The notes beneath the pieces are model-generated. The model ran no database searches and had not been told where the DNA came from. It worked only from the letters and a program-made list of their open reading frames with translations. DNA of 64,000 bases. Source: Candidatus Micrarchaeia archaeon. Its GTDB lineage: Archaea; Micrarchaeota; Micrarchaeia; Burarchaeales; JAVZCV01. The DNA is taken from contig JAVZCV010000002.1 of the NCBI GenBank assembly GCA_038874215.1, positions 6,664 to 70,663 of the forward strand, in the 5' to 3' direction. Position numbers and translations under genes: made by a program. Positions 1 to 64,000 of the stretch are shown piece after piece. Each line of letters opens with the position of its first letter. The first letter of the stretch is position 1.

Positions 1-417
1 TCTCGCGCGCGGTGGCATAGTTGTTGGCTTTGTGAGAAAACTGCAAACTGAGGGTCTGGGGGGGCGAATAACAGTACAGGATATGAGAATATTTTCCTAT
101 TCCTTATGTACTGTTTCCTCAATAATCTCATGCCTTCTCCTTGGCATAATAAGCGATGGCGAGATGCGTGCAGGTATAAAATACATCCCTATTTTTGTGA
201 TTGTTTCGCTTTCCGTTTACTTCTACGCGGACCAATTTGCAACGCAGATGTTAAACGAGGCTTTTGGCGGTCTCCTTTCTCAGTAAAGCTACACGTTTAT
301 GGAAAAGTATAAAAAGGGGTTATTGGATAACCATATCATTGGCCGAAGAGCAGCGACCGTAGTTAAACATCTACACGTGGGGATTAGCGGTGGCGTTATA
401 TGTTTGATGGGAGCCGA

Positions 418-1002
418 ATGAAAACCAAGCGTGGTGCTGTTGGTATCGGAACTCTGATAATCTTCATAGCGATGGTCCTTGTGGCCGCAATCGCTGCCGC
501 AGTTCTCATCAACACCTCTGGTATTCTCCAACAAAGGTCCATGATGACTGGCAAAGAATCAATAGCGCAGGTTTCAACGAATATAAAAGTTTCTTCCATA
601 ATCGGCTTTACCGATGCCAATTTCAGCAATATAGAGAACCTTAGTATTTTCATAACGATGGCACCGGGTGCGCAGCCACTGAACCTAAAATATCTTATCG
701 TAGTGGTTGGAAACAACAACAACCAAACGACAAACCAATTCTCAGAAGAGCTCGAGAACAATACCTTCACCCCAAGAATAATACGCGACCCAAACAATCT
801 TTTCTCAACGACAAACCCAGTCATAGATAGTTCGTCTCTTGTTGAGCTTAAAATCACGCCAGCAAATATGTCACCAATCGTACTTTTGCCACCTCGCACC
901 ACACTTCATGTAGAACTAATCCCCGAGCATGGCTCGCCCGTTATCATAGAAACAAAAACCCCACAAACATACGCCACATCAATACAGCATCTCTATCCAT
1001 AG
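418..1002 (+). CDS. flaB: Archaellin (archaeal flagellin) FlaB paralog 1. Probable start at the second Met of the ORF ([11 protein letters not shown]...).
   Basis: The N-terminus MKTKRG|[34 protein letters not shown] is a classic class III (preflagellin) signal peptide plus the hydrophobic archaellin N-domain. The C-terminal block (...LPPRT.LH.ELIPEHG...YP) is conserved in the other two paralogs. There are many N-x-S/T sequons. A TATA-like ttatat lies about 25 nt upstream. Confidence 0.9.
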
Positions 1003-1015
1003 GAAAACCAACGAA

Positions 1016-1027
1016 AAGTTTATATAG
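1016..1027 (+). promoter_or_regulatory. Putative TATA box (aagtttatatag) for flaB2, about 55 nt upstream of the ATG. A ggaggga RBS lies at 1071..1077.
   Basis: An A/T-rich 8-mer is followed by a purine-rich SD-like sequence. Confidence 0.3.
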
Positions 1028-1081
1028 TGCGTAATGTTATTCCATTAGGAAAGCAATAAGAAAAAGGGAAGGAGGGAGAAC

Positions 1082-1675
1082 ATGCAATATAAAAAGGGTG
1101 CTGTTGGTATCGGAACTCTGATAATCTTCATAGCGATGGTCCTTGTGGCCGCAATCGCCGCAGCCGTTTTGATAAACGTTTCTGGCATACTGCAACAGAG
1201 GGCAATGTCCACGGGCAAAGAGGCAATAGCCCAAGTCTCATCAAACATAATAGTAACATCTATATCTGGGAAAACCAATACTAATAAGACGAACATAGAT
1301 AATCTCACCATAACCATTTCTGCGGCGGCAGGCGCTGGAAGGATAGACATCGGCAAAATGATTCTGAAGATTAGTAACGGGGATAACCAGACAGAGCAGA
1401 AATACAACGGGACCATAAACAATCCGGATGGTGCTCACTTCACCGCAACAGCTCTCAGAGACCCGACAGGCCTATTTACTAAAGAATTGCCCGTGATAGA
1501 CTCAAGCAGCTTAATTCAATTGCATGTTGTGCCAAGCAACGATACAACCCCTGTCTATCTGCCACCAAGAACGCCATTGCATATAGAGCTCATCCCAGAG
1601 CACGGTGCATCTGTTACGATAGATTTAGTAACGCCTTCAACATACCCAACTACCCTCCAGCAACTTTATCCATAA
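1082..1675 (+). CDS. flaB: Archaellin FlaB paralog 2
   Basis: The N-terminus MQYKKG|[34 protein letters not shown] follows the same pattern. A ggaggga RBS sits 4 nt before the ATG. The first ~150 nt of the ORF are nearly identical in nucleotide sequence to the other two paralogs. Confidence 0.9.
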   Translation: MQYKKGAVGIGTLIIFIAMVLVAAIAAAVLINVSGILQQRAMSTGKEAIAQVSSNIIVTSISGKTNTNKTNIDNLTITISAAAGAGRIDIGKMILKISNGDNQTEQKYNGTINNPDGAHFTATALRDPTGLFTKELPVIDSSSLIQLHVVPSNDTTPVYLPPRTPLHIELIPEHGASVTIDLVTPSTYPTTLQQLYP

Positions 1676-1685
1676 ACAGTCAGCC

Positions 1686-1702
1686 TTTTATTCTCCTTTT
1701 TT
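1686..1702 (+). terminator. Oligo-T tract (ccttttattctcctttttttaat) downstream of flaB2. It may act as a partial archaeal terminator.
   Basis: A T7 run sits within a pyrimidine-rich stretch 10-25 nt after the stop. Confidence 0.3.
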
Positions 1703-1723
1703 TAATCTATCTTAGGTAATCCC

Positions 1724-2311
1724 ATGGAAATCATAACTATCTTCAAGAAGGCACTTGGTTTACAAAAGGACGAAAAGGAAAGCGAAGAGAAAAAAGAGCA
1801 AGAGGCAAGTGCGAGTGAGATTGAGGTAGAGTTACCAGAAGGGGGCGGAATTTTTGATACGGAGGAGATAGACTCCTTGAAAAAAGAGCTCAGTGCAAGC
1901 GGTTCAAAAATAAGCGATCTGGAAGGAAAGCTGGTAAAGATAGAGGCCCAAAACCACCAAATCCAGAAAGAGATAGACGCTATAAAAAAACGCATGGATG
2001 AAATAGACGCAAGAATAATTGAAATGATGTCCATATACGAGGTAGTTTCAAATCAAATAAACCCCTTTGTAGGCGAAACTAAAAATGTGAGTGCAAACGT
2101 AATCGAAGTTAAGGCGGAGCTTGAAAAACTTCGTGAGCAGGTTTCTGTTCTTGCAGCAGATGTTCGTATAATGGCGAGAAGCAGGATAAATATAAGCAGG
2201 GTTATAGAAGAAGTTCTGAGCACGCCGCCAAAGAAAAAAACCGTTGATCTAAGTAAATTGATAAAAACCGCCATACAGGAGAAGAGGAGGGATAATCTTG
2301 GTGCAGAGTGA
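1724..2311 (+). CDS. flaC: FlaC/D/E-family archaellum accessory protein (FlaC-like coiled-coil protein)
   Basis: An acidic, heptad-rich coiled-coil precedes a conserved ...MMSIYEVVSNQINPF... segment typical of the FlaC/FlaD/FlaE domain. The gene lies directly downstream of the archaellin genes and overlaps the next gene by 14 nt. Confidence 0.6.
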   Translation: MEIITIFKKALGLQKDEKESEEKKEQEASASEIEVELPEGGGIFDTEEIDSLKKELSASGSKISDLEGKLVKIEAQNHQIQKEIDAIKKRMDEIDARIIEMMSIYEVVSNQINPFVGETKNVSANVIEVKAELEKLREQVSVLAADVRIMARSRINISRVIEEVLSTPPKKKTVDLSKLIKTAIQEKRRDNLGAE

Positions 2312-3002
2312 TGAACCAACTGGAAGAGGCAGTGAGCGCATTCTGACACCAGACGAAATAGAAGCAAAACTTTCGGTTTATCAATCACGCTTGCCCTCAA
2401 CTGTTATAGAAGAACTTCTTCGCTATCTGAAAACGATGAAGCTCAGCGAGTCAAAAGTTGATGAAATAATATCGCGTGTGGCATCAAAATACAGCGGCGA
2501 AGATGTATCCGAACAGATAGACTCCCTCTCATCAAAACTTGATACTCTGAGCGCAACAGTTTCACGCATGGTTGCAGCAATAGAGAAGGAGCGCTCATAT
2601 TTGGAAAGAGAACCAACCCCGCCCACCGAAGAAGTTCCAGAAGCCGAGCCAAAAACTCCCTTCCTTTCAAGCCTTAGGGAGGATGCAGTGACAAGAACGC
2701 TTTTTCTGAAATGGGTTGAGTTCCTTCTTTCACGTGTTGGGCATGAGCGGCTTGATGAGGCTCTAAACTTTTATGTTGACATAGGCTGGATAACTGAGGA
2801 AATAGCGATGAAAGCACTCGCATACTCCAAGGGAATATCAACAAAGAAAGGCAGAAAATCATCAAAATTAACGCCAGAGGACCATCTTCGTACCCTCATA
2901 TTTCTAGAGCGGTTAGGCGGTAAAAAAATAGACGAAAATCTAATAACGAAAGCAGAGCGGGAAATAACATACCTGCTTGAAAAAAGACTGCGGAGGCCTT
3001 GA
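2298..3002 (+). CDS. flaD: FlaD/E-family archaellum protein
   Basis: The C-terminal ...TRTLFLKWVEFLLSRVGHERLDEALNFYVDIGWITEEIA... matches the conserved FlaD/E C-terminal domain. The position (after flaC, before flaF/G) fits. Confidence 0.65.
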   Translation: MVQSDEPTGRGSERILTPDEIEAKLSVYQSRLPSTVIEELLRYLKTMKLSESKVDEIISRVASKYSGEDVSEQIDSLSSKLDTLSATVSRMVAAIEKERSYLEREPTPPTEEVPEAEPKTPFLSSLREDAVTRTLFLKWVEFLLSRVGHERLDEALNFYVDIGWITEEIAMKALAYSKGISTKKGRKSSKLTPEDHLRTLIFLERLGGKKIDENLITKAEREITYLLEKRLRRP

Positions 3003-3049
3003 ACGACATGCCTCTAAATATTTAAATAGAAAATAACCTATTAAGATGC

Positions 3050-3490
3050 ATGGGTCTGAGCACGGTAGCAACATTCGCACTTTTTGCACTCGCCTTAATC
3101 TCTATCGTACTTGTCTCCTACGCCATAATCAACGAATCTGCTAAGACAACCGTTGAAGCGATACGGGAGGAGCACAATCTTTTTAGGCTACGGCAGGCAA
3201 CAAGCATAAAAATAAATAACATAAGCGTTAGCGGTATTTGCACAAACTATAATCTCACCATATCCGCTACGAATATGGGCAGCATAGCGCTTGACAGGGC
3301 TAAGATGAACATACTTGATAACGGTGTTCTTATAAACAACACTATGAGGGGAGCGTGGGCACCAGGAAGTGATATATATCTCAACTACACAGAGATGAGT
3401 ACTATGGCAAGCAACCACACAATAAAAATAGTCACAGAAAATGGCGTTTCGGCAATCGGAAAGTATAACCTAACCGATTGCGAGATATAG
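3050..3490 (+). CDS. flaF: FlaF/FlaG-family archaellum stator-like protein (FlaF by position)
   Basis: A single N-terminal TM helix (LFALALISIVLVSYAI) is followed by an N-glycosylation-rich beta-rich domain of about 15 kDa. The gene order fits euryarchaeal flaF-flaG, and the gene overlaps its neighbour. Confidence 0.5.
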   Translation: MGLSTVATFALFALALISIVLVSYAIINESAKTTVEAIREEHNLFRLRQATSIKINNISVSGICTNYNLTISATNMGSIALDRAKMNILDNGVLINNTMRGAWAPGSDIYLNYTEMSTMASNHTIKIVTENGVSAIGKYNLTDCEI

Positions 3491-3963
3491 GTGAAAATTT
3501 GGGGTTTGACACGTCCTTCACGCATGCCATGTTTTTCATAGCGTCAATAGTTGTCGCAATCGCGGTTATATCTGTTCTGTCAACATCTATAAACACTATT
3601 AACAATAGCATAACAGTTCGTACCAACACTTTGGCTGCCCAGATAAGGACTGACATAACCATAATAAACGATCCCTGCTTTGTGAACCGTTCTATTTTTG
3701 TCAAGAATACTGGTAAAACAATATTGAACGCAAAGCTTGTAGACATATACGTTGATGGGAACTACACCCAGTATGATGCAGTAAGCATTCTGCGGAGTCC
3801 TACTGGTGTATGGGAGCCCTACAACGAAAGCAATGGATGGCGCCCGCAAGAGGTCGTGAATTTCTCTTTTTCGTATCCATTGCCTGCTGGAACGCATACG
3901 CTGTTCGTGAGAACGGAAAATGGCGTATACGATAAAATGCTATATACGAACGAGACATGCTAG
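3478..3963 (+). CDS. flaG: FlaF/FlaG-family archaellum protein (FlaG by position)
   Basis: An N-terminal TM helix (FFIASIVVAIAVISVL) precedes a beta-rich domain. The gene overlaps the flaF-like gene by 13 nt. Confidence 0.5.
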   Translation: MRDIGENLGFDTSFTHAMFFIASIVVAIAVISVLSTSINTINNSITVRTNTLAAQIRTDITIINDPCFVNRSIFVKNTGKTILNAKLVDIYVDGNYTQYDAVSILRSPTGVWEPYNESNGWRPQEVVNFSFSYPLPAGTHTLFVRTENGVYDKMLYTNETC

Positions 3964-4008
3964 ATGCGCACACCAACATTAAAAAACAACTAAAAGAAAC
4001 AATATACC

Positions 4009-4446
4009 ATGAGAGCACAGGTTTCCTTTGAATACATTTCGCTTTTCACGCTCCTACTTATTCCACTCGCAGTCGCTTTCCTCTATTCTTATGCCGCTGT
4101 TTTCCAAGCAACATCCGCTTACAAAATAGAAACAAGCCTTGATAAGCTTGCCCAAAATGCAGAAGAACTGTATGTGCAGGGGCCAGGCGCCAAATCCATA
4201 GTAACAATAGACCTGCCTAGCGGCATAAATGCCCATGGTTCATTTATAGGGAATTCTTCGGGCGGACCGGGTCGCTACATTATGCTTAATTTCTCGGGTT
4301 CAAATGCCGTGAGAATTACCCGCGCAACCGTCCAAGGATACTGGCCAAATACTACGGGTGGCTATGTTCGACCAGGCATACTGCAGATGAACCTAACCGT
4401 TGATAATAACAACATTGTTATTATGAGACCGTTGAGGAGTGGTTAA
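4009..4446 (+). CDS. Small class-III-signal-peptide (prepilin-like) protein, function unknown
   Basis: The N-terminus is MRA|QVSFEYISLFTLLLIPLAVAFL: a short basic leader, Q at +1, E at +5 and a hydrophobic helix. This is the type IV pilin / class III signal pattern. It is first of three consecutive such genes. Confidence 0.5.
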   Translation: MRAQVSFEYISLFTLLLIPLAVAFLYSYAAVFQATSAYKIETSLDKLAQNAEELYVQGPGAKSIVTIDLPSGINAHGSFIGNSSGGPGRYIMLNFSGSNAVRITRATVQGYWPNTTGGYVRPGILQMNLTVDNNNIVIMRPLRSG

Positions 4447-4827
4447 ATGCGGAGAGGACAGGTTGGTACCGAATACATAGCCGCATTTACTCTTTGGGTG
4501 ATGGTGTGCGTAATAATAAGCTACACCCTCTCTTCGTATTCCCTTAGCTTAAAGGAAAGTAGGGATACGAATGCCCGCAACACGATTCTTGGGCATTTTT
4601 TTTCTCTTGCCGATGATGCAACAGAACCCTCAACAAAAATCTCTGGCATTTTTTTAGAAGACTACAACATAACCTTCTTTGGTAATATTGGCAGCCTCTC
4701 TTCACGAAATAAGACCACACTCGGCTACACAACGGCAAATTTTACGTATTCTGACACAATAGGGCGTGGCGATACTTTCCTAATCAAAAATGTCAACGGC
4801 ACATTTCTCCTAATAAAAGAAGAATGA
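4447..4827 (+). CDS. Small class-III-signal-peptide (prepilin-like) protein
   Basis: The N-terminus is MRRG|QVGTEYIAAFTLWVMVCVII. The start lies 1 nt after the previous stop. Confidence 0.5.
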   Translation: MRRGQVGTEYIAAFTLWVMVCVIISYTLSSYSLSLKESRDTNARNTILGHFFSLADDATEPSTKISGIFLEDYNITFFGNIGSLSSRNKTTLGYTTANFTYSDTIGRGDTFLIKNVNGTFLLIKEE

Positions 4828-4834
4828 TGGTGTT

Positions 4835-5326
4835 ATGAAACGAGCGCAGATTGCCACTCTTGACATGCTGCTTGCGATTACGGTACTTCTACTCATCGTT
4901 TTTTCCTTCATCATGTTTCTTATTGTTGAGATGCATGAGAAAGATAAAAAAAGCCATGCAGATTCCGAAAGAATCCTTTCAGCATTGGTTGGAAGCTCTG
5001 GCAAACCGTCAAACTGGACGAGCACCCACTTCATAATCCCGGGGCTGAAATGCGGGCAAGGCGTCGTTTGCGCAAATAAAATCAAAGAGCTCAATAATTC
5101 ATGCGGTTCCTCATCGCAATCCGGCTATGTTTCTGTTAAAAAAAGCCTCGGCATACCCACACAATACTACCTGATAGGATACTATGCCAGCAATTCAGAA
5201 AGATGCCTGTGTGGTTGCGATCTTTCAGAAAGAAGAAATACTGCATTGGAAGTTTCAAAATCAAGCCTCCTCGTTTCATTGGACAATAATATAACACGTC
5301 TCTCAATCTATTTATGGAACAGATGA
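4835..5326 (+). CDS. Small class-III-signal-peptide (prepilin-like) protein
   Basis: The N-terminus is MKRA|QIATLDMLLAITVLLLIVF. A Cys-rich, N-x-S/T-rich C-domain follows. Its stop abuts the flaJ stop on the opposite strand. Confidence 0.5.
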   Translation: MKRAQIATLDMLLAITVLLLIVFSFIMFLIVEMHEKDKKSHADSERILSALVGSSGKPSNWTSTHFIIPGLKCGQGVVCANKIKELNNSCGSSSQSGYVSVKKSLGIPTQYYLIGYYASNSERCLCGCDLSERRNTALEVSKSSLLVSLDNNITRLSIYLWNR

Positions 5327-7000
5327 CTAAACTATTGTGGGTGCTGGCAGAACTGCTGCAAGCATCAAGTCTACAATCACTGCGGTTATCGCCCCCGTCC
5401 ACGTCAGACCCACGAAATGAAGAAGCGAGTTTGTCAGGTGTCCGCCATCTATTAATCTTATGGCAACCGCCGAGAGTAGCGCATTAGCAAGCAGTATTAT
5501 GAGCAGAAGAAGAGATATAACCTCAAGAGTATGGCTCTTTGGCAGCATTATCAGGCTCGTGAAAACTGACTCTGGTATCTCCATGCTCGTGTATAATTTA
5601 TTTAGGTAAACCAATATGCCATTTGATACGTATATGCAGAAGATTACGCCTGCCTGCAACCCATACATTATCCCTATGAAGCTCGTTGTGGCGTGATAAC
5701 GCTCACGCCTTAACATCTGTAATTTCATGAAATTTCTGCCTATCATCTGAGCTACTGCGTTTGGTTTTCCACCAAGCCCTATCGCCTCAATAAACATCTC
5801 GCTAAACCTGCTTATCAGATAGCTGCCTGCCTCTATTCTAAAAAAATGCCATGCTTGGAAAACATCTATATTCGTCTTGATACGCTCAAACAAGTTTTTT
5901 ATTATCGGCGTTAAAGGCCCGAAGTCATGATAAGCCAAAGATTTGAGAGCACCGCGCATAACTCCGCCGCGTGCAGCCGTTTCAAGCCCAAGCGAAATTA
6001 TGAATTCAACGAAAAACATGTCCCTGCGTTTTATTAATTCCTCTATACTCCTTGCAACATAACCGACACCAACAAGCGGCGTTATTGTCAGCGCAGCCAT
6101 TATCGGTGCTGGCAGTCCCCTCCAATATGTGTTGATAATGAGCGATACAAAAACTATCCCCACAAGAGATACCGCAAAGGCAGGAAGAATCTGCCTCCTC
6201 ATCTCGTTGTTTGCGTATTCGGTGTACCATATTCTATCTTCTGGCAATATACTCTTTATATAATAAACAACCCCCAACTCTGCAACAGCATAGAGAATCA
6301 TAACGAAACCTATTAGGACTGTGGGGTCAGTACCGCTTATATACGGAATTACGATTGCAAACGAAACGAGAAAAACAAGCGTTATCACCATAGATGTATA
6401 AACCTCTTTCAATACATCAACATCATAGAGCGCACCACGGTATCTTATTGAATAATCGCTTAGGACGATCTCCTGCTCCTCGCCAAGGAAAACTTCTATG
6501 TTCTCCCCAGCTTCCAATGCGTTTGCAAACCTATCCAGAAAATCTGCAAATATTATACTCGGGGTTTGCCTTGCCTCTATCCTGCACGCATCTGCGAGTG
6601 TCGTCCTCCATACAGAGAAGCGCAGGTATATGTTCCTGCACGAATCAGCAAGAGCGCCGTACTCCTTTCTAGCTGCCATAACTCTAAAAAGCTCCCCCGT
6701 TGGTACCTCACATGTAGAAAGTGCACCCATCTGCGTTACAAAAAAATGTATGTTGTTTTCAATCTCCGTCTTAACATTTTCTGCCAAAAGATAAGGGTAG
6801 ACAAGCACAAGCGCCACTACGAGAAAAGGAAAAGCAAAAAGGAAGACGAGAAAAATGCCCGTGAAAAGTTGTGGGACAAGAAAATAAACCACTACTGAAG
6901 TTAGAAGAGATAAAACAAAAATAGGCAAAACAACCTGTGTGAGGTAGTCATAAAGGGTATACCCAACATTTTTCACAAGGTCGGCATACCCCTCTACCAT
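5327..7000 (-). CDS. flaJ: Archaellum assembly polytopic membrane protein FlaJ (TadB/C-like)
   Basis: 557 aa with about 9 predicted TM segments and two cytoplasmic domains. It lies directly downstream of, and 2 nt from, flaI on the same strand. Size and topology match FlaJ. Confidence 0.8.
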   Translation of the reverse strand: MVEGYADLVKNVGYTLYDYLTQVVLPIFVLSLLTSVVVYFLVPQLFTGIFLVFLFAFPFLVVALVLVYPYLLAENVKTEIENNIHFFVTQMGALSTCEVPTGELFRVMAARKEYGALADSCRNIYLRFSVWRTTLADACRIEARQTPSIIFADFLDRFANALEAGENIEVFLGEEQEIVLSDYSIRYRGALYDVDVLKEVYTSMVITLVFLVSFAIVIPYISGTDPTVLIGFVMILYAVAELGVVYYIKSILPEDRIWYTEYANNEMRRQILPAFAVSLVGIVFVSLIINTYWRGLPAPIMAALTITPLVGVGYVARSIEELIKRRDMFFVEFIISLGLETAARGGVMRGALKSLAYHDFGPLTPIIKNLFERIKTNIDVFQAWHFFRIEAGSYLISRFSEMFIEAIGLGGKPNAVAQMIGRNFMKLQMLRRERYHATTSFIGIMYGLQAGVIFCIYVSNGILVYLNKLYTSMEIPESVFTSLIMLPKSHTLEVISLLLLIILLANALLSAVAIRLIDGGHLTNSLLHFVGLTWTGAITAVIVDLMLAAVLPAPTIV

Positions 7001-7002
7001 CT

Positions 7003-8640
7003 CTACACCGTTGGGAGGGAGTCAATACCCTCTTCATAGTATCTCACAAACATTTTGAGAACACTGTCGTAGTCAAATATTTTCTTTGCATACATTGCAT
7101 CAAGCACTCTTTTTCTCTTCTCAAGTTCTATGTAAACCATTCTCTTCTCAGCATAACCCGCCATCGGGGCTATTTTCTCTTCAAGTATGTAGCTGTTGTG
7201 CAGTCCAAGGAACCTATGTTCATCCCTGCTTCCATCCCATTCAAACATCTGCTTCGTTATAACACCCCCCGCCTCCTCCGAATAGCCCTCTATTTCCTCT
7301 ATTGAAATACACCTTCTCTGGAACCTGCCTTTTATATAAACTGCCTGCAGGATTGCAACAACATGCAGGTTATCCATAAAAGTTATTGGTATGTTAATAG
7401 GATTGCCAACAAGCCTCTGTATAAGTCTCCTGACGCTTCCTGCATGGAATGTGGCAAGAACAGAGTGGCCTGTTTGCATCGCTTGAAATGCGACAGAGCC
7501 TTCAACACCCCTTATTTCCCCAACAATTATGTAATTGGGCCTTGAACGCAGGGCTGCTTTTAATATAGAGAACATATCGACTCTTGATTCTTCTGGTCCT
7601 GTAGTCCTCGTTACAAGCCTCTGCCATATTTTATGCGGCGGCCTAACCTCTGGCGTATCCTCAGCGCTCAATATCTTCAAGTCTGGTCTTATCATTGGTA
7701 AACATGCGTTAAGAAATGTAGTCTTGCCGCTTGCCGTTTCTCCTGAGAAGAATATATTCATGCCGTACTCTAAGCATATCCATAGGTATGCTGCCATCTC
7801 AGTGCTTATTGTACCAAGCTTTACCAAGTCCATTATGCTCATTGGGACTGCGGCAAATTTCCTAACCGTAAAACTCGGGCCTCTTATGCTTATATCATCA
7901 GCATATATTATGTTTATCCTGCTTCCATCAGGAAGCACGGAGTCCGCTATCGGCCTTGCAACACTGACAGGATGCCCTATTCTCTCGCTCAGGTTGCGGA
8001 GATATTCCCCAAGGTATTGGAGATTATCAAACTTAAGGTTTGTTATAAGCGGGCCGAATATCTTATGCACCACGCCTATCTCGTTCGTGCCAACTACGTG
8101 TATGTCTTCAAGGTTCCAGTCATCTACAAGTGGTTGTATAAGCGCATGCCCTATTATGTCTCTTTTCAGCTGATAAATAAACTTCACGTACTCTTCATCT
8201 GTTACATAAACCTTCTTCGTTCCCCAGTCTCTAAAAGTCAGCCTTGTGCGCTTAACGCTTTTTTCATATAGCCTTAAAAGAGTCTTTTCAAGTTCTTTCT
8301 CGTCCTCAGGAACTTCCTCTCTCGGTGCATTCTCAAGTATTGCATTCAGAATGCGTCCATACTTCGTTCTCTCAGCTTGTGTTAGTTGGGGTTGTATAAC
8401 CTCATATCTTCTAATGTGTTTATCTATAAAAATATGAACGAAAACATGTTCGCCCGCAGGATATATTATATTAACGAACGGTTCGTCCCCAAGCTCTCTC
8501 GTGAGCCTCTCGTAAAACCTCGGAATGCGCCCCGTCTCCTTCTTCAACCTATCAATATACTGCCGCAGGTGTGGCTCCTTTTTTATTGCCTCATCAAATT
8601 CCACAACCCCACCTAAACATACGAGATGCTGTCCTCGCAT
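7003..8640 (-). CDS. flaI: Archaellum ATPase FlaI (VirB11/GspE secretion ATPase superfamily)
   Basis: Walker A is SGETASGKTTFLNA, Walker B/Asp box is ...ILSAED.... The 545-aa size, the FlaI-type N-terminal domain and the adjacency to flaJ all fit. Confidence 0.9.
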   Translation of the reverse strand: MRGQHLVCLGGVVEFDEAIKKEPHLRQYIDRLKKETGRIPRFYERLTRELGDEPFVNIIYPAGEHVFVHIFIDKHIRRYEVIQPQLTQAERTKYGRILNAILENAPREEVPEDEKELEKTLLRLYEKSVKRTRLTFRDWGTKKVYVTDEEYVKFIYQLKRDIIGHALIQPLVDDWNLEDIHVVGTNEIGVVHKIFGPLITNLKFDNLQYLGEYLRNLSERIGHPVSVARPIADSVLPDGSRINIIYADDISIRGPSFTVRKFAAVPMSIMDLVKLGTISTEMAAYLWICLEYGMNIFFSGETASGKTTFLNACLPMIRPDLKILSAEDTPEVRPPHKIWQRLVTRTTGPEESRVDMFSILKAALRSRPNYIIVGEIRGVEGSVAFQAMQTGHSVLATFHAGSVRRLIQRLVGNPINIPITFMDNLHVVAILQAVYIKGRFQRRCISIEEIEGYSEEAGGVITKQMFEWDGSRDEHRFLGLHNSYILEEKIAPMAGYAEKRMVYIELEKRKRVLDAMYAKKIFDYDSVLKMFVRYYEEGIDSLPTV

Positions 8641-9491
8641 TCATAATGCATTACCGTAATGCCCTTCAAATCCCTTTCAAGTTTCTCTGCGAGGTTTTGC
8701 ATTATCAGTCTTTCAAGCCTGCTTCTCTCTATATCTATTAGTGAGATGCCAAGATCATCTGCATAGCGTGCCACCGTCTCCGTCATCTCAGAAGAAACAA
8801 CAACCTGCGCCCCTTTCAGATACATCTCTTCTATAACATCAATATACTTCAGCCCTGGTCCTATGAAGCACCCAACCTTTGTAATGGGCTTGCTTGATTC
8901 TACATCGCCCGTTATTCTAATGACATCGCACAAATACGAAGTTTTTAGCGTGCTTACTATATTCCCTAGCGTTGTTTCCGCAATTTCCCCAATTCTACCG
9001 CATTTGAATTTTTCAACAACGTGCATACCAAGCACCTTAGCCAAAGCATCCGCAGTGCCCCCCTCAGCATCATCCAGATTTGAGTGCATAACATAAACAC
9101 ACACATCTTTTGCTGCGAGCCTCTTAATCCTCTTCGCATTTGGGGGTTTTTCAAAAAATGAAATGCCAGGGAAAATCGCCCTCTTTTCTTCAAAAAACGG
9201 GTATTCATGAAGAACGAACATATCTATGTCTGCTTCCACTTCCTCTGGCGTCTTTTTTCTTAGAGCAAAACGTGCATGCAAAGGGCTTATCTTTCTGGGC
9301 TTTATCTCCTGCGTTACTTCAAGAAGGTTTGCCTGCTCCATTACATAATCTGTTATTGCCCAAGCAACTCCCACCTTTTTGACTACCTTGTTAGGGTCGC
9401 CGAAAACAAGGCCTACCGGGTCGTCCTCAAACGCCAATGATAGTGGTGCTATCTTCTCAAGTCGCCCAACTATCTCCGATGCTAGCATCAA
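8613..9491 (-). CDS. Nif3/YqfO-family (DUF34) dinuclear metal-centre protein
   Basis: The N-terminus ...IVGRLEKIAPLSLAFEDDPVGLVFGD... and the internal ...VYVMHSNLDDAEGGTADALAKVLG... resemble conserved Nif3 blocks. The stop overlaps the flaI start by 28 nt. Confidence 0.55.
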   Translation of the reverse strand: MMLASEIVGRLEKIAPLSLAFEDDPVGLVFGDPNKVVKKVGVAWAITDYVMEQANLLEVTQEIKPRKISPLHARFALRKKTPEEVEADIDMFVLHEYPFFEEKRAIFPGISFFEKPPNAKRIKRLAAKDVCVYVMHSNLDDAEGGTADALAKVLGMHVVEKFKCGRIGEIAETTLGNIVSTLKTSYLCDVIRITGDVESSKPITKVGCFIGPGLKYIDVIEEMYLKGAQVVVSSEMTETVARYADDLGISLIDIERSRLERLIMQNLAEKLERDLKGITVMHYECEDSISYV

Positions 9492-9591
9492 ATCACTCTC
9501 TTCTCACCATTATATACCTGCCTTTAATTTTAAACCTATTGTATGTTGAAACAACAAATCTATTTTAAGGTGTTATGAGAAAGGTCTTTTC

Positions 9592-10278
9592 ATGAGAAAA
9601 AAAATAGCATTCATGCTCGCTGTTTTTTTATTCATGTCCGTATCAGCGGCAGAAGTAAAACTATCAAATACTAGGATAGTCTGTTGCGATAGATGGACAT
9701 CTCTGGTGAACGTCAGCGAAGATGCCAAACCCCTGCGTGCGCGGGTTATGCTTGTTGCCCTATCCCCCACAGAAATCCGCCTCAATGCTACTTTCTTCAC
9801 AGACTCTAATGGCATCGCACAGGTTTCATATACCCCGTCTGCGCCAGGCGAGATTGTTTTAATAAAAGTTTACAAAAATGAGAGTCCTATCTATGAGGCC
9901 TTTATTGAGGTTTCTTCAAACCCAAACCAGACCCCCAAGACCATTTTAGGCATTCCATTAGAAATTTTTCCGTTTGACGTTATAGCGCTTATCTACAATC
10001 TTTCATTAATAACGATTGTCCTATCAGCATTCTTACTGGTTCTACTTTTTGTCCACGTATACTACAAGCGTCGGGGGATAGATTTGTTTGATATTTTTAG
10101 GCGAAAAATATCCCTGCTCCTATTCTGGATTAAAGGAAGATTGCTTCCAATCTACGCCACGTTTAAAAAACTCGGCAAAAAACAAGAACAAGACCTAAGC
10201 TCCATTAGAATGCGCAGGGCAGTTCTTTCAACTAAGCAAGAAAAGAAAATAGGTGGGAACACAGGCAAAAACCCCTAA
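9592..10278 (+). CDS. Hypothetical secreted/membrane-anchored protein
   Basis: An N-terminal signal peptide (MRKKIAFMLAVFLFMSVSAAEV) and a C-terminal TM helix plus basic tail are present. I recognise no motif. Confidence 0.4.
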   Translation: MRKKIAFMLAVFLFMSVSAAEVKLSNTRIVCCDRWTSLVNVSEDAKPLRARVMLVALSPTEIRLNATFFTDSNGIAQVSYTPSAPGEIVLIKVYKNESPIYEAFIEVSSNPNQTPKTILGIPLEIFPFDVIALIYNLSLITIVLSAFLLVLLFVHVYYKRRGIDLFDIFRRKISLLLFWIKGRLLPIYATFKKLGKKQEQDLSSIRMRRAVLSTKQEKKIGGNTGKNP

Positions 10279-10313
10279 GCAATATGCTTTAATATCATAT
10301 TCTATATTCTTTT

Positions 10314-11009
10314 ATGGCACTTCCGCTTTCATTTAAGATAGAAGTTGACGATTTGGACAAGCGCCTTGGAGGCGGAATACCAAAAGGTTCGCTTGTGCTG
10401 ATAGACGGCGAGCACGGGACTGGCAAGAGCGTTTTAGTCCAGAGGCTTGCATACGGATTTCTCCAAAATGGGTACTCCGTTACTTTTATCTCAACACAAC
10501 TCACAACCAAGGATTTCATAAGCCAGATGTATTCACTTGGCTATGATATTCTGAAATACCTCTCAAAAAACAAACTGCTCTTCATCTCTGTTTTTCCACT
10601 TTTGGGCGAGCACAAAAAAGAAGACGTCTTCTTTAAAAAGCTCGTAGAAACGCAGGAACTTTACAAAAACGACATCATTTTCATAGATACGCTCTCCTCA
10701 ATAATACGATACTCCTTGGATTTGGGAAAAATAGACGATTTAATCGGTTTCTTTAAAAGGCTGACGGGCATAGGTAAAACCATATTCGTAACGCTCGGAG
10801 AAGGAGACCTTGACTCCATGATAGTGGGCGAACTCGTATCAAGTGCTGACATCCACATAACCATGAAGGCGAAAACATTCGGCGAGGATATAAAGCACAT
10901 GCTCGTGATTAACAAGTATGCAGGAGCCCTTCAGCCATACAGCACAATGACTGGCTTCCGCATAGTCCCGAAAATAGGTTTCGTAATAGAAATCGCAACA
11001 GTTGCTTAA
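10314..11009 (+). CDS. flaH: Archaellum protein FlaH (KaiC/RecA-like ATPase)
   Basis: Walker A is GEHGTGKS. The fold is a single KaiC-like domain of about 230 aa, which is typical of FlaH. It lies next to other fla genes. Confidence 0.8.
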   Translation: MALPLSFKIEVDDLDKRLGGGIPKGSLVLIDGEHGTGKSVLVQRLAYGFLQNGYSVTFISTQLTTKDFISQMYSLGYDILKYLSKNKLLFISVFPLLGEHKKEDVFFKKLVETQELYKNDIIFIDTLSSIIRYSLDLGKIDDLIGFFKRLTGIGKTIFVTLGEGDLDSMIVGELVSSADIHITMKAKTFGEDIKHMLVINKYAGALQPYSTMTGFRIVPKIGFVIEIATVA

Positions 11010-11133
11010 TCGCTGCAAAATCAGCGAAACATTTATAAATAGCCTAATAGAAATAAAAACTGCCACGTGTGGGAGCAAGGCGACGAATTATGGCAATAAG
11101 CATCCTACTCGTAGGTATATAGGAGGTGCAGCA

Positions 11134-11724
11134 ATGTCCGAGAAAAAAGGCCAAGGTGCTTTTGAATACCTTATGAGCTATGGTTGGGCTATCCTTATCG
11201 TGATCGTGCTCGGTATAGTGCTCTGGAACCTTGGTGTTTTCAACCCAAACACAACCCCAGAAGCAAGCGGCTTCACTATCCTCAGACCAGGAACATGGGA
11301 GTTCACAGGAGCAGCATCGCAAACGGGCTGGGCAGAAGCAGAAGGTGACACTTCGGTGACATATGTTGCAATCGCATTCCAGAATGTGGCAGGAATAGAC
11401 TTGATACTTAGAGTTAATGAAACCAATTCTTCTATACAATTCAAAAAACCAGGTTCTGGAATATGTCAATTTCATACAAATCCAGGTTCAGATATTTTTG
11501 TGAACGCTACGGATGAACAGGGGAATAGGCTTGTAATAACCGACAACTCAGTCGCTGTGCCTGCAGGCTCCACAGTAATACTACGAGGATGGCTTAAAAG
11601 CGATCAGGGGGGTTGTGGGGGATTAAGCAAAGGTCCTTATAGGTATTCGGTGATTACCGTTTCAACAGATGCATTTAACATCTCTCATACGGATACAGGC
11701 TTCATAACTGGGAGGTATACCTAA
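11134..11724 (+). CDS. Class-III-signal-peptide type IV pilin-like protein (probable start at the internal Met)
   Basis: The N-terminus is MSEKKG|QGAFEYLMSYGWAILIVIVLGIVLW, the canonical archaeal pilin motif (QxxxEY plus hydrophobic helix). A ggaggtg RBS lies 6 nt upstream. A Cys/Gly-rich C-domain follows. Confidence 0.6.
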   Translation: MSEKKGQGAFEYLMSYGWAILIVIVLGIVLWNLGVFNPNTTPEASGFTILRPGTWEFTGAASQTGWAEAEGDTSVTYVAIAFQNVAGIDLILRVNETNSSIQFKKPGSGICQFHTNPGSDIFVNATDEQGNRLVITDNSVAVPAGSTVILRGWLKSDQGGCGGLSKGPYRYSVITVSTDAFNISHTDTGFITGRYT

Positions 11725-11747
11725 TAAAATTTTAAGAGGTGCTACGC

Positions 11748-12347
11748 ATGAGATTTGATAAAAATACCAAACGTGGTGCGGTTGGTATCGGAACTCTGAT
11801 AATCTTCATAGCGATGGTCCTTGTGGCCGCAATCGCCGCAGCCGTTTTGATAAACGTTTCTGGCATACTGCAACAAAGGGCGATGACGACGGGCAAAGAG
11901 TCAATAGCGCAGGTTTCATCCAACCTGATAGTAACAGGCATAACGGGCTATACTGATGATAACAGAACAAACATAGAGAACATAAGTATCTATATAACTG
12001 CGGCATCTGGTGCGGGGAGGCTTGACCTACGTTATCTCATAATGAAAGTAGGCAACAACATTAACGAGACACCGCAACGCTACTCAAATGTCTCATCGGG
12101 TGATAGCAATTTCACTGCGCAAGTGCTCAGAGATCCTGCAAACTTATTCACACCGAATAACCCGGTGATAGACTCTACATCTTTAATAGAGCTTAAAATA
12201 ATACCAAGCAACGATACAACTTTTGTTTCCTTGCCCCCACGGTCTCCGTTTCACATAGAGCTTATCCCAGAAAGGGGCGCACCACTCGTGATAGATACGA
12301 TGACACCAAGCACTTATGCAACCAACATTCAACACCTCTACCCATAG
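11748..12347 (+). CDS. flaB: Archaellin FlaB paralog 3
   Basis: The N-terminus is M.FDKNTKRG|[35 protein letters not shown] gaggtg RBS precedes it. The 5' ~150 nt are nearly identical to flaB2. It has the conserved C-terminal block. Confidence 0.9.
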   Translation: MRFDKNTKRGAVGIGTLIIFIAMVLVAAIAAAVLINVSGILQQRAMTTGKESIAQVSSNLIVTGITGYTDDNRTNIENISIYITAASGAGRLDLRYLIMKVGNNINETPQRYSNVSSGDSNFTAQVLRDPANLFTPNNPVIDSTSLIELKIIPSNDTTFVSLPPRSPFHIELIPERGAPLVIDTMTPSTYATNIQHLYP

Positions 12348-12737
12348 CCCCCTCTCCCCTTTCTTTTCATTTCTACCACAATAGAAAGAATAACTGATAA
12401 TAGGTAAATTAGGAAAAAAGCAGACAAAGCTAACTTTATACTGGTTTTAAAGTAAAAAAACGATTCTGGTGCCAATCCTCTCAACAAGTTTCCGAAAAAC
12501 CAACCCCATGTCTTACACAAAGAAAAAATAGCGGATCAAAAAACCAAGGAAGATTACCCGAAAATCTAAATCCCAAGACGAGCCAGACTATCGCTATCAA
12601 AAATTCAAAACAATACCCCGAAATCCCATACTGTGATATTATTGGCGAACCCTCTGCATAGGGTCCTATAGTCAAATAATTCACAAGTGAGCTAACCATG
12701 TCTGCAAAAACGAGCAGAAAAGCGAGAAAAAACAATC

Positions 12738-13571
12738 TCATTTCCCGCCTCCCCTATATATCTTTTGCATTTTAATAGCATCCTGCTCAAGTAAGGGAGT
12801 TTCGCAGATTATTGTGCCTTCAAGATTGTTCTTGGATAAAAATCCTGCAAGTTCTTTGAAAGGCGGCTCGTTGTTCGTTCCGAGTTCAAGATGCCTGATT
12901 TCACCTCCTTTTCCATATTCTATCTCGCTGAAATGCGAATGAAACCGTTTAACTTTCAGCCTACTCCATTTTTCAAATATCTTTGCGTAGTCTTTCTCGC
13001 TTTTTATCCACCCGCCTTCTCGCGCATGCATGTGCGCAAAGTCTATTACAGGAACGACCTCCTTAATCGTTCTTGAAAGTGAAATTATCTCATCCAGGCT
13101 TCCATACTGCGAGTTTTTTCCAGTCGTCTCAGCGCCAAGAGTTACGTCATCTATCCCTGCGTCCTTCATTTTTGCCAAAAGTTTATCGAGTGTCTGGATA
13201 GTTATCTCTTCACAGACTTTCGGCTCCCTGCCCATGTAATAGCCCGGATGGAACACAATAACCCACGCACCCATTGCATGCGCAGCGCGTGCTGTTTCAA
13301 ACAAATTCCTTATAGTCATTGCAATCTTCCTTTCTTCCTTTGCGCAACAATTTATCCAGTAGGGCGCATGACAGCTTAGAATTATTCCGTGCTTTTTTGC
13401 TATCTCCCCAACCTCTTTTGCAGCGCTCTCGCCCATCTTCACTCCTCTTACGAACTCAACCTCAAAAGCGTCCAATCCGATTTTTGAAACATACTCTATT
13501 CCATCAAGCGTGCTGCAACTATGGCATGCGATCGGTATCCCGGCAGGACCAAATCTAACAACGGAAACCAT
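12738..13571 (-). CDS. nfo: Endonuclease IV (AP endonuclease, xylose-isomerase-like TIM barrel)
   Basis: ...ILSCHAPYWINCCAKE... matches the Endo IV HAPYLINL motif, and ...IDFAHMHAREG... is also present. Length is 277 aa. Confidence 0.7.
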   Translation of the reverse strand: MVSVVRFGPAGIPIACHSCSTLDGIEYVSKIGLDAFEVEFVRGVKMGESAAKEVGEIAKKHGIILSCHAPYWINCCAKEERKIAMTIRNLFETARAAHAMGAWVIVFHPGYYMGREPKVCEEITIQTLDKLLAKMKDAGIDDVTLGAETTGKNSQYGSLDEIISLSRTIKEVVPVIDFAHMHAREGGWIKSEKDYAKIFEKWSRLKVKRFHSHFSEIEYGKGGEIRHLELGTNNEPPFKELAGFLSKNNLEGTIICETPLLEQDAIKMQKIYRGGGK

Positions 13572-13623
13572 GCTTGGCTAAACTGTTTTTGCATTTTTAA
13601 GTTTTTTCATCCATTCTATACTC

Positions 13624-14559
13624 ATGGAAAAGTATGAAATATACGACAGGGACATCAGCACATACCACAGGAAGATTATGGAAAATGCCATACGTGCATT
13701 AAAAGACGATATTGGCGATGGAGACATAACGTCAGATGCTGTTGTCCAGGATTGCGACATAACTGGAGAAATAAAAGCAAGAAAGCCCGCTGTTGTTTGT
13801 GGGTTGCTGGAAGGCAGAACAATTTTTGAGGCTAACGGCTTAGTAGTAAGGGTATTTGTTGACGAGGGGGAGTATGTTGGAGAGGGAACAACCATCATGC
13901 GAGTTACGGGAAATGCAAAAAAGATGTTCTCTTGCATAAGGCTTGTTGTTGATTACCTTCATCTTCTTAGCGGAATAGCAACAACAACAAGAGAGCTTGA
14001 AGAAAAATATCCTGGCAGAATAGCCGCAACGAGAAAATCACACCCAGGCCTATTGCTAAGTGAAAAACGTGCAGTAAGCATAGGAGGGGGCTTTACGCAC
14101 CGCGTTTCATTGTCTGACGGCTATCTTATCAAAGACCACCACATAGATGCGGTAGGAGCGGAGCTTTTTGGGCAAGGAAAATTCGTTGAAGAGCGCCGCG
14201 TTGCCGCAACCCAAGAAGCAATCAGAAGGGCAGAAGAACACAGAAAGAAAAAAGGATTATCCTGCCCCATAATTGTTGAGGTTATAAGTTTAGAACAAGC
14301 AGTTGCAGCCGCAAAAATTTTCACAGAAAGAGGAGTTCCCGACGCCATCCTAATAGACAACAAGACACCAGAAGAGGTAAAAAAGATAGTCCAAGAGGTT
14401 AGGCCCATAAGCAAAGATATAAAGATAGAGGCTTCTGGCGGGATAACCCCATACAACATTGAGGAATACCTCAATGCGGGTGTTGATGTTGTCTCAATGA
14501 GCTATCTAATACTCGGGGCGACGGACATTGATTTTTATTTTTCAATAGTTGGGGAGTAA
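13624..14559 (+). CDS. nadC: Nicotinate-nucleotide (quinolinate) phosphoribosyltransferase, NadC/ModD family
   Basis: Motifs include ...DITSDAV..., ...ATRKSHPGLLLSEKRAVSIGGGFTHRVSLSDGYLIKDHH..., ...IEVEVISLEQ... and ...IEASGGIT.... Confidence 0.8.
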   Translation: MEKYEIYDRDISTYHRKIMENAIRALKDDIGDGDITSDAVVQDCDITGEIKARKPAVVCGLLEGRTIFEANGLVVRVFVDEGEYVGEGTTIMRVTGNAKKMFSCIRLVVDYLHLLSGIATTTRELEEKYPGRIAATRKSHPGLLLSEKRAVSIGGGFTHRVSLSDGYLIKDHHIDAVGAELFGQGKFVEERRVAATQEAIRRAEEHRKKKGLSCPIIVEVISLEQAVAAAKIFTERGVPDAILIDNKTPEEVKKIVQEVRPISKDIKIEASGGITPYNIEEYLNAGVDVVSMSYLILGATDIDFYFSIVGE

Positions 14560-15435
14560 ATGCAGGTTTTTTATTCAGAAAAATTCCTGAATCACAAAAC
14601 GAATACTCCCGATACGCCCGAACGTTTGAAAGCAATAGTAAAAAAAATATCCAACCGATCGGATTTCGTTTTTGTTGAGCCAACCCAAACCGATGAAGAC
14701 ATGCTTCTCCTTGTTCATGAGAAACCATATCTAGAAAAACTGAAAGAACTCTGTAATATCGGCGCCGATTTTGGCGACAATCAATTCTATGGTGACACGT
14801 TTGAAATAGCGATGCTTGCCTGCAGTGCTTCATGCCAAGCTGCTTTAAACGATGGTTTTGCACTTGTCAGACCACCAGGGCATCATGCAGGAAAGGATTT
14901 CTTTGGTGGCTTCTGCTTTCTAAATAACATTGCCGTTGCCGTTCGTGCAAGGCAAAGAGACATAGGCGGCAAATCCCTAATAGTTGATATAGACCACCAT
15001 CACGGAAACGGAACGCAGAGCATCTTCTACGATGACGATACCGTTTTCTACATATCGCTTCATCAGGACCCACGCGTATCCTACCCTGGCACGGGCTTTG
15101 AGAGCGAAAACAATGAAACTACATTAAACATTCCGCTTCCGCCAAACACGAGCGATGAGGAATACCTTGAAAAACTCCGCTTTGCGCTTTCAATCGCAGA
15201 GCAAAACTTCTCTTTTGATTTCGTCGCAGTAAACGCAGGCTTTGATACATACTATCTTGATCCTGTAGGAGGTCTTGGCATACGAAACGTCCCAACATAC
15301 GAAAAAATTGGAGAGATGATAGCAGAACTCGGGAAACCAACCTTTGCAGTTTTAGAAGGCGGATATTTTGAAAAAATGCTCGGGGATATGGCTCTTTCTT
15401 TCCTTAATGGTTTGCAAAAACGAAATCAAAAATAA
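14560..15435 (+). CDS. Histone deacetylase-family enzyme (HDAC/AcuC/acetylpolyamine amidohydrolase)
   Basis: Motifs are RPPGHHA, GFCFLNNIAVA and DIDHHHGNGTQ. Its start is contiguous with the nadC stop. Confidence 0.85.
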   Translation: MQVFYSEKFLNHKTNTPDTPERLKAIVKKISNRSDFVFVEPTQTDEDMLLLVHEKPYLEKLKELCNIGADFGDNQFYGDTFEIAMLACSASCQAALNDGFALVRPPGHHAGKDFFGGFCFLNNIAVAVRARQRDIGGKSLIVDIDHHHGNGTQSIFYDDDTVFYISLHQDPRVSYPGTGFESENNETTLNIPLPPNTSDEEYLEKLRFALSIAEQNFSFDFVAVNAGFDTYYLDPVGGLGIRNVPTYEKIGEMIAELGKPTFAVLEGGYFEKMLGDMALSFLNGLQKRNQK

Positions 15436-15456
15436 AAAAGAGTAAAGGGAGGGGCG

Positions 15457-17127
15457 TTAGTATTCGCCACCCGTTTCTTCCCCGCCAGGTCCTCCTCCCT
15501 TCGGCATCTCTGGCTTCTTGCCCTTTGAGCTTATGACGTCATCTATTCTCAACAGCATCTCTGCCGCTTCGCTTGCGCTCGCTATCGCCTGCTTTTTGAC
15601 TTTGAGAGGCTCTATTACTCCGAGTTTTGTCATATCTGCAACCTTTCCCTCAAACACATCAACACCTGCAGTTTTCTCTCCCTTCTGGTGTTTTGCCCTG
15701 AGCAAAACTATTGTGTCTATCGGGTCCATGCCTGCACTCTCTGCAAGCGTTCTTGGCACGCTCTCAAGCGCATCCGCAAACGCCTGCACGGCAAGTTGCT
15801 CTCTTCCCCCAATATCGTTTGCGAAGTTCCTTAGTTCAAGCGCAAGCTCAACCTCCGTGCTGCCACCACCAGTCACGTAGTATCCCTCTTCTATTGCAGA
15901 GGCAACTGCCCCCACACCGTCTTTGACAGCCCTTTCTGCCTCATTGACAACATGCTCTGTTCCAGCCCTAACGAATATCGTAACGCTCTTCGGGTCTTTG
16001 CAGTTCTCAACAAAAACCATCTCTTCGCCAGCAATCTTCCTCTCCTCAACAAGACCCGCAAACCCGAGGTCCTTCTCACTTAGGTCGTCAAGGCTCGTTG
16101 CTATCTTTGCACCAGTCGCCCTTGCAAGCTTCTCCATGTCGCTCTTCTTCACGCGCCTTACCGCAACGATTCCCTTCTTGGCCAAGTAGTGTTGTGCGAT
16201 GTCGTCAATACCTTTCTGGCAGAATACGACATTTGCACCGCTTGCCTCTATCTTGTCTACCATGTTCTTGAGCATTTTCTCCTCTTGGTCCAAGAATGCC
16301 TGCAGTTGGTCGGGTGAAGTTATCTCTATCTTTGCGTCAGTCTCTGTTTTTTCTATTTCAAGCGCAGAGTCTATGAGCGCTATCTTTGCGTTCTTTACGC
16401 TCTTCGGCATCCCTGGGTGCACTATCTCTTTGTCTATTAAAACACCGTTTATAAGCTGCGTATCCTCTACATTCCCCCCTTCTTTCTTCTCTATTTTTAC
16501 AAATTCCTGGTCAATCTTCCATTTTCCATCGCTTTTCTCCGCAACCTGCGTTACTGCGCTAACAACAAGCTTCGCAAGGTGCTCCTTCGCCCTTCCGACA
16601 CCGACAGTCTTTGACCCCATAGATACCTCTGCTATCTTCTGGAGTGTTTTGGTGTCCTCTATGCTAACCTTGTTCGCTATTTTGAGCAATATTTCATGCG
16701 ATTTTTTTGCAGCTTTCTTATACCCGTTTATTATTGTGCTTGCATGCACGTCTTGATCAAGCAAATCCCCAGCACGCTTGAGAAGCTCGCCAGCAAGCAT
16801 CGCCGCCGTCGTAGTTCCATCGCCTACCTCCTTGTCCTGCGTTTTTGCTATCTCCACCATTATTTTCGCTGCGGGGTGCTCAACGTTCATCTCCTCAAGT
16901 ATCGTCGCTCCATCGTTTGTTATCACTATGTCGCCGAGTTCGCTCACAAGCATTTTGTCCATGCCCTTCGGGCCAAGCGTTGTCCTTATTGCGTTTGCAA
17001 CAGCCCACGCTACACCTATATTCGTTCTTTGCGCATCACGACCTATCAATCTGCCCGTTCCTTCGGGCAAAATCAGGATTGGTTGCGCGCCCATGCTCTC
17101 CTGTGGCATTTTCTCACCTCCAAACAA
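15457..17127 (-). CDS. ths: Thermosome subunit (group II chaperonin)
   Basis: Hallmarks include ...[26 protein letters not shown]..., ...GDGTTTA... and a GGM-like C-terminal tail. It is 556 aa. The true start may be one of the internal Mets ([12 protein letters not shown]). Confidence 0.95.
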
Positions 17128-17190
17128 AACTCATTATTTGCATTTTTAATGGATATGAATGCATACAAAAATTTATATATCTTTCCCACT

Positions 17191-18192
17191 TCAGAATTCT
17201 CTCATAACGAGGAAATCGGCAAGTTCCAAAAGCATCCTTTTGGTTCTGCTGTCGGGTAGCTGCTCTATGCACATCTTCGCCTCACCGCTTATTTTTCTGC
17301 ATTTCCTCTTTGCGTAATCAACAGCTCCACAGTTTCTAAGTATATCTATCACTTCTTGTATCTCCTCATCGCTACTCGCCTCTTTTCCAAGCACCACTAG
17401 AAGCTTCTCCCTATCCTTCTGTTCGCAATTCCTTAAAGCATAAATCGTGCTTAATGTCCTCTTGCCTTCCCGGATATCGCCTCCTATCTCCTTCTTGTAT
17501 AAATCCTCCTCACCTATTAGGTTCAGCACATCGTCCCGTATCTGGAATGCTATTCCTAGCTTCTTTCCAAACTCCTCCAGCCTTTTTATTTCCTCCTCGC
17601 TGCCCCCACCCAAATATGCGCCGACAGAGCAAGCCGCGCCTAACAGGGCTCCTGTCTTGCCCTCAACCATACTGAAGTAGTTCTCTTCCGTTATATCCCA
17701 TGTTTTATTTTTGTGCCATTCCAACTCAATTCCTTGTCCATCAAGAACTAGGCTGAATGCATTGCATAACCTCTTCTCCGTTTCTATTATCTTTTCAGGT
17801 TCAAACTTAAGGTTAAAGAGAGACTGAAAAACCCACATGAAAAGGCCGTCGCCCGCGTTTATTGCAAGCGGAACCCCATATATGTGATGAAGACACGGCT
17901 TTCCTCTCCTCATCTTTGAGTCATCCTCTATATCATCGTGTATCAGAGTGAAATTGTGGAATAGTTCAATCGAAACAGCAGCAGGCAAAACGGAGTCTGG
18001 ATCACCGCCAACCGCCTCGCATGAGAGCATGCACAGCGCTGGCCTGAATCTTTTACCCCCCCTATCAAGCAAATCCCATATTATTTTGTAAACTGCTTGG
18101 GGCTCCTTATTCCTTGGCATTATCCTCTCAATTTCTGCTTCAACTTTCGGTTTAATGGCTTCTATATACTCCATAACTCCTTCGTGTGCCAT
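17191..18192 (-). CDS. idsA: Geranylgeranyl diphosphate synthase (trans-polyprenyl synthetase)
   Basis: The first Asp-rich motif is LIHDDIEDDSKMRRG and the second is FQIRDDVLN. Confidence 0.85.
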   Translation of the reverse strand: MAHEGVMEYIEAIKPKVEAEIERIMPRNKEPQAVYKIIWDLLDRGGKRFRPALCMLSCEAVGGDPDSVLPAAVSIELFHNFTLIHDDIEDDSKMRRGKPCLHHIYGVPLAINAGDGLFMWVFQSLFNLKFEPEKIIETEKRLCNAFSLVLDGQGIELEWHKNKTWDITEENYFSMVEGKTGALLGAACSVGAYLGGGSEEEIKRLEEFGKKLGIAFQIRDDVLNLIGEEDLYKKEIGGDIREGKRTLSTIYALRNCEQKDREKLLVVLGKEASSDEEIQEVIDILRNCGAVDYAKRKCRKISGEAKMCIEQLPDSRTKRMLLELADFLVMREF

Positions 18193-18196
18193 TCAA

Positions 18197-19732
18197 TCAC
18201 TCCAAAAGTGCTCTCTTGACCTCTTTTATCCCTATCGCTTCTATCAGCCTCCCCATACGGGGTCCCCTCTCCTTGCCAATCAGCGCCATGTAAAGCATCT
18301 TGAACAATTCGCTTGGTTCCATACCATTCTCTCTGGCAAATTTAAAAACACTATTGTGGATTTCAACCGCACTCATCCCCTCCTGCAAACTTCTAACGAA
18401 CTTTTTAACCTCCTCGCTTGGCTTCTGCGGGTTAAAAGAGAAAGAGTATTCTTCTGGTGCATATCCTTCCTTTATCCAGTTCTCTATGTATTTTTGCAGG
18501 TTCTTCGCCCCTTCCTTATCCCCAATGAGTTCTCCAACCTTCTCCCAATTTTTGTAGAGCTGATAGTAGAGGAGAAAATCTGTGAACTGCGCTGAAAACA
18601 ATTTGCTTTCGCAGGCAAGCTGGAAGGCAACAAGTTTTTTTCTATCTGCACGTGAAAGCCCACCATTATCTGAAAGGGAGCTCGCATACAAAAAATCGTT
18701 GTAAAGGTCTATGAGCTTGTATCCTGAGGGGTCAAAATCTATATTTTCTTCAAGGTCAGGCCTAAAGAGCGCATACTTTATAATTTCGGGAGGAACAAGG
18801 GAGAGCAATTCCCTGACGCCCATGCCTTCCCCTTTTGATTTTGAGTATTTTTTTCCTTTGAAGAGAATAAAACCAAATTTATACCCGATTGGCGGCTCTT
18901 TGCAAAATATGCGCTTATGAACTGCTTTTGCAGTATCCCAAGAGCCACCCCTCGTCATGTGGTCTACCCCGGCGCCTTCTATACTTGCATGAAGGAAATC
19001 CTGTCTTGATGGCCAGTCAAGCCGCCACGTCACCTTGTATTCATGCTCCTCTATCCTGCCCTCGCCAACATGGCCGCAGCCCTCGATCTCGCCTTTACCC
19101 ACGCACTCATACCTGTATGCCCCGCTTTTCCACTCCAAAACCCTTGTTGTTGCCATCTTCCCGCATTTTTCACAAATGGGCATCAGGGGGCTCCAATACT
19201 CCCCCGAATCCTTGCGAAGAGAAGTCTCAAAAACGAGCTTCCTCATTTCCTCCTGACTCTCCATAAACATTTTAGCATACCTATCATACATGCCCGCCGC
19301 ATACATCTCATTTGCCCTCATTATCTCAGGTGATACCCCAAACTCCTGCATTATCTCAACCGTTTCCATGAGAAAATGTTCGCCAAAAGAATTGTGGCAA
19401 CCAAGAGGGTCTAACACGTTGCATAAGGGCTTTCCAAGCTCGGGAATAAGACTACGCTCGTGCTCTTTCATCGCAACGGGAACCGAGTCAAACGCATCCA
19501 TTATATCAGCTATGAAAATAAACCGTGCTTCATGCTCTCTTGAAATGTACTTGTGTATCGCAGACGGAAAAAGAAATTCGCAAAGCGTTCCCAAATGGCA
19601 TGGGCCACTTGTTGTTATTCCCGAAAGAACAACGTAAGGCGGTTCCTTCTCCTTTACAACCCTCTCAGCCAGAACCTCTGCCCAGTGCCTGTTCTCCCTC
19701 TCCCCTATCTTTCCACTTCTCTCTCTTTCCAT
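18197..19732 (-). CDS. lysK: Lysyl-tRNA synthetase, class I (archaeal type)
   Basis: HIGH-like ...SGPCHLGT... and KMSKS-like ...KYSKSKG... are present, as is a Zn-finger-like Cys cluster (CEKCGK...CGH). It is 511 aa. Confidence 0.8.
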   Translation of the reverse strand: MERERSGKIGERENRHWAEVLAERVVKEKEPPYVVLSGITTSGPCHLGTLCEFLFPSAIHKYISREHEARFIFIADIMDAFDSVPVAMKEHERSLIPELGKPLCNVLDPLGCHNSFGEHFLMETVEIMQEFGVSPEIMRANEMYAAGMYDRYAKMFMESQEEMRKLVFETSLRKDSGEYWSPLMPICEKCGKMATTRVLEWKSGAYRYECVGKGEIEGCGHVGEGRIEEHEYKVTWRLDWPSRQDFLHASIEGAGVDHMTRGGSWDTAKAVHKRIFCKEPPIGYKFGFILFKGKKYSKSKGEGMGVRELLSLVPPEIIKYALFRPDLEENIDFDPSGYKLIDLYNDFLYASSLSDNGGLSRADRKKLVAFQLACESKLFSAQFTDFLLYYQLYKNWEKVGELIGDKEGAKNLQKYIENWIKEGYAPEEYSFSFNPQKPSEEVKKFVRSLQEGMSAVEIHNSVFKFARENGMEPSELFKMLYMALIGKERGPRMGRLIEAIGIKEVKRALLE

Positions 19733-19773
19733 ACCTTCCTATTGTCCGCGAAAGTTTATATTTGCGCCACAAA

Positions 19774-19862
19774 AGCGGGCCCGGAGGGATTTTCGCGTCC
19801 TATTTCGAACCCTCGACCTACTGGTTAAGAGCCAGCCGCTCTGGCCAAGCTGAGCTACGGGC
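19774..19862 (-). tRNA. tRNA-Lys (anticodon CTT) with a ~14-nt insertion/intron in the T-loop
   Basis: On the - strand the sequence is GGGCCCG-TA-GCTC-AGCTTGGCCA-GAGC-G-GCTGG-CTCTTAA-CCAGT-AGGTC-GAGGG-TTCGAA[ATAGGACGCGAAAA]T-CCCTC-CGGGCCC-G. All stems pair and the anticodon is CTT. The T-loop is 21 nt instead of 7. Confidence 0.8.
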
Positions 19863-19899
19863 CCAGATTATAAACTCTTCCATATAAACAATAATAAAC

Positions 19900-20421
19900 A
19901 TGCATGTAAGCGTCCTAAGGCTTGGGCACAGAATAAAGCGTGATGAGCGGGCAACAACACACGTCTGTCTTGTTGCTCGCGCTTTCGGAGCAAGCGAGGT
20001 ATTCATAAGCGGGGATAAAGATACGGCTCTAATAGAGCGAATAGGCAAAATGCAGGAGAAATGGGGGTTTGGGATAACAGTAAAGCACGTTAAAAATTGG
20101 CGCGAAGTTTTGGATAACTGGCACGGAATAAAGGTTCATCTAACAATGTACGGTCTTCCAGTTTCCCACGTTCTTTCTGAGATAAAGAAGGCGGAGAACA
20201 TTCTCGTAATTGTTGGGTCCCAGAAAGTGCCCCCCGAAATTTACAAGAATGCCGATTTTAACGTTTCTATCACGAACCAACCCCACTCCGAAATAGCAGC
20301 CCTCGCAGTCTTCCTTGACCATCTATTTGAAGGAGCCGAGCTAGAACAGAACAGCTTTAAGAATGCAAAGCACAGAATAATTCCCTCGGCGCGTAGCAAA
20401 TTGATACGAAGGTATTTATAA
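19900..20421 (+). CDS. trm56: tRNA (cytidine56-2'-O)-methyltransferase aTrm56 (SPOUT)
   Basis: ...LRLGHRIKRDERATTHVCLVARAFGA..., ...VHLTMYG... and ...NQPHSEIAALAVFLD... match aTrm56. Confidence 0.85.
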   Translation: MHVSVLRLGHRIKRDERATTHVCLVARAFGASEVFISGDKDTALIERIGKMQEKWGFGITVKHVKNWREVLDNWHGIKVHLTMYGLPVSHVLSEIKKAENILVIVGSQKVPPEIYKNADFNVSITNQPHSEIAALAVFLDHLFEGAELEQNSFKNAKHRIIPSARSKLIRRYL

Positions 20422-20444
20422 TTGATTTTACAAAACTATCATGT

Positions 20445-20909
20445 ATGCCGAAAAGAGTTATTAGCGCCGAGCTTCGCAAATTCTTGGTTGAGATTGCAGG
20501 AGAATACGCGCCACCTATCGTAGATGCCATAAAAAAGCCAAAAAGCGACGAGCAGCTAGCCGAGATATGCAACATAAAGGTAAGCGAAGTAAGGGCTACA
20601 CTGAATAAGCTTCACATCCTTGGTATTGCAACATATGATAGAACGAGAGATGAAGAAACTGGGTGGTACTCGTATGTTTGGAACGTCAATCTAAGCAAGG
20701 CGTACGAGCTTATGGAAATGAAACAGAAGAAAGAGGCCGAAAAGCGAATCGTTCCGTTCACAGAAACCGTCATGGACTTCTATATGTGTAAAAACTGCAT
20801 AGATTTCAAAATCCAGTTTGACCAAGCGATGGACTATCTTTTCAAATGCCCAAAATGCAACAGCGATTTGGTTTATTTTGAAAATGTTAGAAAAGAAAAA
20901 AAGCCCTGA
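20445..20909 (+). CDS. tfe: Transcription factor E (TFE-alpha, TFIIE-alpha homolog)
   Basis: A winged-helix N-domain (...LAEICNIKVSEVRATLNKLHILGI...) is followed by a C-terminal zinc ribbon (CKNC...CPKC). Confidence 0.8.
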   Translation: MPKRVISAELRKFLVEIAGEYAPPIVDAIKKPKSDEQLAEICNIKVSEVRATLNKLHILGIATYDRTRDEETGWYSYVWNVNLSKAYELMEMKQKKEAEKRIVPFTETVMDFYMCKNCIDFKIQFDQAMDYLFKCPKCNSDLVYFENVRKEKKP

Positions 20910-20943
20910 TTCCCCACCAACAATGCTGATTTTCATGATATTA

Positions 20944-21051
20944 TAGCGGGAGGTGGATTTGAACCACCGATCTCTGGGTTCCTCAAAACGTTTTGGCATC
21001 GTCAAAGGTTTGTATGAGCCCAGCGGGCACTCCATGCTACCCTATCCCGCT
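20944..21051 (-). tRNA. Initiator tRNA-Met (CAT) with a canonical 33-nt intron at 37/38
   Basis: On the - strand the sequence is AGCGGGA-TA-GGGT-...-GCCC-G-CTGGG-CTCATA[33 nt]A-CCCAG-AGATC-GGTGG-TTCAAAT-CCACC-TCCCGCT-A. An A1:U72 pair and three G:C pairs at the base of the anticodon stem are archaeal initiator hallmarks. Confidence 0.85.
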
Positions 21052-21083
21052 ACTTATTCTTATGTATAGGTGCGTTTAAATCC

Positions 21084-21428
21084 TTATCTCAGCTCGGTCA
21101 TTTTGAGCATTCTGAAGTAGGAATATGCAAAAACCACTATGAAGAGAGCCTCAAAAAAATCATGAAGAAGAATTGTGATATCTGGCTGCATTATGCCGGA
21201 GCATTTTACAAAGTCAAGCGCAAAGGAGATAGCAAGCATGTAAAGACCCACATACAAGTATACGTTTTTTCTTAGAAAATGCCATCGGGTGTAGAAAAGA
21301 GATATACTCGCAAGAGTTATTATCATTAGGAGGAATTTTAGAAGAGCGAGAAATGCATCAGCAATATCTATAACCCCAGCATAGCCAAAAAGCAAAGTCG
21401 CAGAAGGCTCGCACATTGTTGATACCAT
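21084..21428 (-). CDS. Hypothetical small membrane protein
   Basis: 114 aa with 3-4 hydrophobic segments and no recognisable motif. Confidence 0.3.
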   Translation of the reverse strand: MVSTMCEPSATLLFGYAGVIDIADAFLALLKFLLMIITLASISLFYTRWHFLRKNVYLYVGLYMLAISFALDFVKCSGIMQPDITILLHDFFEALFIVVFAYSYFRMLKMTELR

Positions 21429-21482
21429 GGGTGCACCTATTCTCCCTTTATCTTTCTTAATCCTTTAAATACCTCCGTTTTT

Positions 21483-22691
21483 TCACAACCATTCGGTAAG
21501 CCTCGTCTGCCCTATTATCCTGCTTTTTAGAATATAATCATTTATATTTAATCTCAGTCTCCCTGCAATATCGCCAAGCGCTTCGCTAAGTGTCTGGAAC
21601 TTAACCCCATTCTTCATTAACGCATGCCTTATGTTTTCTCGCACTTCCCACACACCGACAGGGACCATGTATCCCTCATAAACTTCCCTGAAAACCACTG
21701 CTTTCGCCTGTCTTTTTATGCGCTTTGCAAGCGCTTCCGAAACGGCAAACCTGCTCGCATAGTACCCCCCACCCTGGCTCTCCGCATACTTCGTCCTTCC
21801 TTCATAGGGTTCGTGTTCTTCTGTTATCTGCGCGTTGGTCATTCCCTGCGTCCAGACAGTGTTTGGCGCCCATGCCTCAAAGTTTTCAAATTCCCATTTC
21901 CCAGGCATGAGCAAAATCTCAAAATGGTTGCTCAGATATTCGTTTGAAAACACAAGAAATTCGTTTATGCTTGGCATGCTTTTTATCTCCGCAACATAAT
22001 TTTTTGAGAGCATGTCGTCTATTGCGGTTATTGACCATCTTGTTGGCACCATCCTCTTGTTTTCCTTCTTGCCCAATACACCCGCAGAAAAAACACGCGT
22101 TATATAATAATTATCAAACCCATACCTGCACATTTCTCTTATAGCTTCCATTGCACTAATACCATCATCTACTATCATGTCTACCCGCTTTGGTATCTTG
22201 GGATTCTCACATACATGGAAATCAAGCAGGGGGGCGGAAGGACCCATTGGCTGGGTAATCGGAGAAAAAACGATCATCGGCTTTATTTTCCTTGAGAAAT
22301 GCGCCTCAACGTCAATGCTCCTGTAAGAGAGGGCTACTTCCTGCGCTCGCTCAACCATCCTATCCTTGAGATGCACATCCCCCTGCTTCTTCCCTCTTAC
22401 AAGCATCCCCCTATGCCTAATTATATCTGAAAGCTCCATCCCATACATGTCGGCGGGGTTATCAACGACAGTTTCACTTGCAGATACAAGGGGACCCCAG
22501 AAAACGCTGGGATAACCGTACGAACCTACGAATATATTTGGCGGCGTTTTTCCGAATATGCTATCTTTATAAACCGCAACACTATGAACCTCAAAAAGCA
22601 ACCGTGCTTTTTCAAGATGAGGGCATCTCTCCCTACCGCACAGCATTCTCCCTCCCTTGCAGAATACGCACAAACCCCTATCAGGCTGCAT
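21483..22691 (-). CDS. NreA-like protein (archaeal Nre family, putative DNA repair)
   Basis: The N-terminal CxxCKGxRxLCGxxxCP motif (LCVFCKGGRMLCGRERCP) is typical of the Nre family. It is about 400 aa. Confidence 0.5.
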   Translation of the reverse strand: MQPDRGLCVFCKGGRMLCGRERCPHLEKARLLFEVHSVAVYKDSIFGKTPPNIFVGSYGYPSVFWGPLVSASETVVDNPADMYGMELSDIIRHRGMLVRGKKQGDVHLKDRMVERAQEVALSYRSIDVEAHFSRKIKPMIVFSPITQPMGPSAPLLDFHVCENPKIPKRVDMIVDDGISAMEAIREMCRYGFDNYYITRVFSAGVLGKKENKRMVPTRWSITAIDDMLSKNYVAEIKSMPSINEFLVFSNEYLSNHFEILLMPGKWEFENFEAWAPNTVWTQGMTNAQITEEHEPYEGRTKYAESQGGGYYASRFAVSEALAKRIKRQAKAVVFREVYEGYMVPVGVWEVRENIRHALMKNGVKFQTLSEALGDIAGRLRLNINDYILKSRIIGQTRLTEWL

Positions 22692-22724
22692 AACCGTTAT
22701 ATTGGTTTCCGCAAAATTAATAAC

Positions 22725-23573
22725 GTGCTCCGCAGCTTCATAGACAGATACTTCATAGAGCCTTTATGGCAACACGAAGGCTACAACATCTTTAATACTA
22801 CTGTGTATGCGATAATAGCGCTTGCCTCCGCATACCTCATTTTCTTACTATTGCAGAAAATGAAAATTCGCATAGACGACGAATTCATCTACTCCATCAT
22901 ACCCTTCATATTTATTGGTTCAACTATCCGTGTTATTACTGATAGCATAGATACGGGCGTCGCTAAAGGCGAGATGCTTCTCGGGTTCATGCAGTACATA
23001 CTTGACTCACACATATACGATTACGGCTACCTAACAGCTTCGCCAGGCATATATGTTGTTATCGGCTTGCTAACGCTCGTGTGCGTTGTTGTTTTCAAAT
23101 TATTGGGCAAAGAGAAGTATCTGAAATTCGTGGGAATTACCCTTTTCATCCCGCACTTCCTAATCCTCACACCCATGATGAAGAACTTCGCATACGTCGT
23201 GCTTATCCTCGTTTTCGCTCTACTCGGGTTTTCAATAGGCTTTTACATTTTCAAAGGCATAAACCCCGCTTCTCTCGCCGTTTTTTCACATTCTCTTGAC
23301 GGTGCAGCAACCTTCGTCATACTGGATTTTTTTAACAGATATGCAGGAGGGAAATACTTTGAGCAGCATGTCATCCCATCGCTAATAGGCTCTGCTTTTG
23401 GCACGATGCTACCTTTCTTTCTTATAAAAGTCTTCTTTTCCACATTCGCCGCATACATAATAATTAACTCTGAAGAGAGCGAAGAAGAGAAAAAATACCT
23501 CTTACTTCTACTTGTAATCTTCGGGCTTGCCCCAGGCATACGTGATACGATGCGCCTTCTGGTGGGAGCATGA
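22725..23573 (+). CDS. Polytopic membrane protein (DUF63-like?). The start is uncertain; a GTG avoids overlap with the nreA-like start.
   Basis: 7-8 TM helices. The ORF in the track begins at 22584 and overlaps the opposite-strand gene. Confidence 0.4.
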   Translation: MLRSFIDRYFIEPLWQHEGYNIFNTTVYAIIALASAYLIFLLLQKMKIRIDDEFIYSIIPFIFIGSTIRVITDSIDTGVAKGEMLLGFMQYILDSHIYDYGYLTASPGIYVVIGLLTLVCVVVFKLLGKEKYLKFVGITLFIPHFLILTPMMKNFAYVVLILVFALLGFSIGFYIFKGINPASLAVFSHSLDGAATFVILDFFNRYAGGKYFEQHVIPSLIGSAFGTMLPFFLIKVFFSTFAAYIIINSEESEEEKKYLLLLLVIFGLAPGIRDTMRLLVGA

Positions 23574-24001
23574 ATACACACCTATGCGCCACAACAAACT
23601 ATGCTTTCTTTATTTTTGGCTGGGCTCTGGTTGCGGTTTTTCTCTTCTTTTACACAGGATTCATCAGAAAAATGAAGCCCAACGTGAAAACCTTCGCAAT
23701 CTCCCTCCTGACGCTCTTCCCGACGGCTTTATCTTTTGAGCTCGCCTACCCTGGCCTTATGCTCTCCCAGTATAAGGCAGAGTTACCCGACCAAAATCCC
23801 GGGGCTGGTTTGGCAGACTTTGCAAACTTCATGATGCCTCTATCCGTCTATCTTCTGCTTACAGGGCTCCTCTATTTCCTTACACGAAGATACTTCGGAA
23901 GCACTGCATTCATTTTTGTTGCAACGTTCATAACCGCCGTATCCTATATATTTTCATTTGCAATCTTTCCGCCAAAGTGGTATCTATGCTATATCTTATA
24001 G
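23570..24001 (+). CDS. Hypothetical membrane protein
   Basis: 4 TM helices and an ATGA overlap with the upstream gene. Confidence 0.35.
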   Translation: MNTHLCATTNYAFFIFGWALVAVFLFFYTGFIRKMKPNVKTFAISLLTLFPTALSFELAYPGLMLSQYKAELPDQNPGAGLADFANFMMPLSVYLLLTGLLYFLTRRYFGSTAFIFVATFITAVSYIFSFAIFPPKWYLCYIL

Positions 24002-24747
24002 GGACGGGCATATGGGATGAGATGGACATGTCCCTACGGGCAGTTGAATGCGCAAAGAAGTGCGAGCGCGTTTATGCGGAATTCTACACAACGAAAAACG
24101 GGACAGATGCCAAAAAGCTATCAAAATTGATAGGGAAAGATGTTGTGGAAGTTCAAAGAAAAGACCTTGAGGAAAACTGCGCCAGAATGGTAGAGGAAGC
24201 ACGCTACAATGATGTTGCAATACTGGTTGGTGGGGATTGCTTGGCTGCAACAACCCACTCCGCGCTTATTCTTGAAGCGATAAAGCGCAAAATCCCATAC
24301 AGCGTTATACATGGTTCATCTGTTTTTACTGCTGTCTCCGAATGCGGTTTATTTCTTTATAAATTCGGCAACACAACAACGCTCCCATTCTGGAGTGATA
24401 GGTACAAGCCAACCTCAACATACGAAACAATAGCAGAAAACACGAGGCGTGGCCTTCACACCCTTGTTCTCCTTGACATAGGGTCCAGCCCCATGGAAAT
24501 CGGAACCGCCTTTACAATCTTAATTGATATGGAGAAGAGAAGCAGCGAGAATATTAACATAGGCGAAAAAAACATCGTTGTACTATCTCGTATTGGAAGC
24601 AGCGAGCAGAAGGTTACGTATGGGAAGCTTTGCGATCTTGCAGAGCACAGGGAGCTCTTGGGCAAACCGCCATTCGTAATAGTTTTCCCAGGCAGGCTCC
24701 ACTTCATTGAGGAAGAAATGCTTGTCAATTTCAAATTAAAAAAATAG
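23986..24747 (+). CDS. dphB: Diphthine synthase (Dph5)
   Basis: MLYLIGTGIWDEMDMSLRAVECAKKCERVYAEFYTT... is the tetrapyrrole-methylase fold N-terminus typical of diphthine synthase. Confidence 0.8.
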   Translation: MLYLIGTGIWDEMDMSLRAVECAKKCERVYAEFYTTKNGTDAKKLSKLIGKDVVEVQRKDLEENCARMVEEARYNDVAILVGGDCLAATTHSALILEAIKRKIPYSVIHGSSVFTAVSECGLFLYKFGNTTTLPFWSDRYKPTSTYETIAENTRRGLHTLVLLDIGSSPMEIGTAFTILIDMEKRSSENINIGEKNIVVLSRIGSSEQKVTYGKLCDLAEHRELLGKPPFVIVFPGRLHFIEEEMLVNFKLKK

Positions 24748-24780
24748 CAAGAATTTTAATCCATGGTGTTATATAGGATT

Positions 24781-25176
24781 ATGTTTAGTTTTACGATATC
24801 AACGAAAAGGCAGATTGAGCTGATTGACATAACTGATAAGGTGGGCGAAATCGTTGTGAAGAGCGGTGTAAAGGAGGGCGTCTGCCTTGTTTATGTCCCG
24901 CATGCAACAGCGGCTATAATAATAAATGAGTTTGAACCGAACATAGCACAAGATTATTTGGAGTTCTTTGAAAAATTCGTTCCAAAAGGCCCTTATAAGC
25001 ACAACATGATTGACGACAATGCCGAGGCGCACATGAAAAGTGCATTTTTTGGCGCGGGCAAATGCATCCCCGTTTCAGGCGGCAAGATTGCGCTCGGCAC
25101 ATGGCAAAGCATCATCCTATGCGAATTTGACGGCCCAAGAACGCGAACAGTCCATGTGCAGGTGGCATCATGCTAA
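24781..25176 (+). CDS. YjbQ/UPF0047-family protein (secondary thiamine-phosphate synthase-like)
   Basis: ...CLVYVPHATAAIIINEFEP..., ...DDNAEAHMKSAFFGAG... and ...GKIALGTWQSIILCEFDGPRTRTV... match the family. Confidence 0.75.
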   Translation: MFSFTISTKRQIELIDITDKVGEIVVKSGVKEGVCLVYVPHATAAIIINEFEPNIAQDYLEFFEKFVPKGPYKHNMIDDNAEAHMKSAFFGAGKCIPVSGGKIALGTWQSIILCEFDGPRTRTVHVQVASC

Positions 25177-25198
25177 TTTTATTAAATAAATACAGTCG

Positions 25199-25984
25199 GT
25201 GGCTGTTTCAATGAAATATCGCGCATGTGTCATACCAAACCCGTTTAAAGACTCCGCCGTTGCACTATCAAAGGAGATTGAAAAATTCCTACTGGAATGT
25301 GATTGCGTTATCTCTAACATGAAGCAATGCGATTTCGTGATAACGGTAGGAGGAGATGGAACCGTGCTGTTTGAAAAGAACAGGACAGAAAAACCAATAT
25401 TCGCAGTCGGAAGCGAAATAAGCTATCTCTGCCAAGCATCCGAAAAAAATTGGGAGCAGATACTAAGCGACATAATAAACAAGGGATACATACTGGAAGA
25501 GAGGGATATGCTTCTCTCCTCGTTAAATTCCAGAGTTCTTCCACCCGCCCTGAACGAGGTTACCGTAAGGAACAAGGAACATAGGATACTGCGGCTTGAG
25601 CTGAATGTTATGGGATCAATATACACATTTAAGGCAGATGGGGTAATATTCGCAACCCCGACTGGCTCAACAGCCTACTCGTACTCATGCGGCGGCCCAG
25701 AGCTTGATCCGCATGCAGACAAGTATGTTCTCGCCCCCATTGCGGCTTACAGGCGTGCCTTCCTACCCCTCATCGTGCCGATCAATGAGAAATCCCTGCT
25801 AAAAGTTTCAACAACATGCGAAGCAGACGTAGTTATTGATGGCCAGATTGTTTTTCCTTTAAGCGAGAACAACTCCATAGAGGTATGGAAAAGCGAGAGA
25901 AAGCAGGCATTCATCATACCAAAGACAGAGAAACTGCTTCGCACGTTCCCTCTCTCAAATTTTATGAGAAAGCATTACGACTAG
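25199..25984 (+). CDS. nadK: NAD+ kinase
   Basis: GGDGT is present (...ITVGGDGTVLF...), together with ...DGVIFATPTGSTAYSYSCGGP.... Confidence 0.85.
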   Translation: MAVSMKYRACVIPNPFKDSAVALSKEIEKFLLECDCVISNMKQCDFVITVGGDGTVLFEKNRTEKPIFAVGSEISYLCQASEKNWEQILSDIINKGYILEERDMLLSSLNSRVLPPALNEVTVRNKEHRILRLELNVMGSIYTFKADGVIFATPTGSTAYSYSCGGPELDPHADKYVLAPIAAYRRAFLPLIVPINEKSLLKVSTTCEADVVIDGQIVFPLSENNSIEVWKSERKQAFIIPKTEKLLRTFPLSNFMRKHYD

Positions 25985-26779
25985 GCCAAAAAGCCCGTAG
26001 GAGAGAAGGTTGTTTAGCAGCATGTGGAGTGCGCTCATTAAGTCCAATGGCAATCCCTCAACACAGAAAACAACGGTGTTAATTGCGAATATGAGTGCAC
26101 CCAGCAAGCATGAGACAAAAACAAATCCATACTGTATTTTAACTTTGAAAAGATCGCACGCAAACGGAAGCGCAGAAGCAACTGAAAAACCGAAGAGTGC
26201 ATTTATCGCTATGAAATGAAAGTTTTCAAAGAGCCACGCTGTGCCCTGAAAAGTCGGCAACGTACCGCGAAGTAGCGCCACATAGGTAGGCGAGCTTATC
26301 CACGAGATGCCAACAGAGAGGATGGGCAGAGATACCAAGCCTATAAACGCCTTTCCCCTAAGCTTGCTATCAAAACTTAGGATAAGACCCAAATAAACCA
26401 CGAAAAAGAAAACAAGGTTATTTAGATAATGCACAAGTGCTCGGCTTAGTAGTGCAGTTGTTATAATCACATCTTGGGTGGCTATTGGAGACGAGATGGC
26501 AGTCAAAGTAAAGAGGGCGGTGGAGTGGATGACTGCGAAAGAAGCAGCCTCTTCTCGCCTGACCTTTCTCGCGAGAATGTAATACGACCCGATTACCAGA
26601 ACTGGTTTAAAAACTTCCGCAACTTCCTTAACGTAGCCTGTCCCAGTTCCGCTGATGACTTCATATCCAAGTAGCGTGGCAATCGCAAAGACAACATATA
26701 TGAAAGATGTAGCAGCGATAAATGCCCCTATCTGCCCCCTGTTTATCTCAAACTCCGCCTTCTTAAACCATTTATGCAT
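25955..26779 (-). CDS. Integral membrane protein, function unknown
   Basis: About 8 TM helices. There is a possible CPBP-like H...N motif (LVHYLNN) but it is not convincing. Confidence 0.35.
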   Translation of the reverse strand: MHKWFKKAEFEINRGQIGAFIAATSFIYVVFAIATLLGYEVISGTGTGYVKEVAEVFKPVLVIGSYYILARKVRREEAASFAVIHSTALFTLTAISSPIATQDVIITTALLSRALVHYLNNLVFFFVVYLGLILSFDSKLRGKAFIGLVSLPILSVGISWISSPTYVALLRGTLPTFQGTAWLFENFHFIAINALFGFSVASALPFACDLFKVKIQYGFVFVSCLLGALIFAINTVVFCVEGLPLDLMSALHMLLNNLLSYGLFGLVVMLSHKI

Positions 26780-26804
26780 GTGCGTATATCGCAGTTCCTA
26801 AATT

Positions 26805-27440
26805 TTAATATTTCCCTTCCTCTATCTTAGCGATAACCTCCGCAACCTCCTCTATTCTCCTTATGTTCGCATCCCCTTTAACAGCATCGCCCAATATTAT
26901 CGTAAAAACGCCAGCTGCCCTGCCCGCTTCCAAATCAACCCCATTATCCCCAACATAAACAGCACTTTCCTTATCCACGTTAAGGGCTTTGAGCGCCTTT
27001 AGTATCGGCTCTGGGTGGGGTTTTATGTTATCGCAGTCCGCACTCGTTATGACCACGTCAAACTTAATCCCAAAGTGCCTGAGAACAGCCGGCGTGGACC
27101 TACCCCTGTTCGTGACAAGGCCCAACCGATACCTCTTGCCAAGACGCTCAAGCAGTCCAGGAACCCCTCCCCCTATCTTCATATCCCCAATCGTTTCTAT
27201 TGATATGCGAGATGTTTCCAGGCTCATTTGTCTTATGAGTCCCTCACTTCTTTTTTCTTTCGGTAGCAACTCCCTTATGATGTTTCTGCTTCCAGATGCC
27301 CAAAGCCTTTCTATATCCTTTCTGGGAGGCTTTTCAAACCCAAACATCGTGAAAACCTGCTGGAATACCTTAACAACATGCTCCTTGGAATCTACAATTA
27401 CGCCATCAAGATCAAATAAAATAGCCTTTATCCTTTGCAC
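26805..27440 (-). CDS. HAD-superfamily hydrolase (phosphatase). Probable GTG start just before IKAILFDLDGV.
   Basis: HAD motif I is FDLDGVIVDS and motif IV is VGDNGVDLEAGRAAG. The track ORF extends 21 codons upstream. Confidence 0.7.
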   Translation of the reverse strand: MQRIKAILFDLDGVIVDSKEHVVKVFQQVFTMFGFEKPPRKDIERLWASGSRNIIRELLPKEKRSEGLIRQMSLETSRISIETIGDMKIGGGVPGLLERLGKRYRLGLVTNRGRSTPAVLRHFGIKFDVVITSADCDNIKPHPEPILKALKALNVDKESAVYVGDNGVDLEAGRAAGVFTIILGDAVKGDANIRRIEEVAEVIAKIEEGKY

Positions 27441-27447
27441 TCTCTCA

Positions 27448-27999
27448 TCACTCCCTGCCAAAAACACAATACCAAAGACAATGGCACAAGGATAGCAGCA
27501 CAAGGTATTTTATAAATGTATGCGCTGAAGTCCACCCCGCGCCGTACCCAACAATCATCCACTGCCAGCCAAGTATATACTCCACCAACGTAAGCAAAAA
27601 GCCCACCATCACGACTTCAATAATGCTATGCCCCCAATCAAATTTCCTTGGTATGTAGAGAGCCCATGCCACGCTGCAGAAGAAGTAGACAGCCACGAGT
27701 TCAGCAGGTATCCCGAAAAACAAAAAAGAGCCTCCATAGAGACTCCAAAGCTTCAACCATCGCGCCATCTCCTCCATCGCAAAGAGAATACACGAAACAA
27801 CAAAACCAAAAACAAGCGCATTCAGGACAATTCTATTCCTCAGATTTCTATATGCTTCTACGAGAAACCACGTACCCGAGGAAGCGAGCATTGTCGTCCA
27901 TACCCATCTTTGCGACGGAAAATTCGCAAATGCAAAAACTGCGCAGAAACCGGAAAGCACCGCTACGATCCACATAAGATGGTGCCATTTGCCAGCCAT
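27448..27999 (-). CDS. Hypothetical membrane protein
   Basis: 5-6 TM helices, Trp-rich. Confidence 0.35.
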   Translation of the reverse strand: MAGKWHHLMWIVAVLSGFCAVFAFANFPSQRWVWTTMLASSGTWFLVEAYRNLRNRIVLNALVFGFVVSCILFAMEEMARWLKLWSLYGGSFLFFGIPAELVAVYFFCSVAWALYIPRKFDWGHSIIEVVMVGFLLTLVEYILGWQWMIVGYGAGWTSAHTFIKYLVLLSLCHCLWYCVFGRE

Positions 28000-28002
28000 G
28001 CT

Positions 28003-28959
28003 CTAACTATCCGCTCTTATATTTAAAATTCTCCCCCTATCACTTTTTTTATCCCTGCATAAAAGAACAACCCTGCTTGGCTCATATTCCGCAGATACGA
28101 TATAGCCACACACCTCTGCAAGTTCTTTGGCGAAAGCTCTTATCTCGTCATGTGTTGGCATATTGTTGAGGCTGAGCCCCCTACGCGGGTCCCGAGCCCC
28201 GCCAACATACACGAAGCTCTTAACCTCAACATATTCTGGCAGTGCTTTCTCAATGAGCTTTGCGTAACCTGCGGCATCAAGCATGTTATGCCCTTTTACA
28301 AGCGTCATTCTCAGAACGCGGCGCGTTGGCATGCTGTTTAAAATCTCCAAAGTTTCGTTGAAATTCACCCATGCTCTCTGGTACTTAGGGGCGCAAATAC
28401 GGCGATACACCTCCTCGTTTGGTGCGTTGAGGGAAACATAAAACTGGGTAGGCAGCCTTTCAAGTTCTGCAATTTGTTTGGGAAGCGTTCCGTTCGTAAC
28501 CAAAAATGTTGTCATCCCCCTCCTCCAGAACTCCTCAATCAATTCAGACATATGTGGGTAAAACATTACCTCCCCAGTAAGGCTTATTGCGGCATGCTTC
28601 GGGTTTTTAGCTTCCTCCCACATCCCTTTGCTAACCCTCTTATTCCCCCCATAACCCGATACTATCCTAAGATGTTCTGCAATAATCCATTCAACAACAT
28701 CAGCAGCTTCATCCCATTTAGCAGGGAGGTTCTCTTTTTCATCGGGCATAATCCGCCAGCAGAATATGCAACCCATGTTGCAGTATGTTGCAACAGGGGT
28801 GCACTGGATACATCGGTGGCTTTCTATCCCGTAAAAAGCATTCTTGTAGCACTTTTTCCCTTTGACAAGGGCATCGTGGAGCCATTTGCATCCCTTTACT
28901 GCGCTATGCCCGCCTGCGAAATGGTACTCTTGGTTTTTCATCCTCTCCATCAAACCCAT
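28003..28959 (-). CDS. taw1: tRNA 4-demethylwyosine synthase Taw1/TYW1 (radical SAM). Start uncertain between 28941 and 29016.
   Basis: ...GCKWLHDALVKGKKCYKNAFYGIESHRCIQCTP...CNMGCIFCWR... matches the two-cluster radical-SAM signature of archaeal Taw1. Confidence 0.8.
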   Translation of the reverse strand: MGLMERMKNQEYHFAGGHSAVKGCKWLHDALVKGKKCYKNAFYGIESHRCIQCTPVATYCNMGCIFCWRIMPDEKENLPAKWDEAADVVEWIIAEHLRIVSGYGGNKRVSKGMWEEAKNPKHAAISLTGEVMFYPHMSELIEEFWRRGMTTFLVTNGTLPKQIAELERLPTQFYVSLNAPNEEVYRRICAPKYQRAWVNFNETLEILNSMPTRRVLRMTLVKGHNMLDAAGYAKLIEKALPEYVEVKSFVYVGGARDPRRGLSLNNMPTHDEIRAFAKELAEVCGYIVSAEYEPSRVVLLCRDKKSDRGRILNIRADS

Positions 28960-28992
28960 GCGTTTTTTATTTTTCACATCATATTTATAGGC

Positions 28993-30150
28993 ATGGCGGT
29001 CCAGCTTGAGGTTCATGGGAAAAAAATAATCGTGCGCGATCCCGCTTCTGTCTCTTCACTTCAAAAGGGTTTCTATGGTGTGATGCACAAAGGCGTAATC
29101 ACCCTCTTCCCCGAGGAAGCCCTTTATCTCATAGATATAAGGAATGCAAAATGCTACGATAAAAATGGGAACGCGCTAAAATTCAACGATGTTGCCCAAA
29201 TTTTCAAAAAGAAGAAACTACTCGCCCGCTACTTCACCTATAAAGATTGGCGCGACAGAGGGCTCATAGTTCGTCCTGTTGAAGAGGCTACGGGTAACTA
29301 CGGGAGGAATCCTGTCAAAAAATATCCCATGCGCGAGTTTGAACCTCCAAAATACTCTGTTGATGGGGTCTTCTTCCCAGATGATCTTTTTACAATAATA
29401 GATGACGAAGTTGTCGGCAGAGAGCTGTATGAGAACTACTGGCTTGGCCAGTTTGCCTCATACAAAGCAGAACAAAGGGGCAGAGTAGCGAAACTTGACG
29501 CCTACGAGACTCTTTTCATGCTGAGGCACTGCAACCTCTCCCTCCATAACTCTGATGAGGAGAAGGTTATCAAGAACGCTACAAAAAGAAGAAGCGATTT
29601 CATGCTGATGTACGAGGTTTATGAGGATTGGAGGCTTCGTGGCTATATACTAAAAACTGGTTTCAAGTTTGGCACGCACTTCAGGCTCTATATGCCAGGC
29701 GCATCACCAGTTAAAAAAGGCGACGAATGGATACACAGCAAGCATGTAATCCACATATTCCCGCGTTCCAAAAAAATGATAATCTCTGAATGGGCGAGAG
29801 CAATACGGGTTGCACACAGCGTAAAGAAGACTTTTATACTTGCGATACCAGGCGCGAAGAAGAAGCACAGTTTGAAGAAACCCGATTTTCTTCTTTATCA
29901 TCGCCACAAAACAGGCATAGAGACCCCAGATACAGGAAAGCCGAAGTTTCTCATGCTATCCCTAAGCGAAGAGGAGTACATAGGGGGTGAAGAACTCGCA
30001 GATGCTATAGAAATCGCAAAGAGCTTTGGGCTTGACCTAATGCTCGCAATAGCGGATAGGGAAAGCTCTGTTACTTACTATCGTGTAAGAAGGATAGAGT
30101 TGCAGGGCAGCAAATACGAATATTACGAGATAGAATGGGAGCAACCATAA
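28993..30150 (+). CDS. endA: tRNA-splicing endonuclease EndA, long single-chain form with duplicated/extended architecture
   Basis: The N-terminus MAVQLEVHGKKIIVRDPASV...VITLFPEEALYLID is like the EndA N-domain. A degenerate repeat is YKDWRDRGLIVRPVEE. The catalytic repeat is YEDWRLRGYILKTGFKFGTHFRLY...HSKHVIHIF...RVAHSVKKTFILAIPG, containing a Tyr/His/Lys triad. There is an extra ~75-aa C-terminal segment. Confidence 0.8.
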   Translation: MAVQLEVHGKKIIVRDPASVSSLQKGFYGVMHKGVITLFPEEALYLIDIRNAKCYDKNGNALKFNDVAQIFKKKKLLARYFTYKDWRDRGLIVRPVEEATGNYGRNPVKKYPMREFEPPKYSVDGVFFPDDLFTIIDDEVVGRELYENYWLGQFASYKAEQRGRVAKLDAYETLFMLRHCNLSLHNSDEEKVIKNATKRRSDFMLMYEVYEDWRLRGYILKTGFKFGTHFRLYMPGASPVKKGDEWIHSKHVIHIFPRSKKMIISEWARAIRVAHSVKKTFILAIPGAKKKHSLKKPDFLLYHRHKTGIETPDTGKPKFLMLSLSEEEYIGGEELADAIEIAKSFGLDLMLAIADRESSVTYYRVRRIELQGSKYEYYEIEWEQP

Positions 30151-30204
30151 TCTGCGAAAGGTATTTAAACACCATATAGCCAATTTAGATAAAAGGTGGT
30201 GCTA

Positions 30205-30459
30205 ATGTCAAAATACATGATTGCAAAGCAGGTTGCAGGCAAGCGCTTAATAACAAATGATGGTGAAGAGTTGGGAAGGCTAGTGGATATAAACGTAAAC
30301 GAAGTGACTGGAAAGATTGAATCCCTCGTAATTGAGCCAAACCTTGACAATAAAACAGCAAGAAAAATGGGGAAGCAGGATGGCATGATAGTTCTTCCTT
30401 ACAAATCCGTTTTGGCTATTTCTGATCACATAATCGTCCAGAAGAAGGACCTGCTCTGA
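30205..30459 (+). CDS. PRC-barrel domain protein
   Basis: ...KRLITNDGEELGRLVDINVNEVTGKIESLVIEP... is a PRC-barrel signature. Confidence 0.6.
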   Translation: MSKYMIAKQVAGKRLITNDGEELGRLVDINVNEVTGKIESLVIEPNLDNKTARKMGKQDGMIVLPYKSVLAISDHIIVQKKDLL

Positions 30460-30513
30460 TTTCCCCCTTTTATTTATAATTTATATTTTGTTACTGGAAA
30501 GAAGTTATAAGCG

Positions 30514-31170
30514 GTGGTAGGTCTGTCAGCAAAATTGATAGCTGGCGTGGATGAGGCGGGAAGGGGTGCAGTCATCGGCCCGCTCGTTATATGCGTCGCA
30601 GCAATAGACAAGGGAAAAGAGAACAGTCTCAGAGGGCTTGGCGTAAAAGATTCAAAAATGCTCGGAAAGGAAAGGCGTTCTGTTCTATACGAACAGATAC
30701 TCAAAATTTGTAGGGTTCGGGTGATAAAAATCAGCGCAAAGGAGCTCAACCTTCTTATGGAGAAACACACGCTCAACGAAATAGAGGCAATGGCATGCGC
30801 ACCAGCAATCGCTTCATTCAATCCAGATATAGCATATGTTGATTCGCCCGACCCGCAACCAAAAAAATTTGAGTTAAGGTTAAAGAAGTTCGGCGTATCA
30901 TGCAACCTTGTCTGTGAAAATGGCGCCGACGCAAAATACCCTATCGTTTCTGCCGCCTCAATAGTGGCGAAGGTTGAGAGAGATGCTGAAATAGACCAAA
31001 TAAAGAAAATCCTTGGCTTTGATTTCAACAGCGGCTATCCTTCCGATGAAAAAACGCGCAAGTTCTTGGAAAACAAAAAAATTGAGGGAAAACTGCTTGA
31101 CTATGTTCGCCTAAAATGGAGGACTCTCAAAAAAATTCGGCAGAAAAAAATAAGCGATTTCTTTTCATGA
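30514..31170 (+). CDS. rnhB: Ribonuclease HII
   Basis: ...IAGVDEAGRGAVIGPLVI... and ...DSKML... are present. 218 aa. Confidence 0.9.
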   Translation: MVGLSAKLIAGVDEAGRGAVIGPLVICVAAIDKGKENSLRGLGVKDSKMLGKERRSVLYEQILKICRVRVIKISAKELNLLMEKHTLNEIEAMACAPAIASFNPDIAYVDSPDPQPKKFELRLKKFGVSCNLVCENGADAKYPIVSAASIVAKVERDAEIDQIKKILGFDFNSGYPSDEKTRKFLENKKIEGKLLDYVRLKWRTLKKIRQKKISDFFS

Positions 31171-32055
31171 GCCCATTATGAAAATGAGGACAGCCGGGAT
31201 TGTCAAGAGGCTCAAAAGCGTTGAAACGAAAACTATGGACGCAACGAGCTCTTCCCTTCTTCTGTACTTTGCCGCAAGCAGGAAATTGGTGACAGCAGAC
31301 GGCATCGCAGACTGCAGTACGAGGACACCCATATAAATTCCACTGATTCCTGCGAAACTGCAAAGCACGAATGCAACAACAGGCCCGATTATAAGCCTAA
31401 CAAAAGCGTTGAGGCAGGGCAGTTTTATCTTCCTCGCATCTGGCTTTATCCTTGAAAGCTGAACTCCAAGCATGATTAGCTGTACGGGCAATGCGGATTT
31501 GCCCAGCAGTTCAACCACCCCGAAAATCGGGGCGGGCAGCTTTATCGACAGCGCAGAGAGCGCAATACCAGCAGCCACAAAATACACCAAAGGAAGTTTC
31601 AGGAACTCAAGCATCCTGCTTCCGCTTGCTATATAAACGCCAGCAGTGTACATTATTATTGTATTTACAACCATGTAGTAAGCACCAAGCGAAAGACCCT
31701 CATTCCCAAAAGCGAAAAGACAGAAGGACAGGCCCATGTTACCCGTGTTTATAAGCATTGATGTCATCAGCACAATCCTTGCGTCTTCATCACTGAATCC
31801 GAAAAGACGCGTCCCCAAGAATCCTATAACCCCCGAGATTATCATAACTGCGAGAGAAACAACCACAAAACCAACGAGTTCTGGCCCGAGCTGCCCTATG
31901 CCAAGCGAATATAACATGAGAAAAGGCGACAGTACATAAATGGTCATGTCTGCGAGCGAGCCAACATCTATTTTCCTGTATTTGCCGAGGCAGTATCCAA
32001 GCCCCATTATGAAGAATGCTGGGAAAGATACACCCAATACCCTTACTATGTCCAT
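31165..32055 (-). CDS. AEC-family (auxin efflux carrier-like) membrane transporter
   Basis: About 10 TM helices in two halves and an N-terminus typical of Mem_trans proteins. Confidence 0.6.
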   Translation of the reverse strand: MDIVRVLGVSFPAFFIMGLGYCLGKYRKIDVGSLADMTIYVLSPFLMLYSLGIGQLGPELVGFVVVSLAVMIISGVIGFLGTRLFGFSDEDARIVLMTSMLINTGNMGLSFCLFAFGNEGLSLGAYYMVVNTIIMYTAGVYIASGSRMLEFLKLPLVYFVAAGIALSALSIKLPAPIFGVVELLGKSALPVQLIMLGVQLSRIKPDARKIKLPCLNAFVRLIIGPVVAFVLCSFAGISGIYMGVLVLQSAMPSAVTNFLLAAKYRRREELVASIVFVSTLLSLLTIPAVLIFIMGS

Positions 32056-33362
32056 AGCCCAAACGCCCCCAGTGCTTCATCCAGTCTTCTCATAAAAGCC
32101 TCAAGATTTTCTTTCTTTACGCTTGCACCAGCCGCCATTTTATGCCCCCCACCGTTTCCAATTCCCTCGCATGCCTCAACCATGATCCTACCTAAATTAA
32201 CACCCCTTTTGACTACTTCGCTGGATGCACGTGCAGAGACCTTAACGTTCCCCTCATCATCGTAAGCAAGGCCTATGACAGGTTTATCCTGCTTATACAT
32301 CATGCCTGCAATGACACCGATTATTCCGTCCTCTATCTTGCCCCTGCCATCTATGATGTAGTACGCATCCCTTTCTTCGGTTGAAGATACGGCGAATTCT
32401 ATTCCCTCCCTTAATTTTTTCCTGTAAATTCTCAGTATAGCCCTCGCCTCATTCCGTGCCTTTTCGTCACCCATACAAAGCCGTATGCCTATCTCTGGCT
32501 TTTTGTTTCTGCCGCAGGCGTTTAGGAGCGTTGAAAACTCATTCGCATCCCTCGTTTCCTCAGGCTCGTTCGGGAATTCGTAGACCTCCCCAACGAGTTC
32601 TCTCGCCTTCTCATCAAGACCGTGTGCGTACAGGTGTTTTACGAGTGCGGTTACAAAGCGAACCTTCTCATCCATGCTCAAATCCACATACCGCCTCCAC
32701 TTTTCCCTCTTCTGCTCAATTCCAAGCATTTCAATGAAATCCCTGCATGCTTCAACATCCTCAGTCAGCCCAGGAAAATAATGGGAAGTTGAGTAGCACA
32801 AAAGCTCTGCTAAGGGCCTGTTGAATCGCCCGTAGAGCGTTAAATCCCTCTTTATTTCTATGAGCCCTGCCCTTTGCCCTTCCTCAAGTATTACCCTGTT
32901 CATTCCCCTTAGGGGATGTTGCATGTCCCCAACAGCACCAACAACGGCGAGATGGGACATTTTGGCATCACCAAAAACACGATATGCGACCCCCGCTGCG
33001 CTCAACTCTTTGCCCCCATCTATCCCGAATTCATGCGGGTTTGCCTCAATGACGCCTATGCCATCGCCCTTCCTCTGATGATGGTCTATAACAACTATTC
33101 TCCTACCAGTTTTACCCAACAAATCCAAGACGCCGCTCCCCAAATCAACGAAAATAATCTCATCCTCAGATATCTCGCCCAATTCCTTCTCGCCAAGTTT
33201 TCTAACGGTCTTTACGCTGAATTCCTTGCCCATATCCCTAAGCCCAAGCAAAACTATCGCTGTTGAGGAGATGCCATCAGAATCGTAGTGGCCAACAACA
33301 AGCGGCCTCTCCATCTTTTCTATCTCCCGCCTGACATTTTTGCATTTTTCCAGAAAATTCAT
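32046..33362 (-). CDS. DHH/DHHA1 phosphoesterase (archaeal RecJ/GAN-like nuclease)
   Basis: Motifs HYDSDGISS, VIDHHQ and the DHHA1 GGGHKMAAG are present. Confidence 0.8.
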   Translation of the reverse strand: MNFLEKCKNVRREIEKMERPLVVGHYDSDGISSTAIVLLGLRDMGKEFSVKTVRKLGEKELGEISEDEIIFVDLGSGVLDLLGKTGRRIVVIDHHQRKGDGIGVIEANPHEFGIDGGKELSAAGVAYRVFGDAKMSHLAVVGAVGDMQHPLRGMNRVILEEGQRAGLIEIKRDLTLYGRFNRPLAELLCYSTSHYFPGLTEDVEACRDFIEMLGIEQKREKWRRYVDLSMDEKVRFVTALVKHLYAHGLDEKARELVGEVYEFPNEPEETRDANEFSTLLNACGRNKKPEIGIRLCMGDEKARNEARAILRIYRKKLREGIEFAVSSTEERDAYYIIDGRGKIEDGIIGVIAGMMYKQDKPVIGLAYDDEGNVKVSARASSEVVKRGVNLGRIMVEACEGIGNGGGHKMAAGASVKKENLEAFMRRLDEALGAFGLWT

Positions 33363-33411
33363 GGGTAAATTTTGAAAACAAGTTTTTTATCCCTCCCCTC
33401 ATTATATTCTC

Positions 33412-34032
33412 ATGCAAAAGAAACTCGCCACTTCTTTCCTGTTTCTCATCAACCTTCTCTATTCCTACTCCTGCGCTGTTGAACCAAAAGCGTCCTTTGC
33501 CCACGAAGGCGAAACAGCCACGTTCTCCATCTTCTATGAAAACATGACAATTGGCGAGATCATAACTCTCGTATGCAGGCCAAACTACTTCGCTTCCTGC
33601 AACACAAAGAATGCGAGCGGGCAGTGCGAAGCAAATTACCGCTACTTTCCACAGGGAAGATTCTTTATCTATGCATCATCGCCTTTCACTTCATGCAACG
33701 CCACACTATCTGTAGCCTCAAAAAGGGATTCTATCCCACCGATCGTAGATATAACGAATATAAGAAACGGCGATACGGTGTCTGGCATTACGCCCATAAA
33801 CGCTGCTGCATACGATCAATCTGGTGTAAAGCGGGTTGATATACTGATAAATGGCATTCTCGTTAAATCATGCCCTTCAGATTCATGTGTTTATCTATGG
33901 AATACTACGGGGCTTCCCCCGCGCAACTACACGATATCGGCAGTTGCATACGATTCCCAAAACAACAGCGCTGCAACAACCACAGTAGTCCGTACTGCGG
34001 AAGTGAAGGGATGCAGATGCGGGGCCACATAG
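33412..34032 (+). CDS. Hypothetical secreted Cys-rich protein with Ig-like C-domain
   Basis: It has a signal peptide and several Cys residues. ...ISAVAYDSQNNSAATTTVV... is beta-sandwich-like. Confidence 0.4.
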   Translation: MQKKLATSFLFLINLLYSYSCAVEPKASFAHEGETATFSIFYENMTIGEIITLVCRPNYFASCNTKNASGQCEANYRYFPQGRFFIYASSPFTSCNATLSVASKRDSIPPIVDITNIRNGDTVSGITPINAAAYDQSGVKRVDILINGILVKSCPSDSCVYLWNTTGLPPRNYTISAVAYDSQNNSAATTTVVRTAEVKGCRCGAT

Positions 34033-34067
34033 CTACATATATATAGGTCAAATGAATATACTTTCTT

Positions 34068-34616
34068 ATGAAGTTCTCACTCACTGAGACTGCTTTAATC
34101 GCCTTTTTCGCTTTTTTCATCATCTTTCTGGTGGTTGTTTTAACTTCAACCCCCCCAAAAAGCGTGGCCGCATACAAGCTCTACTCAATAAAACCCGACC
34201 TTGAATATACCTACATCGTTCTGTCAAAATCTAACTCATCCCAAATTACCAAAATATCCCGCCACGTGCTGGGCGCAAGCGATGGCTACTGGATCATTGA
34301 TACGAGTCTGGAGGGCGGTGAAAAAATTCGTACATGGGTAAGCAAAAGCACACTCGTCTGTGCGAAGGCAATCCTCATATTCGGAAGCAGGGAAAAGGAG
34401 GCAGTATGTCCTGAACCTTTTTATAACGAAGAACTGCTACACGGCGGCAGAGAAAAAATAAACTTCAGCATGGGCTCATTCGTAGCGGATGTGTACTCCT
34501 CAAAAGACGGCAAGCTTCGTTTCTGGCAGGTCCCAGAAATCCCTGTTCCAGTGAAAATAGACTTGGGAGAGAATATTCTTCTTCTTGAAAACTGTACACA
34601 CCCCCCACATATTTAG
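34068..34616 (+). CDS. Hypothetical N-terminally anchored extracellular protein
   Basis: One N-terminal TM helix, then a soluble domain. Confidence 0.35.
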   Translation: MKFSLTETALIAFFAFFIIFLVVVLTSTPPKSVAAYKLYSIKPDLEYTYIVLSKSNSSQITKISRHVLGASDGYWIIDTSLEGGEKIRTWVSKSTLVCAKAILIFGSREKEAVCPEPFYNEELLHGGREKINFSMGSFVADVYSSKDGKLRFWQVPEIPVPVKIDLGENILLLENCTHPPHI

Positions 34617-35905
34617 ACTGTATAACTCTCAAGGTTTGCTGGGACCACAACGTCATACCCATACTTCTCAAGACTCTCTTTAAGCTCGTATGGCTTTCTT
34701 TCATCTCCATGGACTATGAAGATTTTCTTGAGACCCCGTATACTCCTCGCGAAACTTACGAGCCCCTGCCTATCTGCGTGTGCGCTGAGCTCAAACTTTA
34801 CAACCTCCATATTAACATTGATTTCATCCCCCCCGATAATCACCCTCCTCTCCCCATCAAGCAGTTTCCTACCCAATGTTCCCTTTGCCTGATACCCCAC
34901 AAGAGCGAGCGTGTTTTTCGGGTCCGCTGCGAGCGCTTTCAGATACCCCACAACAGGCCCCCCTGTGAGCATACCAGAACTTGCGACTATTATCCCTCCT
35001 TCCCCAAGCACGTCGCTCCTATCTTTTGTTTTGGGCATCCTGAAAAATCTACTTTTGAAAGGATCATCGTCGCTCATGAGAATGCGGAGTTGTATCTCCC
35101 TCCGCGCGTATATCACGTTTTGCCTATATATCCTGTTTGCCTTTATTATCATCCCATCAACCCATATAGGCACCTTTTTTATTACCCCAGAACGCATGTA
35201 GCTTTCAAGAGTTATGAGAACCTCTTGCCCCCTCCCAACCGCGAAAGATGGTATTAAGACTACTCCGCCCCTGCTTATAGTCCTGTTTATAGTTTCACAA
35301 AGTTTTGCAAATTCACTTTTTGCGGGAGGATGTTTATCCTCAAAACCGCCATATGTGCTTTCAATTATCAGCGTATCCGCGCGTATACCAGTCTCAGCAC
35401 CTTCAATGAGCCTTGAACCCTTAATCTCTATATCTGAAGTGTATAGGATGTTCTTATCCGCACTGAGCTTTATCATAGCCCCTCCAAGGATATGCCCAGA
35501 CCTGCGGAATTCTGTTTTTATGCCCCCCCCAAACTTAGCGCCGTATTCCACGATCGCACAGCGGCGCATAACTTCTTCTATCTCCTTATCAGAAACTGCC
35601 TCCGGGTTTATTCTTCTATAATCAGCAAGAAGCAGATGCATGAGATCCCGCGTAGGCTTTGTTGCATATATGCTCGCTTTGCAGCCTCTCCTCATGAGCA
35701 TAGGTAGATAGCCCGCATGGTCTATATGGGCATGACTGACCACAACCCTCCGCGTTCTTTTTATAAGCCCATCGTCCAGAAGAGGATACTCTTCTCTCTC
35801 CCCCAACTTTATCCCACAGTCAAGCATAACCGCTGTTCTCTTTTCTTCTGCAAGGATGCAGCTTCTGCCTACTTCGCCCGCACCGCCTAAAAACGTGAGT
35901 TTCAT
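34613..35905 (-). CDS. beta-CASP metallo-beta-lactamase-fold ribonuclease (aCPSF2/RNase J-like)
   Basis: HxHxDH (VSHAHIDHAG) is present, along with beta-CASP motifs further C-terminal. Probable start at the internal Met MKLTFLGGAGEVGRS. Confidence 0.8.
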   Translation of the reverse strand: MKLTFLGGAGEVGRSCILAEEKRTAVMLDCGIKLGEREEYPLLDDGLIKRTRRVVVSHAHIDHAGYLPMLMRRGCKASIYATKPTRDLMHLLLADYRRINPEAVSDKEIEEVMRRCAIVEYGAKFGGGIKTEFRRSGHILGGAMIKLSADKNILYTSDIEIKGSRLIEGAETGIRADTLIIESTYGGFEDKHPPAKSEFAKLCETINRTISRGGVVLIPSFAVGRGQEVLITLESYMRSGVIKKVPIWVDGMIIKANRIYRQNVIYARREIQLRILMSDDDPFKSRFFRMPKTKDRSDVLGEGGIIVASSGMLTGGPVVGYLKALAADPKNTLALVGYQAKGTLGRKLLDGERRVIIGGDEINVNMEVVKFELSAHADRQGLVSFARSIRGLKKIFIVHGDERKPYELKESLEKYGYDVVVPANLESYTV

Positions 35906-35955
35906 GCTCGTTTTTCTGTGCTCATCTTTATAAACCGTCAAGCATTATTCCTATC

Positions 35956-36588
35956 GTGGCAATCATAGATATCCCAAAAATCCCGCTCATTAAGGGAAAC
36001 GGGAAGAAAGCACCCCGAGAGTGCGGCAAAAAAGAGGACGAGCCACTGAAAAAAGTTGAGCGCATACTAAAAATCTACAAAGCAATAATAAGCCGTTACC
36101 GCGAGATGATAGAGGAGAAGGAAAAAAAGACAATACCAGAGCTCAAGATGCTCATCCAACCAGAAAATCCTGCGGTACTCTCTATATGCAACTCTATAAA
36201 AGCGAATTTCAGGCCCTATATATACAAAGAGCATTTTTTAAAAGCGGCCGAACTCTGCCATGACTTTGTGAAGGAGGAGATAGCGAACGAAGTTCTTCCC
36301 GTAGACTTCTGGATGAGGCCAGAAGAAATTCTTGAAATAGGTGCTGCTGACGAAGTTGATAAGGCGATATTCCTCTGCTCCCTCCTGATAGCACTTGAGA
36401 ACAAGAGCGCAAAGGTCCTTATTGAATCGGCCGAAGCAAAGCGTGCATTCGTAATTTTTGAGTTTGGTGGTGATTTTTACCTCATTGACCCAGTCCGTGG
36501 CGAAATTAAAAAAGGAAAACACGAGGATTTTGCAAAGAGCGGTTCATACGAATTCAACAACCAGGAATACAACGAACTCAGCGATTGA
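35956..36588 (+). CDS. Hypothetical protein, possibly a degenerate transglutaminase-like fold
   Basis: ...AIFLCSLLIALENKSAKV... and ...FVIFEFGGDFYLIDP... resemble the TGase-like core but the catalytic His is missing. Confidence 0.3.
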   Translation: MAIIDIPKIPLIKGNGKKAPRECGKKEDEPLKKVERILKIYKAIISRYREMIEEKEKKTIPELKMLIQPENPAVLSICNSIKANFRPYIYKEHFLKAAELCHDFVKEEIANEVLPVDFWMRPEEILEIGAADEVDKAIFLCSLLIALENKSAKVLIESAEAKRAFVIFEFGGDFYLIDPVRGEIKKGKHEDFAKSGSYEFNNQEYNELSD

Positions 36589-36619
36589 AATATATACTTT
36601 TCTGTAAAAAAATTATCCC

Positions 36620-36796
36620 ATGTTTCGGTTAAATGAAAATAGGTGCATGTACTGCGGTTCATGTGTTGGCGTATGCCCGCAGCTTGCTCTCGTTCTTGAC
36701 GAAGTGAAAATAAGGCATGATGCCAAAAGATGCATAGAATGTGGCATATGCATGCGCGCATGTCCGCTTTCAGCTATAACCGTGAAAAAAGAGTGA
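36620..36796 (+). CDS. fdx: 4Fe-4S ferredoxin (2 x CxxCxxCxxxCP), 58 aa. Not in the ORF track.
   Basis: My manual translation is MFRLNENRCMYCGSCVGVCPQLALVLDEVKIRHDAKRCIECGICMRACPLSAITVKKE. It sits immediately upstream of geranylgeranyl reductase. Confidence 0.7.
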   Translation: MFRLNENRCMYCGSCVGVCPQLALVLDEVKIRHDAKRCIECGICMRACPLSAITVKKE

Positions 36797-36800
36797 TAGC

Positions 36801-38006
36801 ATGCGCACATACGACATCGCAGTGGTCGGCGCTGGTCCTGCTGGTTCCTCTGCAGCAAGGGTTGCGGCAGAGGCGGGCGCAAAAGTAATCCTTATTGAGA
36901 GAAAAAAGGAGATAGGCAACCCAGTGCGCTGTGGGGAAGGAATAGGGAAGCACTGGCTTGATGAGATAGGTCTAAAAGTCCCTCCACGCGCGATATGTGC
37001 TGAGCTGAACGGCGCTATCCTTTTCGGCCCGAATATGAAATCAATAAAGATAAAAACAGACGAGACGAAGGGCTATGTTCTTGATAGGAATGTTTTTGAT
37101 AGGGAGCTTGCGATTGATGCTGCAAGGGTGGGCGCAGAGATATTGGTGAAGGCGCAGGTTGTTGATATAGAAGGGAATACGCTCAAAGTCGCCCACATGG
37201 GGGAAAAGAATGAGATAAAGGCAAGTGTGATAATCGCGGCTGATGGTGGCGAGTCTGTCATTGCAAGGAAAGTTGGAATAAACTCTACCGCAACGCTTTA
37301 CGATACAGACTTCGGGGTTGAGTACGAGATGGCGAATGTTGAGTGCACGGACCTGATAGAAATATACTTCGGCAGAAGCGTTGCACCGCGCGGATACGTC
37401 TGGGTCTTTCCAAAAGGAAAAGACGTTGCGAACGTTGGTGTTGGTATCGGTGGCTTAGAACAACCAAACGCGATAAGCTACCTTGAAAAGTTCATAAAAG
37501 GCCATCCCGATAGGTTTAAGGATGCGCAGCCCGTTGCAGTCAAGGCTGGCGTAATACCTGTGGGTGCTCCTCTTGAAACTTTTGTCAAAGGCAATGTTAT
37601 GGTTGTTGGTACAGCTGCACATCAGGTTGACCCGATACACGGCGGCGGCATATGCCTTGCCATAGATGCAGGGCTGATGGCAGGCAAGGTTGCCGCAAAA
37701 TGCATAAATGAAAAAAAGGTTAGCGAGTCTTCCTTAAAAGAATACGAGAAGATATGGAGAAGCAAAAGGGAAAGCAAGCATATGAAGAGGCTTGCACTAA
37801 GGAAGGCTGTTGAAAAGCTTGATGACGATGACTTCAATGTTATATTCTCTTCTTTAGATGAGAATGATCTAGACCTTCTGTTGAAGGGAAACTACGCACC
37901 CGTGGTCCAGAAGGTGCTATTGAGAAGACCGCAACTCCTAAAAATACTCTCCCCACTTTCACAGTATGGTGCTGGGGAACTGATAAAGGCATTCAAGGAT
38001 TGGTAG
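36801..38006 (+). CDS. ggr: Geranylgeranyl reductase (digeranylgeranylglycerophospholipid reductase family, FAD-dependent)
   Basis: FAD-binding motif is DIAVVGAGPAGSSAA. ...RCGEGIG... and ...PRGYVWVFPKG... are typical. 401 aa. Confidence 0.9.
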   Translation: MRTYDIAVVGAGPAGSSAARVAAEAGAKVILIERKKEIGNPVRCGEGIGKHWLDEIGLKVPPRAICAELNGAILFGPNMKSIKIKTDETKGYVLDRNVFDRELAIDAARVGAEILVKAQVVDIEGNTLKVAHMGEKNEIKASVIIAADGGESVIARKVGINSTATLYDTDFGVEYEMANVECTDLIEIYFGRSVAPRGYVWVFPKGKDVANVGVGIGGLEQPNAISYLEKFIKGHPDRFKDAQPVAVKAGVIPVGAPLETFVKGNVMVVGTAAHQVDPIHGGGICLAIDAGLMAGKVAAKCINEKKVSESSLKEYEKIWRSKRESKHMKRLALRKAVEKLDDDDFNVIFSSLDENDLDLLLKGNYAPVVQKVLLRRPQLLKILSPLSQYGAGELIKAFKDW

Positions 38007-38013
38007 TGGTCCT

Positions 38014-38187
38014 ATGAATGAGTACACAAAATATGAAAAGGCAAGGTTGATAGGTGCAAGGGCATTGCAGATCGCGTTGGGGGCACCGCCGCTCATAGAC
38101 TTGTCAGAGGGTTTAACGGACGCAGTGGCAATAGCGATGAAGGAGTTTGAAAAAGGCGTCATACCCCTCGCCGTGATGAGGGAATAA
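38014..38187 (+). CDS. rpoK: DNA-directed RNA polymerase subunit K (Rpb6/omega homolog), 57 aa. Not in the ORF track.
   Basis: My manual translation is MNEYTKYEKARLIGARALQIALGAPPLIDLSEGLTDAVAIAMKEFEKGVIPLAVMRE. It matches the RpoK TRYEKARiiGARALQis.GAP signature. Confidence 0.7.
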   Translation: MNEYTKYEKARLIGARALQIALGAPPLIDLSEGLTDAVAIAMKEFEKGVIPLAVMRE

Positions 38188-38299
38188 CGGTGCTTTTACG
38201 AGGCACTACTACTCTGTTCTTGAAAACAAAGAGCAGGCGAACTACCTGAAATCAAAAATCAAACCTGTTCTTGAGGAGAAGATAAGAAAAGCAAGAAAA

Positions 38300-39088
38300 A
38301 TGATTGAAAGCTGCGTTTTTTGTGAGCGCAAATGCAGAGCAAACAGACTTCACGAGAGAGGCTTCTGCGGCGTTTCTTATGATGCACGCGTCTCATCCGC
38401 TTTCATCCATATGGGTGAGGAGAGCATGCTAATTCCGTCAGGCACGATATTCTTCTCCGGTTGTAATTTTAGGTGCTGCTTCTGCCAGAATTACGACATA
38501 AGCCAAAACCCAAGCGCAGGTAGGGTGTGGACTGCTGAAGAAATCGCATCGTGGATTGAAAACATAAAAGCGAAAAACATAAACCTCGTAGGCGGCGAGC
38601 CAACGCCCAACCTCCACATCATCCTTGATGCACTTGCCCTTTGCAAAAGAAACATTCCAATAATATGGAACTCAAACATGTACATGTCTTTGGAGGCGAT
38701 GGAACTCCTGAATGGAATCGTTGATTTATACCTCGCCGATTTCAAATACGGCAACAGCAAATGTGCTGAGAGGCTTTCATCGGCTCCCAACTACTTTGAG
38801 ATCGTATCAAGAAACCACCTAATCGCACAAGAACAGTGCGATGTTCTCATACGGCATCTCGTCCTGCCTGGTCATTTAGAGTGCTGTTCTAGACCAACAC
38901 TGAGATGGATCGTTGAAAACATGGATCCAGAAAAAACACACGTAAACATAATGAGGCAGTACAGGCCAGTTTACAAGGCGCATATGCACAAAGAAATAGA
39001 CCGCCTTCTCTCGGGCGACGAGTACTGGTCTGTTGTAGAATATGCTGAGAGGCTTGGGCTTGAGAACTACGAAATACAAGGGTTATGA
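38300..39088 (+). CDS. Radical SAM protein (PflX-like activating-enzyme family)
   Basis: The CxxxCxxC motif is FFSGCNFRCCFCQN. An N-terminal Cys cluster CVFCERKC is also present. Confidence 0.6.
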   Translation: MIESCVFCERKCRANRLHERGFCGVSYDARVSSAFIHMGEESMLIPSGTIFFSGCNFRCCFCQNYDISQNPSAGRVWTAEEIASWIENIKAKNINLVGGEPTPNLHIILDALALCKRNIPIIWNSNMYMSLEAMELLNGIVDLYLADFKYGNSKCAERLSSAPNYFEIVSRNHLIAQEQCDVLIRHLVLPGHLECCSRPTLRWIVENMDPEKTHVNIMRQYRPVYKAHMHKEIDRLLSGDEYWSVVEYAERLGLENYEIQGL

Positions 39089-39796
39089 CTACGTGAAGGG
39101 TGCCTCTATCAGCACAATGCTTACATACTCATTTCTTCTTTCCAAAACAAGTCGGCTTTCCTTGTCTATGATGGCTTTTTCTGTCCTCGCACCGCCACGA
39201 GCGGTATTCATCGTTATTCTCACATCGTATGCACTCCGTCCTTTGAAAGTAATCTCTGTCGCTCCGTAGTCCACCACATCAACAAGCTCATTACCCAGCC
39301 TTTCATATTTTGTGGTGATGTTCACCTGCCAACGCCATCCGTCATCAACGGCAAGCATCCATTCCTGAAAAAAATCAAGGCTTGTGTTTATAGGGACACC
39401 GCCAACATTTACGCCATCATATTTGCCATCCTCATAGACACATGCCCAGAAGCTTACATTCTGCCCTTCACCCGTTAGCTTCCCGCTTATGGGAGTGCAA
39501 ATACCCTTATCTAAAACATCAAACTCAACCCTGCTACTGCTGTTCAGCACCCTCATCTCGTAGGCATAATGTCCTTTTGGGGGCGAAAACTTCGCAACTT
39601 TTTTAAGAGGCGCCATTTTTACCTCCATTTTTATTTCTTTTGAATAATCATACGGAAAAAGCAGGAAATACCCTACCGTTACTGCGATAAGGAGAAAAAC
39701 GAAAATTGCCGGTATAAGAAGATCACGCCAGCCTATGCGGGAGAGTATTCCCTCCCTCTTCTTTTCTCCAGCTGGCTTTTCTACCTCCCCCATCAA
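39089..39796 (-). CDS. Hypothetical N-terminally anchored extracellular protein
   Basis: It has a TM helix near the N-terminus and no motif. It overlaps the upstream membrane-protein gene by 4 nt. Confidence 0.35.
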   Translation of the reverse strand: MMGEVEKPAGEKKREGILSRIGWRDLLIPAIFVFLLIAVTVGYFLLFPYDYSKEIKMEVKMAPLKKVAKFSPPKGHYAYEMRVLNSSSRVEFDVLDKGICTPISGKLTGEGQNVSFWACVYEDGKYDGVNVGGVPINTSLDFFQEWMLAVDDGWRWQVNITTKYERLGNELVDVVDYGATEITFKGRSAYDVRITMNTARGGARTEKAIIDKESRLVLERRNEYVSIVLIEAPFT

Positions 39797-40332
39797 ATCC
39801 CTTTTGAAACAACAGGCGATTGCATCTTTTGTTTATTTATGAATTCCATAAGCGCAGGGGTGAGCATGACGCTGAAGAGGCAGTTGGACAGAAGATGCAT
39901 GAGGGTGAAAGGAACTTGCGCCAAAGCCACATATTGCATGTATCCAAGTAAACCGAAAGAAGCCGCAAATGCCACCATTGTTATAACATCATAAACGACC
40001 GTAAGGGTAATGGCAATAACAACCAGCTCCACACTTTTTCTAAAAGGCTTCGGCATGAATAGCCCATACAAGCCCGCCAAAAAGCCAACCACCCCATAAG
40101 CGATACTCGTATAAACCGTCCACGGCCCAATCCAGAGAAGATTGACATCATAGAGCGCCCTTATCGCAAGCCCACCTACAAAGCCCCCCATCGGGCCATA
40201 TGCAAAGGCAACACTCAAAACGAAAGGCATGAGCATCTCAAAATTGGGCGGCGCTCCCGCAAATTTTAAGACTACGCCAAGAAATGCGCCAAAGAAAACA
40301 ATACCCGCAGCCGATATTGCCCCCCTGTCCAT
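39793..40332 (-). CDS. Small polytopic membrane protein (possibly ECF-type S-component-like)
   Basis: 5-6 TM helices, Gly-rich. Confidence 0.35.
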   Translation of the reverse strand: MDRGAISAAGIVFFGAFLGVVLKFAGAPPNFEMLMPFVLSVAFAYGPMGGFVGGLAIRALYDVNLLWIGPWTVYTSIAYGVVGFLAGLYGLFMPKPFRKSVELVVIAITLTVVYDVITMVAFAASFGLLGYMQYVALAQVPFTLMHLLSNCLFSVMLTPALMEFINKQKMQSPVVSKGI

Positions 40333-40391
40333 GCATCCCTATTATGCATTCGCATATTTAAAATCTACCCAATATATCCAACCGTGGTTCA

Positions 40392-40784
40392 ATGGGCTTC
40401 AAAATATCGCCTGCACCCGACGTAGAGGAAATGGCGAAGTCAATCGTAACAGTTCTTCCAGAATTTTCACATATAAACAACAGCCGTGTTTTCTATGTGC
40501 GGAGCACGGGCTCAAAAGCACGCGCATACGCAAGAATATGGGAACTTCCTTCAATATGGCAGAATGTCCTTAGCATAGGGCCGTACTACATAATTGAAGT
40601 CCTCTCACAGAATTTTGACAAACTGCCTGCTGAAGAAAAAACAAAAGTGATAATACACGAGCTTCTTCACATTCCCAAAACATTCAGCGGCTCAATAAAG
40701 CCCCATAGATGCTTCAAAGATAGGATAGACAGGAAAATCGTCAATAGGCTTTATGAAAAATACGTTGCGCTACTTTCACAGTGA
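40392..40784 (+). CDS. Putative zinc metallopeptidase (HExxH)
   Basis: ...KVIIHELLHIPKTF... is an HExxH zincin motif in a ~130-aa protein. Confidence 0.45.
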   Translation: MGFKISPAPDVEEMAKSIVTVLPEFSHINNSRVFYVRSTGSKARAYARIWELPSIWQNVLSIGPYYIIEVLSQNFDKLPAEEKTKVIIHELLHIPKTFSGSIKPHRCFKDRIDRKIVNRLYEKYVALLSQ

Positions 40785-40786
40785 AT

Positions 40787-41530
40787 TCACCTAAGTCGCT
40801 CAAAGCTCTCTGTTTCGTATACCTGTTCGTTTGGATATATCGCGATGCCTTTTTCAGTAAACCTCATAGGGCATATTCTCTGCTCAAAATTCGTGCCCCT
40901 TAACTTTATCACTTCAAGCGCCCTCTGCCTTACATTTCCCTTCCGAAGATTATACAGATATATGAGACCATCCGTAAGCGTTTCCACCCCAAAGCGTGCG
41001 CGGGGTTGGCCCGCTTTGGTAGTGCTTTCAGAGGTCATCACAATAGTGCAATTCCACCTCCTCAATTTTCCAAGAAGCCTAACGAGCTCCTCCCTCCTTC
41101 TGTGTTCTGTCTCATAAAGTAGAGCAAGGGATGTTACCGAGTCTATCGCTACCCTTCTAACGCCGTGCTCGTCTATCGCATCCTTAATGAGTGTCTCCTG
41201 GTTTACGAACCTATCAACTTCCTGTGGCGGATACTCATAAAAAAGCAACTTCTTCTGCTTTTCAAGCTCATGAAGGTTCCACCCATAGCCTTTAAGGTTG
41301 TCAAAAAGGTAATCCCTCTCTTCCTCAAAAGATACGTAGAGGCCTGGCTCGTTGTATCTTGTTATGCCCGCCCATATGAACTGCATGGCAAACGTTGTTT
41401 TGCCGCAACCACTATCCCCCGTAATCGTTATTATGCTACCTCTCTTGAAGCCCCCACTTATTATTTCGTCAAGCCCAGGTATCCCTGTTTTTACCCTCTC
41501 ATCACCCACCATCATACCACCTATCCTCAT
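40787..41530 (-). CDS. KaiC/RecA-like ATPase (single KaiC domain)
   Basis: ...GIPGLDEIISGGFKRGSIITITGDSGCGKTTFAMQF... is Walker A in a KaiC-type N-terminus. Confidence 0.75.
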   Translation of the reverse strand: MRIGGMMVGDERVKTGIPGLDEIISGGFKRGSIITITGDSGCGKTTFAMQFIWAGITRYNEPGLYVSFEEERDYLFDNLKGYGWNLHELEKQKKLLFYEYPPQEVDRFVNQETLIKDAIDEHGVRRVAIDSVTSLALLYETEHRRREELVRLLGKLRRWNCTIVMTSESTTKAGQPRARFGVETLTDGLIYLYNLRKGNVRQRALEVIKLRGTNFEQRICPMRFTEKGIAIYPNEQVYETESFERLR

Positions 41531-41600
41531 TCGGATAAACAGATATAAAAATGTTGGGAAACCGCCGCATCACAATAAGCAATTTCATAATGCACATAAA

Positions 41601-42539
41601 CTAATCCAACAATGCATCAACGAACCACTCAGGGTTGAATTCAACAAGCGCATCATACTCCTGACCCGTGCCAATGTATGCGATGGGGAATCCAGCATCG
41701 CAAACAGACAAAATAGTGCCTCCTTTTACATCGCAGTCTATCTTCGTCAGTATGGCGGCATCAACCCCCACCGCCTTATCAAGCTCCTTTATCTGGCTCA
41801 CTACCGCATTACCAGCCAATGCTTCCCCAACAAAAATTTTTAGGTCTGGTTTTGCCACGCGGGCTATCTTCCTCATTTCCTCAAGCAAGTTTCTGTTTGT
41901 TTCCTGCCTGCCCGCTGTATCTATAAGAACTACATCTATCCCGCGTGCCTTCGCTCTCTCTATAGCATCAAATGCTATGGCGGCAGGGTCAGAGCCATAG
42001 CTATGCCTTATTATGCCTACACCAAGCCTCCTGCCATGCTCCTCTATCTGCTCTATCGCCGCCGCCCTAAAAGTATCCGAAGCCGCTATTATGCACCTAT
42101 AACCCTTTCGGCCGAGCATATACGCAAATTTTGCTATCGTTGTTGTTTTTCCAGCGCCGTTCGGTCCGATAAAAAGAATTACATACGGGCTTTTTTCTAT
42201 CCTCAGCTCATATTTTTTCGTAATGGAAAGGAGAGAGTTTCTCACGACTTCCTGGACAAACTCCCTTATCGTGTTTTTCTCAACACGCTTTCCAACCAAC
42301 CCCTCCTTTATTATTCCCGTTATCCTCTCTGCTGTTTCATGGGCAACATCTGCCTCAAGCAGTGAGAGCATAAGTTTTTCCAAGTAGGTTGCAACATCCC
42401 TTTCTTTTATCTCTACCTCTTTGCTTAATATGCTCGTAAGTTTTGTTTGCATACTTAACTCTAACTCTATCTCCTTTTCTTCTGCTTTTACGAAGGAGCT
42501 AGCGAACTCTGCTATCCTGCTCTTCAGAATTTCGAACAT
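41601..42539 (-). CDS. ftsY: Signal recognition particle receptor FtsY
   Basis: The SRP-GTPase NG domain has GPNGAGKTTT, DTFRAAA, DTAGR and TKIDCD. There is no M domain. Confidence 0.9.
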   Translation of the reverse strand: MFEILKSRIAEFASSFVKAEEKEIELELSMQTKLTSILSKEVEIKERDVATYLEKLMLSLLEADVAHETAERITGIIKEGLVGKRVEKNTIREFVQEVVRNSLLSITKKYELRIEKSPYVILFIGPNGAGKTTTIAKFAYMLGRKGYRCIIAASDTFRAAAIEQIEEHGRRLGVGIIRHSYGSDPAAIAFDAIERAKARGIDVVLIDTAGRQETNRNLLEEMRKIARVAKPDLKIFVGEALAGNAVVSQIKELDKAVGVDAAILTKIDCDVKGGTILSVCDAGFPIAYIGTGQEYDALVEFNPEWFVDALLD

Positions 42540-42978
42540 CCTTCATCTTCTCTAAAAGCTTTCTTGTACTTCTATCTATCTCCTGTAATCTGCCAGCCGT
42601 CTCCGCCATTCTCTTTTCTATCATATCCTGCATTTCCTCAAGCTCCTTCTTCTTCTTAACCAAGAACTCCTCTGTTTCCTCCTTCGTCTTTGCAACAATA
42701 ACATTTGCGCCAACATTGACGAGGAACGAGTTTGCATCAACATCGCTGACCTTCACGTATACCCCTGAACCCATATGGAAAAGATTTTTTTTAGACCCAA
42801 GCTTCCTCAACGCCTCCACGCTCCCCTCTATCTCTGCAATCTTCATGGATACGGCACTAAGCTGCCTCCTTAATACCTCACCCTGTTGCTGATATGCCTG
42901 TGCTTCATAAGCAAGCCTGGAAAGCTCCTCTTCATCGGACGTTTTTTCCAACTGCTCACCCCCTAGCTCTTTCCACAC
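42499..42978 (-). CDS. pfdA: Prefoldin alpha subunit
   Basis: Coiled-coil / beta-hairpin (...MGSGVYVKVSDVDANSFLVNVGANVIV...) / coiled-coil layout. The operon position is before ftsY. Confidence 0.7.
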   Translation of the reverse strand: MWKELGGEQLEKTSDEEELSRLAYEAQAYQQQGEVLRRQLSAVSMKIAEIEGSVEALRKLGSKKNLFHMGSGVYVKVSDVDANSFLVNVGANVIVAKTKEETEEFLVKKKKELEEMQDMIEKRMAETAGRLQEIDRSTRKLLEKMKDVRNSEEQDSRVR

Positions 42979-43135
42979 CCTCTATTTTTATCATGCTCCT
43001 TTTCAACCTGCTTCTACTTCCCATCTCTGCAAGCGCAACATCAACAGCATGCTTCTCATTCTTTGCATCAACTACGATATTAAACTCCCTCTTTTTTCCC
43101 ATCTTGCTCATTCTACCGATTATTCTGAATTTCAT
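42956..43135 (-). CDS. rplX: Ribosomal protein LX (L20a), 59 aa. Not in the ORF track.
   Basis: My manual translation is MKFRIIGRMSKMGKKREFNIVVDAKNEKHAVDVALAEMGSRSRLKRSMIKIEGVERARG. It lies in the conserved position between aIF6 and prefoldin-alpha. Confidence 0.65.
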   Translation of the reverse strand: MKFRIIGRMSKMGKKREFNIVVDAKNEKHAVDVALAEMGSRSRLKRSMIKIEGVERARG

Positions 43136-43145
43136 AGTATCCCCC

Positions 43146-43502
43146 TCATAGTATTGGCGTGCCTGCCTTCACATCTTTATCTACTGTTACCAATGATATT
43201 ATGCCTTCCGCATCACTTACTGCTGCGAGTAGCATGCCCTCAGAAAGTACGCCTCGCACATTTCTCGGCTCTAAGTTTTTAACGAGTATTATCTTTTTTC
43301 CTATCAGTTCGTCTGGCGTGTAGTGCTTTGCTATGCCCGCAACTATCTGCCTGCTACTGTTCCCCACATCCAGCGAGAGTTTAAGGAGTTTCTCCGCGCC
43401 CACGATTTTTTCCGCACTCTTTATCTCAGCAACTACAAGTTCAATTTTCTTGAAATCCTCATACGTTGCCATTCCATCACCTCTCATATAAACCCAAGGC
43501 AC
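43146..43502 (-). CDS. tRNA-binding domain protein (Trbp111/CsaA/EMAP-like OB fold)
   Basis: ...FKKIELVVAEIKSAEKIVGAEKLLKLSLDVGNSSRQIVAGIAKHYTPDELIGKKIILVKNLEPRNVRGVLSEGMLLAA... matches the Myf/Trbp111 domain. Confidence 0.7.
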   Translation of the reverse strand: MPWVYMRGDGMATYEDFKKIELVVAEIKSAEKIVGAEKLLKLSLDVGNSSRQIVAGIAKHYTPDELIGKKIILVKNLEPRNVRGVLSEGMLLAAVSDAEGIISLVTVDKDVKAGTPIL

Positions 43503-44146
43503 TCGTCTATCCTATGCATTTCAAAGCCGCTCGTTCCTTCCCCTACAACATAACCCTTTGAGTTTGCTATCATCCCAAGCGCAACAAACGGAATACCCAT
43601 ATTTATTGTTCCTATGCCAGAACGCACACCAAGTATCCCCTCAACAGCCCTCAATTCCTCATCACTTGCGTTGTTGTGCAATATAGCACCCCTGTTGGTT
43701 GCAACACAACAACTGCCAACCGTTTTATACCCCGCTATGCTCATCCTCTCCATCTCAACCCCTAGGCAATCGCTTATACCCTTTACTTCGTTGAGGGGTA
43801 CTGACTGGTTTACTATCCCCCCCTTATCGTTTGCGCAAATGTTCATGCCCACAGCACAGTATTTTGATTTAATTACATAAACGTTCAGCCCAGTTTTTCT
43901 CACCCTATTAATCTCTCCTTTCGTTACAAATGGTGGCAGTATTATGCCGTTTGAATTCATAACCGCATAAATCCCTATAAGGTCGCTGTTTCCAATACTC
44001 ATCTGAAACATCTCTGTTCCGAGCGCCTTGCAAGCATCTATAAACTTGCGATGGGCGTTTTCGCCGATTATCGTTATCTCATCATTCGTTTCAGCGAAAA
44101 GCCCGACTGCATCGTTCCCCCAAACCGACACCTTTCTAAAATGCAA
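43484..44146 (-). CDS. eif6: Translation initiation factor 6 (aIF6)
   Basis: Pentameric repeat pattern ...SIGNSDLIGIYAVMNSNGIILP... in 220 aa. Confidence 0.85.
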   Translation of the reverse strand: MHFRKVSVWGNDAVGLFAETNDEITIIGENAHRKFIDACKALGTEMFQMSIGNSDLIGIYAVMNSNGIILPPFVTKGEINRVRKTGLNVYVIKSKYCAVGMNICANDKGGIVNQSVPLNEVKGISDCLGVEMERMSIAGYKTVGSCCVATNRGAILHNNASDEELRAVEGILGVRSGIGTINMGIPFVALGMIANSKGYVVGEGTSGFEMHRIDECLGFI

Positions 44147-44512
44147 TCACTCACTCCCCGTTTTTTTGCTTTCCTCCCCTCTCTCTGGTTTTGTAGTCTG
44201 CTCTGTATCCTTTACTTCTCCTCCCCTACTCTTCTCCTCTTTAATTTTTTTCTCTGATTTAACGTCAGCAAGCCTCACGTTCACATAGCCCTCCTCCACA
44301 GATACCATTACTTTTACTCTTCTGGGTGGTTTCTTCATACCGCGGCTAAAAACATACTCCCCGATTTTGCCATCAATTCTAACTGCGTCTTCCTTCACTT
44401 TCATGTGCCTTGCTACTCCCACCCTGATTATTTCTATCGCCTTTCTCGCTCTCTTAGTTCTGGGCTGTTCGTAAGCGGAAGAAAGCGTTAAAGTGTAAAC
44501 TCTCTCTTTCAA
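44147..44512 (-). CDS. rpl31e: Ribosomal protein L31e
   Basis: MKERVYTLTLSSAYEQPRTKRARKAIEIIRVGVARHMKV... The stop is contiguous with the eif6 start. Confidence 0.85.
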   Translation of the reverse strand: MKERVYTLTLSSAYEQPRTKRARKAIEIIRVGVARHMKVKEDAVRIDGKIGEYVFSRGMKKPPRRVKVMVSVEEGYVNVRLADVKSEKKIKEEKSRGGEVKDTEQTTKPERGEESKKTGSE

Positions 44513-44520
44513 ACAACCAC

Positions 44521-44682
44521 CTACTCCAACTTCAATTTCAGTTTTCTCGCCCTCCAGTTTCTTGCCTTGACGTTTCTTTTTACCTTTCTATTCGTTTTCG
44601 CCATCACAAAAATCGGAACCCTTCTATTCTGCCTCAATTTCTTGCCCAGCCTTGCTTTTTTTTCAGCGCTTTTCTTCCCCAC
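44521..44682 (-). CDS. rpl39e: Ribosomal protein L39e, 53 aa, GTG start. Not in the ORF track.
   Basis: My manual translation is (M)[52 protein letters not shown], matching the L39e ...KQNRRVPvWVm.KTNR...RRHWRR.KLK signature. Confidence 0.65.
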
Positions 44683-44691
44683 CAAACCACC

Positions 44692-44997
44692 CTACTTCCT
44701 CCTTATCTCTATTCTCGTCTCTTTTTTAGTGCTAACGCGCGAAAGCAAATCTAAAAGCTTTTCATTGCTTATCTTGCCTCTAAGTTGGTTTGATTGTATC
44801 AGATATGCGATAAGCGATACAACCTGATTATACAATTCCGGGTTTGCAATCCTAACGTTCATCATTCTCTCGTATGCATCTGCTTCAAGCGCAGACTTAA
44901 GAATGAGCTTCCTCTGCTCTTCCATAGCAATCTCTTTTTGCAATCTCTCAATTTTTTTTCTTCTTAATTCCTCTATGTCCACCATTTCTGCACCCAT
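44692..44997 (-). CDS. PDCD5/TFAR19-like dsDNA-binding protein
   Basis: ...ALEADAYERMMNVRIANPELYNQVVSLIAYLIQSNQLRGKISNEKLLDLL... is PDCD5-like. It sits in its usual place upstream of L39e. Confidence 0.65.
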   Translation of the reverse strand: MGAEMVDIEELRRKKIERLQKEIAMEEQRKLILKSALEADAYERMMNVRIANPELYNQVVSLIAYLIQSNQLRGKISNEKLLDLLSRVSTKKETRIEIRRK

Positions 44998-45419
44998 TAC
45001 TTCGCTACATTCTTTATTGCTGCAGAAACCTCATTCAAAAAAGATATTCCTTTTTCTGTTAGCATTCTGCCATTTTTTGTCTTTTTTACAAAACCTATTT
45101 TTTCAAGCTGTTGCAACCCCATCCTTATTATTTTACCCCCAGCCTTCCCATGCCTCTCCGACCTACTTCCATGCTTTACCCTTCCGCCGTATGCCTTCCT
45201 AAAATCACCAACACCCATCGCACCGTTAACATACATCTTTCTGAGCATGGATGCGCAGCGAATATACCAGAAGTTCTTTTGTTCCGGAGCCCTCTCCCTA
45301 TGCGCACCGCTCTTTACGAATGAAAGCCATTGCGGTGCCTTAATTTCCCCGATTCCTTCAAGCCTCCTCGCAGTTTCCTCTATCAGCCTCTTTGCTGGAA
45401 CATCATACGGCGTTACCAT
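44997..45419 (-). CDS. rps19e: Ribosomal protein S19e
   Basis: MVTPYDVPAKRLIEETARRLEGIGEIKAPQWLSFVKSGAHRERAP... is present. 140 aa. Confidence 0.9.
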   Translation of the reverse strand: MVTPYDVPAKRLIEETARRLEGIGEIKAPQWLSFVKSGAHRERAPEQKNFWYIRCASMLRKMYVNGAMGVGDFRKAYGGRVKHGSRSERHGKAGGKIIRMGLQQLEKIGFVKKTKNGRMLTEKGISFLNEVSAAIKNVAK

Positions 45420-45428
45420 ATGCCCACC

Positions 45429-45734
45429 TCACTTGTAACCAAATCGCCTTTTTGCTCCACATTCACACACATACTCAACAACCCCTCTGCGAGGTAAGAG
45501 TCTAACACTCGCATTATAGCCTGGGATCAAAAAGGCATTACACTTTTTGCACAATCGCCTTTTTATCGTTTTCGGAATTCTGACGTTATACCTCCTCTCT
45601 ATTTTTCTTGCCAGTTCAACATAGCGTTTGCTTCTCTTTGGGTTCGTTTTGGCGTTTTCTTTGGCAAGGGAGCAGAGTATGGCGATCCTCTCCTTTGCAA
45701 TCGCCTTAACAATCGTCCGCCTGTTCGCCCCCAC
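45429..45734 (-). CDS. rnp4: RNase P protein subunit Rpp21/Rpr2 (Rnp4). Probable GTG start so that it does not overlap the tRNA.
   Basis: ...AKERIAILCSLAKEN...RYVELARKIERRYNVRIPKTIKRRLCKKCNAFLIPGYNASVRLL...YVCECG is a Zn ribbon. The track ORF extends into the tRNA gene. Confidence 0.7.
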   Translation of the reverse strand: MGANRRTIVKAIAKERIAILCSLAKENAKTNPKRSKRYVELARKIERRYNVRIPKTIKRRLCKKCNAFLIPGYNASVRLLPRRGVVEYVCECGAKRRFGYK

Positions 45735-45765
45735 TTCTACTCCCTTGTCTACGTAAAAGCAAACA

Positions 45766-45913
45766 TGGGCCCGGAGGGATTTCCGCAACCTTCATTCGAA
45801 CCCTCGACCTACAGCTGTCGCAAGCGCATGTGCTAGAGTGCGCCATATAAGACATGCGTACCGAAAGGCAAGGCATTTCGGTATGCCGCTCTAGCCAGCT
45901 GAGCTACGGGCCC
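45766..45913 (-). tRNA. Long (148-nt) intron-containing tRNA gene. Isotype unresolved, and it could be a disrupted gene.
   Basis: The - strand reads GGGCCCG-TA-GCTC-AGCTGGCTA-GAGC-G...[~76 nt]...AGGTC-GAGGG-TTCGAA[TGAAGGTTGCGGAA]T-CCCTC-CGGGCCC-A. The acceptor, D and T arms are perfect and nearly identical to the tRNA-Lys at 19.8 kb, including a 14-nt T-loop insertion at the same place. About 59 extra nt sit in the anticodon region. They form an 11-bp hairpin (GCATACCGAAA/TTTCGGTACGC) and a second helix (CGCATG/CATGCG). Confidence 0.55.
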
Positions 45914-46000
45914 ATATCTTTTCTAATTAAAATAAAATTATAAGCGCATCGGTTGTTCTAATACCTAAATCGTTTTATTTCTCACATTCGGAGCTGCTTT

Positions 46001-47305
46001 ATGGACCTTGGGCAAAGTCTCAGGAATGCACTTGCAAAAATAACGGGCGCAGCGCTTGTAGACGAAAAAGCAGTGAATTCCCTTGTCAAGGAGCTCCAAA
46101 GGCTTCTAATAAGCGCCGATGTAAGCGTATCGCTTGTTTTTGAGCTTTCGGAGAGAATACGCAGGCGCGCCCTTTCCGAGCAGATACCCCCAAGCATATC
46201 CCGCAAGGAGCACATAGTTCGTGTCGTGTATGATGAGCTCGTTTCTCTTATGGGCGAGAAATACGAGTGCAGGCTTGGGCCGCAAAAAATACTTGTAGTG
46301 GGATTATATGGGAGCGGCAAGACAACGACATGCGGGAAGCTTGCGAACTTCTATAAATCCCGCGGTCTTTCAGTCCTTCTTGTATGTGCTGATGTATCAA
46401 GACCCGCAGCCTACGAACAGCTTAAACAGCTCGCAGAAAAATGCGGGGTAGCGTTCTATGGCGAAAAGGAAAATACCAACGCGACTCACATAGTCCGAAA
46501 TGCGCTCAGTGTTGCAAATCAGGACGTTATAATAGTGGATTCATCTGGAAGAAACGCGATTGAAGATGAGCTCGCAAAAGAGCTGCGTGAAATAGGCGAT
46601 GTACTAAAACCAGACGAGTGTTTCCTCGTTGTCAGCGCTGATATTGGACAGGTTGCAGCAAAGCAGGCAAAGGCATTCAATGCTGCCGTTGGAATAACGG
46701 GCGTAATCGTTACAAAGATGGATGGCAGCGCAAAAGGGGGGGGCGCTCTAAGTGCTGTTGCCGCAAGCGGCTCAAAAATAGCGTTCATGGGAACGGGCGA
46801 AAAAATCTCAGATATTGAGGTTTTCGACGCTAAAAAATATGTAGGCAGGCTTCTCGGTTTCCCTGATATAGAAGCGCTGCTTGAGCGTGTGAAGGAGGCT
46901 TCAAAAGAGTTAGACGAAAGCATGCTTGAAGAGAAGTTCACTCTAAACACTTTCTACAAGCAAATGAAAGCGGCAAAGAGCATGGGACCGCTAAAGAATA
47001 TCTTCTCAATGCTTGGTTTATCAGACCTGCCAGAAGAAGTCTTATCACAGAGTGAGGAGAAACTTAGAAAGTACGAGAGCATAATACTGTCAATGACTCC
47101 CGAGGAGCGTGAGAATGCCCTTCTTGTAAAGAAGAGCAGGAGCAGAATTGAAAGAATAGCAAAGGGTTCGGGCAGGAGTGTTGATGACGTAAAGGCTCTG
47201 CTCCAGGAATTTGAAAGAATTGAAAAAATGCTAAATGCGATTAAGAAGAACAGAGGGATGAGGCGGAAGTTTGAGAAAATGCTCGGGACGAAACTCGGTG
47301 GTTGA
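46001..47305 (+). CDS. srp54: Signal recognition particle protein SRP54 (Ffh)
   Basis: The NG domain has GLYGSGKTTT, DVSRPAA, DSSGR and TKMDGS. A C-terminal Met-rich M domain is present. 434 aa. Confidence 0.95.
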   Translation: MDLGQSLRNALAKITGAALVDEKAVNSLVKELQRLLISADVSVSLVFELSERIRRRALSEQIPPSISRKEHIVRVVYDELVSLMGEKYECRLGPQKILVVGLYGSGKTTTCGKLANFYKSRGLSVLLVCADVSRPAAYEQLKQLAEKCGVAFYGEKENTNATHIVRNALSVANQDVIIVDSSGRNAIEDELAKELREIGDVLKPDECFLVVSADIGQVAAKQAKAFNAAVGITGVIVTKMDGSAKGGGALSAVAASGSKIAFMGTGEKISDIEVFDAKKYVGRLLGFPDIEALLERVKEASKELDESMLEEKFTLNTFYKQMKAAKSMGPLKNIFSMLGLSDLPEEVLSQSEEKLRKYESIILSMTPEERENALLVKKSRSRIERIAKGSGRSVDDVKALLQEFERIEKMLNAIKKNRGMRRKFEKMLGTKLGG

Positions 47306-48274
47306 ATGAAAACAATTACCCTATTCTTTCTACTCCTGACACTTGTGCTTTTCATATTCTCATTTTATATTTTTCCAATAATGATTGAGGGGATTATACC
47401 CCCCCAATTCCACGATTTGTCCAAAAAGACGCTAATCTCCGTGATTGTCCTTGTTGTTGCCATAACTCTATCTAAGGTATTTGATGAATGGGTCAGGCAT
47501 GCTTTGCGCAGAGTATCAGAAATGGAGGTTGGCATTGTTTCAAACATCTTCCGCTATACCGTCCTCGGAATAGCACTTTTGATGATTGCTTTCACATTCG
47601 TTGGCGACGTGGGTTCTCTTTCTGTCTTTTTGGGACTCGTTGGAGCGGGGCTTGCCGTTGCTCTTCAGCAACCTCTCTCCTGCGTTATTGCTTGGCTTGT
47701 CATAATAACGAACCGCCTCTATCGCATAGGCGATAGGGTTGCGATAGATGGGGTGAGGGGCGATATAGCGGATATAAGGCTTTTCTTCACCCAGCTTGTA
47801 GAAGTTGATGAGATGACGGAGCAGGAAACTGGTCGTCTCGTTTTCATCCCTAACAACGTCATATTCGCAAAGAACATATTAAACTACACGCTTGAGAATC
47901 CCTTCGTATGGGATGAAGTGCTCGTCTCAGTTACATACGAAAGCGACATAAAACTCGCAAACAAGCTGATTGAAAAGGCGGCGCATGAAATAGTAGGCAA
48001 GAGCATGGAGAATGCTGCATACTATCTATCACTTAGAAGCGAGCCCCTGCAAAAATTCAGGGATAGAACCGCAAAACCGATAACATATATAAAATTCGCG
48101 CCGAGTTCGGTTGATATTTCGGTTCGTTATCTCGTTGAGGCAAGGAGCAGGCGAAACGTGCATTCAGCGATAACCTCCAGAATATTTGAATACTTCTCAA
48201 AAACACCAGGGGTTGAGATTGCCTATCCAACAACAAGGACGATTAGGATTGAGCCCGAGGCCAAAAGTAATTAA
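47306..48274 (+). CDS. Small-conductance mechanosensitive channel (MscS family)
   Basis: 3 TM helices, then ...NRLYRIGDRVAIDGVRGDIADIRLFFTQLVEVDE...RLVFIPNNVIF... (MS_channel beta domain). Confidence 0.75.
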   Translation: MKTITLFFLLLTLVLFIFSFYIFPIMIEGIIPPQFHDLSKKTLISVIVLVVAITLSKVFDEWVRHALRRVSEMEVGIVSNIFRYTVLGIALLMIAFTFVGDVGSLSVFLGLVGAGLAVALQQPLSCVIAWLVIITNRLYRIGDRVAIDGVRGDIADIRLFFTQLVEVDEMTEQETGRLVFIPNNVIFAKNILNYTLENPFVWDEVLVSVTYESDIKLANKLIEKAAHEIVGKSMENAAYYLSLRSEPLQKFRDRTAKPITYIKFAPSSVDISVRYLVEARSRRNVHSAITSRIFEYFSKTPGVEIAYPTTRTIRIEPEAKSN

Positions 48275-48297
48275 TGTAAAAATACATATGTGTTTAT

Positions 48298-49404
48298 ATG
48301 AAGATAGCCGCAATCGGCCATTGCCTGCTTGCGCGGAGGCAATACGGGATATTTAACGAAATGCGCGAGCACGAAATTGAGCTTTTCGTCCCAAAAGCGT
48401 GGCCTGGCGTCCTTGAAAGGCCGGTAATAGCAGGAAAAGTCCATAGGATGAGGCTTCTTAACCATGGCAACACCTACAATTACATCATGCCCGGCATTAT
48501 GCCAGCCCTCGCAGCTTCAAAGCCTGATTTAGTATACACAAACGCTGAGCCATGGAGCAACATGTGCTTCTATGCACAACTCTGCTCAAAAATGCTGAAA
48601 ATACCGCATGTTTTTTTCACATGGGAAAATACAAGCTGGCCCACAAGAGGGTTTCAGAAGAGAAAAGAATGCTTCGTGGTTTCATGCGCTGCGGGTGCGG
48701 TGGCAGGAAACAAGGATGCAGAGAACAGGCTTAAGATCCTTAGGCCTGACCTCCCAGTCAAGAGAATGCCAAATGGCGGAATAGACACGAAACTTTTCAG
48801 GCATTCAAAGAAAAGCCTAAGACACGAGCTGGGGCTTGAAGATAAGAAGGTTGTTCTATTTGTAGGAAGGTTTGTGAAGGAAAAGGGCATTTGGTTTATC
48901 ATTGATAGCATTGAACGCGTAAGGCAGGAAATAAAGGATGCCCATTTTGTTTTCGCCGGTAAGGGTCCCGAGAAGCGGGCAATGATGCTCCGCATACTGA
49001 ATTCACCATTCAGGGACGCATGCACGCTTCTCAGCTGGAGGCCATACGAGGAACTACCACTTGTATACAACAGCGCAGACATTTTCGTGTACCCAAGCTA
49101 TTCCACACCGCACTGGAGAGAGCAGTTCGGCTTTGCAATACTTGAAGCGATGGCATGCGGTCTCCCCGTTATAACAACGAGATGCGGCGCTATAGAAGAA
49201 GTTGCGGGCGATGCCGCAGAGTATGTGCCAGAAAGGGATTCAAACGCCCTTGCAAAAAAAATAGTGGAGTTGCTCTGCGAAGAAGGAAAAAGAAAATCAC
49301 TTGCCGCAAAGGGCCGAGAAAGAGCACAAGTTTACGATTTAAAGAGAGTTGCACGCATGCACAAAGAATTCTTTGAGGAAATAGCAGGCAGGGGTCATAT
49401 ATAG
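48298..49404 (+). CDS. Glycosyltransferase family 4
   Basis: C-terminal GT-B signature ...EQFGFAILEAMACGLPVITT.... Confidence 0.85.
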   Translation: MKIAAIGHCLLARRQYGIFNEMREHEIELFVPKAWPGVLERPVIAGKVHRMRLLNHGNTYNYIMPGIMPALAASKPDLVYTNAEPWSNMCFYAQLCSKMLKIPHVFFTWENTSWPTRGFQKRKECFVVSCAAGAVAGNKDAENRLKILRPDLPVKRMPNGGIDTKLFRHSKKSLRHELGLEDKKVVLFVGRFVKEKGIWFIIDSIERVRQEIKDAHFVFAGKGPEKRAMMLRILNSPFRDACTLLSWRPYEELPLVYNSADIFVYPSYSTPHWREQFGFAILEAMACGLPVITTRCGAIEEVAGDAAEYVPERDSNALAKKIVELLCEEGKRKSLAAKGRERAQVYDLKRVARMHKEFFEEIAGRGHI

Positions 49405-50366
49405 AACCAAAAATTTTCCCTGTAATATTCATACATCTTCCTCAGCCCTTCTTCAAAACATGTTTCTGGTCTCCAGCCCAGCTCTTTCAATCTTCCTATA
49501 TCGGCTATGTAATCGCCTGTTTTGTCTCGCCCGTAGTCCTCGGGCCATTCTGCGTGCTTAATCCTCCCCTTTCCAACAACTTTGACGACTGATTTCGCCA
49601 TGTCTATAAAGGCGGTTCCCTTTCCCGAGCCTATGTTGAAAGGACCTTGATTCCCGCACGCAACAACCATACCCTCTACTACATCATCCACATACACATA
49701 GTCTCTCAACTGCTTTCCATCCCCAAAAACCTCTATTGTCTTATCCTCCATCGCAAGCCTCATGAACCATCCTACTATACCATATTTCCAGTGCTTTATC
49801 TGCTGGCGAGGTCCATACGGGTTTGCAATCCTTACTATCGTAGTTTTCATGCCATATGCACGCGCATATATCATGTAATACATCTCCCCGACCAGTTTCT
49901 CTATCCCGTATAGCGTTATCGGTTTTTTTGGTGCATCCTCATTTGTAAGGCCGTTCGTAATACCATAGACCATTCTTGAGCTTGTGAAGAGAATAGCTGC
50001 ACTTTCCGCATGCTTTCTGCACGCTTCAAGTATGTTTATATGCCCCTTAAGATTGACGTCAATATCATAAAGCGCCATTTTTAGCGCATCAACGTAGTTC
50101 ACCTGCGCCGCCAGACTGAAAACATAATCCTTTTCCTTCACTGCTTCCTCAACCCTGCGCATATCCCTAATGTCTGCTTTAATGAATTCTATATCCCCCT
50201 CCATGCCTTCAAGGTTCTTCATGTTTCCGCCATAGCCCGGTAGCATCCCATCTAAAATTGTGACTTTTGCACCAAGCGAAACAAGCCTCCTTGCAAGATT
50301 GCTACCTATAAAACCCGCACCCCCTGTTATCAGAACTTCGCTATCCTCGTAATCTTTGGGTTCCAT
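49395..50366 (-). CDS. NAD-dependent sugar-nucleotide epimerase/dehydratase (SDR extended family)
   Basis: Rossmann motif VLITGGAGFIGSNL, catalytic YxxxK (YGIEKLVGEMYY...). Confidence 0.85.
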   Translation of the reverse strand: MEPKDYEDSEVLITGGAGFIGSNLARRLVSLGAKVTILDGMLPGYGGNMKNLEGMEGDIEFIKADIRDMRRVEEAVKEKDYVFSLAAQVNYVDALKMALYDIDVNLKGHINILEACRKHAESAAILFTSSRMVYGITNGLTNEDAPKKPITLYGIEKLVGEMYYMIYARAYGMKTTIVRIANPYGPRQQIKHWKYGIVGWFMRLAMEDKTIEVFGDGKQLRDYVYVDDVVEGMVVACGNQGPFNIGSGKGTAFIDMAKSVVKVVGKGRIKHAEWPEDYGRDKTGDYIADIGRLKELGWRPETCFEEGLRKMYEYYRENFWFYI

Positions 50367-51525
50367 GATAAAACCTCACCTCGCACTTATTAAATATTGG
50401 CTATTCTATCTAATTATGCGCGTTGTCTATTCTATCGGCGTTGAGCTTTCCAGCGGAGCTCTCGCCGAGGTTGGGCTCAACGCAATACATGCAATAGAAA
50501 AGAAGGGAATGCTAAAAAGTGCATTTTTTTTGCATGGGGCGAAGGACGCCGATAGCGGTCTGGTACGGGAAAACTATGCGCGCATAAATCTGCCCGCATT
50601 CGTTCTTCATCGCTACTGGGCAAAAGACAACCTTTTTGACATTTCAGTCGCGATGAAAATGCCAAGCTGTGAAATATTCCATGGGTGGAACGGTTTTTCG
50701 CTATTTTCAATCATGGCTGCAAAAAGGAAGAATGCAAAAACGATCGTAGAGCGTGCATCAACCCACATACTAACACAAAAGAAAATACTTGAAACAGAAC
50801 GCATGCTTTTTGGTTTAAGCGGAAGCGGCCTAAACCCCATCTCTGTTAGGAAATCACTGCTTGAGTACAAGCATGCGCACTATGTTTTTGTGCCTTCCGA
50901 CCTTGCCTATAACTCTTTCGTTGAAAACGGTTTTGAAAGAGAACGGCTCATAAAAATACCGCTTGGTGTTGACTTGGGGGTGTTCTCTCCTGCGAAAAAA
51001 GAAAGCGACGTTTTCACTGTTCTCTTTGTTGGAAGCATCATACTGCGTAAGGGCTTGCAGTATCTCCTGCAGGCATACAGCAAGATGGACAAAAAAGGTA
51101 AAGAGCTTGTCGTTATCGGCTCCGTTTCCCCCGAGATGAGGCGCATATTCAACCTTTACATGCAAAAGATGAAATTTAAGCACATAGAATGGGCAGACAA
51201 CCTTTTGCCATACTACAGAAATGCGAGCGTTTTCGTTCTCCCGACTCTTGAGGAGGGGTTTTCGCTTGCACTCCTAAAGGCGATGGCGTGCGGCATTCCC
51301 GTCATAACAACAGAGAATTCAGGCTTACCAATCCGCGATGGGGTTGAAGGTTTCATATGTCCTTTCCGCGACCCAAAATCAATACGCGAGAAACTACTGT
51401 ATCTTTTTGAAAACGAGAGCGAACGAAAAAGGATGGGCAATATGGCGAGAAGGAAGGCAGAGGATTTCTCGTGGGATAAATACGGCGAAAACCTCATTAA
51501 GGTATATCGTTCCTTGTGTGAATGA
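50356..51525 (+). CDS. Glycosyltransferase family 4
   Basis: ...EEGFSLALLKAMACGIPVITT.... Confidence 0.85.
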   Translation: MGSMIKPHLALIKYWLFYLIMRVVYSIGVELSSGALAEVGLNAIHAIEKKGMLKSAFFLHGAKDADSGLVRENYARINLPAFVLHRYWAKDNLFDISVAMKMPSCEIFHGWNGFSLFSIMAAKRKNAKTIVERASTHILTQKKILETERMLFGLSGSGLNPISVRKSLLEYKHAHYVFVPSDLAYNSFVENGFERERLIKIPLGVDLGVFSPAKKESDVFTVLFVGSIILRKGLQYLLQAYSKMDKKGKELVVIGSVSPEMRRIFNLYMQKMKFKHIEWADNLLPYYRNASVFVLPTLEEGFSLALLKAMACGIPVITTENSGLPIRDGVEGFICPFRDPKSIREKLLYLFENESERKRMGNMARRKAEDFSWDKYGENLIKVYRSLCE

Positions 51526-52178
51526 ATGTTGGTGCGTTGCCGATGAAATACTATGAATACTATTGGACTGCAATGAAACCGCATTGCGAGATTACGCACG
51601 CAAAGAAGGATGCGTTCACCCTTCTTAAAGGCAAAAAAGTACTTGATGTCGGCTGTGGGGACGGAGAACACTACGGGAAGGCTCTCGCAAAGGAATGCCA
51701 GCTTTATGGGATAGATATCTCAAACGAGGCCGTGTCTATTGCAAGAAAAAACGGCATGGATGCCACTGTTGGGGAGGCAGACAACCTTCCTTTCGGAGAT
51801 GGGGAATTTGACGCGGTCTTGTTTATTGACGTTCTTGAACACCTTTTCAATCCAGAAGGTGCCCTCCACGAGGCAAACCGCGTTTTGAAAAACAACGGTT
51901 TTATTATAGTATCCCTGCCGAATGCCGCTTACATCCGCGAGAGGCTTTCTTTCCTATTTGGGGATTTCAACCCGCGAGGCTCGCCCCACACTTCTTTTGA
52001 TTCGCCTTGGGCTGACCCCCACATACGCTTCTTCACCAAGAAAACGGTTATGGCACTTCTCCAAAAAACAGGCTTCAAAGTCCGCGTTTTTATAGGGGAG
52101 GCAGGCATACCAATACTATCGCATTTCTTCCCTTCTCTCTTTGCCTCGGATTTCCTCATAATCGCAGAAAAGCAGTGA
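51522..52178 (+). CDS. Class I SAM-dependent methyltransferase
   Basis: Motif I VLDVGCGDGEH, post-I acidic DIS, motif II FDAVLFIDVLEH. Confidence 0.8.
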   Translation: MNVGALPMKYYEYYWTAMKPHCEITHAKKDAFTLLKGKKVLDVGCGDGEHYGKALAKECQLYGIDISNEAVSIARKNGMDATVGEADNLPFGDGEFDAVLFIDVLEHLFNPEGALHEANRVLKNNGFIIVSLPNAAYIRERLSFLFGDFNPRGSPHTSFDSPWADPHIRFFTKKTVMALLQKTGFKVRVFIGEAGIPILSHFFPSLFASDFLIIAEKQ

Positions 52179-52182
52179 TTCC

Positions 52183-53064
52183 ATGGCCACTGGCAAAAAA
52201 CCAGAATTGAGCGTCGTCGTCCCAACATATAATCGGGCAGAAAAACTAAAAGAGACGCTGAATTCCCTTTTGCGCCAGAGTATCCCGTGCGAGATAATCA
52301 TCGTAGATGACGGTTCGCGCGATGATACGCCCCTGATTGCTAAAAATTTTGGCTTTAAATACATAAAGTGCGAGCACAGGGGACCAGCAGCATCACGCAA
52401 CATCGGAATAAAGAATGCGAACGCAGACATAGTTGCCTTTATAGATGACGACTGCATAGCACCCGAAAGATGGGCTGAAACCTTGCTTGAAGGCTACAAG
52501 CGTCATCCTCATGTTGCAGGAGCTGGAGGCTACATGCTACCCCCCCAAGATGCGAAGGGCATTTTTGCAGATTACGAACGCCATAACACAAAGAAATACG
52601 GTGCTTTTTCAGGAGAGAGCGTATACAAGGAAGACGGACCCGTAGGCTCCACATGCAACATGTCTTACAGAAAAAGCGTGCTTTTAGAAGCAGGCGGATT
52701 TGATGAGCGCTTCGTATCTGCAGCTGGCGAGGATATAGACCTTCGCGACCGCGTCTATGAACTGGGATACTCTCTGCTTTTCATTCCTGTTGCAGTAATC
52801 CACAATGCCGACTATTCCTTTCGCGGTTTTTTAAGGAGATCCTTGATGCGTGCCGATGGGGTTTTTGTTTACGAGCAGAAGCGTGGGCGAAGGTTCTCCA
52901 TTAAAACAAATACATTCAATGCGCTTTCTGCCTTCCTGCGCTTTCTGCTCTTCCTTATCCTTATTGACTCAATTTCTGCATTAGAAAGCCTTGAGCTTTT
53001 TATAGTGAATGCGGGCATCATACGGAGGTGTCTCTCTGATCGTCTCTCTTTTTGCACCCCTTGA
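52183..53064 (+). CDS. Glycosyltransferase family 2
   Basis: LSVVVPTYNRAEKL...IIVDDGSRDDT...FIDDDC is a GT-A DxD arrangement. Confidence 0.85.
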   Translation: MATGKKPELSVVVPTYNRAEKLKETLNSLLRQSIPCEIIIVDDGSRDDTPLIAKNFGFKYIKCEHRGPAASRNIGIKNANADIVAFIDDDCIAPERWAETLLEGYKRHPHVAGAGGYMLPPQDAKGIFADYERHNTKKYGAFSGESVYKEDGPVGSTCNMSYRKSVLLEAGGFDERFVSAAGEDIDLRDRVYELGYSLLFIPVAVIHNADYSFRGFLRRSLMRADGVFVYEQKRGRRFSIKTNTFNALSAFLRFLLFLILIDSISALESLELFIVNAGIIRRCLSDRLSFCTP

Positions 53065-54106
53065 AAAGCACTGGGCAAGCATGCACGTATTTACGCAAAA
53101 CCTTGCAAAAAATCTGCCCTCAGGAGTGCATGTTTCAAGGCCATTCATCCCATACATAAGGCTCCCGCTCGCTTCATTAGAGCGCAGAAGCATATCCTTT
53201 TTCAAGCATATCGTCTATCCTAACGTTGCGCATATTTCACAGGGAGCAATAAACCACATCACAGACCACAGCTACTCTTTTTTAATAAAAAAAATTGACC
53301 CAAAAAGAACGCTTGTGACATGCCACGACCTTATCCCCCTTAATTTTTTTGAAGAAAGCATAAGGGATGCTTTTCTGCGCGATATATCGCCAATTAGGGA
53401 TGCAGCAGCTATCGTAGCCGATTCTAAAAAAACAAAGGCCGACATAGTTGAAAAGCTTGGAATTGAAGAGAAAAAAATACGGGTTGTGCCGCTGGGTGTT
53501 GATCATGAACGCTTTTTTCCGTTTGATGAAAAAAGAAAGAGATGCACAAGAGCCAAATTCGGCTTCGGCTCAGAATTCGTAGTCCTGCATGTTGGCAGCA
53601 CGCTTCCTTATAAGAACATAGAGGGCATAATACATGCGCTCTCGTTGATAGAGGATGAAATACTCTTTGTAAAGGTCGGTTGGGATTTCACTGCTGAGCA
53701 AAAAAAATTCATTGATAAAAAAGGCATCCGCAAGAAAATATCTTATATCGGAAAACTTAAAGATGCCCAGATGCCCGAGATATACAATGCATGCGACCTT
53801 CTCGTTTTCCCATCCTTCAATGAGGGCTTTGGTCTTCCCATAATAGAAGCAATGGCATGCGGCCTTCCCGTCCTCACATCAAATAGCGGGGGTTGCGAAG
53901 AAACGGCAGGAGATGCAGGGATACTAGTGGAACCATCCGATGCAGGAGCGATAGCCGACGCAATAATGCAGGTTATGCAATCAAAGGATTTTGCATGCGA
54001 AATTTCCAAAAAAGGATTAAAGAGGGCAGCGGAATTCTCATGGAAGAGAACAGCAGAAGAATACATGCACATTTATACCCACATCATAAAGTCATTAAAG
54101 AGGTAG
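53009..54106 (+). CDS. Glycosyltransferase family 4 (the start may instead be Met at 53081)
   Basis: ...NEGFGLPIIEAMACGLPVLTS.... Confidence 0.8.
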   Translation: MRASYGGVSLIVSLFAPLEKHWASMHVFTQNLAKNLPSGVHVSRPFIPYIRLPLASLERRSISFFKHIVYPNVAHISQGAINHITDHSYSFLIKKIDPKRTLVTCHDLIPLNFFEESIRDAFLRDISPIRDAAAIVADSKKTKADIVEKLGIEEKKIRVVPLGVDHERFFPFDEKRKRCTRAKFGFGSEFVVLHVGSTLPYKNIEGIIHALSLIEDEILFVKVGWDFTAEQKKFIDKKGIRKKISYIGKLKDAQMPEIYNACDLLVFPSFNEGFGLPIIEAMACGLPVLTSNSGGCEETAGDAGILVEPSDAGAIADAIMQVMQSKDFACEISKKGLKRAAEFSWKRTAEEYMHIYTHIIKSLKR

Positions 54107-54110
54107 GCTA

Positions 54111-55532
54111 ATGCATGTCCTTTTCATATACCCCGACATAATATTTAAAGAGAACTGGAATGGGCAGTACTACTCGGGCATAGCTTACATATCATCCGTT
54201 CTTAAAGAAAACGGCCATAAAACCTCGCTCCTTCACATAACACAGCCAATCAGGCGGAAAAATCTCATAGAGCTTGTAAAACGAGAGGTCAAGGGCGATA
54301 CGATAATAGGCATTTCTTCTACAACAAACATGTTCCCATTCGCTGCGAGATGGGCAAAATGGATAAAAGAAGAGTTACCAGAAACCACCATACTCTGCGG
54401 AGGAGTCCACCCAACCTTATCGCCAAAAAGCGTCATAAAAACCAGCAACATAGATGCCATTGTTGTTGGCGAGGGTGAATACCCCACACTAGAAATATGC
54501 GATGCGCTTGAAAAAGGAGCATGGATAAACGGGATACCAAACGTTTGGGTTCGCGATGGGCAAAGAATATACGCAAACCCAACACGCCCGCCTATAAAAC
54601 TTGATTCTCTTCCACTGCCCGATAGAAGCATCTTCAAGATGAGGGAATTGTTCTGGGAAAGACAAGGAATAGGAAATCTCATAGTTTCAAGGGGGTGCCC
54701 ATATAACTGCGCATACTGTTGCAACCATGCGCTAAGAAAGTTCATGGGTTCGGGTGTGCGAATGAGAAGCGTTGAGAAGACCATAGAAGAGGCAAACCAA
54801 CTTATAACAGAATATCCCTTCATAAAAAAGCTGCACTTTGATGATGACATATTCGGCTTATCAATTGGCTGGCTTCGTGAATTTGCAGAGAAATTCCCAG
54901 ATGAAGTGGGTGTGCCATTCAGCTGCAACATACGTGCAAACCTGCTTACAGATGAGCGCATCGCACTTCTGAAAAAATCAGGCTGCTACCGTTTGCAGAT
55001 TGGAGTAGAGAGCGGGAATGATTTCATACGCAATGAGATAATGAACCGCAACATGAGCAGGGAAACGATCGTACGCGCATTTAAAAAAGCGAAGGAGGCG
55101 GGCTTTGAGACATATGCGTTCAACATGATCGGCCTGCCGCATGAGAATGCGGCTGCAGTTCTTGATACCGTTAAGTTAAATGCCGAGATAGAACCAGATA
55201 TGTTCCAATGCTCAATATTCTATCCCTACCCCTCAACACGCCTTTACTCTCTCTGCCGCAAGGAAAATATGATAAGGCGCAGGCAGATGCATAGCTATTT
55301 CCGAGGTAGCATACTCAACCTGCAAGGCATGTCAGATGCACAGCTTGAAGTTTTCAACAGATACTTTGAACACCTCGTTGCACTATATGGAGATGCGAAA
55401 GCAATCCCGAAGGTGCATAAGCTGCTTGATACCATGCTCTGTTCACGAGCGTTTCCTATTTTCGCAGGCAACCTCATCTCCTGTTACCTCTGGATGAAAC
55501 AACTTCATCGTAAATTCTTTCAATCTCAATAG
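54111..55532 (+). CDS. B12-binding-domain radical SAM enzyme (class B radical SAM)
   Basis: N-terminal cobalamin-binding Rossmann-like region. The radical-SAM motif is ...SRGCPYNCAYCCN.... 473 aa. Confidence 0.8.
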   Translation: MHVLFIYPDIIFKENWNGQYYSGIAYISSVLKENGHKTSLLHITQPIRRKNLIELVKREVKGDTIIGISSTTNMFPFAARWAKWIKEELPETTILCGGVHPTLSPKSVIKTSNIDAIVVGEGEYPTLEICDALEKGAWINGIPNVWVRDGQRIYANPTRPPIKLDSLPLPDRSIFKMRELFWERQGIGNLIVSRGCPYNCAYCCNHALRKFMGSGVRMRSVEKTIEEANQLITEYPFIKKLHFDDDIFGLSIGWLREFAEKFPDEVGVPFSCNIRANLLTDERIALLKKSGCYRLQIGVESGNDFIRNEIMNRNMSRETIVRAFKKAKEAGFETYAFNMIGLPHENAAAVLDTVKLNAEIEPDMFQCSIFYPYPSTRLYSLCRKENMIRRRQMHSYFRGSILNLQGMSDAQLEVFNRYFEHLVALYGDAKAIPKVHKLLDTMLCSRAFPIFAGNLISCYLWMKQLHRKFFQSQ

Positions 55533-56634
55533 CATGCTGGCTTATTCCAAAGCGCTTTGAGAATTCAAATGCCCGCCTGCCCATATCCATCGCTTTTTTC
55601 CTGTCAGCAAGCAGCATCACGATTTTATCCGCAAGTTCCTCCTCATCCTTAGGTTTTACAAGAAATCCTGTCTTACCATCTTCAACAAGTTCGCTGAACG
55701 CACCAACATCGCTTGCAACAACGGGACGTGCTGTTGAAAATGCCTCAAGTATCACAAGCCCGAACGTCTCGGGCCATATTGAAGGGGCAACAACAACCCT
55801 GCTTCTCTCAAAAAGCTTCTCCTTTTGCCTATCGCTTATCTTCCCGAGCATTTTTATGCCATCAGCCCCAGTTTCTGTAGCCCAAATACCTTCACCCGCT
55901 ATCACAAGTTTTGCATCGCTAACCCTATCGCGTACTTTTGAAAATGCTCTCTCTAGATAGCCTATGCCTTTAAGAGGATTTAATCTGCCCACATACGTGA
56001 CTATTTTTTCAACACCCATGTACTTCTCGCCGATAGGCTCTATTCCATGTGGCAGATGAATTACCTTCTCGCTCTTTATCCCGTTCCTTATTAGAAGGTT
56101 CTTGACGAATAAACTTGGCGCTATGTACTTGTCTATAAACCTATCATACGGTTTGGTTGCGAATATCGCTTCCCGAAGTGCAAACAAGCTTCTGCCTGTT
56201 AAGGTGGTTGAGCAAAGAGAGCATATCCTAACCCCCCCCTTCATCTTCGGGCACTGTTCCCCGTCCGTAGTGTAGTATGTCAAAAGCGGGCAGAACATCC
56301 AGTGGTCATGCACCGTTAAAACTACGGGTGCCTTCCTTGAAACCCTACCAAGCGCAGCTAAAGAGATCCCCCAAACACCATGCACATGCACAACGTCAGC
56401 ATCAATATCCAGCTTTATATCGGGGTTAAAAACATCCCTTCGCATTATCTGATCATGGCTCCTCCCAATTCCAACGACCTTGATTCCCCCTTCAATCTCC
56501 CTATCTTCCGTATCGCAGGCGAATATCGTTACCTCGTGTCTCTTTGCCAACTCTTTTGAGAGCGACAGGCAGTAGCGCTCGCTTCCTCCAATGCCTTCAC
56601 CGCTAAACTTGTTCGTCAACTGAGCTATCCGCAT
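55474..56634 (-). CDS. Glycosyltransferase family 4
   Basis: ...ETFGLVILEAFSTARPVVAS... GT-B C-terminal domain. 386 aa. Confidence 0.85.
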   Translation of the reverse strand: MRIAQLTNKFSGEGIGGSERYCLSLSKELAKRHEVTIFACDTEDREIEGGIKVVGIGRSHDQIMRRDVFNPDIKLDIDADVVHVHGVWGISLAALGRVSRKAPVVLTVHDHWMFCPLLTYYTTDGEQCPKMKGGVRICSLCSTTLTGRSLFALREAIFATKPYDRFIDKYIAPSLFVKNLLIRNGIKSEKVIHLPHGIEPIGEKYMGVEKIVTYVGRLNPLKGIGYLERAFSKVRDRVSDAKLVIAGEGIWATETGADGIKMLGKISDRQKEKLFERSRVVVAPSIWPETFGLVILEAFSTARPVVASDVGAFSELVEDGKTGFLVKPKDEEELADKIVMLLADRKKAMDMGRRAFEFSKRFGISQHAIEIERIYDEVVSSRGNRR

Positions 56635-56725
56635 TCTAACCCTCTTTTATACCACATAGGTTTCCTTCATTACTGCTTGCATGGCCGCCTTTTTCAAAAA
56701 AAGGCACAGCATCACCAAAACAATT

Positions 56726-56743
56726 TAATTAATTACATATAAA
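56726..56743 (+). promoter_or_regulatory. Putative TATA box (catataaa) and ggag RBS upstream of the flaK-like gene, in the divergent intergenic region
   Basis: Read directly from the sequence. Confidence 0.3.
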
Positions 56744-56748
56744 CTTAT

Positions 56749-57618
56749 TTGGAGTCTATGGAACATGAGTTAATAAGGATTTCACTTGCTGTGGCGGCGT
56801 GTGCGCTCGGGGCATACTACGATATTAAAAACAACAGGAATGTCCCAAACTGGGTTACATACTCCTTCGTTGCTATCGGCGTTTTTATAAACGCCATCCC
56901 CTTTGATCTTTCCTTTATCCTTCCTGTTTTTGCTGTTTCTGCCCTTATTTTCATTGTCGGCTATTTGTTCTACAGGCTTGGGCAGATAGGGGGAGCAGAC
57001 GTTCTTTTATTTACCGGCGTGTCCCTCGCACTTCCGTATCCCCCCTCGCACCTCTCTTCTACCCTTTTTGAATATCCCTTCATACTTCCTGTCTTCGTTG
57101 TTTCTGGTGTTCTGTTCAGCATTGCAATGCTCATAGCATACGTGCCGCGTATTTTTGCAGATGTGCGTGCGCGAAAAGTAAAAACCAGCCCTTATGGCGT
57201 CTTACTCTCGCTCATCATGCTCCTTGCATACACCGCAGTCATCTATATGCTGGCCCAGATACTGCCATTGCGACCCCTCCAAATTCTCATTTTGGTTATC
57301 GTGGTGTTTTCTGCGGTTTTCTTCATGCTTTTCAGGGAGCACATAACCGAAAATTATGTAATAGAGTACGTCTCCCTTGAAGAAGTTGATGAGGAGGATG
57401 TGCTTGCGCTTGAAAAAATTGACAGCAAAACAATATCCCAATACAGCCTTAAAAGACTTTTGACTGCTTCTGAAATAGAGAGGCTCAAAAGAACCCCAGT
57501 CGCAAAGATGAGACTTCCCGTGTGTAAAAACATGCCCATGTTTGCCCCATACCTACTTCTATCCCTCTTAATAAACCTGGTTATTGACCCATCCCTTCTG
57601 TTCGCCCCTGCATTTTAA
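56749..57618 (+). CDS. flaK: Class III signal peptidase (prepilin/preflagellin peptidase FlaK/PibD, A24 family)
   Basis: The first catalytic-Asp block is ...ALGAYYDIKNNRNVPNW... and the second is ...LGQIGGADVLLF... (GxGDxK-like). It is a polytopic membrane protein with an archaeal C-terminal extension. A TATA-like catataaa and a ggag RBS lie upstream. Confidence 0.75.
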   Translation: MESMEHELIRISLAVAACALGAYYDIKNNRNVPNWVTYSFVAIGVFINAIPFDLSFILPVFAVSALIFIVGYLFYRLGQIGGADVLLFTGVSLALPYPPSHLSSTLFEYPFILPVFVVSGVLFSIAMLIAYVPRIFADVRARKVKTSPYGVLLSLIMLLAYTAVIYMLAQILPLRPLQILILVIVVFSAVFFMLFREHITENYVIEYVSLEEVDEEDVLALEKIDSKTISQYSLKRLLTASEIERLKRTPVAKMRLPVCKNMPMFAPYLLLSLLINLVIDPSLLFAPAF

Positions 57619-57638
57619 AAAGAAATCGTTATAATTAT

Positions 57639-58730
57639 GTGTGGTATTCTATCGGTATGGCTGTTGATATAATAACCCACTCAATTGCGCAGATTGATGT
57701 ACCACTGCTCACTACCATATCGTTTTTGATAAACCACAAAATTTACGGCAATGTTTTCCTCTCATTTTTATTTTTATTTGCACTCATATCCTCAAAGAAG
57801 AAGGCATCAACCTTAATTTCAGTTTTTCTGACGGTTGTGCTTTTCATACTGCTAAAAGATTTCTATGGCATAGGAAGGCCGTGCTTTGCGATTCCATCAA
57901 AAGTCGCCTGTCCCACTGATTATTCATTTCCAAGCGGCCACGTCTCAATAGGCGCATGTTTAACCGCATCTGTGGTAGGAACTGTCCTGTTCATTCCATA
58001 TCTCTTAATGCTGGTCCTCATTTCATTCAGCAGGATGTACCTGGGCGTTCACATGCTTAACGACATCGTTGGGGGCATAGTTCTTGGCGTATCCGTCTTT
58101 TTTGTAGTGGATAAGCTATTCACAAGGCTCATCAAAAAAGAGCAGAATATTGCATACGAGAAAGACGTGCTCGGAAGACGGCTCCTCCATATAGGATTCG
58201 GCACGATAGTTATCCTATTCATAATGCTCAGCAGCTATCTGCCTTACGGGTTCTACATGCTTGAATTCATGCTCGCAATGTTTTTTTTGATTGGCTTTAT
58301 CATTCTTGATGCAAAGCTGAAAGGAATTCAGCTACCGATTATTGACTACCTTATAGACAAGCTTGAACGGCCGCATGCCTTACCCGCGGAGGGGGCATTC
58401 TGGTACGGTCTGGGCGTGTTGCTTGCATTCTCATATGTTGGCGAGCCAATTAAAACAGCAGCCGTTATATCATTACTCGCTTTTGGGGATGGGCTATCCA
58501 CACTCATAGGCAGGAAAGGAAGAATACCACTACCATACAACAAGAGAAAAACTCTTGAAGGCACGGCTGCCTTTCTAATAGGTGGTTCCTTATCATATTT
58601 TTTCGTAGGCCCTGCAGGTATTCTCCTCTCATTGCTATGCGCGATTGTGGAGACTTTTTACTTTGGCATTGACGATAACTTCCTTGTGCCTCTTACTTGT
58701 GTCATCGTGCTGCGATTGGGGATCATTTAA
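57639..58730 (+). CDS. Fusion membrane protein: PAP2-family phosphatase N-domain plus dolichol-kinase/CTP-transferase-like C-domain
   Basis: PAP2 motifs KDFYGIGRP, PSGH and SRMYLGVHMLND are present. The C-terminal ...LIGRKGRIPLPYNKRKTLEGTAAFLIGG... matches the CTP_transf_1/dolichol kinase signature. Confidence 0.6.
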   Translation: MWYSIGMAVDIITHSIAQIDVPLLTTISFLINHKIYGNVFLSFLFLFALISSKKKASTLISVFLTVVLFILLKDFYGIGRPCFAIPSKVACPTDYSFPSGHVSIGACLTASVVGTVLFIPYLLMLVLISFSRMYLGVHMLNDIVGGIVLGVSVFFVVDKLFTRLIKKEQNIAYEKDVLGRRLLHIGFGTIVILFIMLSSYLPYGFYMLEFMLAMFFLIGFIILDAKLKGIQLPIIDYLIDKLERPHALPAEGAFWYGLGVLLAFSYVGEPIKTAAVISLLAFGDGLSTLIGRKGRIPLPYNKRKTLEGTAAFLIGGSLSYFFVGPAGILLSLLCAIVETFYFGIDDNFLVPLTCVIVLRLGII

Positions 58731-58754
58731 AATATTTGGATAAATACTCATTTT

Positions 58755-59420
58755 ATGGAATCCATAGCAGAAATTGAGAAAGAAGATGCTGCAAGGCGAG
58801 CACTCCAACTTGTTAAAAGCGGGATGACTATCGGTCTGGGCAGTGGCACAACATCAGAGATTTTCATAAAAATGCTCGGGCAACGCGCGCATGAAGAAAG
58901 GTTGAAAGTTAGGTGTATTGCAACATCCGTGCGCTCCGAGAAGGTCGCCAAAAGTGTTGGACTAAATGTTGTTGAGCCAAGAGAAATAGGGGCAATTGAC
59001 ATTGCTTTTGACGGTGCAGACTACGTGGGAAATGGTTTCTTGATAAAAGGCCTTGGCGGCGCTCTCACAAGGGAAAAAATCATCGCATACTGGGCGAGAA
59101 AATTCGTGGTTATGGTTGATAGCTCAAAACTGAAATACCGAAACATTCTGCCTGTTGAGGTTTTGCCTTTTGCAGCATCTTTCCTCTTGAGAAGGCTTGG
59201 GGAATACGGGGAACCACATGTAAGAACCTATAAAAACAAGGCAGCGCTGACAGATAACAAAAACATAATAGTGGATGTATGTCTCCGTAGAAAACCAACA
59301 TCCTCATCAGCAAAAATACTTGAGAAGGAGCTCAATTCCATCCCTGGCGTTGTTGAAAACGGGATTTTCACAAGAAAAGCGCAAATCATAGTAGGAAGCG
59401 CAAAGCCCAAACATATTTAG
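58755..59420 (+). CDS. rpiA: Ribose-5-phosphate isomerase A
   Basis: ...GMTIGLGSGTTSE..., ...AFDGADYV... and ...KGLGGALTREK... are present. Confidence 0.9.
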   Translation: MESIAEIEKEDAARRALQLVKSGMTIGLGSGTTSEIFIKMLGQRAHEERLKVRCIATSVRSEKVAKSVGLNVVEPREIGAIDIAFDGADYVGNGFLIKGLGGALTREKIIAYWARKFVVMVDSSKLKYRNILPVEVLPFAASFLLRRLGEYGEPHVRTYKNKAALTDNKNIIVDVCLRRKPTSSSAKILEKELNSIPGVVENGIFTRKAQIIVGSAKPKHI

Positions 59421-59458
59421 AAAAATCTAAAACAGTCGCCAACATCGGTAAGAAGCGT

Positions 59459-60469
59459 CTATCTCACCTCAACAGTCCTATAGACATCCATTTTTAACTC
59501 AAGCTCAACCTCTCCATGCCTTTTTAGGTTTGTTTCAAGAGCCCTTTTTATTTCAGAAACGCGTTCAAAAGAAAGCTCGTGAGGAACTTCAACGGTTGCC
59601 CTAACCACCATCTTTCCCCCTCTTTCCTCAATGCTCAACTCCCTCAGTTCCGCTCCCTCAACTCCAAGAAGGTTATTCTTTATCGTGTTCCCCACCAACT
59701 CCCTTGTTTTGGCCGTCTGTATGCTCGTCACCATTATGTATGCAAGCGGGATTGAAACAAGCCCCAATAAAACGAGAGATGTACGTATGGCCTTTATCGT
59801 TCCTTCCTCCTGCACTTTTGACCACTTCGGCCCGAAACCCAATACCCAGAAAACAAAGGAACTCGCAACGTTTATCGCAATGAGGTTTGCAAAGAAAAGA
59901 AGAAATGCACCGATGCTTATCTCAAGGCTATAAAGCGCCAGCCCTATACCAACAACACAAAGCGGAGGCAGAAGCGCAGTTGATATCGCCACGCCTATGA
60001 GGCTGGCATTCATTCTCCGTGCTATTGCATATGCACCCGCTCCGCCAGCTGCGAGCGCAATCCCTAAATCAAGCAGCGTTGGCTTCGTCCTATTCATTAT
60101 CTCTGCATGCGGTGCTGTTATCTGCCCGAAAAACATTGAATAGACTATTGTAAGCATAAGGGCTATCCCGACTGCAAGCAAAATGCCTTTCAGCTCTGCC
60201 TCCACAGACCTGTAAAACAGGGGCAAATCACCATGGACCATCGCAAGAGAAATCGCTATCACGGGCGACATGAGAGGGGCAACAAGCATGGCTCCTATTA
60301 TAACAGCCGTTTGCCCGCCTATCAACCCAAAACTCGCTATTATAGTTGATAAAACAACCATCGTGTAATAATCGGGGCATGGCTTCGCATCCTTCTCAAG
60401 CATGGCATAAACTTTAACTTTCTCCTCGGGATCAACCTGCTCTATCGGAAGAGGTATCCTGTCAAGCAT
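59459..60469 (-). CDS. DUF389-like polytopic membrane protein
   Basis: A hydrophobic core with the repeated pattern ...AMLVAPLMSPV.... The family assignment is tentative. Confidence 0.4.
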   Translation of the reverse strand: MLDRIPLPIEQVDPEEKVKVYAMLEKDAKPCPDYYTMVVLSTIIASFGLIGGQTAVIIGAMLVAPLMSPVIAISLAMVHGDLPLFYRSVEAELKGILLAVGIALMLTIVYSMFFGQITAPHAEIMNRTKPTLLDLGIALAAGGAGAYAIARRMNASLIGVAISTALLPPLCVVGIGLALYSLEISIGAFLLFFANLIAINVASSFVFWVLGFGPKWSKVQEEGTIKAIRTSLVLLGLVSIPLAYIMVTSIQTAKTRELVGNTIKNNLLGVEGAELRELSIEERGGKMVVRATVEVPHELSFERVSEIKRALETNLKRHGEVELELKMDVYRTVEVR

Positions 60470-60500
60470 ACTGAAATCTACCCGATGCAGAATAAAAGCT

Positions 60501-62123
60501 TTATCTATACTTCAATGTCGCTTTGAGAAAAGCGAGAAAGAGTGGTGCGGGCCTCTCAAGCCTACTTTTAAATTCGGGATGTGCCTGTGTTGCAACACCC
60601 CAGCCAGTAGGCCATTCTATAACCTCAACTATCTTTCCATCAGGCGATACGCCTGAAATTATCAGCCCAGACTTCTCAAGCATGCTTACATAATCGGGGT
60701 TAACCTCATAGCGATGCCTGTGGCGCTCGCTTATCATCTCGGCGCCGTTATAAGCGAGATGTGCCTTAGTACCGCCAATCAGCCTACACGGATACGCCCC
60801 CAGCCTCATTGTGGCACCTTTATCAATAATCGCCCTTTGTTCTGGCAGATAATCTATCACGGGATATGGCGTTTTCGGGTCTATTTCTGTTGAGTTGGCT
60901 TCTTTTAAGCCCGCAACGTTCCGTGCCCACTCAACAACAGCAAGCTGAAAACCAAAGCAAAGGCCAAGGAATGGAAGTCCATTTTTGCGGGCATACTCAA
61001 TGCAGCATATCTTTCCCTCCGCTCCCCTAACCCCAAATCCGCCAGGTACAATTATCCCGTAGCAGTTTTTTAGTGCTTTTTCCGCATCTTTTATATCCTC
61101 GATCTCCGTGGTTTCTATCCATTCTATCTCCGCCCTGCATCCGAGCCGTGCTCCCGCATGGGCGAGTGCCTCCTTTATGCTCACATAAGCGTCTCTTAGC
61201 GTTGTGTATTTACCAGTTATGCCAACCCTCACTTTCTTTTTTGAGCCCTTTATTCTCAAAACGAGTCCCTTCCACTTTTGCATGTCCCCTCTCTTAGGTT
61301 TAATTCCTAGATTGTTCATTATCCTTCTTCCAACCCCCTGCTTCTCAAAAAGCAAAGGCACTTCATATATCGTATCAACATCGGGGTCGTCTATTATCGC
61401 GTTTTCAGGAACATTGCAGTAGATTGCTATCTTCTTCTTTACTTCTGGCTTCAGTTTTTCCTCCTCCCTGCATATTATCATTGACGGTTGTATGCCCATG
61501 CCCAGAAGAAGTTTTGTCGCATGCTGCGTTGGTTTCGTTTTCTGTTCCCCCGCTGCCTTAAGCATAGGCACATATGTTACTTGCACGAACATAACGTGCT
61601 TTTCCTCAAAAGCAAGCTGCCTCATCGCCTCTATGAAATAAGAATTTTCAAGGTCGCCAACGGTTCCGCCAACCTCCACAAGCACAATGTCTGCATCAAA
61701 GTTATCCCCCACAGACCGAACCATGTCCTTTATCTCGTTTGTGAGATGTGGCACTATCTGGACATCGTACCCGAGATAACCACCTCTTCTTTCTTTCTCT
61801 ATAACATATCTGAATATTTTACCCCCTGTCAGGCTGTTCGTTTTGTTCAGGTCTATGTTTAGAAACCTCTCGTATGTCCCAAAGTCCATATCGCATTCAG
61901 TCCCATCTTCAAGAACAAAAACCTCCCCATGCCTATACGGGTTCATAGTACCGCAGTCAACGTTAAGATACCCATCAAACTTTATCGGCACGACACGGAA
62001 CCCGTAGCACTGCAATATCTTGCCTATAGAAGCAGAGACTATGCCCTTGCCAAGACCAGACATGAGAGAACCGACTACAACGATATAACGCCTTTCCTTC
62101 CTTCCTGCACCCTCACGTTGCAT
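60501..62123 (-). CDS. pyrG: CTP synthase
   Basis: N-terminal synthetase domain ...IVVVGSLMSGLGKGI... and C-terminal glutamine amidotransferase ...GLCFGFQ.... 540 aa. Confidence 0.95.
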   Translation of the reverse strand: MQREGAGRKERRYIVVVGSLMSGLGKGIVSASIGKILQCYGFRVVPIKFDGYLNVDCGTMNPYRHGEVFVLEDGTECDMDFGTYERFLNIDLNKTNSLTGGKIFRYVIEKERRGGYLGYDVQIVPHLTNEIKDMVRSVGDNFDADIVLVEVGGTVGDLENSYFIEAMRQLAFEEKHVMFVQVTYVPMLKAAGEQKTKPTQHATKLLLGMGIQPSMIICREEEKLKPEVKKKIAIYCNVPENAIIDDPDVDTIYEVPLLFEKQGVGRRIMNNLGIKPKRGDMQKWKGLVLRIKGSKKKVRVGITGKYTTLRDAYVSIKEALAHAGARLGCRAEIEWIETTEIEDIKDAEKALKNCYGIIVPGGFGVRGAEGKICCIEYARKNGLPFLGLCFGFQLAVVEWARNVAGLKEANSTEIDPKTPYPVIDYLPEQRAIIDKGATMRLGAYPCRLIGGTKAHLAYNGAEMISERHRHRYEVNPDYVSMLEKSGLIISGVSPDGKIVEVIEWPTGWGVATQAHPEFKSRLERPAPLFLAFLKATLKYR

Positions 62124-62172
62124 ACTTCATTTAATGAATAAAATTATTTAAACACACCTCATTCTCTAAATT

Positions 62173-62688
62173 ATGAATGAAAAAACCCGCAACATCCTCA
62201 CAGTCATCGTCGGTATTATCCTTGGTACAGTCTGCGGCTACCTATTCTACTCAACATACAGGATAGACCTTCCCCTCTCAGTTTTCATTGGCCTCTCCGT
62301 TGCAACAGTCTTCTCGCTCACCCTATACTACATCTCCAAGGGATTTGATGAAAAAACCCGCAACATCCTCACAGTAATCATTGGCATTATCCTAGGAACG
62401 ATATGCGGCTACCTATTCTACTCAACATACAGGATAGACCTTCCCCTCTCAGTTTTCATTGGCCTCTCCGTTGCAACAGTCTTCTCGCTCACCCTATACT
62501 TTGTCTGGAAAGGCACCGAGGATAGCTCAAGGAACATACTAATAATCCTTGCGGGCGTCATCATCGGCGCAATATGCGGCTACATCGCAAATACTACATA
62601 CGGCCTCGGTATTCTCCCATCATTAGTTCTTGCCGGAGTCATCGCGATATTTGCCCCAATCATCATATACTACGTATCCAAGGGCTAG
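62173..62688 (+). CDS. Small membrane protein built from three tandem ~55-aa two-helix repeats
   Basis: The peptide KTRNILTVIxGIILGTxCGYLFYSTYRIDLPLSVFIGLSVATVFSLTLY occurs twice nearly identically, then once diverged. The underlying DNA is a ~165-bp tandem duplication. Confidence 0.5.
   Translation: MNEKTRNILTVIVGIILGTVCGYLFYSTYRIDLPLSVFIGLSVATVFSLTLYYISKGFDEKTRNILTVIIGIILGTICGYLFYSTYRIDLPLSVFIGLSVATVFSLTLYFVWKGTEDSSRNILIILAGVIIGAICGYIANTTYGLGILPSLVLAGVIAIFAPIIIYYVSKG
62188..62517 (+). repeat. Two ~165-bp direct tandem repeat units (about 110 nt 100% identical) inside the CDS 62173..62688. A third diverged unit follows.
   Basis: Seen by direct comparison of the blocks 62188..62352 and 62353..62517. 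Confidence 0.8.
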
Positions 62689-63179
62689 ATGTCCTCAAAA
62701 ATCTCCCATGCTTTCTTCCTCATCGTATCATCAACCCTTACAATCACGACCCCCTCATTCGGTTGCCCATAGACTATAAGCGTTCCGTCAGGTGCAAACA
62801 TCATGGCAACGAGAGCAGCGAGGTCCTCCTCCCCCTCAACATAAACCTTTGAGTTCTCCCTGCTGTTTAAGACGGTGCGCATCACTTCAATGAGTTCATC
62901 GTTTATGGTGCCTGGTTCATTGACAACCCGGTATTCACGGGCGCTGAACGCATCTATCGCCTTGCGGACTCTCTCATCAACAGGCATTCTCTTTATCTTT
63001 CTGTCATAAACAACAACGTGCGGCTTTATCCCACTCAAAATAACCTCATAACTGCTTTCATCCCCTATGCAGACAATGCTCTCGCCGCTTCCGATTTTTT
63101 TAGCAAGCGCTTTTGCGTCCATGAGTTCCCCAAAAGGTTTCCTCAACCGCTGCCGCATCTCCTCGCTGATTTTTTTCAT
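62685..63179 (-). CDS. GTP-dependent dephospho-CoA kinase (archaeal DUF359 family). Probable start at the internal Met MKKISEE.
   Basis: ...LRKPFGELM..., ...IVCIGDESSYEVILSGIKPHVVVYDRKIKR..., ...NEPGTINDEL... and ...EGEEDLAALVAMMFAPDGTLIVYGQPNEGVVIV... match the family. The track ORF has a 63-codon hydrophobic N-extension, which is unlikely to be real. Confidence 0.65.
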   Translation of the reverse strand: MKKISEEMRQRLRKPFGELMDAKALAKKIGSGESIVCIGDESSYEVILSGIKPHVVVYDRKIKRMPVDERVRKAIDAFSAREYRVVNEPGTINDELIEVMRTVLNSRENSKVYVEGEEDLAALVAMMFAPDGTLIVYGQPNEGVVIVRVDDTMRKKAWEIFEDI

Positions 63180-63225
63180 ACACATATATGGAAGCAATAT
63201 AAATAATAAGAATGTACTCTGTTTG

Positions 63226-64000
63226 ATGAAGCTATCCCATACTATGCCAATTCTACTGCTGGCAACCTTCATCTGCACAGCCATAAGCATAAATACAGAC
63301 AAGACGGTGTACACTAAGGGAGAAACGATAATGATTAAGACAGATGAGATCCCACCGACACCGCTCATAATAAGGGTGGGCGATTACATTCTCTTTAACG
63401 AGACACTCTACTCCAATGAATTAAACTACACAGCCTCAATGTTAAACCCAACGGGGGTTTGGCGCATATACTTTGATGGCATAAACGAAACGAAGAGTGT
63501 TTCTGTCATTAACAGCATAAACAGCTCCTCTCTTCTCATCCGCATTCTCAACATGCCAACGCAGAAATACCCGCGAACGTCGCGCGTGTTCTTCATGGCA
63601 AGCGTCAGCATGAACGGCATTCCTATTGAAGATGCTAATGTCTATCTCCTCTCACCCACTGGCCTTTTACCTATGACGGGTTCTGGCGGGCTTTACTCCA
63701 CAGATTACATAATCCCGCCCGATTCTCCTATAAAGCAGCAGGCATTCTACATTCTTGCAATAAAAAATTCATCAGATACTCTTTTAGGAGGCGAATGCTC
63801 AGTGGAAATCAGCGTAGTGCCTGCCCGCATGCATATCGGATTCAGTGAATTGCGTAGTGCCGTGTCTGCTGGATCAAAGATAAGGGTTTTGCCAAACATA
63901 TCCTACGAGACAGGATTAAAGCCAAAAGAACCCACGTGCGTCATACGCATAAACGGGGTTAAAGTAGCAGAAAATTGTATGGCAGAATTCACGCCACCAG
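63226..64000 (+). CDS. Partial secreted protein that runs off the window end
   Basis: An ATG at 63226 is followed by a signal peptide (MKLSHTMPILLLATFICTAISI). The frame is open to the end of the window and is N-x-S/T rich. Confidence 0.4.
   Translation, partial: MKLSHTMPILLLATFICTAISINTDKTVYTKGETIMIKTDEIPPTPLIIRVGDYILFNETLYSNELNYTASMLNPTGVWRIYFDGINETKSVSVINSINSSSLLIRILNMPTQKYPRTSRVFFMASVSMNGIPIEDANVYLLSPTGLLPMTGSGGLYSTDYIIPPDSPIKQQAFYILAIKNSSDTLLGGECSVEISVVPARMHIGFSELRSAVSAGSKIRVLPNISYETGLKPKEPTCVIRINGVKVAENCMAEFTPP

Follow-up and report, generated by a model that had tools for sequence, protein, structure and literature searches.

The 64,000-nt stretch of DNA from a Candidatus Micrarchaeia archaeon that we analysed here (the window) contains an open reading frame, endA, whose product had been proposed, in a sequence-only reading, to be a single-chain, three-unit "epsilon-like" tRNA-splicing endonuclease with one catalytic unit, matched to non-canonical tRNA introns encoded in the same window. 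The locus therefore raises two questions: to which class of archaeal EndA does this protein belong, and are the insertions in the tRNA genes of the window introns of the kind that such an enzyme would remove? Our main point of reference is the epsilon2 EndA of Candidatus Micrarchaeum acidiphilum ARMAN-2, which has been described in three papers (Fujishima 2011, PMC3239211; Hirata 2012, PMC3488258; Miyata 2025, PMC12397907). The coordinates of the features discussed are collected in Table 1.

Table 1. Features of endA and of the interrupted tRNA genes, in window coordinates; introns on the minus strand are given in the direction of transcription.
Feature	Position	Strand	Description	Basis
endA	28993..30150	+	epsilon-type (three-unit) tRNA/RNA splicing endonuclease	ORF, phmmer, Foldseek, identical NCBI protein
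alphaN unit	28993..29274	+	aa 1-94; N-terminal subdomain only, without catalytic residues	Pfam; ARMAN-2 residues 2-97
linker 1	29275..29358	+	aa 95-122	mapped from ARMAN-2 linker 1, residues 98-125
alpha unit	29359..29847	+	aa 123-285; complete catalytic unit with its own N- and C-subdomains	Pfam, ARMAN-2 mapping
ARMAN-specific loop (ASL) equivalent	29455..29487	+	aa 155-165, ASYKAEQRGRV	ARMAN-2 alignment
linker 2	29848..29886	+	aa 286-298	ARMAN-2 mapping
betaC unit	29887..30147	+	aa 299-385; L10-loop D355 (dimerisation) and W382 (bulge-base stacking)	ARMAN-2 D357, W384
pre-tRNA-Lys(CUU)	19776..19864	-	one intron	sub-threshold Rfam, stem scans
Lys(CUU) intron 59/60, T-loop	19803..19790	-	predicted, 14 nt (AUAGGACGCGAAAA)	
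pre-initiator-tRNA-Met(CAU)	20944..21051	-	one intron	ARAGORN with intron option
iMet intron 37/38, canonical	21012..20980	-	predicted, 33 nt	
pre-tRNA-Ile(UAU)	45766..45913	-	three introns	stem-based scan
Ile(UAU) intron 29/30	45883..45854	-	predicted, 30 nt	splice-model enumeration, BHB scoring
Ile(UAU) intron 37/38, canonical	45845..45817	-	predicted, 29 nt	splice-model enumeration, BHB scoring
Ile(UAU) intron 59/60, T-loop	45794..45780	-	predicted, 15 nt	BHB geometry

Identification of the endA product

In a phmmer search of the PDB, the endA product matched ARMAN-2 EndA (4fz2_A/9w2k) with E = 1.3e-138, the alignment being colinear from aa 5 to aa 385 with two 1-residue gaps and 53.7% identity over 380 columns. 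An AF2 model of the protein (pLDDT 84.8, pTM 0.83) was then compared with the known EndA types by Foldseek, as the sequence-only reading had suggested. The model superimposed on 9w2k_B and 4fz2_A with TM 0.93/0.93 and an rmsd of 2.4-2.5 A over ~385 columns; the alpha'2 enzymes came next, at TM 0.47-0.53, and every EndA type other than epsilon2 gave TMq <= 0.53.

The roles of eight ARMAN-2 residues have been set by mutagenesis and structure (PMC3239211, PMC3488258, PMC12397907), and all eight, among them every one that mutagenesis proved important, were found at the aligned positions of the endA product: K161, K224, Y236 and H251 correspond to K158, K221, Y233 and H248, and R275, K282, D357 and W384 correspond to R272, K279, D355 and W382. 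Each is invariant in a 24-member family alignment. K161, in the ASL of the ARMAN-2 enzyme, is an essential lysine that determines its broad substrate specificity (PMC3488258, PMC12397907). A further ARMAN-2 lysine, K241, is dispensable there, the K241A mutant having retained full activity (PMC3488258), and it is replaced by Ser in the endA product.

A protein 100% identical to the endA product (P0001), derived from a MAG, is present at NCBI as 'tRNA-intron lyase [Candidatus Micrarchaeia archaeon]', and relatives are encoded by at least 210 species-representative genomes. The best 80 of these (out of at least 210) showed 57-74% identity, most of them over the full length, and almost all carry the names Micrarchaeota or Micrarchaeia, with a few under other names. 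We conclude with high confidence that endA encodes the epsilon2-type RNA-splicing endonuclease (EndA, tRNA-intron lyase) of a Micrarchaeia archaeon, the proposed three-unit protein being an ortholog of the crystallised ARMAN-2 enzyme.

Reading frame and start codon

The frame opens with the ATG at 28993 and closes with a stop codon that ends at 30150. These coordinates hold 385 codons plus the stop, so the length of 386 aa given earlier was too great by one residue. The neighbour of endA is a divergently oriented Taw1 ORF (wyosine enzyme).

If translation began instead at the downstream ATG at 29083, most of alphaN would be lost and the product would be a two-unit alpha-beta fusion. An in-frame GTG-ATG is indeed present at 29080-29085, and the start at 28993 overlaps the longest possible reading of the Taw1 ORF by 24 nt, an overlap that internal Met codons in that ORF would abolish. 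Residues 5-30, however, can be aligned to the crystallised ARMAN-2 protein, and in alignment A1 the Met encoded at 28993 is aligned with the first residue of 21 of the 23 homologs. Residues 17-29 are nearly invariant in that alignment (P17, V20, S21, S22, L23, G26, Y28 and G29). An A/T-rich, TATA-like run (TTTTTTATTTTT) also lies ~20-30 nt upstream of 28993, and its placement fits a leaderless archaeal mRNA. By the homology from residue 5 and the shared Met, the start originally assigned at 28993 is upheld and 29083 excluded, its chance of being the true start being negligible in our estimate.

Unit organization of the protein

Unit boundaries were mapped from the ARMAN-2 structure (PMC3488258). 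Alignment to 4fz2_A showed alphaN to be followed by linker 1, a complete catalytic alpha unit, linker 2 and betaC in one chain, the order expected of epsilon2 enzymes, which are single polypeptides of ~385-395 aa. In Pfam, tRNA_int_endo_N matched aa 5-66 and the catalytic domain matched aa 203-286 (E = 1.9e-30); no catalytic-domain match exceeded the threshold in alphaN or betaC. The protein thus has a single catalytic Tyr/His/Lys triad (Y233, H248, K279), restricted by Pfam and by alignment to the central alpha unit, which also holds the RNA-binding R272 and the pocket residue K221, both mapped from ARMAN-2. The motifs quoted earlier are all present, FRLY at 230-233, HSKH at 248-251, VKK at 277-279 and LAIADRESSVTYYRV at 351-365. 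The additional "degenerate repeat" that had been proposed to follow the N-domain and precede the catalytic repeat is absent when the chain is mapped onto the ARMAN-2 structure, in which alphaN packs on betaC to give a structural half (PMC3488258).

The ASL equivalent, ASYKAEQRGRV, aligned without gaps to the ARMAN-2 loop GTYKVSEHGNL, with K158 at the position of K161, and both Y157 and K158 are invariant in alignment A1. Low pLDDT at aa 155-157 of the AF2 model is to be expected, because the ASL is a surface loop. Linker 2 varies in length across the 24-member alignment, and the version in endA is among the shortest.

The structural unit betaC is a relative of the beta subunit found in (alpha-beta)2 enzymes. 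It gave weak NCBIfam matches to EndA subunit beta over aa 312-370, both of them below cutoff (E = 3.4e-5 and 1e-3), together with a local phmmer match in the PDB to the A. fulgidus structural repeat, in its L10 region, and the 87 aa of betaC are among the best conserved parts of the family in the 24-member alignment. The sequence-only reading had correctly seen an extra EndA-related unit at the C-terminus, at a length (~75 aa) that was too short; the EndA-like motif that it noted there is present, and is more than a beta-strand, since 'LAIADRESS' corresponds to the L10 loop region.

These features bear on the possibility that endA encodes an ordinary two-repeat, Euryarchaeota-type alpha'2 endonuclease with an unrelated C-terminal tail. 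The total length is close to that of two-repeat enzymes, and the second tier of PDB matches consists of alpha'2 enzymes, 1r0v and 2gjw among them (E about 1e-24). The catalytic repeat, however, is C-terminal in alpha'2 enzymes, and here it is central and followed by 100 more residues. Nor is the segment in question unrelated: it is the conserved betaC, bearing the L10 Asp, and its matches are to structural units and beta subunits, in their L10 region. Over the whole chain, TM is 0.47-0.53 to alpha'2 structures as against 0.93 to epsilon2. The alpha'2 reading, to which we accord virtually no probability, is already refuted by the PDB alignment, family conservation and Foldseek.

Other class assignments were set aside on similar grounds. 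Homodimeric alpha'2 enzymes consist of two full tandem repeats, of which the first is structural and the second catalytic, an order not found here; in (alpha-beta)2 enzymes the two parts are separate polypeptides, and here one unbroken ORF encodes both the alpha-like and the beta-like part; and alpha4 homotetramers are built from a single unit of ~170-180 aa, as against 385 aa and three units in endA, and 1a79 aligns to the central unit only.

Interrupted tRNA genes in the window

Default ARAGORN, and Rfam at the gathering threshold, found no tRNA in the entire 64 kb. The tRNA genes of Table 1 were recovered by a sub-threshold Rfam match (26.9 bits, for tRNA-Lys(CUU)), by ARAGORN with intron options and by two purpose-written stem scans. 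Some candidates were discarded: a low-stringency ARAGORN 'tRNA-Lys(ttt)' at 896-989 consists mostly of G-U pairs with no credible cloverleaf and is a false positive, and 29 ARAGORN matches at -ps85 with kilobase 'introns' are noise.

Intron boundaries given here are predictions from the sequence. A BHB motif was defined by a 4-bp central helix and 3-nt bulges on opposite strands, each 3' of its helix strand, with the cut after the second bulge nucleotide and a canonical tRNA restored by removal; the geometry was calibrated on the iMet intron. By this geometry, the predicted iMet, Lys and Ile introns all conform to archaeal BHB introns. The iMet intron is a strict hBHBh' motif (outer helix 5 bp, H 4 bp, inner helix 4 bp), and the Lys and Ile introns at 59/60 are relaxed (outer 5, H 4, inner 0-1). 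The Lys motif is of the relaxed hBH form, in which the 5-bp T-stem is followed by a UUCG/CGAA central helix with bulges AAA/AAU and essentially no inner helix.

The 148-nt gene at 45766..45913 required closer analysis. Every one- and two-deletion model of it was enumerated and then scored for BHB motifs, and only the Ile(UAU) model yielded motifs with in-register inner helices, of 7 bp at 29/30 and 6 bp at 37/38. BHB scoring ruled out Lys(CUU), Glu(UUC) and alternative Ile registers. A tRNA-Lys(UUU) assignment, prompted by the match of the gene body to tRNA-Lys(CUU), was rejected, as the sequence allows no UUUU loop. The choice between Ile and Lys was not based on the discriminator base (A vs G), since A73 is also found in metagenomic Lys(UUU)-like genes. 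In the Ile(UAU) model the central helices at 29/30 and 37/38 have one mismatch each (3/4 pairs), and the outer helix at 37/38 grows from 2 to 5 bp only once the 29/30 intron is removed.

When spliced in silico, all three genes become perfect cloverleaves, which default ARAGORN calls as tRNA-Lys(ctt) of 75 nt, tRNA-Ile(tat) of 74 nt and tRNA-Met(cat). The two tRNAs with T-loop insertions that had been proposed for this window therefore exist, and their recovery is far beyond chance; one is tRNA-Lys, as stated earlier, and the second is not Lys but the three-intron tRNA-Ile(UAU). The proposed pairing of the enzyme with non-canonical introns was borne out as well, both T-loop and anticodon-stem introns being found in the window.

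An epsilon2 ortholog could also coexist with T-loop and 29/30 insertions that are retained expansions, pseudogene debris or targets of some other activity. Standard tRNA finders do reject these genes, the Lys 59/60 motif is without an inner helix and the tRNA-Ile introns at 29/30 and 37/38 each carry a central-helix mismatch; yet each insertion lies exactly at a site set by the BHB rule (4-bp helix, 3-nt bulges, cut after the second bulge nucleotide), its removal gives back a 7-nt UUCGAAU T-loop and a 5-bp anticodon stem, and alternative splice models score far worse. We saw no other Lys(CUU), Ile(UAU) or iMet gene in the window, and metagenomic tRNA-Lys(CUU) genes carry inserts at the same 59/60 site, with inner helices that covary (GAUUC/GAAUC, GGUUU/AAACC, GACAG/CUGUC). 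In vitro, moreover, ARMAN-2 EndA cuts an hBH intron of 13 nt that lies at 59/60 (PMC3239211). We consider the non-intron explanation very improbable.

Proposed mechanism and substrates

By analogy with the ARMAN-2 enzyme, we infer that the endA product dimerises, is active and cleaves the introns of the window. AlphaN and betaC would together form a structural half, as in the ARMAN-2 crystal structure, and two chains would dimerise by insertion of the acidic L10 loop of betaC (D355) into the basic pocket of alpha (K221). Each alpha unit would cleave one bulge after its second nucleotide through Y233, H248 and K279, with R272 and W382 holding the flipped bulge base. K158 of the ASL would grip the phosphate adjoining the bulge, and this grip would allow the enzyme to accept relaxed motifs, which lack one bulge or the inner helix.

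The candidate substrates would be the strict BHB intron of initiator tRNA-Met, the relaxed T-loop introns at 59/60 of tRNA-Lys(CUU) and tRNA-Ile(UAU), and the 29/30 and 37/38 introns of tRNA-Ile(UAU). Strict and relaxed candidates are thus both encoded within the 64 kb, and the mismatched helices of the tRNA-Ile 29/30 and 37/38 introns go slightly beyond the substrates tested with ARMAN-2 EndA.

Comparison with known EndA systems

The closest known system is the epsilon2 EndA of ARMAN-2 (PDB 4fz2; RNA complex 9w2k), together with its ARMAN-1 ortholog. Length is similar (385 aa here, 387/390 aa there), and the endA product shares with the ARMAN-2 enzyme the unit order, the catalytic triad, the ASL lysine, the R/W bulge-binding pair and the L10 Asp/pocket Lys pair. 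The organisms belong to the same phylum, and in both tRNAs are interrupted at non-canonical sites including 59/60. The differences are small: the ASL reads ASYKAEQR in place of GTYKVSEH, with Tyr-Lys retained, and linker 2 is one residue longer here. The ARMAN-2 enzyme has been characterised biochemically, whereas the endA product is known from sequence and model.

The substrates may be compared similarly. The ARMAN-2 pre-tRNA-Cys contains an hBH intron of the same type and position (59/60), which is cleaved in vitro (PMC3239211) and has the same relaxed architecture, with the T-stem as outer helix, UUCG as the 5' central strand and AAU as the 3' bulge. The introns described here differ in residing in other tRNA species, Lys(CUU) and Ile(UAU), and in measuring 14 and 15 nt. 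ARMAN-2 tRNA-Ile(UAU) was described with a single strict 25-nt intron at 37/38 (PMC3239211), in contrast to the three introns predicted here, of which two have a mismatch in the central helix.

The (alpha-beta)2 enzymes of Crenarchaeota and Nanoarchaeum (PDB 3p1z, 2zyz, 3iey) resemble epsilon2 in their broad specificity, which takes in relaxed BHB motifs at non-canonical sites, and in an extra Lys-bearing loop near the active site; their beta subunit is related to betaC, and the second bulge-binding position is likewise Trp rather than Arg. They differ from the endA product, however, in that the latter is one fused chain whose structural part is split around the catalytic unit, and Foldseek gave TM ~0.35 per subunit. 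The ASL and the crenarchaeal CSL, moreover, occupy different places in the sequence and are not homologous (PMC3488258).

The alpha'2 EndA of Euryarchaeota (Archaeoglobus fulgidus; PDB 1rlv, 2gjw; TM 0.51-0.53 by Foldseek) is also a homodimer of multi-unit chains with two catalytic and two structural units, as the endA product would be if it dimerises, and it has the catalytic chemistry and the L10/pocket logic in common. The unit order is permuted, structural then catalytic there and alphaN-catalytic-betaC here, and the alpha'2 enzyme is without an ASL and has a narrow specificity for strict BHB motifs at 37/38.

Implications

The endA product is an ordinary member of the already described epsilon2 family of Micrarchaeota. 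Papers of 2011, 2012 and 2025 (PMC3239211, PMC3488258, PMC12397907) have already set out what this family is, how it is built, that its specificity is broad and that it occurs together with T-loop introns at 59/60; they cover crystal structures with and without RNA, the specificity loop and co-evolution with disrupted tRNA genes. Novelty is low, because the pairing of enzyme and substrate was part of that published work, and the discovery value is little, the exact protein being already deposited under its correct functional name.

A broader reading would be that the epsilon2 enzyme here has a wider range, extending to mismatched BHB motifs and the ordered removal of three introns, and also that the three-unit architecture, often in a conserved divergent arrangement with Taw1, is phylum-wide in Micrarchaeota. 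We put this joint proposition forward tentatively, and judge it somewhat less likely to hold than to fail. A literature search for a survey of epsilon2 EndA across the whole of Micrarchaeota or DPANN turned up nothing specific. If the broader reading held, the three-unit EndA would not be peculiar to ARMAN-1 and ARMAN-2.

For assays of ordered splicing, and of how far mismatched central helices are tolerated by the enzyme, the three-intron tRNA-Ile(UAU) is a handy natural substrate. The practical value of the present observations is in annotation, since standard finders miss tRNA genes in genomes that have the epsilon2 enzyme. Default ARAGORN and Rfam recovered 0 of the 3 tRNAs in this window, and it can therefore be expected that the tRNA complements of Micrarchaeota MAGs are under-called when BHB-aware methods are not used.

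Identity and architecture of the endonuclease

A phmmer comparison of the EndA encoded in the window with all PDB chains gave a single outstanding match, 4fz2_A (E = 1.3e-138), whose sequence is shared with 9w2k. Both entries show the epsilon2-type splicing endonuclease that Fujishima et al. 2011 (PMC3239211) discovered in Candidatus Micrarchaeum acidiphilum ARMAN-2; structures of the enzyme (Hirata et al. 2012, PMC3488258) and of its RNA complex (Miyata et al. 2025, PMC12397907) followed. The alignment ran colinearly from aa 5 to aa 385, broken by just two gaps of one residue each, and identity was 53.7% over 380 columns. Pfam matches covered aa 5-66 (EndA N-terminal domain) and aa 203-286 (catalytic domain, E = 1.9e-30), and in weak, sub-threshold NCBIfam matches aa 312-370 resembled the beta (structural) subunit of heterotetrameric EndAs. 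The motifs cited in the sequence-only reading were recovered at residues 230-233 (FRLY), 248-251 (HSKH), 277-279 (VKK) and 351-365 (LAIADRESSVTYYRV).

That reading had proposed an epsilon-like, three-unit layout, which was borne out by the ARMAN-2 alignment and by an AlphaFold2 model built from the 24-sequence family alignment (pLDDT 84.8, pTM 0.83). The model superimposed on 9w2k_B and 4fz2_A over the whole chain (TM 0.93 in both directions, rmsd 2.4-2.5 A), as against TM 0.47-0.53 for the best alpha'2 enzymes; single-unit enzymes covered only its central unit. We therefore reject the alternative raised at the outset, that the protein is an ordinary alpha'2 enzyme with an unrelated C-terminal tail, which is contradicted by these scores, by the unit order and by conservation of the tail. 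Of the features that define the epsilon2 family, the window gene has all those open to testing.

Unit boundaries (see table) are those published for ARMAN-2 (PMC3488258), carried over through the alignment. On this mapping, linker 1 and the N-subdomain of the catalytic unit together make up the stretch, between N-domain and catalytic repeat, that had been taken for a degenerate repeat, and the C-terminal segment, earlier put at ~75 aa, is a betaC unit of 87 aa.

Coordinates of endA, its units, neighboring genes and tRNA genes in the window
Feature	Position	Strand	Remarks
Taw1/TYW1-like radical-SAM wyosine-formation enzyme	28003-29016	-	Pfam Wyosine_form + Radical_SAM; divergent, upstream of endA
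endA ORF	28993 to stop codon ending at 30150	+	ATG-initiated, 385 residues
alphaN	28993-29274	+	aa 1-94
linker 1	29275-29358	+	aa 95-122
alpha (complete catalytic unit)	29359-29847	+	aa 123-285
linker 2	29848-29886	+	aa 286-298
betaC	29887-30147	+	aa 299-385
small PRC-barrel protein	30196-30459	+	downstream of endA
RNase HII	30514-31170	+	follows PRC-barrel gene
pre-tRNA-Lys(CUU)	19864..19776	-	predicted 14-nt intron at 59/60 (19803..19790)
pre-initiator tRNA-Met	21051..20944	-	strict hBHBh' 33-nt intron at 37/38 (21012..20980)
pre-tRNA-Ile(UAU)	45913..45766	-	148 nt; three predicted introns
tRNA-Ile(UAU) 29/30 intron	45883..45854	-	30 nt; inner helix 7 bp, central helix 3/4
tRNA-Ile(UAU) 37/38 intron	45845..45817	-	29 nt; inner helix 6 bp, central helix 3/4
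tRNA-Ile(UAU) 59/60 intron	45794..45780	-	15 nt

All ARMAN-2 residues with an experimentally established role were conserved in the window EndA and invariant in the 24 family members. From PMC3488258, these are the catalytic Y236/H251/K282 (window Y233/H248/K279), the bulge-binding R275/W384 (R272/W382) and the ARMAN-specific loop lysine K161, needed both for activity and for relaxed motifs (K158); from PMC3239211, they are K224 of the dimerisation pocket (K221) and D357 of loop L10 (D355). The sole replacement was that of ARMAN-2 K241 by Ser238; the ARMAN-2 K241A mutant has full activity (PMC3488258).

Reading frame, relatives and neighbors of endA

The ORF encodes one residue fewer than the 386 first read. 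A downstream start at 29083 is rejected: homology to 4fz2_A begins at residue 5, the start Met at 28993 aligned with the first Met of 21 of the 23 homologs in the family alignment, and residues 17-29 were nearly invariant there. An A/T-rich box ~20-30 nt upstream of 28993 would fit a leaderless archaeal transcript.

NCBI lists an identical 385-aa protein, P0001, under the name "MAG: tRNA-intron lyase [Candidatus Micrarchaeia archaeon]"; its contig measures 117,623 bp. The best 120 relatives in the database were nearly all of 384-422 aa, the extremes being 338 and 446 aa, with identities of 63% or more. A relative was encoded in at least 210 species-representative genomes; the best 80 of these (57-74% identity) were mostly full-length matches and nearly all carried Micrarchaeota or Micrarchaeia names, a few having others. 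The epsilon architecture thus looks widespread in Micrarchaeota, with the window endA an ordinary member.

At its longest, the taw1 ORF shares 24 nt with the beginning of endA, and the real taw1 start is therefore probably an internal Met. The order endA, PRC-barrel, RNase HII was seen again in ~30 of 80 related loci. Between Taw1 and a HAD hydrolase gene lies a 183-aa hydrophobic ORF (27448-27999, minus strand) with no Pfam match.

Intron-containing tRNA genes

Neither default ARAGORN nor Rfam at the gathering threshold found a tRNA gene in the whole 64-kb window. Three were recovered by a 26.9-bit Rfam hit, ARAGORN with introns enabled and two stem-based scans; all lie in intergenic gaps, and each contains an intron. 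The bulge-helix-bulge (BHB) register, calibrated on the canonical iMet intron, comprises a 4-bp helix at the centre, a bulge of 3 nt on the 3' side of each of its strands, and cutting after the second bulge nucleotide. Spliced in silico, all three became clean 74-75 nt tRNAs by default ARAGORN. Both of the expected T-loop insertions were present; BHB scoring, and ARAGORN after splicing, assigned one of them to tRNA-Ile rather than tRNA-Lys. Elsewhere, a perfect 18-nt hairpin, UCGCUGCAAAAUCAGCGA (11010-11027, plus strand), gave a sub-threshold Rfam c4-a1b1 match (20.1 bits vs gathering 46.7, E = 1.3) that is almost certainly due to chance.

In the tRNA-Lys(CUU) intron, the T-stem serves as outer helix, the central helix is UUCG/CGAA, and AAA and AAU form the bulges; since an inner helix is essentially lacking, the motif is of the relaxed hBH kind. 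Type and position are as in the ARMAN-2 pre-tRNA-Cys intron at 59/60, which the ARMAN-2 enzyme cleaved in vitro (PMC3239211). A metagenome scan showed inserts at the identical site, with matching T-arm and acceptor context, in 26 DNA stretches; these inserts, of 11-40 nt, are mostly in tRNA-Lys(CUU) and also in Lys(UUU)-like and other genes, and they show covariation in the inner helix alongside a fixed CGAA strand. In one such contig (L096), two multi-intron tRNAs have an identical 11-nt T-loop intron in common.

The anticodon arm of the 148-nt gene has 59 extra nucleotides. When every deletion model was enumerated and scored for BHB, tRNA-Ile(UAU) was the sole fitting one. Its central helices are mismatched at 29/30 and 37/38, and the 37/38 outer helix grows from 2 to 5 bp, becoming complete, only after removal of the 29/30 intron, which hints at ordered splicing. 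By contrast, the published description of ARMAN-2 tRNA-Ile(UAU) gives it just one intron, a strict one (PMC3239211).

That such insertions are something other than EndA introns is unlikely, given their exact BHB register, the canonical tRNAs restored by their removal and the covariation in relatives; they are likely to be EndA introns.

Proposed action and significance

What the analysis shows is the homology, the fold, the conservation of residues and the geometry of the substrates; that EndA dimerises and cleaves these introns is inferred. On the pattern of the homologous ARMAN-2 structures, the structural half would be built from the alphaN and betaC of a single chain. Two chains would join via L10 (through D355) and the basic pocket (through K221), setting two active sites (Y233/H248/K279) a 4-bp helix apart. 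The flipped bulge base would be stacked by R272 and W382, and K158 of the specificity loop would fix the phosphate beside the bulge, so that EndA could also take motifs that have only one bulge or no inner helix.

Earlier publications already cover this type of enzyme, its structure, what determines its specificity, and the fact that it occurs together with non-canonical tRNA introns, those at 59/60 among them; the window sequence is deposited under a correct name. The finding, though correct, is thus not new. Modest additions are the tRNA-Ile(UAU) gene with its three predicted introns, two of them mismatched in the central helix, the divergent Taw1-EndA gene pair, conserved at 27 of the 80 related Micrarchaeota loci, and the fact that the default ARAGORN and gathering-threshold Rfam searches miss all three window tRNAs: standard pipelines will leave the tRNA complements of such genomes under-annotated.

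Follow-up and report, generated by a model that had tools for sequence, protein, structure and literature searches.

Judged by its sequence and by that of its orthologs, the 148-nt element described here is very probably a functional tRNA-Ile(UAU) gene, the AUA decoder of a member of the Micrarchaeia (DPANN), interrupted by three BHB introns at positions 29/30, 37/38 and 59/60. The source organism is a Candidatus Micrarchaeia MAG, and by the window we mean the whole 64-kb stretch of its DNA that was analysed. Once the three introns are removed, the remaining sequence forms a canonical cloverleaf and has the conserved tRNA bases. The feature lies far beyond chance: its 5' 19 nt occur twice in the window against an expectation of 0, and orthologs are present in other genomes. 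The entire gene is identical in an independent assembly, Logan SRR30574052.

Gene structure, neighbourhood and spliced product

An earlier note on this DNA had described a tRNA gene of 148 nt in which the acceptor, D and T arms are intact and the anticodon region has ~59 extra nucleotides, and this description is borne out. Read on the minus strand from 45913 to 45766, the gene starts with GGGCCCG-UA-GCUC-AGCUGGCUA-GAGC-G and ends with AGGUC-GAGGG-UUCGAA...U-CCCUC-CGGGCCC-A. Its acceptor, D and T stems are complete, the discriminator is A73, as had been read before, and 76 nt lie between G26 and the variable loop. The extra nucleotides amount to 74. The proposals of at least two introns and of a non-canonical intron inside the anticodon stem also hold, as the anticodon arm contains two introns, one of them at 29/30 in the 5' strand of the stem, and an intron in the T-loop makes three (Table 1).

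Table 1. Features of the tRNA-Ile(UAU) gene in window coordinates; index 1 of the gene is window position 45913, and the window coordinate equals 45914 minus the index.
Feature	Window coordinates	Strand	Basis
tRNA-Ile(UAU) gene, complete, 148 nt, 4 exons and 3 introns	45766..45913	-	Sequence, ARAGORN on the spliced product, orthologs
Exon 1 (index 1-30): acceptor 5' strand, D arm, G26, anticodon-stem G27 C28 A29	45884..45913	-	Alignment with orthologs without the first intron
Intron 1 (index 31-60): 30 nt, position 29/30, UACCGAAAUGCCUUGCCUUUCGGUACGCAU	45854..45883	-	30-column gap versus L001/L002; BHB geometry
Exon 2 (index 61-68): 8 nt, stem G30 U31 and C32 U33 U34 A35 U36 A37 (anticodon UAU)	45846..45853	-	
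Intron 2 (index 69-97): 29 nt, canonical position 37/38, UGGCGCACUCUAGCACAUGCGCUUGCGAC	45817..45845	-	Homologous intron in all orthologs; BHB counts
Exon 3 (index 98-119): A38, stem 3' strand GCUGU, variable loop AGGUC, T-stem GAGGG, T-loop UUCGAA	45795..45816	-	
Intron 3 (index 120-134): 15 nt, T-loop position 59/60, UGAAGGUUGCGGAAA	45780..45794	-	BHB geometry
Exon 4 (index 135-148): U60, T-stem CCCUC, acceptor 3' strand CGGGCCC, A73; no encoded CCA	45766..45779	-	
Putative archaeal promoter: TATA-like UUAUAA, -29..-24 from the first tRNA base	45937..45942	-	Predicted by sequence reading
Putative archaeal oligo-T terminator: T-rich tract UGUUUGCUUUU, directly 3' of A73	45755..45765	-	Predicted

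Pfam places an Rpr2/Rpp21 gene downstream of the tRNA gene and a divergent SRP54 gene upstream, in agreement with the location given in the earlier note. The seeming overlap of the Rpp21 ORF with the tRNA gene is an artefact of a TTG start. The exons match the tRNA-Lys(CUU) gene at 19864..19776 in 28/30 positions at the 5' end and in 18/18 and 16/16 positions in the 3' part. The near-identity to this gene that had been reported holds for the exons but not for the T-loop insertions, which are only ~10/16 identical. Both insertions occupy the same 59/60 site, as claimed, but the one in the Ile gene measures 15 nt and not 14 (its T-loop region spans 22 nt); 14 nt is the length of the Lys intron, which has a strict motif with H = UUCG/CGAA and the 5-bp T-stem as its outer helix. 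The two tRNAs differ in the discriminator (A versus G) and in the anticodon arm, and we take their near-identity to be that of acceptor, D and T arms shared by both tRNAs, not a sign of recent duplication. Comparable A/T boxes precede the Lys gene and the orthologs, and T-runs also close the tRNA genes of the orthologs.

All three tRNA genes in the 64-kb window are interrupted, and none is detected by default ARAGORN, which returned zero tRNAs across the window, or by Rfam, which at gathering and E-value thresholds gives no tRNA call for the locus. At permissive E-values, Rfam gave a partial, sub-threshold match of 26.9 bits, to the Lys gene alone. A blastn-short search with each intron against the 64-kb window returned no other copies.

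Splicing in silico yields a product of 74 nt, GGGCCCGUAGCUCAGCUGGCUAGAGCGGCAGUCUUAUAAGCUGUAGGUCGAGGGUUCGAAUCCCUCCGGGCCCA, which ARAGORN calls tRNA-Ile(tat); the program, proposed earlier as a check, misses the precursor in its default run and finds a valid cloverleaf once the introns are removed. The predicted splice junctions are ...GGCA|GUCUUAUA|AGCUGU... and ...GGGUUCGAA|UCCCUC..., and the spliced anticodon arm, GCAGU-CUUAUAA-GCUGU, presents UAU in a 7-nt loop with U33 and a purine at 37 on a stem of 5 bp. The conserved tRNA bases are all there (U8, A14, G18G19, G15:C48, U33, A37, G53:C61 and UUCGAAU). Base for base, the 74 nt are identical to the spliced product of L116, a one-intron ortholog whose SRP54 is 50% identical. 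Across 8 distinct spliced sequences, cloverleaf pairing is found in 100% of cells, compared with 25-49% in slid controls, and compensatory changes occur at 3/5 T-stem pairs. The combination of A73 and UAU is kept in all orthologs, and the acceptor stem is conserved too.

The anticodon could not be resolved by eye in the earlier note, which pointed to a comparison with orthologous loci, and that comparison now resolves it. When every one- and two-intron solution was enumerated for the 76-nt interval that separates G26 from the variable loop, 15 legal 5-7-5 arms with six anticodons emerged, including CTT, TTC, TAT, GCG and TGC, and ARAGORN accepts several of the alternative-register products; because there are 15 legal arms, legality alone leaves the anticodon undecided. 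The orthologs identify it as UAU, since they have the contiguous arm GCAGU-CUUAUA|intron|A-GCUGU; the UAU arm is found in 11 orthologous loci. A four-intron model with a CAUGU stem, which had no BHB and no ortholog support, was dropped. Among 68 window ORFs, AUA is used at 51 per 1000 codons and makes up ~60% of Ile codons. It is the commonest Ile codon in the window, and the gene would therefore be needed. A pseudogene is unlikely.

Splice motifs and distribution of the introns

Under the BHB rule that we applied, an exon ends with four helix bases and two bulge bases, an intron ends with the four complementary bases and two bulge bases, and the cuts fall after the second base of the 3-nt bulges flanking the 4-position helix. 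The splice sites demanded by the mature sequence are the BHB-symmetric positions in all three introns. Intron 1 forms a relaxed hBHBh' motif with H = GCGG/ACGC (3 pairs and a G.A), bulges CA|U and AU|G, an outer helix of 3 bp and an inner hairpin of 7 bp. Intron 2 has H = CUUA/UGCG (C-G, a U.C mismatch, U.G and A-U), bulges UA|U and AC|A, the anticodon stem as its outer helix and an inner helix of 6 bp. Intron 3 is a strict hBH, in which H = UUCG/CGGA is paired at 4/4 positions, the bulges are AA|U and AA|U, the 5-bp T-stem serves as the outer helix and there is no inner helix. The two helices that had been noticed in the anticodon region are real and correspond to the hairpin of intron 1 (A32-U54 to A38-U48, plus flanking pairs) and to the 6-bp helix from G70-U91 to A75-U86.

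A strict 3-4-3 hBHBh' motif is the requirement of alpha4 and alpha'2 enzymes. None of the three introns has this motif with four standard pairs: introns 1 and 2 have 3/4 central-helix pairs each, and intron 3 alone has 4/4, but without h'. Because the motifs depart from the strict requirement, a broad-specificity endonuclease is implied.

Across 9 orthologs, the hBHBh' structure of the 37/38 intron is 88.7% paired, compared with 29-43% when slid, with 34/36 cells paired in the H helix and double changes at 5/6 inner-helix pairs. The central helix is fully paired in 8/9 of these aligned orthologs, the exception being L014 with an A35.C, and the U33.C mismatch is specific to the window genome. 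The 37/38 intron of this Micrarchaeota subgroup presents a semi-conserved loop, YUCUAGCACA, on a covarying stem. For intron 1, maintenance of the helix by compensatory change can be read from two sequences, those of the window and of L068, whose hairpins are unrelated and which both pair.

The MFE structure that RNAfold gives for the 148-nt precursor is not tRNA-like at its centre, and the BHB helices were recovered neither by this fold of the whole precursor nor by RNAalifold on the intron 2 arm, because the 4-bp H helix is thermodynamically too weak. The 37/38 structure was scored by explicit pair counting in place of these programs. The precursor also holds a possible competing 7-bp helix, CGCAUGU/ACAUGCG, which joins the 3' end of intron 1 and exon 2 with intron 2, and a decoy BHB at 33|34-90|91 with a perfect 3-4-3 motif, H = GCAU/AUGC and an outer helix of 3 bp. 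The helix could compete with the correct fold, and it or the decoy could misdirect folding or cleavage. A zero-mismatch BHB filter misses introns 1 and 2 and picks the decoy.

Loci in other Micrarchaeota MAGs were reached with the neighbouring SRP54 protein as query, and in these orthologous loci tRNA-Ile(UAU) stands beside SRP54 and/or Rpp21. L001 and L002 have the same tRNA gene just upstream of SRP54, with the arm GCAGU-CUUAUA|30-nt intron|A-GCUGU. L125 and L127, the closest SRP54 relatives (64-65% identity), have a 101-nt gene with the 37/38 intron only, and one of the two shows the same Rpp21 <- tRNA | -> SRP54 arrangement as the window; both were found through the protein alone, independently of any DNA pattern. 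The other 4 of the 6 SRP54-neighbour loci looked up in this way (L126 and L128-L130) have no tRNA beside SRP54. A variable-gap pattern run against metagenomes gave matches that were mostly due to chance, and at least 8 usable archaeal orthologs were among the matches listed; L011, L068, L075, L113, L116 and L121 are complete, and L014 ends at a contig end. The pattern fixed the 5' strand and the loop of the anticodon arm, so that identity there is partly ascertainment in the loci it retrieved; L001, L002, L125 and L127 are free of this bias. Two intronless genes with an encoded CCA, also among the matches listed, are probably bacterial.

The 37/38 intron is present in every tRNA-Ile(UAU) ortholog examined, and the number of introns per gene ranges from one to three. 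L116, L121, L125 and L127 lack the T-loop intron; elsewhere it lies at 56/57 (L113), at 58/59 (L011, L068 and L075) or at 59/60 (the window, L001 and L002), with lengths of 15-161 nt. Among the loci found, with the metagenome matches listed included, the window and L068 alone have the 29/30 intron; five closer relatives, L125, L127 and L113 the closest among them, are without it. L068, whose Rpp21 is 44% identical, has a 30-nt intron at this site that shares the first base, the H3 strand ACGC and the bulges with intron 1 of the window; the two introns are identical in 11/30 positions, and the L068 hairpin, unrelated in sequence, pairs over 6 bp. Such a distribution would fit either a single gain with later losses or mobility. 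In the protein collection no SRP54 was closer than 65%, which leaves no close relative by which to date intron 1 and the U.C mismatch.

Proposed maturation and competing readings

We propose that transcription of the minus strand would give a 148-nt precursor, which would be cut 3' of the second base in every 3-nt bulge by an endonuclease that is presumably of broad specificity, like the epsilon2 enzyme of Ca. Micrarchaeum. An RtcB-type ligase would then join the four exons into the 74-nt cloverleaf, and CCA would be added after exon joining. The 37/38 and 59/60 motifs can both form within a cloverleaf-like fold. In the 29/30 motif, G24-G27 would pair with the 3' end of the intron, and because this requires opening of the D stem and of the upper anticodon stem, splicing is probably stepwise.

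Two further readings of the introns can be set beside this scheme. The 37/38 intron could be required, for example if modification of the wobble base U34, and possibly of U36, depended on recognition of the intron. Yeast Pus1 forms pseudouridine 34/36 only on the intron-containing pre-tRNA-Ile(UAU). The reading fits the presence of the 37/38 intron in every ortholog examined and its semi-conserved loop, yet we give it only a small probability; if true, such a modification would stop UAU from misreading AUG in a genome that uses mainly AUA for Ile. A milder reading takes the 29/30 intron, present in the window and in the diverged L068 and absent from the five closest relatives, for a recently mobile BHB intron, which would extend to DPANN the intron gain or transposition that has been recorded up to now in Thermoproteales.

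The functional-gene reading has to be weighed against the idea that the locus is a copy inactivated only recently, or that it is a decaying duplicate, as the earlier note had considered, in this case of a tRNA-Lys-like scaffold. The 30-nt hairpin and the U.C mismatch would then prevent maturation, and a tRNA encoded elsewhere in the genome would read AUA. The imperfection of 2/3 BHB motifs, the lack of the 29/30 intron in the closest relatives, L125, L127 and L113, and an MFE fold of the precursor that is not a cloverleaf would all suit inactivation. Against them stand the 74 exon bases, all intact and identical to those of the one-intron ortholog, and the 29/30 intron of L068, which keeps its BHB elements and a covarying hairpin and so points to selection for spliceability. 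AUA is moreover the most used Ile codon in the window ORFs, promoter-like and terminator-like signals are present, and relaxed motifs are normal substrates in Micrarchaeota (PMC3239211). We consider an inactivated copy quite unlikely and reject the decaying duplicate, given the identity of the spliced product to that of the one-intron ortholog, the covariation of both the cloverleaf and the intron helices and the dominance of AUA.

It is still less probable that the gene is spliced in another register, to give Glu(UUC) with introns at 31-44 and 54-98, Arg(GCG) or Ala(UGC) with a 57-58-nt intron and a 1-2-nt deletion, or a product cut at 33|34 and 90|91 with its anticodon deleted. These arms are formally legal 5-7-5 arms accepted by ARAGORN, and 33|34-90|91 is a perfect 3-4-3 motif, but they have zero ortholog support, as all orthologs have UAU in a loop that is either contiguous or interrupted at 37/38. 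Neither junction of the Glu register has a BHB, and the Arg and Ala registers need "introns" of 1-2 nt. Under the G3:U70 rule for the Ala identity pair, the G3:C70 of this gene also excludes Ala. The 33|34-90|91 product would have a 19-nt arm that does not pair, and its motif is weakly mirrored in L068, with G.U in 2/4 pairs. Finally, there is scarcely any likelihood that the insertions are something other than endonuclease-type introns (group I introns, box C/D RNA housed in an intron or a mobile insertion) or that the gene is split or permuted. Some euryarchaeal tRNA-Trp introns do house box C/D RNAs, but none of the three introns here contains a box C (RUGAUGA) or a box D (CUGA), and a guide RNA is further opposed by the lack of any significant snoRNA family, the best Rfam match scoring 14.2 bits against a threshold of 37. 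Group I introns occur in archaeal genes (PMC6125680), whereas insertions of 15-30 nt are far too short for them. A mobile insertion is opposed by the absence of further copies in the window and of any Rfam match, and a split or permuted gene by the four exons, which are colinear on one strand within 148 nt.

Relation to known tRNA introns

The functional tRNA-Ile(UAU) gene that we favour resembles AUA decoders of archaea without the agmatidine (TiaS) route in its UAU anticodon, its A73 and the heavy use of AUA. Nanoarchaeum and Korarchaeum have tRNA-Ile(UAU) as AUA decoder without the TiaS route. The GGGCCCG acceptor strand is common to archaeal Ile and Lys tRNAs. [quoted passage not shown] Disruption affects 56% of the tRNA genes of ARMAN-2 (Ca. 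Micrarchaeum), and the 59/60 intron of its tRNA-Cys was cleaved in vitro (PMC3239211). Compared by description and not by sequence, the ARMAN-2 gene and the window gene share the phylum, the isoacceptor Ile(UAU) and the canonical intron position; the short T-loop intron of the window is like that of the ARMAN-2 tRNA-Cys, a 59/60 hBH without an inner helix, and in both genomes interrupted genes are missed by standard tRNA finders. Unlike in ARMAN-2, the window gene unites the 37/38 and 59/60 introns and adds another, which lies within the anticodon stem at 29/30, and its canonical motif is relaxed by the U.C in H, whereas the ARMAN-2 substrate is described as strict. From what is published on related Micrarchaeota (PMC3239211, PMC5829648), the genome is expected to encode an endonuclease for relaxed or non-canonical motifs, of the epsilon2, (alpha-beta)2 or loop-bearing alpha4 type, and an RtcB ligase; the endonuclease was not seen in those parts of the window that were examined.

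Archaeal tRNA genes have one to three introns per gene (PMC3239211), three also being the maximum in PMC4033280, and 29/30, 56/57 and 59/60 are listed as non-canonical archaeal intron sites (PMC4090602). Like the multi-intron tRNA genes of Thermoproteales and other Crenarchaeota (Sugahara et al. 2007/2008, via PMC4033280, PMC4090602 and PMC3239211), the window gene has three BHB introns, which is the reported maximum, and its sites 29/30, 37/38 and 59/60 have all been published; in both cases there are relaxed motifs, and an alternative fold is needed at non-canonical sites. Unlike the Thermoproteales, the source of the window belongs to DPANN and not to TACK, its enzyme is presumably epsilon2 or a loop-bearing alpha4 and not (alpha-beta)2, and the other tRNA genes of the window have no similar introns beyond the weak 10/16 resemblance between the Ile and Lys T-loops. 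All three positions and the count of three introns are already known from Archaea; the mechanism is conventional for the phylum, and the current understanding of such introns is unchanged. With its three introns the window gene equals the highest count known, and for its phylum the papers cited here highlight two-intron genes.

According to the 2018 EndA paper, gaps in the tRNA sets of DPANN genomes are a sign of disrupted genes that have gone undetected, and manual curation is urged there (PMC5829648). The window illustrates why these genomes seem to miss tRNAs, as interrupted genes escape the standard finders. Translation of AUA in this organism would depend on three endonuclease-ligase reactions, one after another, on a single 148-nt precursor, two of them on imperfect motifs. 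With one to three introns and varied T-loop sites, the orthologs would form a natural series for the gain, loss and sliding of introns outside the Thermoproteales.

Introns of the tRNA-Ile(UAU) gene and its orthologs

The T-loop intron of tRNA-Ile(UAU) appears to slide among lineages and also varies in size. It comprises 15 nt at position 59/60 in the window gene, and it lies at 59/60 in the orthologs at loci L001 and L002, at 56/57 in that of L113, and at 58/59 in those of L011, L075, and L068, where it spans 36 to 82 nt. At each of these three positions, the 4-bp central helix (H) of the splice motif is completely paired in every T-loop intron. The length of the L001 intron is unusual for one in the T-loop.

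The 37/38 intron has a loop that is semiconserved among the orthologs and a stem that covaries. The loop reads CUCUAGCACA in the window gene, UCUAGCACA in L001 and L002, and CUCUAGUACA in L113. As judged from these sequences, the resemblance may be a simple effect of relatedness, or it could be the mark of a functional element.

A potentially competing helix, CGCAUGU/ACAUGCG, which may influence folding or the order of splicing, pairs the 3' end of intron 1 and exon 2 with the 3' strand of the inner helix of intron 2. Together with GCAU at gene indices 28-31 (index 1 being window position 45913), it produces a perfect decoy bulge-helix-bulge (BHB) motif at indices 33/34-90/91. This helix is not conserved in L068, save for a weak version with two G.U pairs.

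Features of the window and of orthologous loci
Feature	Location	Strand	Detail
tRNA-Ile(UAU) 37/38 intron	window 45817-45845	-	
Potentially competing 7-bp helix	window 45825-45858	-	gene index 56-89
tRNA-Met(CAU), initiator-like	window 20944-21051	-	intron-tolerant scan; confirmed by ARAGORN -i
tRNA-Lys(CUU)	window 19776-19864	-	ARAGORN call tRNA-Lys(ctt) after in silico splicing
tRNA-Lys(CUU) intron, 59/60	window 19790-19803	-	14 nt; strict hBH motif (no inner helix)
Translation/RNA-processing cluster	window 43484-45788	-	L124 gene calls
tRNA-Ile(UAU) ortholog	L001 2474-2739	-	T-loop intron, 161 nt at 59/60
tRNA-Ile(UAU) ortholog	L002 2772-2915	-	T-loop intron, 37 nt at 59/60
tRNA-Ile(UAU) ortholog	L113 493-629	+	T-loop intron, 34 nt at 56/57
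tRNA-Ile(UAU) ortholog	L068 6573-6787	-	T-loop intron at 58/59

Interrupted tRNA genes, codon usage, and the anticodon arm

All three tRNA genes found within the window carry introns, and the default tRNA tool detected none of the three in this stretch. The only signal that default tools gave for tRNA-Lys(CUU) was a subthreshold Rfam match (26.9 bits versus 29); in its intron motif, H is UUCG/CGAA and the T-stem serves as the outer helix. The initiator-like features of tRNA-Met(CAU) are A1:U72 and G29-31:C39-41, and its 33-nt intron at 37/38 has a strict BHB (H, CUCA/UGAG) with outer and inner helices of 5 and 4 bp.

Ile codons in the 68 longest open reading frames (ORFs) of the window are strongly skewed to AUA (967, with 361 AUU and 284 AUC), at a G+C content of 44.8% for the whole window. 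The GCAGU-CUUAUA anticodon arm is not unique to Micrarchaeota, since among the listed metagenome matches to a DNA pattern fixing its 5' strand and loop, L020 and L108 resemble tRNA-Ile(UAU) genes, carry this arm, and lack introns. Both encode CCA and are probably bacterial.

Gene neighborhood and the start of Rpp21

The cluster downstream of tRNA-Ile(UAU) is conserved and encodes Rpp21, S19e, a PDCD5-like dsDNA_bind protein, L39e, L31e, and eIF6; on the plus strand nearby, the same gene calls place SRP54, an MscS-type channel, and a glycosyltransferase. The TTG start of the mechanical Rpp21 ORF (45429-45788, minus strand) falls within the tRNA gene. A GUG near 45733 (minus strand), with a Shine-Dalgarno-like AGGGAG motif in front of it, is the probable true start; Rpp21, which shares its strand with the tRNA gene, would thus begin about 33 nt past the tRNA 3' end. 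A pre-tRNA that undergoes extensive processing is therefore followed immediately by the gene for a subunit of RNase P, and the same order of tRNA and Rpp21 is found in L068 and in L125, an ortholog located through its SRP54 protein.

What the first reader, a model, noticed from the sequence alone, without database searches (positions are those of the whole stretch)
48298..56634. Glycosylation island: four GT4, one GT2, an SDR epimerase, a SAM-methyltransferase and a B12-binding radical SAM enzyme
Seven consecutive genes encode sugar-modifying enzymes in mixed orientation. A class B (cobalamin-dependent) radical SAM gene is embedded among them. Such enzymes typically perform methylation at unactivated carbons or ring rearrangements, so a C-methylated or otherwise unusual sugar in the glycan is plausible. 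The many sequons in the archaellins and pilin-like proteins suggest an N-glycan assembly (agl-like) cluster. The adjacent PAP2/dolichol-kinase fusion and FlaK-like peptidase support that reading. No AglB oligosaccharyltransferase is in the window.
Basis: partly seen in the sequence, partly recalled or inferred. Interest (0 to 1): 0.5.

Follow-up and report, generated by a model that had tools for sequence, protein, structure and literature searches.

The report
Archaeal glycan cluster with radical-SAM enzyme
An uncultured DPANN archaeon (Micrarchaeia) carries an ordinary eight-gene cluster for building a cell-surface sugar chain, plus one uncharacterised B12-type radical SAM enzyme whose relatives also sit in bacterial polysaccharide loci and which is worth testing.

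Summary
There are eight adjacent genes, not seven (48298-56634; + - + + + + + -): four GT4-type and one GT2 glycosyltransferase, an epimerase-like SDR, a class I SAM methyltransferase and a B12-domain radical SAM (rSAM) enzyme. All Pfam matches are well above cut-off.

The window comes from a 117.6-kb contig of a 'Candidatus Micrarchaeia archaeon' MAG.

- It is a glycan-assembly cluster.
- Surface proteins in the window carry 2.5 times more N-X-S/T sequons than their composition predicts. Other proteins carry the expected number. The organism therefore very likely N-glycosylates.
- The window holds no AglB, flippase or initiating transferase, so N-glycan versus another surface glycan stays open.

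New findings:
- The core (SDR, GT4b, GT2, GT4c, GT4a, GT4d) is collinear at 25-47% identity with two metagenomic loci. Those loci have a Wzx flippase and no rSAM.
- The closest relatives of the rSAM (41-48% identity, bacterial where named) all lie in polysaccharide loci. So the rSAM is an accessory tailoring gene.
- Its chemistry is unresolved. It joins no curated subfamily. Its best structural match is AprD4, a sugar diol-dehydratase that does not bind cobalamin, closely followed by B12-dependent methylases.

This is a modest lead, not a surprise.

The parts
48298..49404 (+). GT4a: soluble GT-B glycosyltransferase (Pfam Glycos_transf_1 / Glyco_trans_1_4). It follows MscS after a 23-nt gap.
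   Evidence: Pfam 1.3e-36. NCBI names it 'glycosyltransferase family 4 protein', MEM3399436. No TM segment. 27% identical to the GT4 downstream of the GT4c-like gene in L171/L172.
49395..50366 (-). Extended SDR, nucleotide-sugar epimerase-like. Its 3' end overlaps GT4a by 10 nt (convergent).
   Evidence: Pfam Epimerase 3.1e-49. Best solved relatives are UDP-glucose 4-epimerases (4zrm, 160 bits). It has GxxGxxG, TSSRMVYG and YGIEK, and lacks the D-E pair of 4,6-dehydratases (motif knowledge from memory). dTDP-glucose dehydratase model 167 bits against a cut-off of 365. 39-40% identical to the SDR of L171/L172.
50356..51525 (+). GT4b: GT-B glycosyltransferase and first gene of a five-gene same-strand run. 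The real start is probably the ATG at 50416 (MRVVYSIG...).
   Evidence: Pfam Glyco_trans_1_4 1.3e-26. 37-40% identical over 364-368 residues to the gene after the SDR in L171/L172, which fits a protein of about 369 aa. The start reassignment is inference.
51522..52178 (+). Class I SAM-dependent methyltransferase (Methyltransf_11/23), a probable sugar O- or N-methyltransferase.
   Evidence: Pfam 4.4e-22. No NCBIfam model reaches its cut-off (best DVU_1556 family, 70.6 bits against 155). NCBI calls a 211-aa version, MEM3399439. A methyltransferase occupies the same position in L171/L172 but is of another type (TehB-like).
52183..53064 (+). GT2: GT-A glycosyltransferase with one weak C-terminal hydrophobic segment (about residue 243).
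   Evidence: Pfam Glycos_transf_2 4.7e-34. Scores: EpsD 138, MftF 133, AglG 78 and AglJ 32 bits, all far below their cut-offs. 44-47% identical to the GT2 directly upstream of the GT4c-like gene in L171/L172.
53009..54106 (+). GT4c: GT-B glycosyltransferase immediately upstream of the rSAM gene (4-nt gap).
   Evidence: Pfam 6.5e-35. Best homologues are 36-40% identical and lie in collinear loci without an rSAM. The GT4 next to rSAM homologues in bacterial loci matches GT4c better than the other three paralogues (118-132 bits against 40-70).
54111..55532 (+). Class-B-type radical SAM enzyme: N-terminal B12-binding-like Rossmann domain, radical SAM barrel and helical C-terminal domain. It is an accessory tailoring gene of uncharacterised subfamily.
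55474..56634 (-). GT4d: GT-B glycosyltransferase, convergent with the rSAM gene (59-nt 3' overlap).
   Evidence: Pfam Glycos_transf_1 2e-35 and Glyco_transf_4 1.2e-20. 25-28% identical to a GT4 in L171/L172.
56749..57618 (+). Context gene: A24 aspartic peptidase (FlaK/PibD type), about 6 TM segments. It processes class III signal peptides of archaellins and pilins.
   Evidence: Pfam Peptidase_A24 3.5e-11. TM prediction. The function is inferred from the family.
57639..58730 (+). Context gene: PAP2 polyprenyl-diphosphate-phosphatase-like domain (residues ~11-158) fused to a multi-TM C-terminal half that may be dolichol-kinase-like.
   Evidence: Pfam PAP2 2.2e-12. SepP undecaprenyl-diphosphatase model 57.7 bits against a cut-off of 250. 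The C-terminal half has only three homologues, two of them named 'dolichol kinase' by JGI. It has no Pfam, NCBIfam or PDB hit, and its model has pLDDT 47.
400..5326 (+). Candidate acceptor proteins, not part of the cluster: two archaellins (400-1002, 1082-1675) and five small proteins with N-terminal hydrophobic anchors (3050-5326). All are rich in sequons. A third archaellin lies at 11739-12347.
   Evidence: Pfam Arch_flagellin 6.5e-35 for 400-1002. The other two archaellins were not scanned; they are assigned from the shared N-terminal sequence [29 protein letters not shown]. Sequon counts are 3-7 per 126-202 aa. Their role as acceptors is inference.

Best explanation
The eight genes build and decorate an oligosaccharide on a polyprenyl (dolichyl) phosphate carrier at the cytoplasmic face of the membrane. 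The host is a Micrarchaeia (DPANN) archaeon.

Proposed steps:
1. The epimerase-like SDR supplies an epimeric nucleotide sugar.
2. Four soluble retaining GT4 enzymes and one inverting GT2 add sugars one after another.
3. The class I methyltransferase O- or N-methylates one residue.
4. The B12-domain radical SAM enzyme is an accessory tailoring enzyme. It uses a 5'-deoxyadenosyl radical to modify an unactivated sugar carbon. C-methylation through methylcobalamin is the single most likely outcome.
5. The finished lipid-linked glycan is flipped and transferred by proteins encoded outside the window. The most likely route is AglB-dependent N-glycosylation of the sequon-rich archaellins, pilin-like proteins and S-layer protein.
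6. The adjacent PAP2 protein would recycle the carrier.

**Shown:** the domain identities, the operon-like arrangement, the absence of TM segments, the conserved catalytic motifs, the sequon enrichment, the collinear relatives of the core, and the glycan-locus context of the rSAM clade.

**Inferred:** the lipid carrier, the order of steps, the acceptor (protein N-glycan), cobalamin use, and the chemistry of the rSAM.

My sub-probabilities:
- surface-glycan assembly: about 0.9
- rSAM acts on the glycan or its precursor: about 0.7
- product is the N-glycan: about 0.5
- the rSAM step is C-methylation: about 0.35
For: - **Domains.** All eight proteins match their Pfam families far above cut-off.
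- **Operon and location.** GT4b-MT-GT2-GT4c-rSAM lie on one strand with gaps of 4 nt or overlaps. None of the eight has a membrane anchor except for one weak segment in GT2.
- **SDR.** It is closest to solved UDP-glucose 4-epimerases and has the S/Y/K motif.
- **Conserved core.** It is collinear with L171/L172: SDR 39-40%, GT4b 37-40%, GT2 44-47%, GT4c 36-40% identity. Those loci add a Wzx flippase, which implies a lipid-linked intermediate that gets flipped.
- **rSAM clade, closest members.** The six closest homologues examined (41-48% identity) form four different locus architectures. All lie among Wzy, Wzx/MurJ, GNVR, Bac_transf, GT4, GT2, PMT_2 and SDR genes.
- **rSAM clade, wider.** Among 133 genes within 5 kb of 21 rSAM homologues scoring at least 250 bits, there are 11 Glycos_transf_1, 11 Glycos_transf_2, 7 epimerase SDRs, 6 methyltransferases and 5 Polysacc_synt flippases. 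The usual share of GTs in a genome is about 1-2% of genes (established knowledge).
- **N-glycosylation.** Twelve proteins with a single N-terminal hydrophobic segment carry 50 sequons against 20.2 expected. The other 58 proteins carry 57 against 56.1.
- **Neighbouring genes.** An A24 prepilin/prearchaellin peptidase and a PAP2 phosphatase lie next door.
- **Precedent in the phylum.** A cultured Micrarchaeon has a glycosylated S-layer protein and expresses N-glycosylation genes (bioRxiv 10.1101/2021.04.28.441871).
- **B12 domain.** The N-terminal domain of the rSAM aligns with the cobalamin domains of OxsB, TokK, TsrM and CysS and with the BchE, PhpK and MgmA models. The AprD4 model and structure align by sequence only to the core.
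Against: - The window holds no AglB, no flippase and no initiating phosphoglycosyl or Dol-P transferase. The rest of the contig could not be reached.
- No protein reaches any Agl model cut-off: Agl16 41-51 bits against 575, AglG 78 against 440, AglJ 32 against 325.
- Every informative relative of the rSAM sits in a Wzx/Wzy-type polysaccharide locus, not a protein-glycosylation locus.
- The collinear relatives of the core carry GT-C-like membrane proteins (DUF6311, DUF2079, GT87) and no recognisable AglB.
- For the chemistry, the best PDB and fold match is AprD4, which dehydrates a sugar diol and does not bind cobalamin (PMC12931638). The best HMM is HpnJ, a putative ring-contraction enzyme (PMC13459092).
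- A separate methyltransferase is already in the operon.
- The closest relatives of GT4c lack an adjacent rSAM, so there is no obligate GT-rSAM pair.
Confidence: 0.55

Rival explanations
1. The cluster makes a surface polysaccharide or lipoglycan that is not attached to protein by AglB. This would be an EPS-, capsule- or O-antigen-like polymer, or a glycan extended outside the cell by GT-C enzymes. The rSAM tailors its repeat unit.
For: All six closest rSAM homologues lie in loci with Wzy, Wzx, GNVR, Bac_transf or Capsule_synth genes. The collinear core relatives L171/L172 carry Wzx plus DUF6311, DUF2079, GT87 and a 571-aa GT-C-like protein, and no AglB motif. No Agl model cut-off is reached.
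Against: The window has no Wzy, Wzx, chain-length regulator or GT-C protein. Sequon enrichment shows that the organism N-glycosylates, so it needs such a GT set somewhere. Archaeal GT clusters of this size without a polymerase are typically agl clusters (established knowledge). The cluster sits beside the archaellin/pilin peptidase.
Confidence: 0.3
2. This rival concerns the chemistry only. The rSAM is a cobalamin-independent, AprD4-like sugar 1,2-diol dehydratase. Together with a reductase, possibly the neighbouring SDR, it produces a deoxy sugar in the glycan rather than a C-methyl sugar.
Confidence: 0.2
3. The cluster makes a membrane glycolipid head group. The rSAM performs an HpnJ/Cds-like ring contraction that turns a hexose glycoside into a cyclitol (calditol-like) ether.
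For: HpnJ is the best-scoring curated model (140 bits). HpnJ and Cds are rSAM enzymes proposed to contract a lipid-linked sugar ring (PMC13459092). Glycolipid synthases are GT4 enzymes (weak hits to the MGlcDAG and Dgs models).
Against: The HpnJ score is a quarter of its cut-off (577.6). No Sulfolobales or hopanoid producers appear among the closest homologues. Five GTs are far more than a head group needs. Relatives of the clade sit in Wzx/Wzy loci.
Confidence: 0.07
4. The rSAM is a passenger unrelated to the glycan. It would modify a protein (as MgmA and Mmp10 do), a lipid chain or a cofactor, and merely landed among the GT genes.
For: The closest collinear relatives of the core lack it, so it is dispensable for the core pathway. 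MgmA, a protein glutamine C-methylase, is the second-best structural match.
Against: It lies in the same-strand run 4 nt after GT4c. Its clade recurs in glycan loci in unrelated bacteria and DPANN archaea. Its codon usage and GC content match its neighbours.
Confidence: 0.08

Closest known systems
Archaeal N-glycosylation (agl) gene clusters, e.g. Haloferax volcanii aglJ-aglB with the methyltransferase AglP, and Sulfolobus Agl16 (GT4)
   Same: A run of soluble GT2 and GT4 enzymes, a nucleotide-sugar-modifying SDR and a SAM methyltransferase. Sequon-rich archaellins and surface proteins are present in the same genome.
   Different: No AglB, flippase (AglR) or initiating enzyme (AglH, AglJ, AglK) lies in the cluster or the window. 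No protein reaches an Agl model cut-off. To my knowledge, and within the open-access library searched, no described agl pathway contains a radical SAM enzyme.
Bacterial Wzx/Wzy-dependent polysaccharide loci carrying several B12-rSAM and SPASM-rSAM genes (uncharacterised; Nitrospirota and Syntrophobacteraceae MAGs, L001/L004/L018/L168)
   Same: They contain the closest homologues of the rSAM (43-48% identity), flanked by a GT2 and a GT4c-like GT4.
   Different: Those loci also have Wzy, Wzx, PMT_2, GH26, two SPASM rSAMs and two further B12-rSAM paralogues. The window has a single rSAM and none of the others.
GenK / GenD1 (gentamicin) cobalamin-dependent radical SAM C-methyltransferases
   Same: They are class-B rSAM enzymes that methylate unactivated carbons of glycoside sugars, and so are the precedent for the proposed chemistry (PMC4039129, PMC4340712, listed; PMC12931638).
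   Different: They belong to secondary-metabolite pathways in actinomycetes. The resemblance is functional analogy only.
AprD4 (apramycin) radical SAM 1,2-diol dehydratase, PDB 6fd2
   Same: It is the best structural and PDB-sequence match. It has the same three-domain layout and a sugar substrate.
   Different: Identity is 19-20%. The family model scores 83 bits against a cut-off of 500. AprD4 does not bind cobalamin, and its cluster motif has different spacing (PMC12931638).
HpnJ / calditol synthase Cds (ring contraction of lipid-linked hexose)
   Same: HpnJ is the best curated HMM hit. Both are rSAM enzymes acting on a glycoside made by a neighbouring GT (PMC13459092).
   Different: The score is 140 bits against a cut-off of 578. 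The taxonomic and genomic contexts differ, with no hopanoid or GDGT genes.

Membership tests
Archaeal N-glycosylation (agl) cluster | Oligosaccharyltransferase AglB (STT3, WWDxG motif) in or near the cluster | tested here: not met
   No ORF of 500 aa or more is STT3-like. No WWD[YWFN]G motif occurs in six frames of the 64-kb window. The rest of the genome could not be reached.
Archaeal N-glycosylation (agl) cluster | Initiating Dol-P-dependent transferase (AglH, AglJ or AglK type) and a flippase (AglR/Wzx type) | tested here: not met
   AglJ model 31.6 bits against 325. AglG model 78 against 440. No Polysacc_synt, MurJ or PF00953 protein was found among the window ORFs scanned. Two multi-TM ORFs (25955-26779, 27448-27999) have no Pfam hit.
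Archaeal N-glycosylation (agl) cluster | Secreted or surface proteins of the organism carry selected N-X-S/T sequons | tested here: met
   50 observed against 20.2 expected on 12 N-terminally anchored proteins. 57 against 56.1 on the other 58 proteins.
Archaeal N-glycosylation (agl) cluster | Glycan actually attached to Asn of surface proteins | not testable with these tools
   This needs glycoproteomics of the organism or an enrichment culture.
Class B (cobalamin-dependent) radical SAM enzymes | Radical SAM core with a CxxxCxxC [4Fe-4S] motif | tested here: met
   PF04055 84.6 bits against a cut-off of 29.5. C196/C200/C203 are invariant in 30 homologues.
Class B (cobalamin-dependent) radical SAM enzymes | N-terminal B12-binding Rossmann domain | tested here: met
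Class B (cobalamin-dependent) radical SAM enzymes | Cobalamin is actually bound and used | not testable with these tools
   AprD4 shows that a Rossmann-like N-domain within this sequence neighbourhood need not bind cobalamin (PMC12931638).
Any curated class-B rSAM subfamily (HpnJ, BchE, PhpK, MgmA/TIGR04014, HpnR, BzaD, ladderane, AprD4, TIGR04295) | Score at or above the NCBIfam/TIGRFAM trusted cut-off | tested here: not met
   Scores against cut-offs: HpnJ 140/578, BchE 124/481, PhpK 112/600, TIGR04072 99/360, AprD4 83/500, MgmA 76/360, HpnR 65/650, TIGR04295 57/400.
CAZy GT4 (four genes) and GT2 (one gene) | GT-B Glycos_transf_1 C-domain with a Glyco_transf_4-type N-domain; GT-A Glycos_transf_2 domain | tested here: met
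   Pfam matches. The N-domain is above its cut-off only for GT4c and GT4d. Formal CAZy/dbCAN assignment was not available.
Wzx/Wzy-dependent polysaccharide locus | Wzx flippase, Wzy polymerase and a chain-length regulator in the locus | tested here: not met
   None is present in the window. They are present in the loci of the rSAM homologues, and Wzx is present in L171/L172.
Dolichol kinase (C-terminal half of the PAP2 fusion, 58119-58730) | Match to a polyprenol/dolichol kinase (CTP_transf_1 superfamily) model or structure | tested here: inconclusive
   No Pfam, NCBIfam or PDB hit even at E = 5-10. The AF2 model has pLDDT 47. Two of its three homologues are named 'dolichol kinase' by JGI. The conserved GDG..T..GR.G, KT.EG and DDN motifs resemble that family, from memory.
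Anti-phage defence system (because of the PF20706 'GT4-conflict' hits) | Match to PADLOC defence models | tested here: not met
   No PADLOC hit for any GT, the SDR or the rSAM. There is only a generic methyltransferase-domain hit. The PF20706 scores (22-34 bits) are far below the Glycos_transf_1 scores.

The most novel reading that the evidence does not exclude
The rSAM belongs to an undescribed clade of class-B radical SAM enzymes. Its job would be radical C-H functionalisation (C-methylation, deoxygenation or ring contraction) of sugars in lipid-linked cell-surface glycans. The clade is shared between Wzx/Wzy polysaccharide loci of anaerobic bacteria and glycan clusters of DPANN archaea. In this Micrarchaeon it was recruited into a conserved glycan core. 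There it would place an unusual sugar (C-branched, deoxy or carbocyclic) on the N-glycan of archaellins and the S-layer, using cobalamin that a genome-reduced symbiont would have to scavenge from its host or community.
Probability: 0.3. Interest if true: 0.65.

Novelty: new variant of a known kind. Interest (0 to 1): 0.4.

Why it matters
- **Enzymology.** Class-B radical SAM enzymes acting on sugars are known from antibiotic pathways (GenK, GenD1). AprD4 is a related enzyme that works without cobalamin. I found no described case in archaeal N-glycosylation or in Wzx/Wzy surface-polysaccharide pathways. If this clade tailors lipid-linked glycans, it adds a new type of modification step to cell-surface glycobiology.
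- **Size of the target.** The clade is large and untouched. At least 120 sequence clusters share 38% identity or more with this protein.
- **DPANN biology.** It would show investment in an elaborate surface glycan that depends on a cofactor the cell probably cannot make. That bears on how these symbionts interact with and depend on hosts.
- **If the rSAM is an ordinary methylase.** The cluster is then simply one more archaeal glycosylation island.

Tried and rejected
1. **Reaching the rest of the 117.6-kb NCBI contig to look for aglB.** Exact-protein look-ups returned only short Logan fragments (SRR30574052) or nothing.
2. **Finding the genome in the GTDB set.** The metagenome scan had the same limit.
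3. **An obligate 'GT4c-rSAM module'.** The GT4 next to bacterial rSAM homologues is GT4c-like. But GT4c has closer homologues (36-40% identity) in loci without any rSAM. I downgraded the idea to a weak association.
4. **Recent horizontal insertion of the rSAM.** GC content, GC3 and codon usage are indistinguishable from the neighbours. The closest named relatives are bacterial, and the best archaeal relatives in the GTDB scan score lower (286 bits against 435). The direction and age of any transfer are unresolved.
5. **Defence-system reading of the PF20706 hits.** Rejected.
6. **Dolichol-kinase identity of the PAP2 C-terminal half.** No HMM or PDB support and an unusable model. The afdb50 fold library was unavailable.
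8. **Bacterial promoter and terminator scan.** Not applicable to an archaeon and not above shuffles.
9. **Literature.** Eight full-text searches found no paper on B12-rSAM enzymes in archaeal glycosylation or in Wzx/Wzy loci. The library is limited to open-access papers.

Full report
**Source of the window.** Exact-sequence look-ups place the window on a 117,623-bp contig of a metagenome-assembled 'Candidatus Micrarchaeia archaeon', a DPANN archaeon. SRP54 is MEM3399434, GT4a MEM3399436, the methyltransferase MEM3399439, GT2 MEM3399440, GT4c MEM3399441 and RpiA MEM3399446. The consecutive numbering fits eight annotated genes between MscS and the A24 peptidase. The surroundings are typically archaeal: eIF6, S19e, L31e, Rpr2, SRP54, a thermosome and an archaellum operon.

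**Check of the observation.** Eight ORFs fill 48298-56634, with orientation + - + + + + + -. Pfam assigns them as follows:
- four Glycos_transf_1 / Glyco_trans_1_4 proteins (GT4-type GT-B)
- one Glycos_transf_2
- one extended SDR (Epimerase / GDP_Man_Dehyd)
- one Methyltransf_11 protein
- one protein with B12-binding plus Radical_SAM domains

E-values run from 1e-15 (the B12-binding domain) to 1e-49, all above the curated cut-offs. The finding's text says seven genes, while its title correctly lists eight enzymes.

GT4b-MT-GT2-GT4c-rSAM form a same-strand run with 4-nt gaps or overlaps, which suggests one transcription unit. The SDR and GT4d lie on the opposite strand and overlap their neighbours' 3' ends by 10 and 59 nt. 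None of the eight has a membrane anchor, apart from one weak hydrophobic segment in GT2. GC content and codon usage match the rest of the window.

**The individual enzymes.** No protein reaches a curated NCBIfam cut-off, so none can be named at equivalog level.
- *SDR.* It is closest to solved UDP-glucose 4-epimerases (4zrm, 160 bits). It has the Ser/Tyr/Lys signature (TSSRMVYG, YGIEK) and lacks the Asp-Glu pair of 4,6-dehydratases (motif knowledge from memory). 'Epimerase' is therefore reasonable.
- *rSAM.* It has the CxxxCxxC motif (C196/200/203) and the GGVHPT and GEGE motifs, all conserved in 30 homologues. Its AlphaFold model is confident (pLDDT 92).
- *Sequence-level comparison.* The AprD4 structure and model align only to the core (residues ~156-427). 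The N-terminal domain aligns to genuine cobalamin domains.
- *Curated models.* The best are HpnJ (140 bits, cut-off 578), BchE (124) and PhpK (112).

The protein is thus a canonical class-B-type rSAM of an uncharacterised subfamily. Neither fold nor profile comparison separates methylase, dehydratase and ring-contraction chemistries. A recent review stresses that AprD4 sits in the B12-rSAM similarity network without binding cobalamin (PMC12931638).

**Context of the rSAM clade.** Apart from a 100% copy from the same organism, the best database hits are only 38-48% identical. Where named, they are bacterial: Nitrospira, Syntrophobacteraceae, WOR-1, Actinobacteria, Anaerolineaceae, Dehalococcoidia and Myxococcales.

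I examined six of the closest hits, which show four distinct locus architectures. All lie in polysaccharide loci:
- *P0004, P0006, P0017.* Wzy, B12-rSAM, SPASM-rSAM, Wzx, GT4, GT2, **rSAM**, GT4, SPASM-rSAM, PMT_2, GT2, GH26, B12-rSAM.
- *P0003.* Wzy, SDR, **rSAM**, MT, GT4, PMT_2-like, GT2, B12-rSAM, GT2, MT.
- *P0013.* Capsule_synth, Polysacc_synt-like, GT4 x2, **rSAM**, SDR, GT4 x2, SDR x2, Epimerase_2, Bac_transf.
- *P0016.* MurJ, GNVR, Wzy, **rSAM**, B12-rSAM, GT2.

For 21 non-redundant loci with an rSAM homologue scoring at least 250 bits, I scanned the 133 genes within 5 kb against Pfam. They include 11 Glycos_transf_1, 11 Glycos_transf_2, 7 epimerase-type SDRs, 6 class I methyltransferases, 5 Polysacc_synt flippases and 14 further rSAMs (7 with a B12 domain, 6 with SPASM). 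That is about 17% GTs. The usual genomic share is roughly 1-2% (established knowledge).

More distant members occur in Woesearchaeota, Pacearchaeota, Aenigmatarchaeota, Bathyarchaeia and others, often again with GT, MT, SDR and SPASM genes.

**Context of the rest of the cluster.** The best homologues of GT4c (36-40% identity) lie in two low-GC contigs of unknown taxon, L171 and L172. These are collinear with the window's core: DUF6311, SDR, GT4(b-like), MT, Wzx, GT2, GT4(c-like), GT4(a-like), a 571-aa GT-C-like protein, DUF2079, GT4(d-like), GT4, GT87.

Identities to the window proteins:

| Window protein | Identity to L171/L172 counterpart |
|---|---|
| SDR | 39-40% |
| GT4b | 37-40% |
| GT2 | 44-47% |
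| GT4c | 36-40% |
| GT4a | 27% |
| GT4d | 25-28% |

These loci have a flippase exactly where the window has none, and they have no rSAM. The window's cluster is therefore a conserved glycan-assembly core into which an rSAM tailoring gene has been recruited. The flippase in the relatives implies a lipid-linked intermediate.

The GT4 adjacent to bacterial rSAM homologues resembles GT4c more than the other three paralogues. Since GT4c has closer relatives without an rSAM, I treat a dedicated GT4c-rSAM pair as only weakly supported.

**N-glycan or something else?**

*For N-glycosylation.*
- Twelve window proteins with a single N-terminal hydrophobic segment carry 50 sequons against 20.2 expected from composition (2.26 per 100 aa). 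They include three archaellins, five pilin-like proteins of the archaellum operon and four others.
- The other 58 proteins carry 57 against 56.1 expected (0.34 per 100 aa).
- A cultured Micrarchaeon has a glycosylated S-layer protein and expresses N-glycosylation genes (bioRxiv 10.1101/2021.04.28.441871).
- The A24 prepilin/prearchaellin peptidase and a PAP2 phosphatase lie directly downstream.

*Against treating this as settled.*
- The window has no AglB, no flippase and no initiating transferase.
- No Agl model cut-off is reached.
- The informative relatives are Wzx/Wzy or Wzx/GT-C loci.
- I could not reach the remaining 53 kb of the contig or the rest of the MAG.

I put the N-glycan reading at about 0.5 and a non-protein-linked surface glycan at about 0.3.

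**The PAP2 'fusion'.** The N-terminal half is PAP2, with a weak match to the SepP undecaprenyl-diphosphatase model. The C-terminal multi-TM half has only three detectable homologues. They are stand-alone proteins of about 190 aa, and JGI names two of them 'dolichol kinase'. The half has no Pfam, NCBIfam or PDB match. Its model is unusable at pLDDT 47. The conserved GDG..T..GR.G, KT.EG and DDN motifs resemble polyprenol kinases, from memory. The verdict is inconclusive.

**Mechanism proposed.** The steps are given under the best explanation: the SDR supplies an epimeric nucleotide sugar, the GTs extend a dolichyl-phosphate-linked oligosaccharide, the methyltransferase and the rSAM decorate it, and export and transfer are encoded elsewhere.
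- *Shown:* domains, arrangement, motifs, sequon bias and comparative context.
- *Inferred:* everything about substrates, order, the carrier, the acceptor and cobalamin use.

**Novelty and score.** As a gene cluster this is ordinary. The unusual element is a class-B-type rSAM inside a cell-surface glycan pathway. Eight full-text searches found no description of such an enzyme in archaeal glycosylation or in Wzx/Wzy loci. The known sugar-modifying precedents (GenK, GenD1, AprD4) come from aminoglycoside pathways. I class it as a new variant of a known kind, with interest 0.4. It is a concrete, testable enzymology lead in a large uncharacterised clade. It is not a surprise, and it does not answer a long-standing question.

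Noticed in passing
window 400-12347: A complete-looking archaellum operon. It has three archaellins (400-1002, 1082-1675, 11739-12347) sharing the N-terminus [29 protein letters not shown], and five small pilin-like proteins (3050-5326). It also has ArlJ (T2SSF, 5327-7000) and ArlI (T2SSE, 7003-8640), and a KaiC/ArlH-like ORF that was not scanned (10314-11009). A motility apparatus in a DPANN MAG is worth noting.
   Followed up: partly
window 17191-18192 and 36801-38006: A polyprenyl synthetase (Pfam 1.1e-70) and a geranylgeranyl reductase (GGR_cat 1.3e-21). These are isoprenoid and lipid-carrier genes in a lineage usually described as unable to make its own lipids. They could be relevant to dolichol supply for the glycan cluster.
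   Followed up: no
window 57639-58730: A PAP2 phosphatase fused to a multi-TM domain that exists elsewhere only as rare stand-alone proteins of about 190 aa (three homologues among 5.8 billion proteins). No profile library recognises this domain. Two of the homologues are labelled 'dolichol kinase' by JGI.
   Followed up: partly
window 28474-30150: A long ORF (558 aa from a TTG start) with tRNA-intron endonuclease N-terminal and catalytic domains only in its middle and C-terminal parts. From memory, ARMAN/Micrarchaeota have an unusual multi-unit (epsilon2-type) splicing endonuclease, so this may be one.
   Followed up: no
L001, L004/L005, L018, L168 (bacterial loci): A conserved locus in Nitrospirota and Syntrophobacteraceae MAGs: Wzy, B12-rSAM, SPASM-rSAM, Wzx, GT4, GT2, B12-rSAM, GT4, SPASM-rSAM, PMT_2, GT2, GH26, B12-rSAM. 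Five radical SAM enzymes sit in one polysaccharide locus, and as far as I could find the locus is uncharacterised.
   Followed up: partly
L080 (1-10300), L045, L081, L065: Arrays of five to eight tandem B12-rSAM paralogues, sometimes with SPASM rSAMs and GT2s, in bacterial MAG contigs. Function unknown.
   Followed up: no
L171 811-2880, 10174-11889(-), 11927-13421; L172 equivalents: The collinear relatives of the window's core carry three large multi-TM proteins: DUF6311, a 571-aa protein with no Pfam hit, and DUF2079. They also carry a GT87. The N-terminal 'DEDSPTHVWYLWWF'-type loops look GT-C-like. These could be the missing extracellular transferases or ligases of this glycan system. None has a WWDxG motif.
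   Followed up: partly
window 38300-39088: A second, small radical SAM protein (262 aa; Radical_SAM plus Fer4_12), activase-like and unrelated to the glycan cluster.
   Followed up: no
window 55474-55532 and 49395-49404: Convergent gene pairs overlap at their 3' ends: rSAM/GT4d by 59 nt and GT4a/SDR by 10 nt. The last ~30 residues of the rSAM model have low confidence (pLDDT 43-63), so the overlap lies in a poorly constrained tail.
   Followed up: no
window 1-64000: No tRNA gene (ARAGORN) and no Rfam family reaches its gathering score anywhere in the 64 kb.
   Followed up: no
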